From the NCBI GenBank assembly GCA_002170315.2, contig NHFA02000036.1:13042-46521 (forward strand): a stretch of 33,480 bases of DNA, read 5' to 3'. Positions 1 through 33,480 of this stretch are shown one piece after another. The first letter of the stretch is position 1. Every line of letters begins with the position of its first letter. A program made the position numbers and the translations under genes. The notes beneath the pieces are model-generated. The model had not been told where the DNA came from and did no database searches. It saw only the letters and a list, made by a program, of their open reading frames with translations. This DNA is from Euryarchaeota archaeon TMED99 (GTDB taxonomy: Archaea > Thermoplasmatota > Poseidoniia > Poseidoniales > Poseidoniaceae).

Positions 1-123
1 CCTGATGTTTTCGAAAAACACGTTTCTCAACGTCAAGCCATCCTACGAGATTTGGCTCAGCGTGATATTCATGACATCCAAACAGTCACACAAGTGATTC
101 AAAACTTCTACGCTTCTCGTTGA
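1..123 (+). CDS. 3' fragment, probably C-terminus of an archaeal type II/IV secretion (FlaI/TadA-like) ATPase
   Basis: Frame 1 reads PDVFEKHVSQRQAILRDLAQRDIHDIQTVTQVIQNFYASR*. This resembles the 'RxxvLxxlxxxgIxdyxxVxxiIqxyY' tail of archaeal secretion ATPases. Only 40 aa are visible. Confidence 0.5.
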   Translation, partial: PDVFEKHVSQRQAILRDLAQRDIHDIQTVTQVIQNFYASR

Positions 124-128
124 AGTGC

Positions 129-1913
129 TTATCCTCGCAGTCGTGCGAGTAAGTCATCGATAGCATCGATTTTTCCACGGGCAGAATCAAGTCGCTCTGA
201 TGCATCGATTACCGATTCAGCAATGACGCTCTCTTCATCGTGTTCTTCTTCCTCTTGTTGCGGTTTGAATGCTTGAGCGAGTGCCTTGAGTTCTGCTACA
301 ATTGCATCAACTTGCGTATCAGAAATCATAATTCCTGGAGCAATACGAGGGATTTCTGCTGGAGAAATGAAGCCGAGTTCCGCTCCGATTATTCCAGCAC
401 AAGCAAGAACCCGTGGGCGTAAGTCAACCGTATTGACTTCGTATCCTCTTGATTCAAGGAATCGAATGACTAAGGCTTGTTGTGCATCTGAGAAACTCCC
501 TTCACTCGATTCAAGAACAGTTTCAACCAGTTCTTCAAAAGCAGCAATGTTTCGTTCAAGACGATCAACGGTCATTCGCTCCATATCTGTGAGGTGAACT
601 GCACCGTGTTGAAGGACTCGGAGAATTCTGTTTCGGCGAGCGATAGAGGGGTCTTGCAATGCTTCTGCTTGGTGAATCTCCACATGCAGGTCGAAAAGCG
701 CATGTAATCTTCCCGATACACTTGGTATTCGCAGGTTGATTCCCATATCATGTCCGATTTGCTCGAAACTCATACGTGCTCGAACTAAATCTCCATCGGA
801 ATTGGCAAGCGTGTTGTTCAATTGGTCACGCAGCACATCTCGGACATTCTCGAAGTTGCGTAATGCTTCTCTCTCACTCCATGAGTTTGGCAGAGAAGCA
901 ACAGCTTCCTTTTCAGCCTGAGAGCGGAATTCAAGTTCCATCAGAGTGTTTCGGATACTATCGCTAACAGCAGGTGTTTCGACAGCGAATCCGTGGCTTG
1001 CAAGGCTTGCAATAAAGGATTCAAGGTCTTCAGAATCACTGGTGCTGCTTACGGCAAGGAAGTCTCTGCCAGCAGCCTCAATCTCTGCTGCCCGTGCTGT
1101 AAGTTCAAGTAAAACTGCCTCGACTTCAAGGGTGTGTTCAACAACTTCAGTGACATGTGCACTTTGAACCATTGCAGGTGATTCATCAGTTGCTGATTGG
1201 TTTTGTCCTGCTCGCAGTGCTTCATCAATAGATGCTGCCAATGGTGCGCGTGAGATTGGAATCCCTTCTTGAGCCAGTTCAGTTCGCATTTCAGTTTCTT
1301 CTTCAAATGTCCATCCTTCGGGATGTTCGGAAACAAATGTCTCAACCGTTTCGAGAACGACCTCTTCTTCTTGTGTTTGAGTGGATTCTGGAGTTTCGTT
1401 GTGAGAATCTTCAGTCGGTGTGGGAATTGAAACGACAGTATCGCCGCTGCGTGGTCTTCGAAGACTCTTCTTGACCTTCCCCCATCCGCCTTGCTGATAG
1501 GCCAACACTCCAGCAACCCGGACCAATAATGCCTGCTTATTTCCCGAGAGTGGCAATTCCAAAATCTTGCACATTTCATGCAACTGGTCACGGGTCATCG
1601 AATCAAGGGATTCAGGAACAAATTGCTTCGGATCGTGGTTGAGGTGAAGGTAGAGTCGCTGTCGACGAGCACGAACAGAGCCTGATTTTTTAATGCCAAA
1701 AATACCGAGAATCTCACCCAGTTCAGCGTTCATGAGTTTTTTGATGCCGTCAGGAGAGAGGTCCCACTGGTCGAGAATAAGGTGCTGAATAAGTCGCCCT
1801 CTGACCACTTCAACAGAACCATTTTTCGGAAGATTATAGGTGACGGCCAACTCTTTGAGTCCATCAAAACGTGCTTGATAGAGTTCGTTCAAGAGTTCGC
1901 TTTTTGCGGTCAC
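129..1913 (-). CDS. Hypothetical protein with three N-terminal SAP-like motifs and a long acidic helical C-terminus (~594 aa)
   Basis: Long ORF; likely start GTG at 1913 (VTAKSELL). Repeats LKELAVTYNLPKNGSVEVVRGRL, LGEILGIFGIKKSGSVRARRQRL and LHEMCKILELPLSGNKQALLVRV match the SAP consensus LkxxLxxxGLxxsGxKxxLxxRL. Confidence 0.7.
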   Translation of the reverse strand: MTAKSELLNELYQARFDGLKELAVTYNLPKNGSVEVVRGRLIQHLILDQWDLSPDGIKKLMNAELGEILGIFGIKKSGSVRARRQRLYLHLNHDPKQFVPESLDSMTRDQLHEMCKILELPLSGNKQALLVRVAGVLAYQQGGWGKVKKSLRRPRSGDTVVSIPTPTEDSHNETPESTQTQEEEVVLETVETFVSEHPEGWTFEEETEMRTELAQEGIPISRAPLAASIDEALRAGQNQSATDESPAMVQSAHVTEVVEHTLEVEAVLLELTARAAEIEAAGRDFLAVSSTSDSEDLESFIASLASHGFAVETPAVSDSIRNTLMELEFRSQAEKEAVASLPNSWSEREALRNFENVRDVLRDQLNNTLANSDGDLVRARMSFEQIGHDMGINLRIPSVSGRLHALFDLHVEIHQAEALQDPSIARRNRILRVLQHGAVHLTDMERMTVDRLERNIAAFEELVETVLESSEGSFSDAQQALVIRFLESRGYEVNTVDLRPRVLACAGIIGAELGFISPAEIPRIAPGIMISDTQVDAIVAELKALAQAFKPQQEEEEHDEESVIAESVIDASERLDSARGKIDAIDDLLARLRG

Positions 1914-2074
1914 TTTCCCACCTACCCTTGGCAATCGGTTCAAAGGGGTATATGTGTCTTCGCCGTGATGGGAGAGTAAAAAGGGCAGTTCTTCGACTCT
2001 TTTTCCGCCCCCATATGCTGTATTGAGGGTGTTTTGAGCAATGCTTTGAAGTGGGTGAAGGAGAGGACAGAACA

Positions 2075-2653
2075 ATGGCGAGGACGGTGAAGGCGACGAA
2101 GGCTGCCATTAAGGAAGCCAATACGCTTGTAGAGTCGTTACGTGAACTGGTTTGGACGGACTTAAAGTCTCAATATTCCGCGTTTGAAGAAATGCTTCGT
2201 GAAAGGATTCATGGAGCAGAAGAATCTATTGTTGAGGCATCGAAAGGTAAGGCGGCAATCGTTGCAGGTATTAGCGTCATGCGAAAAGACCTGGATAAAG
2301 CACAGCGACGTTTCTCGCGCTCCAATGATGTTGAAGAATTAAGGGCGTTTTTGGTCGAATTAGCCGAAACAATTCATCGCTTACGAGTTGCGAATAATGA
2401 TATTGTTGAATCGCTTCATATCGTCATCAATCCACACCTTTCTGCTATTGAAATAGTGGAAAAGTTTGCCTCCGACCTTCAGCGTTCTGCTGGAACTTGG
2501 GAGAGAAACGGTCGTCAAATCGATGAATCAATCCATGAATTATGCGATGATAATGAACCGGCTGAACTCACTGATTTGGAACATTATATTACAAAACAGG
2601 GATATGGTTCGTTGCTCGAGAAGCCGAGTCATTCTTCTTCCGAAGAAGATTGA
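2075..2653 (+). CDS. Hypothetical alpha-helical/coiled-coil protein
   Basis: ATG at 2075 after purine-rich GGAGAGG. Helical charged composition; no motif recognised. Confidence 0.7.
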   Translation: MARTVKATKAAIKEANTLVESLRELVWTDLKSQYSAFEEMLRERIHGAEESIVEASKGKAAIVAGISVMRKDLDKAQRRFSRSNDVEELRAFLVELAETIHRLRVANNDIVESLHIVINPHLSAIEIVEKFASDLQRSAGTWERNGRQIDESIHELCDDNEPAELTDLEHYITKQGYGSLLEKPSHSSSEED

Positions 2654-3816
2654 ACTGTGTGCAGGTCCAAAAGTGCGGGTTTTGCCATATTGTATTCATC
2701 AGGAAGACCTGGTAAGGTGCGAATCATTTCTTCATGCTCCGCTTCCATCGTTGCGAGTAAGATTTCAAATTCTTTGAGAACATTGACCATACCCATGTGG
2801 CTTTCTTCAATGGTGCAAATACGTTCAACGCTCGCAGAAACTGTTCCCAGATAATTCAATGTTTCAAGTTTCATTTCAAGACGTGGGCTGGTCGATGTTC
2901 CTTTTTTAGGAACGGAACGCTCCCACTTTTCAGCACCGGTTAATTTCTCCCCTTTCCTCTTGCCTTGAACGTCGTTTGAGTCAAGCAGTGAATCATTTGT
3001 GAAATCACCATCAAGAGAACGCTGTGCTTCTTTCAGAATCGTCTTGAACTTACGTTGCTCAACGTGAATCCCGATGATAGGGTGTAATTTTTCGGGCAGT
3101 GAGTCCAGTAATGCTCCTTCGATACGGTGCGAGAGATAAGCGCCTGAGTCGGTCATCGGGGGAACTTTGGAAGGAGGAAAATCTGTACGGGATACAAGTA
3201 ATGTAAATCCATACAACGGAGGAGGTACAAAATGGGTGCGTTCAGGATTTTCTCTTTGCAGCCCAAGAGTGTGTCGGCGAGCTTTGAACTTGAGTGCAGA
3301 ATGTTCTCCACGAGAGACAACGAAACCTTCCAACAATTCGTCTTGACGACATTCTTCGATCCAGTGGACTCTCTCTTCTTCATCCAAATTGAGATATGCC
3401 TCGAGTTTTCCAATTTGCTTTGCAAATTGCTCACTGGTCAGTAAAGTAAGATCACTACGAAGCCTTCGCATTTGTCTACGAAGTAATTCATGGTCGCAAA
3501 CGATGAGTGCTTTTTCGTGTAAATATTCCGGCTTATCATCAGAAACGAGAACCCATGTTGGCTCTCTTCTTGGTAAGACTGAAACGATGGATAATCCTTC
3601 CACATTTTGTTCTCTCCAATCTAAAGCGCTCATTGCCATCAAGTCGCCAGTGCCGCTTTTGAGTGCTTCAATCGCCGACTCGATATGTGGGAGTTGGCTT
3701 AATTTGAAATCGAAATCTTTGCGATTTGTTTCGATGCTACGCTCTATTTGAAGACGTACACCATCGTTACGGGATGCCGTTGTGAGGACTTCTAATCGAA
3801 TCCTTTCAGACAACAC
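2629..3816 (-). CDS. Divergent porphobilinogen deaminase (HemC)-fold protein, probably catalytically inactive
   Basis: GAGGTGA SD precedes GTG/TTG (3816/3813). EALKSGTGDLMAMSALD, EGLSIVSVLPRREPTWVLVS and LRRQMRRLRSDL align with HemC EALLxGxIDLAVHSxKD, GLxIxAVxxREDPRDALVS and RRAQLxxxRPDL. The RGNVxTR and GGC motifs are absent. Confidence 0.65.
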   Translation of the reverse strand: MLSERIRLEVLTTASRNDGVRLQIERSIETNRKDFDFKLSQLPHIESAIEALKSGTGDLMAMSALDWREQNVEGLSIVSVLPRREPTWVLVSDDKPEYLHEKALIVCDHELLRRQMRRLRSDLTLLTSEQFAKQIGKLEAYLNLDEEERVHWIEECRQDELLEGFVVSRGEHSALKFKARRHTLGLQRENPERTHFVPPPLYGFTLLVSRTDFPPSKVPPMTDSGAYLSHRIEGALLDSLPEKLHPIIGIHVEQRKFKTILKEAQRSLDGDFTNDSLLDSNDVQGKRKGEKLTGAEKWERSVPKKGTSTSPRLEMKLETLNYLGTVSASVERICTIEESHMGMVNVLKEFEILLATMEAEHEEMIRTLPGLPDEYNMAKPALLDLHTVQSSSEEE

Positions 3817-3894
3817 ATCACCTCGGCGAGGATGACTCCTCACATTACAAGGCCGGAGACTACGGGTTAAGAAGGACACCCCTGTGGGAGAAGT

Positions 3895-4878
3895 ATGGCG
3901 GGCATTGAGTTTGGGGCGAGTGACCGCCTAGAATCAATGAGGCTGTTAGTCGATGCTGAACTTGAGGCCTTAATCGAAAATGAAATTGAGAGTGGCTCCG
4001 GTCAAGTGGCTGAATTGTGCGGCTCTGTTCTTCTTGCAGGAGGTAAACGCCTTCGCCCGTTACTGATTCTTCTTGCTCATGAAATTGCAGGTGGAACGGA
4101 CATCGAAGAGATCATGCCACTCGCTTTAGCCTCTGAAATGATTCACACTGCTACACTTGTTCACGATGATATCAATGACGAAGCATCACACCGCAGAGGT
4201 GTTGAAACGATTCATTCACGAGTTGGTTTACCCAAAGCAGTTATTGCTGGAGATTGGCTTTTTACCAAAGGCTTCGGACTTGGTGGATGCTATGAGGAAA
4301 ACATCGTCCGTATCTTGGCTCAGTATTGTGCAGACCTTGCAGTTTCTGAATTTGAACAACTCGACCATGTATTGGACCTCACCACTTCTCCAGAGGATTA
4401 TCTTCGTATTGTGAGGGGCAAAACAGCCGGTCCTTTTGGTGCAGGTTGCTATGCTGCAGGTTTAGTTGCAGGACTTTCCGATGAACGTGCATATTCTCTC
4501 AAACAATTTGGAATGGAACTTGGAATTGCTTTCCAACTGGTCGATGACTTACTCGATTTACGTGGTGATGAGCGTATGGGTAAACCTCGTGGAGCAGACG
4601 TAATCGAAGGTAAAATGACTCTACCTCTCATTCACGCCCTTACCCTATCTCACGGTAAACAACGGGTAAGGCTTGCAGAACTGATTGAAGACTTTTCAGA
4701 TGAAGACTTCGATGAATTGATGGATTTGTTAAATCGTTCAGACAGTATGAAGTATACCGAAATTCTTGTTAAAACTCATCTTGAACGTGCAGTGACGAAT
4801 CTCAATGCATTTGTTGATAGTGATGCAAAGAAGCACATGGTGAGTATTACAGATTACGTGATGAATCGTCACATGTGA
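3895..4878 (+). CDS. Trans-polyprenyl diphosphate synthase (probably long-chain type)
   Basis: GGKRLRP, first aspartate-rich motif HDDINDxxxxRRG, GKT, second motif FQLVDDLLD, and GKxxGxDxxEGKxTLP. Confidence 0.95.
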   Translation: MAGIEFGASDRLESMRLLVDAELEALIENEIESGSGQVAELCGSVLLAGGKRLRPLLILLAHEIAGGTDIEEIMPLALASEMIHTATLVHDDINDEASHRRGVETIHSRVGLPKAVIAGDWLFTKGFGLGGCYEENIVRILAQYCADLAVSEFEQLDHVLDLTTSPEDYLRIVRGKTAGPFGAGCYAAGLVAGLSDERAYSLKQFGMELGIAFQLVDDLLDLRGDERMGKPRGADVIEGKMTLPLIHALTLSHGKQRVRLAELIEDFSDEDFDELMDLLNRSDSMKYTEILVKTHLERAVTNLNAFVDSDAKKHMVSITDYVMNRHM

Positions 4879-4888
4879 GGTGTTTATT

Positions 4889-5986
4889 TTGGAATCATAC
4901 GATCATCAGTTGATAGTTATTGGAGGCGGGCCAGCAGGTAGTACTGTAGCGCGTTTTGCTGCAGAAGGTGGCGTTGAAGTTCTGGTTATCGATGGACGCG
5001 ACCCCATAGGCTCTCCATTGCAGTGCGGAGAACTTGTTCCATCAAATGATGAAATGCGTCGTTTGTGCCCCGACGTCCCAGAGATGGATGAGTTGTTCAA
5101 AACTCCAGATCATGCCATTTCTCGACATTCAACTCAAATGCATTTACTCCCGCCATCAGGCCGACCACTCAAATTTGATTTTGACGGTTATGTTCTTAAT
5201 CGAGTTGCGCATGACGAATTTTTAGTCGATTTGGCGAAAGAGGCTGGTGCCGACTACATGACCAACAGCCGGGTTGAAGGCGTTGATGGGCATACGGTGA
5301 CTTTGAGAGATGGAAGCACACTTACCGCACAAATTATTGTTGATGCAGGTGGCCATAATGGCCCGATTCGAAGACAGTATTGGAATGAGAAGTCAACCAA
5401 AATACCGGTGAAATTTGCACTCATGGATGGCGATTTTGGTGATGCAGTTGAACTTCACTTCGGGTCAATGGCCCCAGGAGGATATGCTTGGATGTTCCCG
5501 AAAGGTCAAGGAGCCAACATCGGACTTGGAATTCAAAAAAGTTTCAGTAAAGGAAAATCCCTCAACCAATTCACGGATGAATTTCTTTCGAAATATGATG
5601 GCGATATTACCTTCCATGGTGCCGGTTCATTGCCAATGTCTGGCACGTTGAAGAGTTTCGTGAAAGGGCACTACATGCTCGTTGGTGACTCAGCTGGTAT
5701 GGTTTTGCCATCAAACGGTGCAGGTATTACAATTGCAATGATCGGTGGTCGAATTGCCGGACAAGTTATCGCTGAGAATCTCAAAAACGGAACGCCTCTG
5801 GAAGAATACGAAAAGCGATGGAAAAAGCAGATGGGCAAGGTAATGCGAAATTCAAAACGCTCGTTCAAGATTGGAAGTATGATGTTCCGATTACCAGATT
5901 GGATTCTCAATATGATGTTCAATCCATTGACCAAAGGGATCATTTGGCGAGCAGTCACCTGCCGTCGAATGTTTTGGCTCATTTAG
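4889..5986 (+). CDS. Geranylgeranyl reductase family FAD oxidoreductase (DGGGPL reductase-like)
   Basis: GGGPAG FAD motif, CGE, PGGYAWMFPKG (PxxYxWxFP signature), VGDSAG and GAGI. Start probably TTG at 4889 after GAGGTG. Confidence 0.93.
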   Translation: MESYDHQLIVIGGGPAGSTVARFAAEGGVEVLVIDGRDPIGSPLQCGELVPSNDEMRRLCPDVPEMDELFKTPDHAISRHSTQMHLLPPSGRPLKFDFDGYVLNRVAHDEFLVDLAKEAGADYMTNSRVEGVDGHTVTLRDGSTLTAQIIVDAGGHNGPIRRQYWNEKSTKIPVKFALMDGDFGDAVELHFGSMAPGGYAWMFPKGQGANIGLGIQKSFSKGKSLNQFTDEFLSKYDGDITFHGAGSLPMSGTLKSFVKGHYMLVGDSAGMVLPSNGAGITIAMIGGRIAGQVIAENLKNGTPLEEYEKRWKKQMGKVMRNSKRSFKIGSMMFRLPDWILNMMFNPLTKGIIWRAVTCRRMFWLI

Positions 5987-6069
5987 AAACCGAACCACTC
6001 TGCTGAAGTCATTCGTTTATGGCGAAAGTTTGCGGTTGATTCAAGACCTATCGACGCCACAGGTGTTCC

Positions 6070-6567
6070 ATGCGCAACCTGCGGCGGTCGTCCAACAACG
6101 AGGCTGTGAGTCCGGTTATTGCGACTGTTCTCCTGCTTGCCATCACGGTTATGCTTTCGAGCATGGTGTTTGTCTTGATGCAAGGAGCACTTACGACTGC
6201 TGAGAAACCTGCGGCACAAGCGACTGTTAGCGTTCGCGGTTTATCCAATGGTTTCCACGTCATTCGGATGACTTCACTGGACCAAACTATTGACCCAGCT
6301 AAGATTCAATACGATCTCTCGCCTGAGAACCTCGATGATGGCGATCCCATTCGAGGTAAAGTGAGTGATAATGGAACGTATGGCGTGATTGGCGCGAACG
6401 TTTCGTTCCATGACCGTGATGCTGGTTATTCGGTGAGCCAAGGTGATTATTTTGTTATTGACTCGACAACCGTAGGTTCTGATTCGGGTACATGGAGATT
6501 CAAACTCGTAGATTTGTCGACCAATTCGGTGATGGTCAACGTAGTTTTACCACCGATTGAGACGTAA
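6070..6567 (+). CDS. Archaeal type IV pilin-like protein (Pilin_N/DUF1628 type)
   Basis: Short basic leader followed by the class III signal EA/VSPVIATVLLLAITV. Confidence 0.88.
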   Translation: MRNLRRSSNNEAVSPVIATVLLLAITVMLSSMVFVLMQGALTTAEKPAAQATVSVRGLSNGFHVIRMTSLDQTIDPAKIQYDLSPENLDDGDPIRGKVSDNGTYGVIGANVSFHDRDAGYSVSQGDYFVIDSTTVGSDSGTWRFKLVDLSTNSVMVNVVLPPIET

Positions 6568-7572
6568 TTAGCCGCCGATAAACGACATTTCGACGGGTTG
6601 TCTTGTTTCTTTGAGTTGAGTTCTCAGTTCAGAATATCTGTCGTCTCTGTATGTCCAAATGTCTCGAATTATTTGACCAATTTCTTGTTCATTAGCACCA
6701 AAGCGTAGAATGCCTCTTAGGTCATAACCTTGCTCTGAAAAGAGGCATGTATACATCGAACCGTGTGCGGAAAGACGTGCACGTGAGCAATTTCCACAGA
6801 ACGGTTTTGTTACCGATTCAATGAAACCTACCGTAGAGCCATTGACAAATCGCCATAGGCGGGCAACATCGGATGGGTGCTCAGACGCTCTTGGTTCGAG
6901 AGGTCCCAAGTGATTACGCAGGATGTCTCTCATCTCTTTTCCACTGATTACCGCATCAAGATTCCAATTATTGGTCGTTCCTACATCCATGAACTCAATG
7001 AATCGGACAGGAATGTCTCGTTCCATACATGCTTTGGCTAAAGGAACGATTTGAGACTCATTGACGCCTTTCTTGACCACGCAATTCACTTTGACAGTCA
7101 GGCCAATCTGTTGCGCTAAATCGATGCCTTCGAATATTTGAGAGGGCGTATTCTTGCTGTCTGTAATCGTTTGAAAGAGTTCCTCTTCAACAGCGTCAAG
7201 ACTTACGGTAACTCGGCTCAAACCACTTTTGAGTAACATCTCAGCATGACGTTGCAAAAGCACTCCGTTGGTGGTCATGGCGATGTCAAGGTCCGGGTCG
7301 AGCTCCCGCAAGAGTCGGAGAAGAACATGGACGTCTCTTCGAAGCAGTGGTTCACCACCGGTAATTCTGACTTTAGCGAGACCTAACGGCAGTAACGAGG
7401 CAACCACTTTCGCCATTTCTTCGTAACTCAAGATTTCTTCCTTGCCCAAAAAAGTGTGCCCAGGCCCAAATTTGTCTCTCGGCATACAATATGTGCATCG
7501 GAAATTACATCGGTCAGTAATTGAGATTCGCAGGTCCCTCAAGGGGCGGCCTTGTGAATCCTGCAGCGACAT
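6568..7572 (-). CDS. moaA: GTP 3',8-cyclase (molybdenum cofactor biosynthesis protein A)
   Basis: LRISITDRCNFRCTYCMP radical-SAM motif, RITGGEP, C-terminal CGNC-x13-C, ends in IGG. Start MSLQDSQGR at 7572. Confidence 0.97.
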   Translation of the reverse strand: MSLQDSQGRPLRDLRISITDRCNFRCTYCMPRDKFGPGHTFLGKEEILSYEEMAKVVASLLPLGLAKVRITGGEPLLRRDVHVLLRLLRELDPDLDIAMTTNGVLLQRHAEMLLKSGLSRVTVSLDAVEEELFQTITDSKNTPSQIFEGIDLAQQIGLTVKVNCVVKKGVNESQIVPLAKACMERDIPVRFIEFMDVGTTNNWNLDAVISGKEMRDILRNHLGPLEPRASEHPSDVARLWRFVNGSTVGFIESVTKPFCGNCSRARLSAHGSMYTCLFSEQGYDLRGILRFGANEQEIGQIIRDIWTYRDDRYSELRTQLKETRQPVEMSFIGG

Positions 7573-7642
7573 CAGCAACGCTATGCGCATTCGGCTTTTT
7601 ATTCTTGCAAGGGTTGATGCGTGTTTGGAGGTTGCGTTGAAC

Positions 7643-9055
7643 ATGGCGAGGGGTTGGGTGAAGCCCGAAAGCACATCTGGTGGCGAAGTCAAGATTCTTC
7701 GAATCACCTCAAGAACCTCACAATCCCCAATCAAATGGAGGTTACCTCCCTCGAAAAGTCACTTAATTCGAGCCCTTGCCTTATTCTCTCAATCCCATCA
7801 ACAAGTTACACTTGACAACGTTGGATACTCTGGCGAAGATGTTTGGGCAATGCGCAGTTCCCTTGCTCAAATGGGTGTCAAATTCCAAGATTATGATTCA
7901 CAAGGAAATGAACTTCAACACAACGATCCGATGCGTTTGCAGCCACACCCTGATTCAGTTCGTTGGGTCTTGAATGGTGTGGGGCCTGATGGCTTCAAGC
8001 AGCCGAGCAATGTTCTTCATGCCATGAATTCAGGCACAGCACTGCGATTTTTAGCCGGCCTCGTTGCCCGTATGGAGGGTCCAGTGACGTTGGATGGCGA
8101 CCAGTCTTTGCGCCAAAGAGAGTCAGATGCCATGTGGGATTCTCTTCGTCAGGCAGGGGTAGATGTTTCAATTGCTGCTGGTAAACAACACCTACCAGTT
8201 GTTGTTCAAGGTCCGTGGAAGAAAGAACAACTCACTCAAGGAATCGACCTTGACATCAGTCGTTCAAGTCAACCACTTTCATCGTGGTTACTTGCTTCAG
8301 CAGCTCTTCCTTGTGAAGTTCAACTCAATCTTATTGGCAAAGGTGTATCGAACCGTCATTCCAAATTAACAGCAAAAATGGTCGAGGCTTCAGGGAGTAA
8401 AAACCAACTTCAACCAGCGCAGTGCTCTCTTTTTCCATGGATTCCAAAGTCCGAGGAAATCTACACAGTTCCCGGTGACGCATCTATGGCATCGTTTGCT
8501 ATGCTGGCAACGCATTGCCTTGATGCTGAAATCCACCTCAGAGGATGGCCTCAAGAAAGTCAGGCTATCGGGCATGAAATCCTTTCAAAATCCGCTATAG
8601 AATGTGGTGTTAAGTGGGATAAAGATGTTTTGAAAAGTATTGAATCTTCTCAACCCGTTGTATTGAATGTTATCGATTCCAATGACATACTTCCTCCACT
8701 TGCAGCCTTGCTCTGCTTTGGACCAGGTGGACGAATTATCGGTGCACCTCACGCCGCACACAAAGAAAGTAACAGGCTATCACGAACCGTAGAACTCCTC
8801 CAATTCTTTGGATTACAAGCCTCATTACTGGATGATGGAATCGAAGTGAAAGGGAACCAAACGCCAACTGCACCGACTCAGCCAGTGTCTACTTTTGGCG
8901 ATCATCGTTTATTCATGACCGCATTACTTCTTGCAGCGAAAACCGGAGGAGAAGTGGTTGGCCAGACCCTTCATCAAGTTGCTGACGAGACTTTCTTGGA
9001 GCGTTTACAGCAAGCAGGTATTGGGATTGAAACTGCAACAGTATCCAATTCATAA
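7643..9055 (+). CDS. aroA: 3-phosphoshikimate 1-carboxyvinyltransferase (EPSP synthase)
   Basis: PPSKSHLIR, NSGTALRF, GDQSLRQR, SSQ, PGDASMA, HKESNRL and GDHR. ATG at 7643 after GGAGGT. Confidence 0.9.
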   Translation: MARGWVKPESTSGGEVKILRITSRTSQSPIKWRLPPSKSHLIRALALFSQSHQQVTLDNVGYSGEDVWAMRSSLAQMGVKFQDYDSQGNELQHNDPMRLQPHPDSVRWVLNGVGPDGFKQPSNVLHAMNSGTALRFLAGLVARMEGPVTLDGDQSLRQRESDAMWDSLRQAGVDVSIAAGKQHLPVVVQGPWKKEQLTQGIDLDISRSSQPLSSWLLASAALPCEVQLNLIGKGVSNRHSKLTAKMVEASGSKNQLQPAQCSLFPWIPKSEEIYTVPGDASMASFAMLATHCLDAEIHLRGWPQESQAIGHEILSKSAIECGVKWDKDVLKSIESSQPVVLNVIDSNDILPPLAALLCFGPGGRIIGAPHAAHKESNRLSRTVELLQFFGLQASLLDDGIEVKGNQTPTAPTQPVSTFGDHRLFMTALLLAAKTGGEVVGQTLHQVADETFLERLQQAGIGIETATVSNS

Positions 9056-9056
9056 A

Positions 9057-11060
9057 TCAGCCATGGCGGCCAAAGTGATGATCCAGTGAATCCAACGGAA
9101 GTCGTAATGCTGTAGGGCGGCCATGAACGCAAGCCCAAGGATTGGGAATTCTTCTCATATCATCGATTAATCTTCGCATTTCAGGTAAAGTCAATTTTTC
9201 ATTTGCCTTGACTGACCCTCGGCAGGCATTGAGGAATGCGAGGTGGTCTTTACGACGGTCAACGGTCTCTAAGGGGGCGCCATCCTCCGCAGTATCTTGT
9301 AAGAGGTCCATGAGGAACGGAACCAATTCTTGGCCATCAAGCAGGTGAGGAGCAGCATCAATCATCCAACCCTCTTCACTTTCTCGCACCGAAAAACCAA
9401 CTTCGCTTAAGGTGTCGACAGCAGCTGAAATTCGCGCAGATTGTCGGGCGTCGAGGTCTAATTTTACTGGCTCGATTTTTGTCTGGCTTTCCCATAATGA
9501 AGCATCATGGCGTAACCGTTCATATCGGATACGTTCATGGAGAGCATGTTGGTCAATCAGAAGTAATTCTCCCTCTGCTTGAACCAAAATATAGGAATCA
9601 GCAAATTGTGCTAATGGTTCCATTTCTGGGAGTTCATTGATGATGCCTTCGAGGGGCTTCTCTTCATTGGGCGAATGACGAATACCGCAGCCGGCATGCC
9701 GATGCAGTGTCCTTTCAGCAGGGGATAATGCAGGTGCAGTAGGTTTCTGATCTAATCCTGGAAGGGTCTCTTGTGCTTCAGGTGCTGTTGATTGTGGGCG
9801 CTTTTTTTCCACCGCTTCGGGTTCTTCCGCTTCTCTTCCGTGAAGATTCAGTTGCGCTCCAGCAGCAATGGCCCATGCAGGTGGTGCTTGTTGGGTGTCT
9901 TTTGGAAGCACAAGTGCTGAAGCACCTGCTGCAGCATCCAATGGGTCCAATGATGTTTTTTCAGCAGTAAGGTGTTCTTGAATGGATGTTGTTTTTTGGA
10001 TGCCAAGTCCTTGAAGTCCAGGAATACCTCCAGCAGCGTCAGGTTGTGTTGGAGCCGATTCAAGCGTATGAGCAATCGCTCTTTCGAGTCGTTCCAAAAC
10101 TCGCCATGAATGGCGGAGCCGCACTTCACGCTTGGTTGGATGAACATTCACGTCGACTTCTTCTGGAGGAAGGGTCAACGAAAGAACTGCAATGGGGTGC
10201 CTTCCTTGCATCAAACGTGTGCGGTAACCACGGCGAATGGCTTGAAGAAAAGGGCCAGCTGCAACGGGGCGACCGTTAATGAGAACATGGATATCGTCGC
10301 CTTTGCCACGGGTGATATCTGGCGTACTAATCCATCCACTCCAGCGCTCTTGACCCGGTGCATCAGCATCACTTTGTGGAGATTTTATCTCTAGCATTGA
10401 CTCGACTTGTCCACCCAGCAAGTCAAACAGCCTGTCCATCATTGATTCTGCAGGAGGGATGTCAAGCATGACCCGTTCATCGATGACCAGTCGGAATCCT
10501 ATGGATTGGTGAGCCATTGCGTGAGCAACAACAACATCAACGATACGCGCATTTTCAGTCGCTGGCCGGCGTTGGAATGCTAATCGAGCGGGAGTATTCT
10601 TGAATAAATGTTCAACATCGACCCGTGTACCTTTCTGCATGCCAAATGGTTCTACAGTGCCTTTTACGCCATTCTTCATAGCGATTGATTTACCTTCTTT
10701 TCCTTCTGGGCGGCTTGATATCGTGAGGTGCGAGACCATTCCGATGCTCGCTAATGCTTCTCCTCGGAAACCAAGAGTGTGAATTGAATTCAAATCCTCA
10801 GCCTTTTGCAATTTTGAAGTTGCATGTCGATCCAGCGAAAGTCGCAGGTCGTCCTCATCGATTCCACTTCCGTCGTCTTCGATACAGATGAGGTCAAAAC
10901 CACCTCGCTCAACGGTAATTACCAGACGCATTGAACCCGCATCAAGACTGTTTTCAAGCAGTTCTTTGACGACTTGAGCAGGCCGTTCGACAACCTCTCC
11001 AGCAGCGATATGCCCAATGGTGGTTTCATCCAATTGTAGAATCCTTTTTGGTTCAGACAT
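9057..11060 (-). CDS. mutL: DNA mismatch repair endonuclease MutL
   Basis: IAAGEVVERP, KELLENSLDAG, HATSK, GFRGEAL, DVNVHPTKREV; endonuclease motifs DQHALHERIRYE, ACR and CVHGRP. Confidence 0.98.
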   Translation of the reverse strand: MSEPKRILQLDETTIGHIAAGEVVERPAQVVKELLENSLDAGSMRLVITVERGGFDLICIEDDGSGIDEDDLRLSLDRHATSKLQKAEDLNSIHTLGFRGEALASIGMVSHLTISSRPEGKEGKSIAMKNGVKGTVEPFGMQKGTRVDVEHLFKNTPARLAFQRRPATENARIVDVVVAHAMAHQSIGFRLVIDERVMLDIPPAESMMDRLFDLLGGQVESMLEIKSPQSDADAPGQERWSGWISTPDITRGKGDDIHVLINGRPVAAGPFLQAIRRGYRTRLMQGRHPIAVLSLTLPPEEVDVNVHPTKREVRLRHSWRVLERLERAIAHTLESAPTQPDAAGGIPGLQGLGIQKTTSIQEHLTAEKTSLDPLDAAAGASALVLPKDTQQAPPAWAIAAGAQLNLHGREAEEPEAVEKKRPQSTAPEAQETLPGLDQKPTAPALSPAERTLHRHAGCGIRHSPNEEKPLEGIINELPEMEPLAQFADSYILVQAEGELLLIDQHALHERIRYERLRHDASLWESQTKIEPVKLDLDARQSARISAAVDTLSEVGFSVRESEEGWMIDAAPHLLDGQELVPFLMDLLQDTAEDGAPLETVDRRKDHLAFLNACRGSVKANEKLTLPEMRRLIDDMRRIPNPWACVHGRPTALRLPLDSLDHHFGRHG

Positions 11061-13707
11061 TCTTTTCGCCTCCGAGTAGTTTCTTTAGTCTATAGAGTGC
11101 GTCATGTGCTTGACGCGGTGAAAGTTCATCCGCATCGATGTCGGAAAGATATGCAAGCGTTTCTTTCTCTTCTTGACGAATGTTCGGTGCGGTTTGTTTT
11201 GCTCCGTTCTTCTGAGTAATCGCTGCGGCTGCAAAATATCCCATTAAACTCGATTGCCCTTGAGCACGTGCCGAAGGAGTTCCTGATTCACCTGCTTTTG
11301 CACCATGTGCTTGTTGTTCTAAGAATGCAAGAAGGTCGCTCGCTCGTTCGACAACTGGCCGAGGTAAGCCCGCTAAAGCAGCAACTTGAACACCGTATGA
11401 ATCATCACACGGACCATCAGCAACGGTGTGAAGGAAACGAAGTTCTCCGTCTGCTTGTGCGACTTGTACGTGGACGTTGACCAATCCATCGACCTCTCCT
11501 TCGAGGCCGATTAATTGATGATAATGTGTTGCGAATAATGTCCGTGCCCCAATTCTCTTACAGATGTCTTCAGTGACGGACCACGCGATAGATAATCCAT
11601 CAAATGTCGAAGTTCCACGGCCAATTTCATCAAGTAAAACGAGCGATTGTGGCGTAGCTCTTCGAAGAATATGAGCGACTTCAATCATCTCCATCATGAA
11701 TGTAGAACGCCCTCGGCGTAAGTCGTCACTTGCACCGACACGAGTAAAAATTCGATCGACCAGCCCAATTCTCGCTTTCTTCGCAGGAACAAAACTACCG
11801 GACTGGGCCAGGATTGTCAATAATGCCGTTGTCCGAAGGTAAGTCGATTTACCACCCATATTTGGTCCTGTGATTAAGAGGAAGTTTCTCTTCTTTTGCA
11901 ATTGAATATCATTTGGCACAAAGCCCGATTGCATTTCCAATGCAGGATGGCGGGCATCTTCGGCTTTGAGATGATGTCCTGCCGTTAACTCTGGACGAGT
12001 CCATGAACGTGTTCGAGCGATTGAAGCGAAGCATTGCAATACGTCGATTGCAGCAACTCTGCCTGCGATATTGGCGAGGAGTTGCGCGTGCATTCGACAA
12101 CGTTCTCTTAGCGAGGTAAATTCTCGATATTCCAATTCCTTGACCTTTGTATCAGCGGTTAAGAGAAGGTCGTCTCTTTCTGACAATTCATCGGTAATAT
12201 ATCGAGAACCATTGGTCATCTGTTGCTTCCGACGCCATTCTTCAGGAACTTTGGTTTCATGAGATTTTGTGACTTCAATAAACCATCCTATTTGGCGGTT
12301 CATTCGAACTTTCAGTGAAGGTATTTCCAGTTCTCGTCGTAACTTCGCTTCTAAGTCTTGGAACCAAGAATGCCCAGTTGCGGAAGTTTCTCGAAGTTCA
12401 TCGATGGTTGAATTGAGTCCTGCTCGAATTAAGTTTCCATCACGAATGCTGAGCGGAGGTTCATCGACCAGCGTACGGCGAATATCTTCTGCAAGGTCAC
12501 TCAAAGCATCTAATTCATGCGAGAGATGACCGAGGAGTGGATTTTCAGTTTCATTACAGAGATTGATGATTGCAGGCATCCGCTCTAAAGCATCCGAAAC
12601 AGCGAGCAAGTCTCGCCCATTTGACCGGTTATAGGCGAGTTGTGTTGCCAATCGTTCCATATCTCTCAGCCCACGTAGGGCTTCCCGTAGACCCTCAAGT
12701 CGACGAGCAGAACGAGCAAGTGAACCAACCGCTTCATGGCGTGCATGAATGGCTTCAAGATTGCACAGAGGGCGTAAAAGCCATGTTTTTAGCAATCGCC
12801 GTCCCATTGCACTTCGACATGCATTCATTGTCGAAAGTAGACTTCCTTCATATTCTCCTGCTAATGTTGAAGTTAATTCGAGGTTCTTCAATGTCGTTTG
12901 GTCAAGAACCAAATTTCCAGTTTCCTTGATGACTTCGATATCTCGAAGCGGTATTTCATCGGTGATGTGCATGGTTGCAAGGTAGTCGGCAGCAAGTCCT
13001 GCTGCAGCCAGTGCAATCGGCGAGTCATCTAAATCCAGATGACCTAAATCAGCGACTTTTAACACCTTTTCAAGACGGCTTCTGCGCCTTTTTTCACTCG
13101 CTCGGTGTTGGCTGATGAGAACATTGTCAAGATGGGAAAAAAGAGCGCATAGTTCAGTATCTTCTGCATCTTTAGGCGAGACGACAATTTCTGTTGGCCG
13201 CCATCTCATGATTTCATCTAACGCTCGAGCAAAGCGGTCATCCCCGTTCAAGTCAGAAGCCCATGCTTGACCCGTAGATGCATCGACAATTCCGACTCCT
13301 AGCGTTGACTTATCGAGTACGACTGAAACCAAAAGGGAACGTTCATCTGTTCCAAGTAACGATTCTTCATACAAACTTCCAGGTGTGTAAACTCTTGTCA
13401 CCATACGTTCCAAGATCTTCGCACCTTCTCGTAGTTCTTGCTCTTGTTCTGCTACAGTGACTTTGTATCCTGCTTTCAGCATACCTCGAATGTTGTCTTC
13501 CAATGCATGCCAAGGGAATCCAGCCATTTGAATCGGTTTATCTGCCTTCTTGTCTCGAGATGTAAGAGCCAATCCGAGGATTTCAGAACCCACTTCCGCA
13601 TCCTCGTGGAATAATTCATAGAAGTCGCCCATCCTGAAGAAAAGGATCGTATCAGGGTGTTCCTTTTTGATGTCCATGAATTGGTCCATCATCCCCCTTT
13701 TTGCCAT
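11053..13707 (-). CDS. mutS: DNA mismatch repair protein MutS (MutS1)
   Basis: FFRMGDFYELF, TGPNMGGKSTY, STFMMEM, DEIGRGT, FATHYH, SYGVQVA. Start MAKRGMMDQF; overlaps the mutL start. Confidence 0.98.
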   Translation of the reverse strand: MAKRGMMDQFMDIKKEHPDTILFFRMGDFYELFHEDAEVGSEILGLALTSRDKKADKPIQMAGFPWHALEDNIRGMLKAGYKVTVAEQEQELREGAKILERMVTRVYTPGSLYEESLLGTDERSLLVSVVLDKSTLGVGIVDASTGQAWASDLNGDDRFARALDEIMRWRPTEIVVSPKDAEDTELCALFSHLDNVLISQHRASEKRRRSRLEKVLKVADLGHLDLDDSPIALAAAGLAADYLATMHITDEIPLRDIEVIKETGNLVLDQTTLKNLELTSTLAGEYEGSLLSTMNACRSAMGRRLLKTWLLRPLCNLEAIHARHEAVGSLARSARRLEGLREALRGLRDMERLATQLAYNRSNGRDLLAVSDALERMPAIINLCNETENPLLGHLSHELDALSDLAEDIRRTLVDEPPLSIRDGNLIRAGLNSTIDELRETSATGHSWFQDLEAKLRRELEIPSLKVRMNRQIGWFIEVTKSHETKVPEEWRRKQQMTNGSRYITDELSERDDLLLTADTKVKELEYREFTSLRERCRMHAQLLANIAGRVAAIDVLQCFASIARTRSWTRPELTAGHHLKAEDARHPALEMQSGFVPNDIQLQKKRNFLLITGPNMGGKSTYLRTTALLTILAQSGSFVPAKKARIGLVDRIFTRVGASDDLRRGRSTFMMEMIEVAHILRRATPQSLVLLDEIGRGTSTFDGLSIAWSVTEDICKRIGARTLFATHYHQLIGLEGEVDGLVNVHVQVAQADGELRFLHTVADGPCDDSYGVQVAALAGLPRPVVERASDLLAFLEQQAHGAKAGESGTPSARAQGQSSLMGYFAAAAITQKNGAKQTAPNIRQEEKETLAYLSDIDADELSPRQAHDALYRLKKLLGGEKNV

Positions 13708-13815
13708 GCTCAATACTCTCCTTGCTCTCGCTGGAGTCCTATGTCGTTGCCGAGAGCACATGAAGGTTCTCGCGTAGCCTAGAAAGAACTCCAGTTTTCA
13801 CGGGAATTTTGTATT

Positions 13816-15066
13816 TTATTGATTCTGCCGCATTCGACTAAAAGCCGTCCACACCATGACGCCCATCACAATACTTGAGGCAGTAAAGAAGAGGAAATTC
13901 AAGAAACCTCTTCCACTCTCTATAGAACCGATTGCTAGGGTGTCGATTGAATAGGTTCCCGTCTCACCATTTTGATTATTACCGTGAGCATAGATGACAT
14001 CATCGGAAACTCCGGATACTTCGACGGTCAGCGGAAGTGGTCGTGCTAAAGGCATCTTCTCTGGAATTCCTTCTCTCATCCGAACAATCGATGTGCTGCC
14101 TTCACTTCCGAACATCCAAACAGCGCCTTTTTCATCAAGTGCAACAGATTCACTGGAGACTTCAACATCGGTCATTGTTCCATCCAGAGCAATATGAACT
14201 GCAGAGTCGGTGCCTGCAGCAAGAAGACTACCATTTTCAAGTTTAATCAGAGAGTGAATTTCACCTCTCTCAAGCTCTTCAATCGATGTGAGCATTGGGG
14301 CAGTAGGTCCTGCGGACCATGAAATGAAACCTATCACGGGGTGTTTGAGCGGTGCAGCAGGGCTGTTTTCATCGGCACCAAATGTATTGGCCATCAAACC
14401 TGTTGCAATCCATGTACCGTCGTCCAGAGCCTCAACCATATTCCATTCGAAGTCGTCGGAATTCACCATTGCAGCGGTTACAGTTGCACCTCCAAATGCG
14501 GCTTGAGCAGGTTGGAGTGGTGTAGCAACATTTCCAAAGCCTCTGAGGCTTGAAGTGTTTCCTTCATCCGTAGCCATGAGCCAATGGTAGCCATCGCCGT
14601 TGGCTTGTTCAGCAACATCGAGAATATCGAAGGATTCTTGATTCTCGTTGAGTGGGACAATGGTGCGCTGTAAATTTTCAGATTTCACGTGGATGACTTC
14701 CAATGTATTGTTTGAGGGCGATACGACGATACTTCCGTCATGAAGTTGTGTCATGAAGGTCATTCCCAAGATATCTTCGTAATCTGCACCTATGTCTCTA
14801 GCGTCACCTTGATCATCGTAGTGGAACATCACTCCACCTTCATCTCCCAAGACCATTGCAGTGTAACTGCCTGAGTCTCCATACACGATATCCAATACCC
14901 GCCCATCAACGGCTTCGAGTCCATCGCTGCGGTAGTCGACGCCAGGGAGGGAAGAAGTTCCTTGAATCGCGATTGCTCCGAGGAGAATAAATACAAAAAA
15001 GCCAGAAATAGCGACCCATTGGTGTTCAGATTCTTCTTCAAGAAGCCCTCTCCATCCCTTCGCCAT
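13816..15066 (-). CDS. Hypothetical membrane protein with N- and C-terminal TM helices and an acidic beta-rich (propeller-like) middle domain
   Basis: Hydrophobic segments WVAISGFFVFILLGAIAI and FLFFTASSIVMGVMVW. Probable start MAKGWRG at 15066. Confidence 0.7.
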   Translation of the reverse strand: MAKGWRGLLEEESEHQWVAISGFFVFILLGAIAIQGTSSLPGVDYRSDGLEAVDGRVLDIVYGDSGSYTAMVLGDEGGVMFHYDDQGDARDIGADYEDILGMTFMTQLHDGSIVVSPSNNTLEVIHVKSENLQRTIVPLNENQESFDILDVAEQANGDGYHWLMATDEGNTSSLRGFGNVATPLQPAQAAFGGATVTAAMVNSDDFEWNMVEALDDGTWIATGLMANTFGADENSPAAPLKHPVIGFISWSAGPTAPMLTSIEELERGEIHSLIKLENGSLLAAGTDSAVHIALDGTMTDVEVSSESVALDEKGAVWMFGSEGSTSIVRMREGIPEKMPLARPLPLTVEVSGVSDDVIYAHGNNQNGETGTYSIDTLAIGSIESGRGFLNFLFFTASSIVMGVMVWTAFSRMRQNQ

Positions 15067-15215
15067 ATTTGCAGGATGAGAAACGGGCACATGAAACCTT
15101 TTATCGAATCTGTAGTGATGTTTCATTTCCTCATTTTGGAAAATCTTGCGGCAAGGCTTGAGGCGGAGAGATGATAAAGGGAATATCGGTCGCAAGACTG
15201 CTTGGAGAGAGTATC

Positions 15216-15755
15216 ATGGCACGTAAACCAGCATCTATGTATCGACGCCTCAAGGGTCCAGCCTATACTCGACGCAAGTATATCGGTGGTGTACCGAACA
15301 ACAGAATCCAGTCTTTCCATGCTGGAAACCGAGTTGCTGCAGAGACTGGGCAATTCAAAGTTATCATGGAACTTCGAGCTGATAACAGTTGCCAGATTCG
15401 TCACACTGCATTAGAAGCTGCTCGTGTTATTTCAAACTCTACAATCCGTAAGATTGCTGGAACAGAAGGTTACGCTCTTCGAGTCCATACCTTCCCTCAC
15501 CACATTCTCCGTGAAAACAAGCAAGCAACTGGTGCAGGTGCTGACCGTGTATCTCAAGGAATGCGATGTGCCTTCGGAAAGAATGTTGGAACAGCTGCCC
15601 GTGTTAAGCGAGGTCAAAGAGTCATGTCACTACAAATCAACCCAGAACACTACACCGTTGCTCGAGATGCTCTTCGAAAAGCGAGTATGAAGTTCCCGAC
15701 TCCGTGCACTGTTCGACTCATTCAAGGTCACGAGCACCTCAAGGGACTCGTTTGA
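15216..15755 (+). CDS. rpl10e: 50S ribosomal protein L10e (uL16)
   Basis: MARKPASMYR, YTRRKYIGGVP, QIRHTALEAAR, RENKQATGAGADRVSQGMRCAFGK. Confidence 0.98.
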   Translation: MARKPASMYRRLKGPAYTRRKYIGGVPNNRIQSFHAGNRVAAETGQFKVIMELRADNSCQIRHTALEAARVISNSTIRKIAGTEGYALRVHTFPHHILRENKQATGAGADRVSQGMRCAFGKNVGTAARVKRGQRVMSLQINPEHYTVARDALRKASMKFPTPCTVRLIQGHEHLKGLV

Positions 15756-15957
15756 AAACCGTTGGGCTCAGCCCAATGTCAGTCAAACCTCTGTTTGGCA
15801 AGGCTTCTTGGGCGCGAGTTCCTTAAGTCAGAAGCAAGGCCATCGAATCAGCAAACAACGGAGATTTAGATATGATTGAAGTAAATACCGAGGGCGACAT
15901 TCGTGAAACCTCGGTGGATTACTTGTCATCAAGACTTTTGCACAAGGCGGTGATTGG

Positions 15958-17730
15958 ATGAGAGTTGCTATCCTTGACCAAGAACGCTGTAAGCCAAACA
16001 GTAACGCCTTTAATTATCTGCAAAAGTATGCTGGTGCGTGTGGCAGTGAATGTATTCAGGCGACTGAAGAAGAATGTAAAATCTTAGAATCTGCATGCCC
16101 ACCTTGCCTTATTCGAGCGAAACTCTGTCCTGATGATGCGGTGAAAATCATCAATCTCCCAGAAGAACTTGATACCGATATGATTCACCGTTTTTCACTC
16201 AATGGTTTCCGTCTTTTCCGTCTCCCAGCACCAAGAAAACGCCAGGTAGTTGGAATACTTGGTCCGAACGGAATCGGTAAATCTACTGCCATCAAACTCC
16301 TTTCAGGTTCATTACGTCCAAACCTCGGTGATTGGGAAAGCACTCCACCTGATTGGGATGAGATTATCTCGATGTTCCCAAGAGGTGAGTTGCGAGATTA
16401 CCTTGGCTTGGTTTCCCAAGGTGAAGTGACTATTTCAACCAAACCTCAACACATTGACAAGTTACCGAAAGTGTTTGATGGTGAGGTGCGTGGACTTCTT
16501 TCACGCGTCGACGACCGAAATGAACTCGAAACTTTTGCCAGCGAACTAGGAATTACACACATCTTAGGTCGAAAACTTGGAGATTTATCGGGTGGTGAAT
16601 TACAGAGAGTCGCCATTTGTGCAACCTTGCTCAAAGAAGCAGATGTTTACTTCTTTGATGAACCTTCATCGTATCTTGATATTTATGAACGAATGAGGAT
16701 GGTTCTCATTCTTCAAGCGTTGGCTGAAAGAGGTAAGCGTGTTCTCGTGGTCGAACACGATTTGGCAATTCTTGATGTTCTTTGTGACTTGGTACACATC
16801 GTTTATGGAGATAAGGGCGGATATGGAATTTTCACTCCTTCTCGATCGACCCGTACAGCGGTGAATGCTTACCTCGATGGCTTCTTAGTCGAAGAAAATG
16901 TTCGTATTCGTGACAAGCCAATTCGTTTCTTGAAGCACTATGAACGGGTGAGTGAGCAAGGTAATGCCGTTCTGGAATGGGGTGATTTGGAAAAGAAACT
17001 CGGAGATTTCACCCTCACAACTGGCAAAGGTGCAGTTCATCGTTCAGAGGTTGTTGGCGTGGTTGGTCCTAACGCAACAGGTAAATCGACAATGATTAAA
17101 ATTCTCGCTGGAGAGATGGATTACGATGCTGGATGGGTATCTGATGGCGCCTCAATCTCATACAAACCTCAGCACATCACTGCAGATTTTGATGGAAGCG
17201 TTCAACTCTGGCTCGATACTGAAATTGGGCCGAAATGGCGTTCTGGTGAATTCAATGTCACAGTCATACGTGCACTTGGCGTCGATAAATTACTTCCAAA
17301 GAGAGTAAAGAAACTCTCCGGTGGTGAACGTCAAGCAGTTGCTCTAGCTATTTGTTTGGGTCGAGAAGCCGATTTGTATCTTTTTGATGAACCGTCTGCT
17401 CATTTGGATGCAAATGCTCGAATGGTTGCTGCTAAAGCTATCCGTAAAACGATGGAAATTAATGAGAAGTCCGCATTTGTAATTGATCACGATGTCTATT
17501 TTATCGATATTGTGAGTGACTCTTTACTTGTGTTTGAGGGCGAAGGTGCAGTTCATGGTTCTGCCAAAGGCCCATTCCGTCTTCGTGAAGGAATGAACCG
17601 CTTCCTTCAAAGTGTCAATATTACATTTCGGCGAGATCATGATTCAAAGCGCCCTCGAATCAATAAACCCGAGAGCCGTAAAGACAGAGAACAGAGGTCA
17701 GATGGTGACTTCTATTCATTCGAAAATTGA
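15958..17730 (+). CDS. rli: Ribosome recycling ATPase ABCE1/RLI1 with atypical N-terminal Cys domain
   Basis: IINLPEEL, FRLFRLP, GPNGIGKST, LSGGELQR, DEPSSYLD, second NBD GPNATGKST/LSGGERQ, hinge ITFRRD..RPRINK. Confidence 0.97.
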   Translation: MRVAILDQERCKPNSNAFNYLQKYAGACGSECIQATEEECKILESACPPCLIRAKLCPDDAVKIINLPEELDTDMIHRFSLNGFRLFRLPAPRKRQVVGILGPNGIGKSTAIKLLSGSLRPNLGDWESTPPDWDEIISMFPRGELRDYLGLVSQGEVTISTKPQHIDKLPKVFDGEVRGLLSRVDDRNELETFASELGITHILGRKLGDLSGGELQRVAICATLLKEADVYFFDEPSSYLDIYERMRMVLILQALAERGKRVLVVEHDLAILDVLCDLVHIVYGDKGGYGIFTPSRSTRTAVNAYLDGFLVEENVRIRDKPIRFLKHYERVSEQGNAVLEWGDLEKKLGDFTLTTGKGAVHRSEVVGVVGPNATGKSTMIKILAGEMDYDAGWVSDGASISYKPQHITADFDGSVQLWLDTEIGPKWRSGEFNVTVIRALGVDKLLPKRVKKLSGGERQAVALAICLGREADLYLFDEPSAHLDANARMVAAKAIRKTMEINEKSAFVIDHDVYFIDIVSDSLLVFEGEGAVHGSAKGPFRLREGMNRFLQSVNITFRRDHDSKRPRINKPESRKDREQRSDGDFYSFEN

Positions 17731-17744
17731 GGTGTGATGAGAAA

Positions 17745-19511
17745 ATGCCAGTAGGAATGCCGCCACTTGGAGGTCCATTAGGACGTTCACGATCACGTAT
17801 TTCTGCCAGTGGACTCACCACTTTTCTTCGGTGCAAGCGGCAATGGTTTCTTGGCTCTAAAGTTGGAATTTCAGGACCCTTGAGACCTTCTCAAGTCATT
17901 GGTATTGTGCTTGAAGACGCTCTTTGTGGATTGATGATGCAGCGGCCTGAAAAAGAGTTTCAAACTTTTTCTGAATTGAAAGAATGGATGTTGAATTTGA
18001 TTCCAAAAGCGGCTCAAGAAGCTCTAGCGGCGGGAGAAGTTCTCTGGGATGAAGGTCTTTGGTATGCGCCTGAGACATCTTGGGATGATGTCGAAATTGA
18101 ATCGTTTGAGACTCGTCTTGAAAATGGCTTGATGTTATTGTTTGAAGAGGTTGAGGCCTGCTATGAAGCGAATGGAGGTCCTTATTTGGATTTGATGAGG
18201 GCAAATGAATCCCCCTTTGAAGTTCCATCACCTGCTTGGGGCGATGAACCTCGTTTCCCCGTACCCGACAAAGTTCGTAATCATGAATTACGTTCTTGGG
18301 CGATTCCAGAACAAGCGATGATTTGGAAAAAATCAGGAACTCCTGTTTCATGGAACGAGGCTCTTGAAATCGCCCGACCTTGGACCAAAGACCCTCGAGT
18401 ACATCAACCTCAACGATTGTTTCATCCTGAGCGATGGGCTGCAGGAGAACTGGACTTGGTGCTACGATGGGATGGTCGAATTCGAATTGTCGATATCAAA
18501 TCCGGTGACCCGAGTTCTCGGTTTGCTGAATCGCTCCAGCACCAACTTCGATTCTATGCATGGCTTTGGCATGAGACGCATGAGGGTGAATGCATCGACG
18601 GATTAGAAGGATGGTACCTCAACGGTCCTCATCGTGTTCTGTATGATGCACCTCGTCCAGATGAATATGGAGAAATGACGAATGAATTTTTCCAAGTTAA
18701 TTCTGAAATGCAAAGCATGGGGTCAGGTCCTGCGGCTATGCCGGTTCTACCCGAAGATGCGTGTGATGGGAGTGCAGCAGGATGCCATTGGTGCAGCCTT
18801 GCTCGCGATGAGGATGGGCAGTGGTTTGGAGATGAACTCCTTTCAAACATCACTCCAAGTCGCGAAATTTCTCTAACGGTCCCAAGTGAACCCTTGTCAA
18901 ATATACCTGTTCGAGTGAGTGTTCAAGGGAAGTTTACCGGTGCATGGGGCCCGTTGCCAAATCATTTCGGTGAGCCGGTTCTTGGCGCAATGTTGGTTGC
19001 CGGTGGTGTTCAAATTACCGTCGAAGAGAGTGAGCCTGGAAGTTATCCACTTCTTCATGATCAAGAAAATGGAGAACTGGTGATACTTGACGCTCTCCCT
19101 GGCGTATGGCGGGGTGCTCCTCGATTGTATGTGGATTCAAGAACACGTATCGTGCCAATTGCACAAGCGAATAAAGAATTTGAGCAAACTGATACGCCGC
19201 TCTCTCAAAGAATGACGCGTATTGGTTTACTTCGCACCAGGGCGAATGTGGAAGGGATCGTTCTTAGCGTTCGAAAGCGTTCAGGAGTGCGATTGGATGC
19301 CAAACCTTGGACCATGTTAAACGTCCATCTTTGGGATGGGCATTCGGTGGTTGAAGTTGCTTCGTTCGGCTCGAGTATCACTGGACAAATGGAATCATTA
19401 CGGCCGGGTCAAACGCTGAAGTTACTGGCCGCTGAAATAGGTTGGAGAGCAGGACTGCCCCAACTTCGAATCGATACGAGAAAAACACGTCTGCAAATCA
19501 AAGATTCGTAA
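17745..19511 (+). CDS. Cas4/AddB-like PD-(D/E)XK nuclease fused to two OB folds (paralog A)
   Basis: ISASGLTTFLRCKRQW, GELDLV-x8-IVDIKSG, QLRFYA, C-x6-CHWC. C-terminal RPA-like OB fold (NVEGIVLSV...LWDGHSVVEV.FG...LRPGQTLKL). ATG at 17745 after GAGGTG. Confidence 0.85.
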   Translation: MPVGMPPLGGPLGRSRSRISASGLTTFLRCKRQWFLGSKVGISGPLRPSQVIGIVLEDALCGLMMQRPEKEFQTFSELKEWMLNLIPKAAQEALAAGEVLWDEGLWYAPETSWDDVEIESFETRLENGLMLLFEEVEACYEANGGPYLDLMRANESPFEVPSPAWGDEPRFPVPDKVRNHELRSWAIPEQAMIWKKSGTPVSWNEALEIARPWTKDPRVHQPQRLFHPERWAAGELDLVLRWDGRIRIVDIKSGDPSSRFAESLQHQLRFYAWLWHETHEGECIDGLEGWYLNGPHRVLYDAPRPDEYGEMTNEFFQVNSEMQSMGSGPAAMPVLPEDACDGSAAGCHWCSLARDEDGQWFGDELLSNITPSREISLTVPSEPLSNIPVRVSVQGKFTGAWGPLPNHFGEPVLGAMLVAGGVQITVEESEPGSYPLLHDQENGELVILDALPGVWRGAPRLYVDSRTRIVPIAQANKEFEQTDTPLSQRMTRIGLLRTRANVEGIVLSVRKRSGVRLDAKPWTMLNVHLWDGHSVVEVASFGSSITGQMESLRPGQTLKLLAAEIGWRAGLPQLRIDTRKTRLQIKDS

Positions 19512-19554
19512 TTTGAGAGCAGGGTTCAAGAACATTCGGCAATATCTCGCTGAT

Positions 19555-21381
19555 ATGCCGGTAAGACTCGCAACTCCTTCTGAAGATTCTGTCGGGCCAT
19601 ATAATCGACTTTCAGCAAGTCAGGTGAACACCTACCGTTCTTGTCCTCGTCTATGGTTTTATGAGAAAGTCCGGCGTTTTAAAATGCCACAAATACCGGT
19701 CTTATTTGTTGGCAGAGCGGTCGAAGAAGCAGTTTGTCGAATGCTTATGGAGTCGCCAGCCCTTCTGGTTGCCAATGCTTCATCAGACACGCTTTCAGCA
19801 ATACCTCTTGATGACAGTGGGATTCCAAGCCGCTCGAGCCTTGAGCCATGGCCAGCAGAGCGTTTACTCGCTCTCCCAGAAAACATGTGGCCTACAGATG
19901 TGGAGAGTTTACGTCATTGGGGTATTGGTCGATTGAAAAAGCATCTCCATCTCGCACTTAATGCCATGAAAGCTGAATGGGAAAAGGATGAACGTAAAGC
20001 AGGCCAATGGAGTTCTGTCGACCCCGATTACTGTCTTCAGATGTGTGTAAATGCATTGGATTTCCACTTGAAAGAAGTACAACGCTGCCTTGAGCAGAAT
20101 GGCGGGCCGAATCTCAAAGAATGGAGACGAGGCAAGCGTCCTGACTGGCCTTCACCCGATGCTCGTCGCTATACTCTTTCCAACAATCATCCTCTTTCAC
20201 AGAATGGAGAAGTTTCATTGGTCGAGGCTTGGGAAATTGCTCGACCTTGGTTTGTTGATCCAAATGCTGCCAAGTTTGCAATGAATGCAGTTCACCCAGA
20301 ACATTGGTTCCAAGGTGAGTATGATTTAGTCTATCGTTGGGATGGACGTATCAATATTGTTGATCTGAAAGCCAGCGTTGGAAAAGGTGACCGTTCGGGT
20401 AACTATGTTCAACAACTTCGCATGTATGCAATGCTTTGGTGGATTACACATGAAAAGAAAGAAATTGTGGATGCTCTCGAAATTTGGTATCTTGGTGCGA
20501 ATTCCATCAAATCAATCCCCTGTCCTACCGTTGAAGATATGACGGAAATGGAATCGGAACTTGAATCGTTATGGCACGAACTTCGAGAAACGACACCATC
20601 GATAGAAGAATGCCCGCCATCGCCCGCTCCAGTCCGAGGCTATGAGGCAGGTGGAGTCGCTATAGAACCGCCGAATGAGTCGAGATGTGAGCGCTGTGAT
20701 TGGAAACAAATTTGCCCAGGTGGAGAAGGAGATGACATCCTTCCTGAAGGGGGTTCAGTTCAATTACCGGGGAGTTCAACTTCATTTGATCTTACACCGA
20801 TAGGCGACCTCGACCCTCGAATGACGTTGATTGGTGAAGTATTCAGCGTGCTGAATGCGAGAGAAGGCCGGCGCCCTCAGATTACCATTTCTCAAGGTAA
20901 TGCGTTTGCCAAAGTTATACTGTTGGTTGACAATCACCAAGACGGACAGCCTTCTTGGCCAGAATCCATATCGAAAGGAGATATGGTCCGGCTCGATAAC
21001 GTCATTCCAAGTGCAAATTGGAAAGGAGAGATTGAACTTAAAGTCGACCCGCATGCGTGTATTGTTCCTGCTTCGGATGGTGAAATTGCATCCGATTTAA
21101 TGGAGTTCCGCGCTCGTTGGAACGTCTCAGGTCGCCTCATTTATCGGTTTGAAAAGAGAGGTGTTGGTCGGAACGGCAAAGAATGGCATCGGAAGGGTGC
21201 AATGATTCAAGATGCAAGTGGTGCAATGAAGGTTGACGGATGGGCAAATGATTGGGGCCCTCAGTATGACTTAGCAGAAATTGGTGATACCGTTGTTGTT
21301 GCCAACATTGGCTTGGATGCTTGGGCAGTTGAGGTTCGTGGAAGCGTTTCTCGAAATACGAAGTTCCACATTTTGAAGTGA
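19555..21381 (+). CDS. Cas4/AddB-like PD-(D/E)XK nuclease fused to two OB folds (paralog B)
   Basis: LSASQVNTYRSCPRLW, GEYDLV...IVDLKAS, QLRMYA, CERCDWKQIC (CxxC-x5-C). Two OB-like domains (IGDLDPRMTLIGEV...KGDMVRL; WNVSGRL...IQDASGAMKVDGW...IGDTVVV). Confidence 0.88.
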   Translation: MPVRLATPSEDSVGPYNRLSASQVNTYRSCPRLWFYEKVRRFKMPQIPVLFVGRAVEEAVCRMLMESPALLVANASSDTLSAIPLDDSGIPSRSSLEPWPAERLLALPENMWPTDVESLRHWGIGRLKKHLHLALNAMKAEWEKDERKAGQWSSVDPDYCLQMCVNALDFHLKEVQRCLEQNGGPNLKEWRRGKRPDWPSPDARRYTLSNNHPLSQNGEVSLVEAWEIARPWFVDPNAAKFAMNAVHPEHWFQGEYDLVYRWDGRINIVDLKASVGKGDRSGNYVQQLRMYAMLWWITHEKKEIVDALEIWYLGANSIKSIPCPTVEDMTEMESELESLWHELRETTPSIEECPPSPAPVRGYEAGGVAIEPPNESRCERCDWKQICPGGEGDDILPEGGSVQLPGSSTSFDLTPIGDLDPRMTLIGEVFSVLNAREGRRPQITISQGNAFAKVILLVDNHQDGQPSWPESISKGDMVRLDNVIPSANWKGEIELKVDPHACIVPASDGEIASDLMEFRARWNVSGRLIYRFEKRGVGRNGKEWHRKGAMIQDASGAMKVDGWANDWGPQYDLAEIGDTVVVANIGLDAWAVEVRGSVSRNTKFHILK

Positions 21382-21392
21382 ATTCATCAGGA

Positions 21393-21593
21393 TTAACCGC
21401 CTGAAGATATTGTGGTCACCAAGAGTTCGACGGGTTGAGAAAGAACAGTAGCATGGGGTAAAATCACGCCATCATGGCTCACGATGACCATCGAAGGTGG
21501 AATTTCAGCCTTTGTGAGAGCTTGTCGAACAGTCACTCCACTTTCGAGGTCTATCTTGACATCATAGTCTCGTCCTTTGAGGTGTATCTCCAT
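21393..21593 (-). CDS. Ubiquitin-like sulfur carrier / SAMP (MoaD/ThiS family), 66 aa
   Basis: MEIHLKG...TVRQAL...VIVSHDG...ISSGG*; beta-grasp pattern with C-terminal GG. GGAG precedes the ATG at 21593. Confidence 0.9.
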   Translation of the reverse strand: MEIHLKGRDYDVKIDLESGVTVRQALTKAEIPPSMVIVSHDGVILPHATVLSQPVELLVTTISSGG

Positions 21594-21648
21594 ACTACTC
21601 CGTATCAACACCATGCTTATGACGGTGGCGCTAAACCGAACACTTGCG

Positions 21649-21731
21649 GCCGAGATCGCATAGCCCGGTATTGCGGTGGATTCGAAATCCACTGTCCTTG
21701 TGACGCGGGAGTTCAAATCTCTCTCTCGGCG
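21649..21731 (+). tRNA. tRNA-Ser (anticodon CGA)
   Basis: Acceptor stem GCCGAGA/TCTCGGC with discriminator G. Anticodon arm GTGGA-TTCGAAA-TCCAC (CGA at 21683-21685), long variable arm, T arm GGGAG-TTCAAAT-CTCTC. No intron; CCA not fully encoded. Confidence 0.96.
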
Positions 21732-21786
21732 CCTAACCCCAATCCAAGGCTTTTTTATCGATTGGCATTATCATTGACCGATTGAC

Positions 21787-22254
21787 ATGGAGCCCACACC
21801 TGCGTCTGGCCCAAATGTCAAAGACAGCGTCGTCTCTGGTGATTTGCATACTGGCAATGTCATTCACAATCATTACCACATGCCCCAGCAACCACAGGCT
21901 GCCCCACAGCAGCCAACAGTTCAACCCATGGCTGCGAACCCCAACCCTCATTTTTATCAGCAGCAACCACAGTTTCAGCAGCCACAACCCACTCCTCAGC
22001 CTTCTTACACGAATTATTACCAGCAACACGGTTCGCGTTATCTTCAGAATACACAACAAAAGGATGTTCTCATCACGTACATTCTCTGGTTTTTACTCGG
22101 GCCATTGGGTGGTCATAGGTTTTACCTTAACCAAATTGGAATGGGGATTTTCTACTTCTTGACGTTCGGCGGGTGTGGATTATTGTGGCTTATCGACATC
22201 GCTCTGATTCCCGATTTGGTCAACCGTGCAAACCGTGTTCACATTCGGAATTAG
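21787..22254 (+). CDS. TM2 domain membrane protein with Q/P-rich N-terminus
   Basis: YILWFLLGPLGGHRFYL..GIFYFLTFGGCGLLWLID is the TM2 signature. Confidence 0.92.
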   Translation: MEPTPASGPNVKDSVVSGDLHTGNVIHNHYHMPQQPQAAPQQPTVQPMAANPNPHFYQQQPQFQQPQPTPQPSYTNYYQQHGSRYLQNTQQKDVLITYILWFLLGPLGGHRFYLNQIGMGIFYFLTFGGCGLLWLIDIALIPDLVNRANRVHIRN

Positions 22255-22257
22255 TTT

Positions 22258-23013
22258 TCACATGTAAAAGGCATCGGGTGACTCGGTTAATTCTCCAACG
22301 AGGTCATCGACTTTACCTGGCGCTAATGCAGAGAGCTTTTCAGTTAACTTCGACTGAATGTCACTTGGTAAAGCGATACCAAGTTCAAACCATCCATCTA
22401 AACTCTCCAGTAATCTTTGGGATACAAACACATCTCCGCTTGAACCTACAGTGGTTGCAATTGCACAAGCGCTTTGGATGTTGAACAGAGGTCCATTGGA
22501 AGCGATCAATGCTGCAAGTCCGATTGCTCCAGATTTCGGCTCATCACGTCGAACATCAACGCCTGCTGCTTCTAAATCAATCCGATGTGCTGCACTTGAA
22601 GCGACGACAAAGACTTCTTTTCGAGTTGGAGCATCCATCAATCCAGCAAGAACGTAGAGCGAAGAGACGCCTTGGCTTTCTAGCCATTGAAGAATTTCTC
22701 TCGCCATCATCCCCTGATGTTCAGGTTCCAAAGGCTGTGAAGTTCCTGTGAGGCAAATAACCCTCTTTCCAGTAACAGATTCTATAGAGGAAAGAGTGAG
22801 GTGCGGTGGTGCGAGCAAGCCATCTTCGTCAAGGGTTGCAAGAGGAGGTAATGCTGTGTGATGTAAACGAGCCACTTCGTTACAAAGATGAGATGAATTG
22901 ATGCCTTCAATGGCAACCTTGCCCACGTTTCCGACCCCTGGGAGTGCAAAGAACATGATGTCATGTTCACCGACTTGAGTATTCGACCCTCTCCATTCAA
23001 TGTGCAATCCCAT
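22258..23013 (-). CDS. PAC2-family proteasome assembly chaperone
   Basis: ALPGVGNVGKVA, GTSQP, LYVLAG, GAIGLAAL; conserved position after nop10. Confidence 0.88.
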   Translation of the reverse strand: MGLHIEWRGSNTQVGEHDIMFFALPGVGNVGKVAIEGINSSHLCNEVARLHHTALPPLATLDEDGLLAPPHLTLSSIESVTGKRVICLTGTSQPLEPEHQGMMAREILQWLESQGVSSLYVLAGLMDAPTRKEVFVVASSAAHRIDLEAAGVDVRRDEPKSGAIGLAALIASNGPLFNIQSACAIATTVGSSGDVFVSQRLLESLDGWFELGIALPSDIQSKLTEKLSALAPGKVDDLVGELTESPDAFYM

Positions 23014-23101
23014 AATGTTCCTATCGATTTAGGACGCGCTATAATGTTTCACATTCGAATCACGCTGAAAAGCGGAATTGTGAAGGCTCGAATGAAACGC
23101 A

Positions 23102-23344
23102 TCATTCTTCTTCAGAAGCATCGTGCGTGTTTTTCATTTCTTCCAAAGAGGGAAGTGTAGCAAGCCCACTGGCCCATTTTGCGTCAGTCACATTGTACAT
23201 TTTACGTCGAATCTCAGCACGATGGTCCTCAGGTGACCATTTGAGAGGTGCTGCTGCTTGTGCCTTGGATCCGCATGAAGGACATGTGGTCGCTAAAGTC
23301 CACGCTCCACATTCAAGACATTGCTGTAAAAGTTGTCGCGCCAT
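23102..23344 (-). CDS. nop10: H/ACA RNP protein Nop10
   Basis: CLECGAWTL..CPSCG...PLKWSPED...RR; follows aIF2alpha. Confidence 0.93.
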   Translation of the reverse strand: MARQLLQQCLECGAWTLATTCPSCGSKAQAAAPLKWSPEDHRAEIRRKMYNVTDAKWASGLATLPSLEEMKNTHDASEEE

Positions 23345-23382
23345 ACTACCACCGTTACGATTCAAGTTTATCAGTCGAGCCC

Positions 23383-24168
23383 TCATTCACGGTATGATGT
23401 GGCTTCTCCACCTGCTGAAAGAACATGGTCAAGAGTTGATTTTGTTGCGTTTTCCCAAATCGATTCAGCCGTTTTGAAATCGGGTGCTTTCAATTCAATT
23501 CGATATTCTGGTGCGCCATTATAGTGGCAACGGACTTCGATTTCTTCTTCTTCGGAAGAGAATGCTTCAGCGGCAAGAAGTGCATTTTGAATAATTTCTA
23601 CTCCGTTGATATCGTTAATACTCAAGGTTAGGATGCCTCGTATTTCGACAAAGTCTGGAATAATATTTTCTACAGCGATTTCAATGAAATGCTTCAGCCA
23701 ATCGCCTTCAAATCCTGCATCAACCAATGAACCTTCATTCATTGCAGCTTCTTCAAATGCAGTGTAAAGGCCGCCGTAGGCGTCGATCAGTTCTTGTTTC
23801 GAAGATTCAATATCCTCTTCGGTCCATCCTACCTTTTCTCCCAACACTTTCAGTAATTGGTTTGCACGTTGCTCATTTTTCCATTCTTGGAGCCGTTCAC
23901 GACGTCGCTCTTCAGAAACTGATTTCAGAGAAAGTTCCAGAGAAGTCCCGTCTTTGCGGGTTCGCATCACTTTACAGATGAGTCGCTGACCTTCTCGAAC
24001 ATAGACTCGAATATTCTTGACCCAGCCGCTGGCAATCTCGCCAATGAAAATAAAACCTTCAAGGCCTTCAAATTCATCGAGTTTGACATAACATCCGTTT
24101 TGTTTTACGGTTGTTACAGAAACAACAACAAGTTCGCCTTCACTTGGCGTATTGGTGATTTCTGACAT
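23383..24168 (-). CDS. eif2a: Translation initiation factor 2 alpha subunit
   Basis: PSEGELVV, EGFIFIGEIASGWVKNIR, LSLKSV, EWKNEQRA, GAPEYRI. Confidence 0.97.
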   Translation of the reverse strand: MSEITNTPSEGELVVVSVTTVKQNGCYVKLDEFEGLEGFIFIGEIASGWVKNIRVYVREGQRLICKVMRTRKDGTSLELSLKSVSEERRRERLQEWKNEQRANQLLKVLGEKVGWTEEDIESSKQELIDAYGGLYTAFEEAAMNEGSLVDAGFEGDWLKHFIEIAVENIIPDFVEIRGILTLSINDINGVEIIQNALLAAEAFSSEEEEIEVRCHYNGAPEYRIELKAPDFKTAESIWENATKSTLDHVLSAGGEATSYRE

Positions 24169-24183
24169 AGAGGCTCTGCCTCC

Positions 24184-24354
24184 TCATTCAAGTGCTTCAA
24201 CAACGGTGCATCCGATAAGATTCGCTTTACCACCAGATGGGATGGAAAGGGTTGCTCCGCAAACACCGCAAGAAATGACAGATGTTGCTCGAGAATAAAT
24301 GGTTGCTTCACTGCCGCAATCTTTGCAGGTGACTTTGAGGAAATTCTTTGCCAT
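24184..24354 (-). CDS. rps27e: 30S ribosomal protein S27e (56 aa; not in ORF track)
   Basis: Hand translation: MAKNFLKVTCKDCGSEATIYSRATSVISCGVCGATLSIPSGGKANLIGCTVVEALE. Confidence 0.96.
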   Translation of the reverse strand: MAKNFLKVTCKDCGSEATIYSRATSVISCGVCGATLSIPSGGKANLIGCTVVEALE

Positions 24355-24366
24355 ATTTTATTCAAC

Positions 24367-24651
24367 TCACTTATCGATTAATTCGAACTTCTTAGAACGA
24401 CGGCAAGGTGCATAGTGCGCTTTGCCAGTTTCCGTACAACGGTAGAGAATGTTTACTCGCTTTGTAGGCTTTTCACGGCCATCTGGTTTTGGACGAGGGA
24501 AACCACGGTAACCAGCCATAACACGGCGGAAACGGCGTTGACCCCAGCGAAGTTCAGAAGCACGCTTCTTCTTCACTCGCTCAATAGTGTGCATTGTGTG
24601 CTTGCCAGCCGATGGGCTGTAACGCTTGACTTGACGTGGCATTTTCACCAT
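24367..24651 (-). CDS. rpl44e: 50S ribosomal protein L44e (eL42)
   Basis: MKMP-like start, ELRWGQRRFRR, GYRGFPRP, EKPTKR; sits upstream of S27e. Confidence 0.96.
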   Translation of the reverse strand: MVKMPRQVKRYSPSAGKHTMHTIERVKKKRASELRWGQRRFRRVMAGYRGFPRPKPDGREKPTKRVNILYRCTETGKAHYAPCRRSKKFELIDK

Positions 24652-24783
24652 AAGAGCACCTTGAGCATTCGGCCCACAAGAGTCGGCTATTTAGGCGTGT
24701 CGCATTCAAACTCCATGGCAATTCGCTAGACTGCGAGTAAAACAGGGGGAGAGATAATGAACATTCAAGGCTTCCATTACGCC

Positions 24784-25578
24784 ATGGACGAGATGCTACA
24801 AGCGTTGCTTCTGTTCTGGATACCTATCGCTATGGTGCCTTTAGGTCTCTGGTTGTCGATGTCTTCTGCATCGAAATCAACCACAGCCTACGGAAAATAT
24901 CTTGCCTTTCTCGGCATCATTATGATTTGCCTAAGTCCGTGGACTGTTCCCTCCTCACCATCCTCCGCCGCCGGTCACTTACTCGGCGCAATTATTGGCC
25001 CGTGCATGCTGATTATTATCGGAATTTATCTCATTTCATTTTCTGGCAATGTTCCTGTTGGCAAATTACCACGAAGCGATCGAAGATTGGGTGTGCTGAT
25101 GAGTGGAGCTGGTTTTGTTTGGTTAGCAGGAATGCATTGGTGGATTCTAACTCCTCAACTTTCTCCAGATGAAGTCAATCCTTACTGGTATGTCTTCTGG
25201 CCAACATTCATTTTGCTCACTTCGTGTTTAGCATCATGCTCTGCAGTGACTTTGTTGACCATTGGTGACCGGCGTAGAACAGAGTCAAATGCAATGTTTG
25301 TTGTCTCTGGCCTGTCAATGGCGATATTACTCCTGGGGCTCAATATTGATGGCCCCTTGGTACAAGCAGATGAATTCCGCGAGCATCTGTGGTTAGCGGT
25401 TGCAGATATGGCAGGTATCGCTGTAGGCAGTCTCCTCTCGATACTTGTTTTTGCCTTTGTCATTTACTCTTATGAGCGCAGCCTGCCGTCACCCAAAGCG
25501 ATCGAACCGCCAACTTCGTCTGAACTTGACCAAGTCTCAACACTTCTACAGGCTCATCTTGGAGGTGAAGAAGAATGA
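24784..25578 (+). CDS. Hypothetical multi-pass membrane protein (~7 TM)
   Basis: Series of hydrophobic segments. Start could be 24757 or 24784. Confidence 0.75.
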   Translation: MDEMLQALLLFWIPIAMVPLGLWLSMSSASKSTTAYGKYLAFLGIIMICLSPWTVPSSPSSAAGHLLGAIIGPCMLIIIGIYLISFSGNVPVGKLPRSDRRLGVLMSGAGFVWLAGMHWWILTPQLSPDEVNPYWYVFWPTFILLTSCLASCSAVTLLTIGDRRRTESNAMFVVSGLSMAILLLGLNIDGPLVQADEFREHLWLAVADMAGIAVGSLLSILVFAFVIYSYERSLPSPKAIEPPTSSELDQVSTLLQAHLGGEEE

Positions 25579-26051
25579 AAGAATCTTCTTTATCGATGAC
25601 ATGGAGAATGATTCTCTTGGCATTTTTACTTCCCCCATTGCTTATTGTTGCTTTGGATATTACGTTCTATGGTGCATTTAATGGCGTTGATTCAAGCGTT
25701 TCATTTACTCGCTTTGCCAATGCGACTTTGACTGCTTATACTCTCTGTTCTCTGTTTTTACTCGGCAATTTGTTTTTCTACGGCGAATCGAGAAACAGAC
25801 CTTTGGCGCCTTTGGTTGGCATGGTAGTTGCGACACTTTTGGGGATAGTGGCGACTGCATTTTTCATTGGCCAAGGTCCTATGCTCTTGGAAGACAACGG
25901 TTCTGTCCAAGCTCAAGGAATATACAACATCGTTCACATGTTCGTCTCATCGGGTGCAATTCTGATGGCCGTTTGCGTCGCTTTAGGGGTCACATTTTCA
26001 GCAATAACTTCCCAGAAACTTCGGAGCGATTTTGATTTAGAAGAAGAATAA
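25575..26051 (+). CDS. Hypothetical membrane protein (~4 TM)
   Basis: ATGA overlap with the previous gene and upstream GGAGGTGA; four hydrophobic segments. Confidence 0.75.
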   Translation: MKESSLSMTWRMILLAFLLPPLLIVALDITFYGAFNGVDSSVSFTRFANATLTAYTLCSLFLLGNLFFYGESRNRPLAPLVGMVVATLLGIVATAFFIGQGPMLLEDNGSVQAQGIYNIVHMFVSSGAILMAVCVALGVTFSAITSQKLRSDFDLEEE

Positions 26052-26129
26052 CCCCCAAACTCATCGACAAGACCTCAGCCGTCGGTTTGATAAGGGGGAG
26101 GTCGGTGGGGCGGCTATACAGGTGTTTCT

Positions 26130-26309
26130 ATGTCGAAAGGTACTCCGTCCATGGGTAAGCGACAAAAGACTGCACATATTCGTTGCCGCCGCTGTGGCCG
26201 CAACTCTTACCACAAGCAAAAGGGCGTTTGTTCTGCTTGCGGTTACGGTGCTACTGCACGTATGCGCAAATTCAATTGGTCAAAGAAGGCTCACCGTCCT
26301 AAAGCTTGA
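26130..26309 (+). CDS. rpl37e: 50S ribosomal protein L37e (59 aa; not in ORF track)
   Basis: Hand translation: [59 protein letters not shown]; AGGTG SD upstream. Confidence 0.97.
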
Positions 26310-26379
26310 GGCGAAGGAGATGTTTCTAAGCCGCAATGGCTACAAAGCGTCAAGCACTCGATGGAGTTGAGGCAAAGCA

Positions 26380-27921
26380 ATGTGCGGCATCATTGGAATC
26401 GTAGGACGTAACAATGTCCATGTCAACCAATTGATCTATGATGGACTTACCGTGCTTCAACATCGAGGCCAAGATGCTGCTGGAATCATGACTGATTTTG
26501 AGGGCCAATTCCGACTACGCAAGTCCAAAGGGCTCGTTTCCGACATTTTTTACACCCGCCATATGCGTCGACTTCAAGGCCACATTGGTATAGGACATGT
26601 AAGGTATCCAACTGCAGGTTCATCTTCTCGTTCAGAAGCACAGCCTTTCTATGTCAATTCTCCTTATGGCCTTGGCCTTGCGCACAACGGAAACTTGACC
26701 AATGCATCACAACTTCAAGTGCAATTGACTGATCATCATCATCGTCATATGAATACGACCAGTGATTCAGAACTCTTGTTGAATATGCTCGCTGTTGAAT
26801 TGAGCAGTAACTCATCCAACCTCTCCATTGAAGGTGCCCCTCATCTCGATATTGAAACGGTCTTTAGCGCCGTTCAAAACCTCCACAAGCGGGTTGAAGG
26901 GAGTTATGCCTGCGTCTCAATTATTTCTGGATATGGATTGTTGGCATTCAGAGACCCTCATGGCATTCGCCCTCTCATTTTTGGCAAGCGAGAAGTTGGC
27001 GATGAAACAGAATGGATGGTCGCCAGTGAATCAGTCGCTATCACTGCACTTGGTTTTGAAATCGTTCGTGATGTCCAACCTGGTGAAGCAATTTTCATCT
27101 CTACTTCAGGTCATCTCTTCCACCGTCAATGTTCAGAAAAAGTCGAAGCCTCACCTTGTATCTTTGAACATGTTTACTTTGCACGACCAGATTCAGTCAT
27201 CGATGGAATTTCCGTCTATCATGCACGTCTCAACCAAGGTGATGTTTTAGCAAAGCGAATTCTTGAGCAATGGCCAGACCATGACATTGATGCAGTGATC
27301 CCAGTTCCGGATTCGGGTCGTATTGCTGCCCTTCAGATGGCCGACGCCCTTGATGTTCCTTATCGTGAAGGCTTTGTGAAGAACCGCTATGTTGGTCGAA
27401 CATTTATCATGCCAGGGCAAGCATTGCGAGAAAAATCAGTACGTCGTAAACTCAATGCCATCGAGCATGAATTTTCTGGAAAAAATATTCTTCTTGTCGA
27501 TGATTCAATTGTCAGAGGAACGACAAGTGCCCAGATTATCGAAATGGCTCGAGACGTGGGTGCAAAGAAAGTCTATTTCGCTTCAGCAGCACCTCCAGTA
27601 AGGCATCCGAATGTCTACGGCATCGATATGCCCGCAATTACAGAATTTATTGCCAACGGTAAATCAGTTGATGAAATTAATACTCTTATAGGCAGTGACC
27701 GACTCTTTTACCAAACGCTTGAGGATTTAATTCAAGCGACTTCTATTGGAGAAAATCCACCCTCCCGATTCGATACCAGTTGTTTCAATGGTGAATACGT
27801 CACTGGAAATATCGACGATGCTTATCTTGAGAACCTCTTCAATTCCCGTAACGATTCGGCTAAAAAAGAATCAAGCGAGGACGATGAAATCGTTGATATG
27901 CATAACGATACGGCTGATTGA
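26380..27921 (+). CDS. purF: Amidophosphoribosyltransferase (E. coli-type, no Fe-S)
   Basis: MCGI Ntn start, [44 protein letters not shown]. Confidence 0.98.
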
Positions 27922-27930
27922 GGCTTTTGA

Positions 27931-28860
27931 ATGACGCAGCAATCATGGATTCTTCGCTTCGGAGAATTAGGTCTCAAATCCAAAGTAGTTCGGCGTTCAT
28001 TTCAGCGTTCTTTACGGAAAAACTTGGTGAAACTGGCAGAAAATTCCTCTGTTCCTTTAATTCGTGATCGTTTACGAGATTTTGATGTCATCTACTCCAC
28101 TGCACCTACGGAAGTCGTTGAGGATTTGATTTGCCATGGGCTTGGAGTTGTTGCAATTGACCGTATGGTCGAATTATCATCTGACCCTGACCCTGAACTT
28201 ATTTCCAATATGTTGCTCGAACGCCATGACCGTGTCGGCCAAAAAAGAACATTTGGTGTACGAATAAAACGTCTTGGCAAGAAAGGAGATTGGGATTCCC
28301 AATCTTATGCTCGAGCCCTTGGTGCTGCGTTAATTGAAGCAGATTCATCGTTGTCTGTCGATTTGACGAATCCCGAATGGTGGGTGAAAATAATTCTCGA
28401 ACCATCCGGTGTTTCGTCTATTGAAAAACGAATTCAGGGACCAGGTGGACTACCCACTGGTGTTCAGGGCGATGTATTGGCACACCTCCAAACGAGAGAA
28501 GATGTGATGAGTTCGTTCCTCATCATGCGTCGAGGTTCAAGAATAATTCCGATTATGGATTCGAAACCAGAATTTATCGATTTGCTTCTAAAATGGGACC
28601 CTTTTCTAGGTGTTCGAAGTCGGACGAAGGATGAACGTGGGCAAATGTTTCAGCGGCCAGCCTGGGGAGTTGTAGGGTTGACAATTGACCAGGCTCAACC
28701 GTATATCCAGCGCCGTGAAGGAGCCATTAAAACCACACCACTTTCGACTCTTGAACCTCTCTGCGGTTGGACCGAAAATGAAAAGCAAGCACTGTGGAAA
28801 CATCTTCATGCACCTAGCCAATATCTAGCTCACCCCGATTATACCTCTTGGTTTGAATAA
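27931..28860 (+). CDS. ThiI-like THUMP-domain protein with degenerate PP-loop domain
   Basis: LRFGELGLKS..VRR.F, TFGVRIKR, SVDLTNP and GPGGLPTGVQG match the ThiI N-terminus. SGGxDS is replaced by QTREDV. Confidence 0.8.
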   Translation: MTQQSWILRFGELGLKSKVVRRSFQRSLRKNLVKLAENSSVPLIRDRLRDFDVIYSTAPTEVVEDLICHGLGVVAIDRMVELSSDPDPELISNMLLERHDRVGQKRTFGVRIKRLGKKGDWDSQSYARALGAALIEADSSLSVDLTNPEWWVKIILEPSGVSSIEKRIQGPGGLPTGVQGDVLAHLQTREDVMSSFLIMRRGSRIIPIMDSKPEFIDLLLKWDPFLGVRSRTKDERGQMFQRPAWGVVGLTIDQAQPYIQRREGAIKTTPLSTLEPLCGWTENEKQALWKHLHAPSQYLAHPDYTSWFE

Positions 28861-28915
28861 AATCTCCGAATCAAAGAAGGGATGGGGTTAATTGTCGTAG
28901 GCCCTTCTACGAATC

Positions 28916-30547
28916 ATGCAGAGTACCCATTCGGTGCACATCGCCTTCAAACCCGAGGCAAAAGTGACCGCACTTGGGCTATCTGCAAGTGGTGATTTCG
29001 CAGTATGGGCGGAGGGTGATGGGAAACTTTTCATCGCCCAAGAATCAGAAGGCGTTTTGACACCAGCAACCTCGTGGCAAGCGCCAGCGCTTATTCGCGC
29101 CGTAGTGTTACGCGAGGACCAAATTTTTGTTCTCGATGATGAAATTGGCCTCAGTTGTCTGGGTTTGGGAGGTGAACTTCTGTGGCAAATGGAAATAGGT
29201 GCAGGTGGTTTTTCAGCACAACCACTTCCAAACCAGCTTGCTCTTGTCGATGGATTAGGTCGATTGCATCTGGTCGGTTATGATGGTTCAAAAATCGAAT
29301 TAAGTAAACAATATCAAGACATTTTGCGGACTTCAACGGTTGGGGATTACTTGATTTTAGCACAGGAAAGTGGTGAAGTTCACGCCTTACATAACGGCCA
29401 CTGCGTTTGGTCAAGACCTGTTCGAGGTCAGACGGGAGAGTCGATAACTTGTCTTGGTTCAGATGATAAAAATAATCTTGTTCTTGGAAGGGAAGGTTAT
29501 GCTCTTGTAGCAGGTGATGAGGAGGTTCTTGAGATCGAAATCTGGAATATTGAACAACAACTCCTCCTCCATAGAGTCGATGTGAAAAGCCGGTTACTAC
29601 AATCCATACCTACTGAAAAGGGATTTCTTTGCGGGTTTGATGACGGGCAAGTCGTTGAAGTTCTATCTGATGACTCGTATGGGTTTGAGCCACGTCTTTC
29701 TTGCGGCTACCCAATCCAAAACTTGCTCTTGAGAAATGGCTGCATTGTTGCCTCCGCGTGGTTTTACCTCTATGGATTGGATAGAGAAGGCAGAGAATGG
29801 AAAATCGAGCATCAAGGTATGCCCGACTTGTTAGTGGGAACAGAAGATGGTTCGGTCTGTCTCTTTGCAGGTGAGGACCAGAACGATTGGACGGATGTTG
29901 AACCTGTTGGCTTGTTTTCACTGACCGAAGAGATTTTTCAAATTGATTCTTCGGAACTCAATCTTTGGTTTGAAAAGTCTGAAGAAACGAACCCCTTGTC
30001 GGCCGAAGAAATCTATAGAGAAGATGATGAGATGAATTCTTTCTTTTCCAAAGAGGAGTTGGATTCAATGCAATCCTCACAACCTGCTGATGTTGCAGTT
30101 GAGGCGTTGCACAGTGCTTTAGAAGGTACATTTCTTCCTTCACAACAGGTTGCAGAAGACGGCTCGCTTGATATTGATACGGATGAATTGCTTTCACAAC
30201 TCGATGATGCTATGGCAAAAATGGCGCTTATTCCTTCGGATGATTTGATTGGAGAATTGAATGCCGAAGTGGGGGAAATCATTGTTCCGAGAGCTGTTTC
30301 TGGTGAAGACCAGCACCTCAAAGCCGATGAAGATGGTTCAGCCATTGTTACCCTCGATGGCTCGCAGTCTTACGACCCTCAAGGGCGTATTCAAACATGG
30401 TCTTGGATTGAAAGCAGTGGCAAAGAAATTGCCTCATCTGCGAAAGTTCGAGTCCGCATTGCCCGTGGGAGCCATACTTTTGAGCTGAGAATATGCGATC
30501 GAGACGGACAGTGGTCCAGTGATTCAATCCATATCATGATCGATTGA
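28916..30547 (+). CDS. Beta-propeller (WD40/PQQ-like) protein with acidic linker and C-terminal PKD/Ig-like domain
   Basis: Blade-like repeats (VTALGLSASG, GELLWQ, GHCVWS, ITCLGSD). C-terminal VTLDGSQSYDPQGRIQTWSW...GSHTFELRI.D.DG matches the PKD pattern. Confidence 0.72.
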   Translation: MQSTHSVHIAFKPEAKVTALGLSASGDFAVWAEGDGKLFIAQESEGVLTPATSWQAPALIRAVVLREDQIFVLDDEIGLSCLGLGGELLWQMEIGAGGFSAQPLPNQLALVDGLGRLHLVGYDGSKIELSKQYQDILRTSTVGDYLILAQESGEVHALHNGHCVWSRPVRGQTGESITCLGSDDKNNLVLGREGYALVAGDEEVLEIEIWNIEQQLLLHRVDVKSRLLQSIPTEKGFLCGFDDGQVVEVLSDDSYGFEPRLSCGYPIQNLLLRNGCIVASAWFYLYGLDREGREWKIEHQGMPDLLVGTEDGSVCLFAGEDQNDWTDVEPVGLFSLTEEIFQIDSSELNLWFEKSEETNPLSAEEIYREDDEMNSFFSKEELDSMQSSQPADVAVEALHSALEGTFLPSQQVAEDGSLDIDTDELLSQLDDAMAKMALIPSDDLIGELNAEVGEIIVPRAVSGEDQHLKADEDGSAIVTLDGSQSYDPQGRIQTWSWIESSGKEIASSAKVRVRIARGSHTFELRICDRDGQWSSDSIHIMID

Positions 30548-30585
30548 GGCTCAAGTCTCATGAAGGTGAGTGATGTCGCGAGTTC

Positions 30586-31353
30586 ATGGGCGTCATTGAA
30601 CCATGGGTCGAAACCTTTGTTGTCGGCGTTTTGCAGATGCGCTGCTCAATCGTGACCGATCGTGAAACAGGCGATACCGTCATCATCGATGGTGGAGGTG
30701 AGCCTGACCGAATTATCGATTGGGTCGATGGATTTGATGGCGCTGGCCCTGATTGGTCGAATGGACCTCGTTCTCTTGAAGAAATGAAACAGCAAAAAAT
30801 ACCTGAACGAAAGGTCGTTGCTTTACTCAATACACATGCGCATTTTGACCACAGTGGCCATATTCCAGACCTTCTGGAACGCTATCCAGTCAAATGGTAT
30901 CTTCACCCTGGGGATACCTTTTTGCAGACATTGGCGCAAAAATCTGCCTTACGTTATGGTTTACATCTGCCAGAACCAGCAGTTGCAGATGTCGATTTAA
31001 TCGATGGAGAAGTTCTCGAATTGGGTTCTCTTGGATTTGAAATTCTCCATACGCCAGGACATTCACTTGGGGGCTGCTGTCTGCGTTTGCTGGTCGATAA
31101 CGGAACAGACCATTTGTTCGTAGGCGACACGCTTTTTGCAGGTTCAGTAGGCCGTACAGACATAGCGAACAGTGGCGGCGATTTTACTGTCCTCGCCCAT
31201 TCGATTCATACTCGATTATGGCCCTTAGATCCGGAGACTTTTGTCTATCCAGGTCATGGACCAGTCACAACGATTGGTCATGAAAAAGAGACCAACCCCT
31301 TTGTCGGAGTCGATTCGGGCTCAGGCGTCTTTGGTCGAGGCAAATATGCCTAA
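30586..31353 (+). CDS. MBL-fold metallo-hydrolase (glyoxalase II-like)
   Basis: THAHFDH, HTPGHS, GDTLFAGSVGRTD, YPGHG, TTIGHEK..NPF. Confidence 0.95.
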   Translation: MGVIEPWVETFVVGVLQMRCSIVTDRETGDTVIIDGGGEPDRIIDWVDGFDGAGPDWSNGPRSLEEMKQQKIPERKVVALLNTHAHFDHSGHIPDLLERYPVKWYLHPGDTFLQTLAQKSALRYGLHLPEPAVADVDLIDGEVLELGSLGFEILHTPGHSLGGCCLRLLVDNGTDHLFVGDTLFAGSVGRTDIANSGGDFTVLAHSIHTRLWPLDPETFVYPGHGPVTTIGHEKETNPFVGVDSGSGVFGRGKYA

Positions 31354-32286
31354 TCAAGACATCATTGATGCAAGTGAAGATTGCAAAACAGGCAATGCTT
31401 CTTCCCAAGTTGCTACAATTCCGTAGTCAGCATGTTGGAAAATTGGTGCGTCTGCATCTTTGTTAATAGCAACAATATATTTTGATGAACGCATTCCTGC
31501 GAGGTGCTGAATTGCACCAGAGATTCCAACTGCGATGTAGAGATTTGGATTGACGGTTTTACCAGTTTGGCCAACTTGCATGGAGTGAGGTATTTCGTCC
31601 CACGTATCAACAGCTGCACGAGAAGCGCCGACTGCAGCACCGATTGTATCTGCTATGGCTTCAAGATGTGAGAAGTTTGCAGGAGAACCCATTCCTCGGC
31701 CTCCAGAAACAATGATGTTTGCTTCTGCTACATCAAGTCGAGTTGAAGCACGGGCCATAAACTCCTGAACGGCTGTAGCAACATTTCCAGTTGTATCAAC
31801 AACCGAGACATCACCTGAACCACCGCTGCCTGATGAATCAAACACGTTTGGACGGACAGATACCACTGCATCGCCAGTTAGACTGACTGTTTGCATTGCT
31901 TTACCGGAGTAAATTGGTGAAGTTAAGTTTCCACCTTCGATCTTCACGACGTCTTGGACAACAGAAATACCTCTTCGTGCAGCCAGTCGAGCAGCGAGGT
32001 CTTTCGATTGTGGAGATGCAGATGTTATGAGGACGCCTGCAGGTGCTACAGCATCCAAGGCAGCGGCCCATCCAGCAGCATCATAGTTCGAGAACACATC
32101 TGACTTTGCAGCGATAACCTTTGCAGAACCTGAGAATTGAGCAGCACCATCTGCTACACTTGCATCAGCACATGGAACGATGACGGTAGGTTGTGAACCG
32201 AGTGCATTGGCAGCGGTAATGAGTTCGGATGTTGTAGGGTGGACTGCACCCTTTACGATTTCAGCGATTACTATAGTTTCTGACAT
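31354..32286 (-). CDS. etfA: Electron transfer flavoprotein alpha subunit
   Basis: VSGGRG, VGASRAAVD, QVGQTGK, GISGAIQHLAGM, AINKD. Start MSET after GAGGTGA. Confidence 0.97.
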   Translation of the reverse strand: MSETIVIAEIVKGAVHPTTSELITAANALGSQPTVIVPCADASVADGAAQFSGSAKVIAAKSDVFSNYDAAGWAAALDAVAPAGVLITSASPQSKDLAARLAARRGISVVQDVVKIEGGNLTSPIYSGKAMQTVSLTGDAVVSVRPNVFDSSGSGGSGDVSVVDTTGNVATAVQEFMARASTRLDVAEANIIVSGGRGMGSPANFSHLEAIADTIGAAVGASRAAVDTWDEIPHSMQVGQTGKTVNPNLYIAVGISGAIQHLAGMRSSKYIVAINKDADAPIFQHADYGIVATWEEALPVLQSSLASMMS

Positions 32287-32296
32287 TTCTTTCACC

Positions 32297-33034
32297 TCAA
32301 ATTACATTTGCCTCATCACGGAGGAGTTGTGCGACTTCTGCTGCTGCAGCCCCGCCCTGGTATGATTTACCAGCAGGTTTTGCAGGTGGCATACTGTGAG
32401 ATACAATGGAGATTGTCGATGCTGGAACATCGGCACTGTGGACTTCCACTTTTGCTTTCTTTGCTTGCATGATGCCCTTCACATTTGGCTTTCGAACTTT
32501 CATGTTACCTTTGTCACATGAGACGACAGCCGGAAGCGGCACGTTCACTCGAGCATTGCCGCCAGATGCAGGGGTGACAACCGAGAGTTGGTCTCCAAAG
32601 GAGACACTGGTTGTATTGGACACCGATGACCAGCCAAGGCGCTCAGCCAGTCCTGGACCGGTAGAACCTGCTCCAGTATCTGCGGCGGATTTACCGCAAT
32701 AGACCACATCAGCTCCAAGGCTTGACACTGCTGCAGCAAGAAGAGTTTGAAGTGCATTTGAATCGATTTCAGCGTCGCAATCAATGCGGACAATGTTGTC
32801 AACTCCTATGGCCTTCGCATCTTTGAGAACCTTGTCGGCTCCTGCGCCGCCTACGGTAATTGCGGTAACTTCGCCACCGCTTGAATCACGGTGTTGAAGT
32901 GCAGTCTCAACAGCGAATTCATCGTATGGACTCATCACTTTTTTGACAGCAGAAAGGTCGACTCTATCGCCAGAAAGGACGATTCGAGCATTGGTATCGG
33001 GCACTTGTTTGACGAGGACAATGATGTTAGCCAT
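32297..33034 (-). CDS. etfB: Electron transfer flavoprotein beta subunit
   Basis: VKQVPDT, PYDEFAVE, GKSAAD, RKPNVKGIMQAKK. Confidence 0.97.
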   Translation of the reverse strand: MANIIVLVKQVPDTNARIVLSGDRVDLSAVKKVMSPYDEFAVETALQHRDSSGGEVTAITVGGAGADKVLKDAKAIGVDNIVRIDCDAEIDSNALQTLLAAAVSSLGADVVYCGKSAADTGAGSTGPGLAERLGWSSVSNTTSVSFGDQLSVVTPASGGNARVNVPLPAVVSCDKGNMKVRKPNVKGIMQAKKAKVEVHSADVPASTISIVSHSMPPAKPAGKSYQGGAAAAEVAQLLRDEANVI

Positions 33035-33180
33035 GTGAGAGACGCTCCAGTGAACAAACTTTCCAACTCAAAGAGATTGATGAACGTTTGCACCACCTTT
33101 TTTGGATTATCCATTCATCCTTTGAACAGCTTTAATCCCCAATCAATACGGGGAGTAAGTTAACACCTACTTATCAAAAC

Positions 33181-33191
33181 CTTTCTTAACC
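33181..33191 (+). promoter_or_regulatory. Putative archaeal TATA element (CTTTCTTAACC) for the downstream gene
   Basis: AT-rich box about 25-30 nt before ATG 33215, preceded by AAAAC. A near-identical CCTTCTTAACC lies on the minus strand at 3865-3875 in another divergent intergenic region. Confidence 0.35.
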
Positions 33192-33214
33192 GCCACGCTT
33201 CGCCAATTGAATCC

Positions 33215-33480
33215 ATGAAGCGAAAATCTCCTACCGAACCACCTGCTAAAGATCAAAAAACCCTTGCCTCATGGAGGCTTTTGTTTGAAAGTGAGACCTA
33301 CAAACAGGACCTTGATTCACGTCCAGGAGAAGGAGAGTATGTGTTCGGTTTTGAAATCGAATGGGATGATTTAGAAGAATTTGGGGACCTTCAAGTTGAC
33401 CTTTCTGAAAACTTTGAAGCGACTCTGTTGATCGGAAACCAAGTGCTTAAGGAGCAATATGCAAATCGAAAAATGTCCAC
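33215..33480 (+). CDS. 5' fragment, possibly the N-terminal domain of the MCM helicase
   Basis: Open to the window edge: MKRKSPTEPP...FEIEWDDLEEFGDLQVDLSENFEATLLIGNQVLKE resembles MCM domain A (slxvdxxdLxxFdxxLxxxLxenPxxvL). Only 88 aa are visible. Confidence 0.5.
   Translation, partial: MKRKSPTEPPAKDQKTLASWRLLFESETYKQDLDSRPGEGEYVFGFEIEWDDLEEFGDLQVDLSENFEATLLIGNQVLKEQYANRKMS

Follow-up and report, generated by a model that had tools for sequence, protein, structure and literature searches.

Tandem paralogous genes in Poseidoniales archaea combine a Cas4/Dna2-type nuclease with predicted RPA-like OB folds

In the genome of Euryarchaeota archaeon TMED99 (Poseidoniales) we found two neighbouring genes, here called A and B, that join a Cas4/Dna2-type nuclease to a predicted pair of RPA-like OB folds, a domain combination for which we found no published study. 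They are two old paralogues of a single enzyme specific to Poseidoniales (Marine Group II archaea). By analogy to Dna2, this enzyme is probably a housekeeping nuclease, lacking a helicase, that would act on ends or flaps of single-stranded DNA (ssDNA). Its housekeeping character is suggested by its near-universal presence in the order, by the same family groupings in the subtrees of both paralogues and by its fixed chromosomal position. The genes were studied within a stretch of 33,480 nt (GCA_002170315.2, contig NHFA02000036.1, positions 13,042-46,521, forward strand), referred to below as the window, in whose numbering all features are listed in Table 1.

The pair was recovered as two co-oriented open reading frames on the plus strand (17727-19511, 594 aa, and 19513-21381, 622 aa), whose products align as full-length paralogues (25% identity, E 2e-37, BLASTP). 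Homologues of A begin at residue 7 of the 594-aa frame, which opens with TTG, and homologues of B begin at residue 15 of the 622-aa frame, where an MPV start is conserved among them; thus the real starts are the ATG codons at 17745 and 19555. The sequence GAGGTG lies 9 nt 5' of the ATG of A, and the stop codon of an ABCE1 gene lies 14 nt 5' of the same ATG. An earlier sequence-only reading had described two adjacent, co-oriented genes of ~600 aa with one architecture and had placed the start of A at the same position, in agreement with the frames and the full-length alignment. The motifs that it had quoted (SAS..C.R, NGGP.L, PSP, EA.EIARPW..DP, HPE.W..GE.DLV.RWDGRI.IVD.K and QLR.YA.LW) are all visible in the alignment of A with B. 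Both genes are covered in part by short contigs found in RNA libraries (four libraries from four studies), which is compatible with transcription but no proof of it.

Table 1. Features of the A-B locus, in window coordinates
Feature	Position	Strand	Basis
ABCE1/RLI-type twin-ABC ATPase gene, directly upstream of A	15958..17730	+	Pfam ABC_tran 3.3e-38
Gene A, upstream paralogue, 588 aa, nuclease and two predicted OB folds	17745..19511	+	ORF, homologue start, GAGGTG upstream
A nuclease domain, Cas4/Dna2-class PD-(D/E)XK, helical insertion	17745..18851	+	PF12705, model, Foldseek
A C-terminal region aligned to the B OB pair, ~394-480 and 500-592, approximate	18906..19502	+	BLASTP to B, PF01336
Gene B, downstream paralogue, 608 aa, nuclease and two predicted OB folds	19555..21381	+	ORF, conserved MPV start
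B nuclease domain, residues 15-405 of the 622-aa ORF	19555..20727	+	PF12705, invariant columns, model
B OB fold 1, residues 437-519	20821..21069	+	model, tandem-OB matches
B OB fold 2, residues 536-620	21118..21372	+	model; PF01336 on orthologues; weak PRK07218

PF12705 (PDDEXK_1) is the sole Pfam match in both proteins, with scores exceeding the gathering cut-off of 22 bits (A: 9.3e-14, 52.4 bits; B: 3.6e-18, 66.8 bits), and it matches 15/15 A-type and 24/24 B-type members of the family. Both active sites are intact, their motif residues being complete: D243, D256, K258, Q273 and Y277 in A (numbering of the 594-aa frame), and E71, D271, D284, K286, Q301 and Y305 in B (622-aa frame). The pattern of the cysteines at positions 36, 346, 353 and 356 of A and 44, 392, 395 and 401 of B (C-Xn-CxxCx5C) predicts a four-cysteine iron-sulfur cluster that would hold the nuclease together. 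In B numbering, D271, D284, K286, Q301, Y305 and three of the cysteines are identical in 75/75 non-redundant members, and the motif-I Glu is identical in 71/71 archaeal ones. The fourth cysteine is present in 57/57 rows of B-type, single-copy and cousin proteins (for the cousins, see below). A-type rows keep three cysteines in 18/18 cases and the fourth in 10/18; in the other 8/18 it is replaced by a cysteine just upstream of the CxxC. A helical insertion of ~150-180 residues lies within the nuclease domain. With the modelled nuclease domain of A (pLDDT 87.7, pTM 0.88) as Foldseek query, the best match is Dna2 (5eax_A, E 5.3e-5 over 330/369 residues; 5eax_A, 5ean_A and 5eaw_A together E 5e-5 to 1.4e-4), with AdnA second (6ppu_A, 1.1e-4), then ACE1, MGME1, Cas4, AddA and RecB.

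For the C-terminal half, the AlphaFold model of B (pLDDT 91.5, pTM 0.87) contains two beta modules, and its pTM suggests that the domains adopt a defined arrangement. The best Foldseek matches to this half are RPA70 DBD-A/B (4gop_C 1.4e-8, 1jmc_A 2.6e-8), with further matches to HIN-200, Teb1 and Pyrococcus (P. abyssi) RPA, which are tandem OB modules binding ssDNA or dsDNA; structure prediction in this way confirms two OB folds in B. Among sequence families, PF01336 matches 12/24 B-type and 11/15 A-type members and sits on the OB fold 2 end in the B orthologues of two genomes (G002 and G027). Neither window protein was matched by PF01336 at E<=5, no sequence family at all matches OB fold 1, and the match of OB fold 2 in B to the PRK07218 SSB is weak (E 0.19, 10.7 bits; cut-off 447 bits). 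In A, an OB pair is predicted from the alignment to B, which extends to A residue 591, and from the PF01336 matches of A-type relatives. Taken together, the domain assignments of the sequence-only reading hold well: a nuclease of the Cas4/AddB/Dna2 class with a cysteine cluster (PF12705, conserved cysteines, Foldseek neighbours), D...DxK and QxxxY motifs kept in both proteins, and RPA-like OB folds at the C-terminus (in B by model and Foldseek, in A by way of B and the PF01336-matching relatives).

The family is present in 148 of 151 Poseidoniales genomes, including 58/58 of high quality, and was found in 0/230 genomes from the rest of the phylum and in 0/8 from the sister family of the same class. 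Of the pattern across Marine Groups II and III envisaged from the sequence, the former part therefore stands but the latter does not. The tree shows a single old duplication that gave rise to an A and a B clade, the A-type clade holding 18/18 upstream copies, and the A and B subtrees show the same family groupings. The genes from single-copy genomes (24 non-redundant) group together as a single clade within the B copies (node value 98), and a profile search of five single-copy genomes returned no second copy. One lineage with small genomes, a clade of Thalassarchaeaceae, subsequently lost A and keeps B alone; B must thus be able to function without A.

Gene order is equally conserved. A precedes B in 20/20 loci of other genomes that hold both, so that the genes are linked in relatives as well, and ABCE1 stands immediately 5' of A in 10/10 non-window loci that reach upstream of A (L022-L030; all three families of the order), at a distance of ~30 nt or less, making ABCE1-A-B a tightly packed unit. 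In the single-copy lineages the family gene does not adjoin ABCE1, and the link to ABCE1 is thus dispensable. Further neighbours are L10e, PAC2, Nop10, aIF2-alpha and L44e. Berthon et al. 2008 (PMC2643942) describe the L44E-S27E-aIF2alpha-Nop10 cluster as usually adjoining replication genes in archaea; on that basis, a translation-type neighbourhood is no evidence against a role in DNA metabolism. A search of the window revealed no helicase domain, Cas1, CRISPR or other repeat array, or tandem repeats, in line with the absence of a helicase domain, cas1/cas2 and a CRISPR array noted from the sequence, and no defence genes were found near A-B.

Among known systems, the eukaryotic enzyme Dna2 (5eax, 5ean, 5eaw) is closest, being likewise an Fe-S PD-(D/E)XK nuclease. 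Dna2 combines its nuclease with OB-type ssDNA binding and is functionally tied to RPA. However, it also has an SF1B helicase half, whereas A and B have no helicase domain in Pfam searches, carry their OB folds as a C-terminal, RPA70-like tandem and are duplicated in tandem. AddAB and AdnAB (3u44, 6ppu, 7sjr) resemble A/B in being paralogous neighbours of the RecB/Cas4 class with Fe-S clusters and two active sites, but comprise helicase or helicase-like domains within 1100-1300 aa, as compared with ~600 aa without them. Cas4, solo-Cas4 and ACE1 share the D, DxK and QxxxY set, and with B also the C-Xn-CxxCx5C pattern, and match structurally; A/B are three times longer, owing to the large insertion and the two OB folds, and unlike CRISPR-associated Cas4 are not accompanied by cas1, cas2 or an array. 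The scores of the Cas4 family TIGR00372 (A 14.7 bits, B 27.9 bits) lie below its cut-off of 65, and PF01930 (Cas4) has matches, the best at E 0.0043, in just 2/24 proteins of the B type. The C-terminal half of B resembles RPA70 DBD-A/B and archaeal RPA (1jmc, 4gop, 8aaj; E 1.4e-8 to 5.7e-7) at 11-15% identity, but RPA is a free single-strand binding protein and the OB pair of A/B is fused to an enzyme.

The nearest relative is a bacterial cousin family of ~440 aa from Planctomycetota-labelled MAGs (alignment A5; hhalign probability 100, E 1.7e-55, 419 columns), which has the same nuclease, the helical insertion with its RPW motif, the four cysteines and OB fold 1. Its members stop after OB fold 1, lacking OB fold 2, are encoded by single genes and, in 4/4 rows, carry Gln where the archaeal proteins have the motif-I Glu. 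The family is rare (23 proteins, 5 genome loci), its neighbours are uninformative and it is likewise uncharacterised. For the nuclease plus two-OB architecture itself, our literature search returned no characterised protein, as the sequence-only reading had supposed, and databases give generic names only; the main text of a Cas4 phylogenomics paper contains no mention of an OB fold.

Could A and B instead form an obligate heterodimer that resects double-strand breaks, one strand per subunit, as a helicase-less analogue of AddAB/AdnAB replacing NurA-HerA and Mre11-Rad50? This would fit the retention of both active sites by paralogous nucleases, as in AddAB and AdnAB, the constant A-first adjacency, the high rank of AdnA among the structural neighbours of A, and the failure to find NurA (0/41 genomes) or the Rad50 zinc hook (0/5). 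However, the genome already encodes a candidate resection machine: on another contig, an AddB-like gene of 1299 aa adjoins an AddA-like gene of 1656 aa with UvrD helicase (PF00580) and PD-(D/E)XK domains. An AddA-like helicase-nuclease frame (~1650 aa) occurs in 5/5 relatives tested, the AddB-like partner beside it having been seen in the TMED99 genome itself, and A-B is thus not required as a replacement for a missing machine. A and B also have no motor for duplex unwinding, and the loss of A where B persists makes an obligate heterodimer doubtful. We therefore consider this explanation unlikely, and end resection by a helicase-less pair, one of the roles suggested from the sequence, is weakened.

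A nuclease acting on RNA, the ABCE1-A-B operon degrading mRNA or rRNA from stalled or recycled ribosomes, seems quite unlikely to us, although the tight packing of the three genes and the translation-related neighbours would be just as compatible with a role on RNA. Among the OB folds of PF01336 there are RNA binders too (of tRNA anticodons), and some PD-(D/E)XK enzymes cut RNA. Against this, every significant structural match, for either half, is a DNA enzyme or DNA binder, the lone RNA enzyme matched by the A nuclease model being Rai1 at E 1.2; in addition, the ABCE1 adjacency is absent from single-copy lineages, and the ribosomal cluster is, as cited above, a common companion of replication genes. 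Very improbable is a solo-Cas4-like pair for defence against viruses or plasmids, another of the roles proposed earlier. Weak Cas4 and DruK matches and the presence of ACE1, a Cas4-family partner of Argonaute, among the structural neighbours of A hint in this direction, and the abstract of the Cas4 phylogenomics paper proposes that solo-Cas4 in small genomes has as yet uncharacterised functions in defence or repair. But the PADLOC matches to defence models are short and span only the nuclease core of 50-130 residues, Cas1 was found in 0/5 genomes, and no relatives were found in viral contigs. Whereas defence genes tend to be mobile and patchily distributed, this family is near-universal, confined to a single locus at a fixed position among housekeeping genes, and vertically inherited, with equal family groupings in both paralogues. 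Overall, the earlier interpretation is upheld for the architecture, the active sites and the lack of helicase or CRISPR parts at the locus; it is weakened for the heterodimer and for end resection, and is not upheld for defence or for Marine Group III.

We thus return to a Dna2-like ssDNA nuclease as the preferred reading, which remains an analogy, as the defining helicase half of Dna2 is missing from A/B; its substrate, its polarity and the choice of DNA over RNA are read off the structural neighbours, among which HIN domains bind dsDNA. The OB pair would grip ssDNA in an orientation fixed relative to the nuclease domain, so that a free end or flap could enter the active site and be cut. The enzyme would do the same job as Dna2 with the motor absent and an RPA-like module built in. 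Its targets would probably be long flaps, gaps or tails in replication and repair, where it would act beside Fen1 and a separate RPA-like protein (each encoded in 5/5 genomes) and the AddAB-like machine; Pfam Dna2 (PF08696) exceeded its cut-off in 0/5 genomes. A and B may cooperate, each taking one kind of end or strand, with B evidently able to work alone. A bolder version, which we hold to be doubtful, is that the ancient duplication produced an A-B heterodimer whose two active sites share out the RPA-coated flaps and gaps at replication forks by polarity or by strand, a helicase-less counterpart of Dna2, with Thalassarchaeaceae having reverted to B only.

The archaea of Marine Group II, which rank with the most abundant of the plankton, have no known cultured representative, so that their replication and repair biology is known from genomes alone. 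Since the pair is near-universal among Poseidoniales and was missing from the other genomes searched in the phylum, it marks a lineage-specific part of genome maintenance. With its RPA-type module built in, such a nuclease would offer a small, naturally occurring model of the way in which Dna2-class enzymes are aimed at ssDNA, and it would close a gap in a lineage for which searches returned no NurA, Rad50 hook or Dna2. The duplication and subsequent loss of A would allow the paired use of such nucleases to be compared in nature with their single use. Should the heterodimer at forks prove true, it would represent an unrecognised route by which archaea without Dna2 and NurA-HerA process long single-strand intermediates.

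Genes A (upstream) and B (downstream) are paralogues: their products align end to end (25% identity, E 2e-37), and this alignment contains every motif listed in the sequence-only reading, which had described the pair as Cas4/AddB-like nucleases fused to RPA-like OB folds. They are the only two copies of the family in their own genome, the TMED99 assembly (1.8 Mb, 85% complete). Homologue alignments start at residue 7 of the A open reading frame and at residue 15 of that of B, and we therefore placed the real starts at internal ATG codons (see table), from which both proteins begin with Met-Pro-Val. The start of A is preceded by GAGGTG and lies 14 nt from the stop of the upstream gene; 43 nt separate the stop of A from the start of B. 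Residues are numbered here by the longer ORFs (594 aa for A and 622 aa for B). PF12705 (PDDEXK_1) is the sole Pfam match of both proteins (9.3e-14 for A; 3.6e-18 for B); with NCBIfam, Cas4 matches stayed below threshold and a weak archaeal SSB match was found at the end of B. Sequence searches with A and B against solved structures returned chance-level matches only (E at least 0.1).

Coordinates of A, B and neighbouring or related features
Feature	Location	Strand	Size	Remarks
A, longest ORF	17727-19511	+	594 aa	first possible start
A, real start	ATG 17745	+	588 aa	
B, longest ORF	19513-21381	+	622 aa	first possible start
B, real start	ATG 19555	+	608 aa	
Small gene just 3' of B	21393-21593	-		ThiS family, weak (E 0.006, below cut-off)
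tRNA-Ser (anticodon CGA)	21649-21733	+		between ThiS-like small gene and TM2-domain gene
L44e, aIF2-alpha, Nop10, PAC2/COG2047	22258-24651	-		archaeal cluster
ORF with SAP motif	129-2075	-	648 aa	SAP (DNA-binding) motif is sole Pfam match, E 1.9e-5
AddB-like and AddA-like pair	contig C38, L034 3011-11880	-	1299 aa and 1656 aa	own genome

Full-length B was modelled with AlphaFold from a family alignment of 72 members (mean pLDDT 91.5; pTM 0.87). In the model, the N-terminal part combines alpha and beta structure and is followed by two modules rich in beta strands, at residues 437-519 and 536-620; the top matches of the model in the PDB are all tandem OB modules (103 matches at E <= 1e-3), among them RPA70 DBD-A/B (4gop_C, 1.4e-8; 1jmc_A, 2.6e-8), HIN-200 domains, Teb1 AB and Pyrococcus abyssi RPA. 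The OB model PF01336 was found in 12 of 24 B-type and 11 of 15 A-type relatives, with no match in the window's own A and B; the matches that could be placed correspond to the second OB fold. The nuclease domain of A (369 aa), folded separately (pLDDT 87.7; pTM 0.88), matches Dna2 best (5eax_A, 5.3e-5 over 330 columns), followed by AdnA of AdnAB, ACE1 (an Argonaute-associated Cas4-family protein), MGME1, Cas4, AddA and RecB. Taken together, the OB matches of the B model, the PF01336 matches in relatives and the nuclease matches of A indicate that the architecture read from the sequence, a nuclease followed by two OB folds in both genes, was right: the whole model bears this out for B and the domain model for the nuclease of A, and the OB region of A probably follows suit, judging from its alignment to B and the PF01336 matches in relatives. 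The OB pair is predicted to be held in a fixed arrangement relative to the nuclease.

Conservation was counted over 75 non-redundant rows: 18 A-type upstream copies, 27 B-type downstream copies, 26 apparently single copies and 4 bacterial cousins (a ~440-aa family with a similar nuclease and OB fold 1 only). All 75 rows share D271, D284, K286, Q301, Y305, C44, C392 and C395 (B numbering), and all 71 archaeal rows share the motif-I Glu (E71), where the 4 cousins have Gln. A fourth Cys, C401, occurs in all 57 B-type, single-copy and cousin rows and in 10 of the 18 A-type rows; the other 8, including the window's A (cysteine set C36, C346, C353 and C356), lack C401 and instead carry a Cys a few positions before the CxxC, a ligand pattern that appears permuted in part of the A clade. 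The claim that both genes keep the D, DxK and QxxxY residues thus holds for every row, and given the conserved catalytic and cysteine residues both paralogues look catalytically competent and cluster-bearing.

A and B are near-universal, vertically inherited housekeeping genes. With B as query, we found a match in 148 of 151 genomes of the order Poseidoniales (Marine Group II, MGII), including all 22 genera and all 58 high-quality genomes. All 70 positives in a sample of 301 genomes from the phylum belong to two families of this order; outside the order, 0 of 230 genomes of the phylum were positive, including 0 of 8 of the sister family in the same class. Absence, here and below, means that the query used had no match in the genomes covered, many of them incomplete MAGs. 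An exhaustive HMMER search with A through 1.84 billion cluster representatives yielded 145 proteins at E <= 1e-3, mostly fragments, and existing annotations, whether from the source or automatic, name the proteins in general terms (hypothetical protein, PD-(D/E)XK nuclease family protein, Cas4). Regarding a viral origin, no relative of the family was found in IMG/VR contigs, and BFVD yielded viral nucleases of a generic RecB/Cas4-like type together with baculovirus LEF-3. One 609-aa viral protein in BFVD (A0A3Q9JJK9), aligned to 502 columns of the B model (E 1.1e-5; TM 0.28), might share the nuclease-plus-OB layout.

Loci from all three Poseidoniales families show ABCE1, A and B followed by an opposite-strand group (small gene, PAC2, Nop10, aIF2-alpha and L44e), with L10e and bacterial-type MutS and MutL further upstream in Poseidoniaceae, the window's family. 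The linkage of the two genes is conserved in relatives, A preceding B in each of the 20 loci that carry the two genes in other genomes, and ABCE1 lies directly 5' of A in all 10 non-window loci that reach far enough upstream (L022-L030). Seven genera of Thalassarchaeaceae with small genomes (1.3-1.6 Mb) have one gene only, which adjoins PAC2 and aIF2-alpha and has no ABCE1 upstream; an A-family profile detected no second copy in five of these single-copy genomes.

The history of the pair was reconstructed from a maximum-likelihood tree of the 75 rows with the bacterial cousins as root; the search was a quick one, and several branches are long. The 18 A copies group together in a single clade (support 100), whose stem is long (2.45 changes per column). 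Of the 26 rows with the label single, 24 make up a clade that sits inside the B copies of the same family (support 98); the remaining two are loci that end at a contig edge. A and B each reproduce the same grouping by family, and the tree does not settle which of the B groups branched first. This topology places the duplication before the sampled Poseidoniales, with fast evolution of A afterwards, a single loss of A and none of B.

The cousin family, entered through three weak matches of ~440 aa, is rare: it comprises 23 proteins, one of them labelled Planctomycetes. Comparison of its profile with that of the B family (probability 100, E 1.7e-55) covers 419 columns, i.e. the nuclease, the helical insertion and the first OB fold, where the cousin stops; its four cysteines are as in B. 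Given this alignment through OB fold 1, the nuclease-plus-one-OB core either predates the archaeal family or was exchanged with it, and the second OB fold and the tandem duplication are archaeal additions. In the genome collection the cousin is a single gene with uninformative neighbours at five bacterial loci (L035-L039), three labelled Planctomycetota, Planctomycetia or Singulisphaera, one 'uncultured proteobacterium' and one 'uncultured bacterium'. The Planctomycetota-type labels raise the question of gene transfer with MGII archaea.

We then have to ask with which repair enzymes A and B share their genomes. NurA was found in 0 of 41 Poseidoniales genomes by a search that was positive in 7 of 14 control genomes, including all four control archaea. 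Among five Poseidoniales genomes, none had a Rad50 zinc hook, Cas1 or a Pfam Dna2 match above cut-off, and all had Fen1 and a separate RPA-like gene; all five of the other Poseidoniales genomes tested encode a UvrD-type helicase in an ORF of ~1650 aa. PF01935, used to search for HerA, was positive in 25 of 41 genomes but also in 14 of 14 controls, and this result was left unused; the DUF87/HerA-like ORFs in the window's family measure ~790-900 aa (837 aa in the window's genus), and no NurA was found with them. In the TMED99 genome itself, an AddB-like gene with a PD-(D/E)XK domain is directly followed 3' by an AddA-like gene with UvrD helicase, UvrD_C and PD-(D/E)XK domains. The pair is a bacterial-type AddAB/AdnAB helicase-nuclease in an archaeon, and a candidate break-resection enzyme is thus already encoded elsewhere in the genome.

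We consider it fairly probable that A and B encode OB-guided nucleases for single-stranded DNA ends and flaps in replication and repair. The OB pair would bind single-stranded DNA and present a free end or flap to the nuclease; the enzyme would work as Dna2 does, minus the motor, with long flaps, gaps or tails as its substrates and Fen1, RPA and AddAB at its side. A resection heterodimer of the AddAB kind, formed by A and B, is rather unlikely given the real AddAB-like pair in the same genome and the lineages with B only. A and B may form a complex: the kept adjacency and the two live active sites favour it, and the B-only clade shows that it is not obligatory. A complex prediction with B residues 15-622 and the nuclease domain of A (residues 7-375) gave ipSAE values of 0.11 and 0.04 (mark 0.32), which count neither for nor against binding.

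The tight ABCE1-A-B operon would also suit an RNA nuclease tied to ABCE1 and translation, which we regard as improbable, as all structural neighbours argue against it and the ABCE1 link is lost in the B-only lineages. Defence, another role suggested from the sequence, is very improbable in view of the distribution and the fixed position of the genes; membership in a defence system was rejected, PADLOC matches being confined to a short core. In four RNA libraries, each from a different study, short contigs map to parts of ABCE1, A and B with at least 92% identity; none of them bridges the ABCE1/A or A/B junction with at least 31 letters on both sides. These contigs are compatible with transcription of the three genes, though DNA carry-over may contribute.

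Several neighbours deserve mention in their own right. The bacterial-type mismatch-repair genes MutL (9057-11060) and MutS (11053-13761), on the minus strand with an 8-nt overlap, are also conserved upstream of the A-B locus in other Poseidoniaceae genera. The final 66 residues of the small gene 3' of B finish in Gly-Gly; its 107-aa ORF overlaps the tRNA gene, which makes a shorter reading from an internal start the likelier one. The product may be a small modifier of the ubiquitin-like kind, encoded close to the PAC2 gene, whose family is named after a proteasome assembly chaperone. An S27e-sized gap separates L44e and aIF2-alpha in the window. In the part of Berthon et al. 2008 (PMC2643942) that treats it, the archaeal L44e-aIF2alpha-Nop10 cluster usually adjoins PCNA, PriS and Gins15; this is a weak lead to the role of A and B, because they are convergent to the cluster and belong to another operon. 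Several other ORFs of the neighbourhood (2051-2653, 2629-3879, 13816-15195 and 24757-26051) gave no family matches.

A and B are members of PF12705 and fall below the curated threshold for Cas4; unlike AddAB, AdnAB and Dna2 they lack the defining helicase parts, and unlike free-standing RPA their OB pair is fused to a nuclease. In accordance with the sequence-only reading, we found no characterised protein of this architecture: the literature, mostly at the level of abstracts, yielded no account of an RPA70-like OB pair joined to a nuclease of the Cas4/Dna2 class. The main text of a 2017 paper on Cas4 phylogenomics (PMC5704561) has a section on PF12705 proteins and nowhere speaks of OB folds; its supplementary trees and tables might include A/B-type proteins. 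Apart from the function that we infer, the architecture and the evolutionary pattern of A and B stand on firm ground and are specific to one lineage, which is abundant and uncultured.
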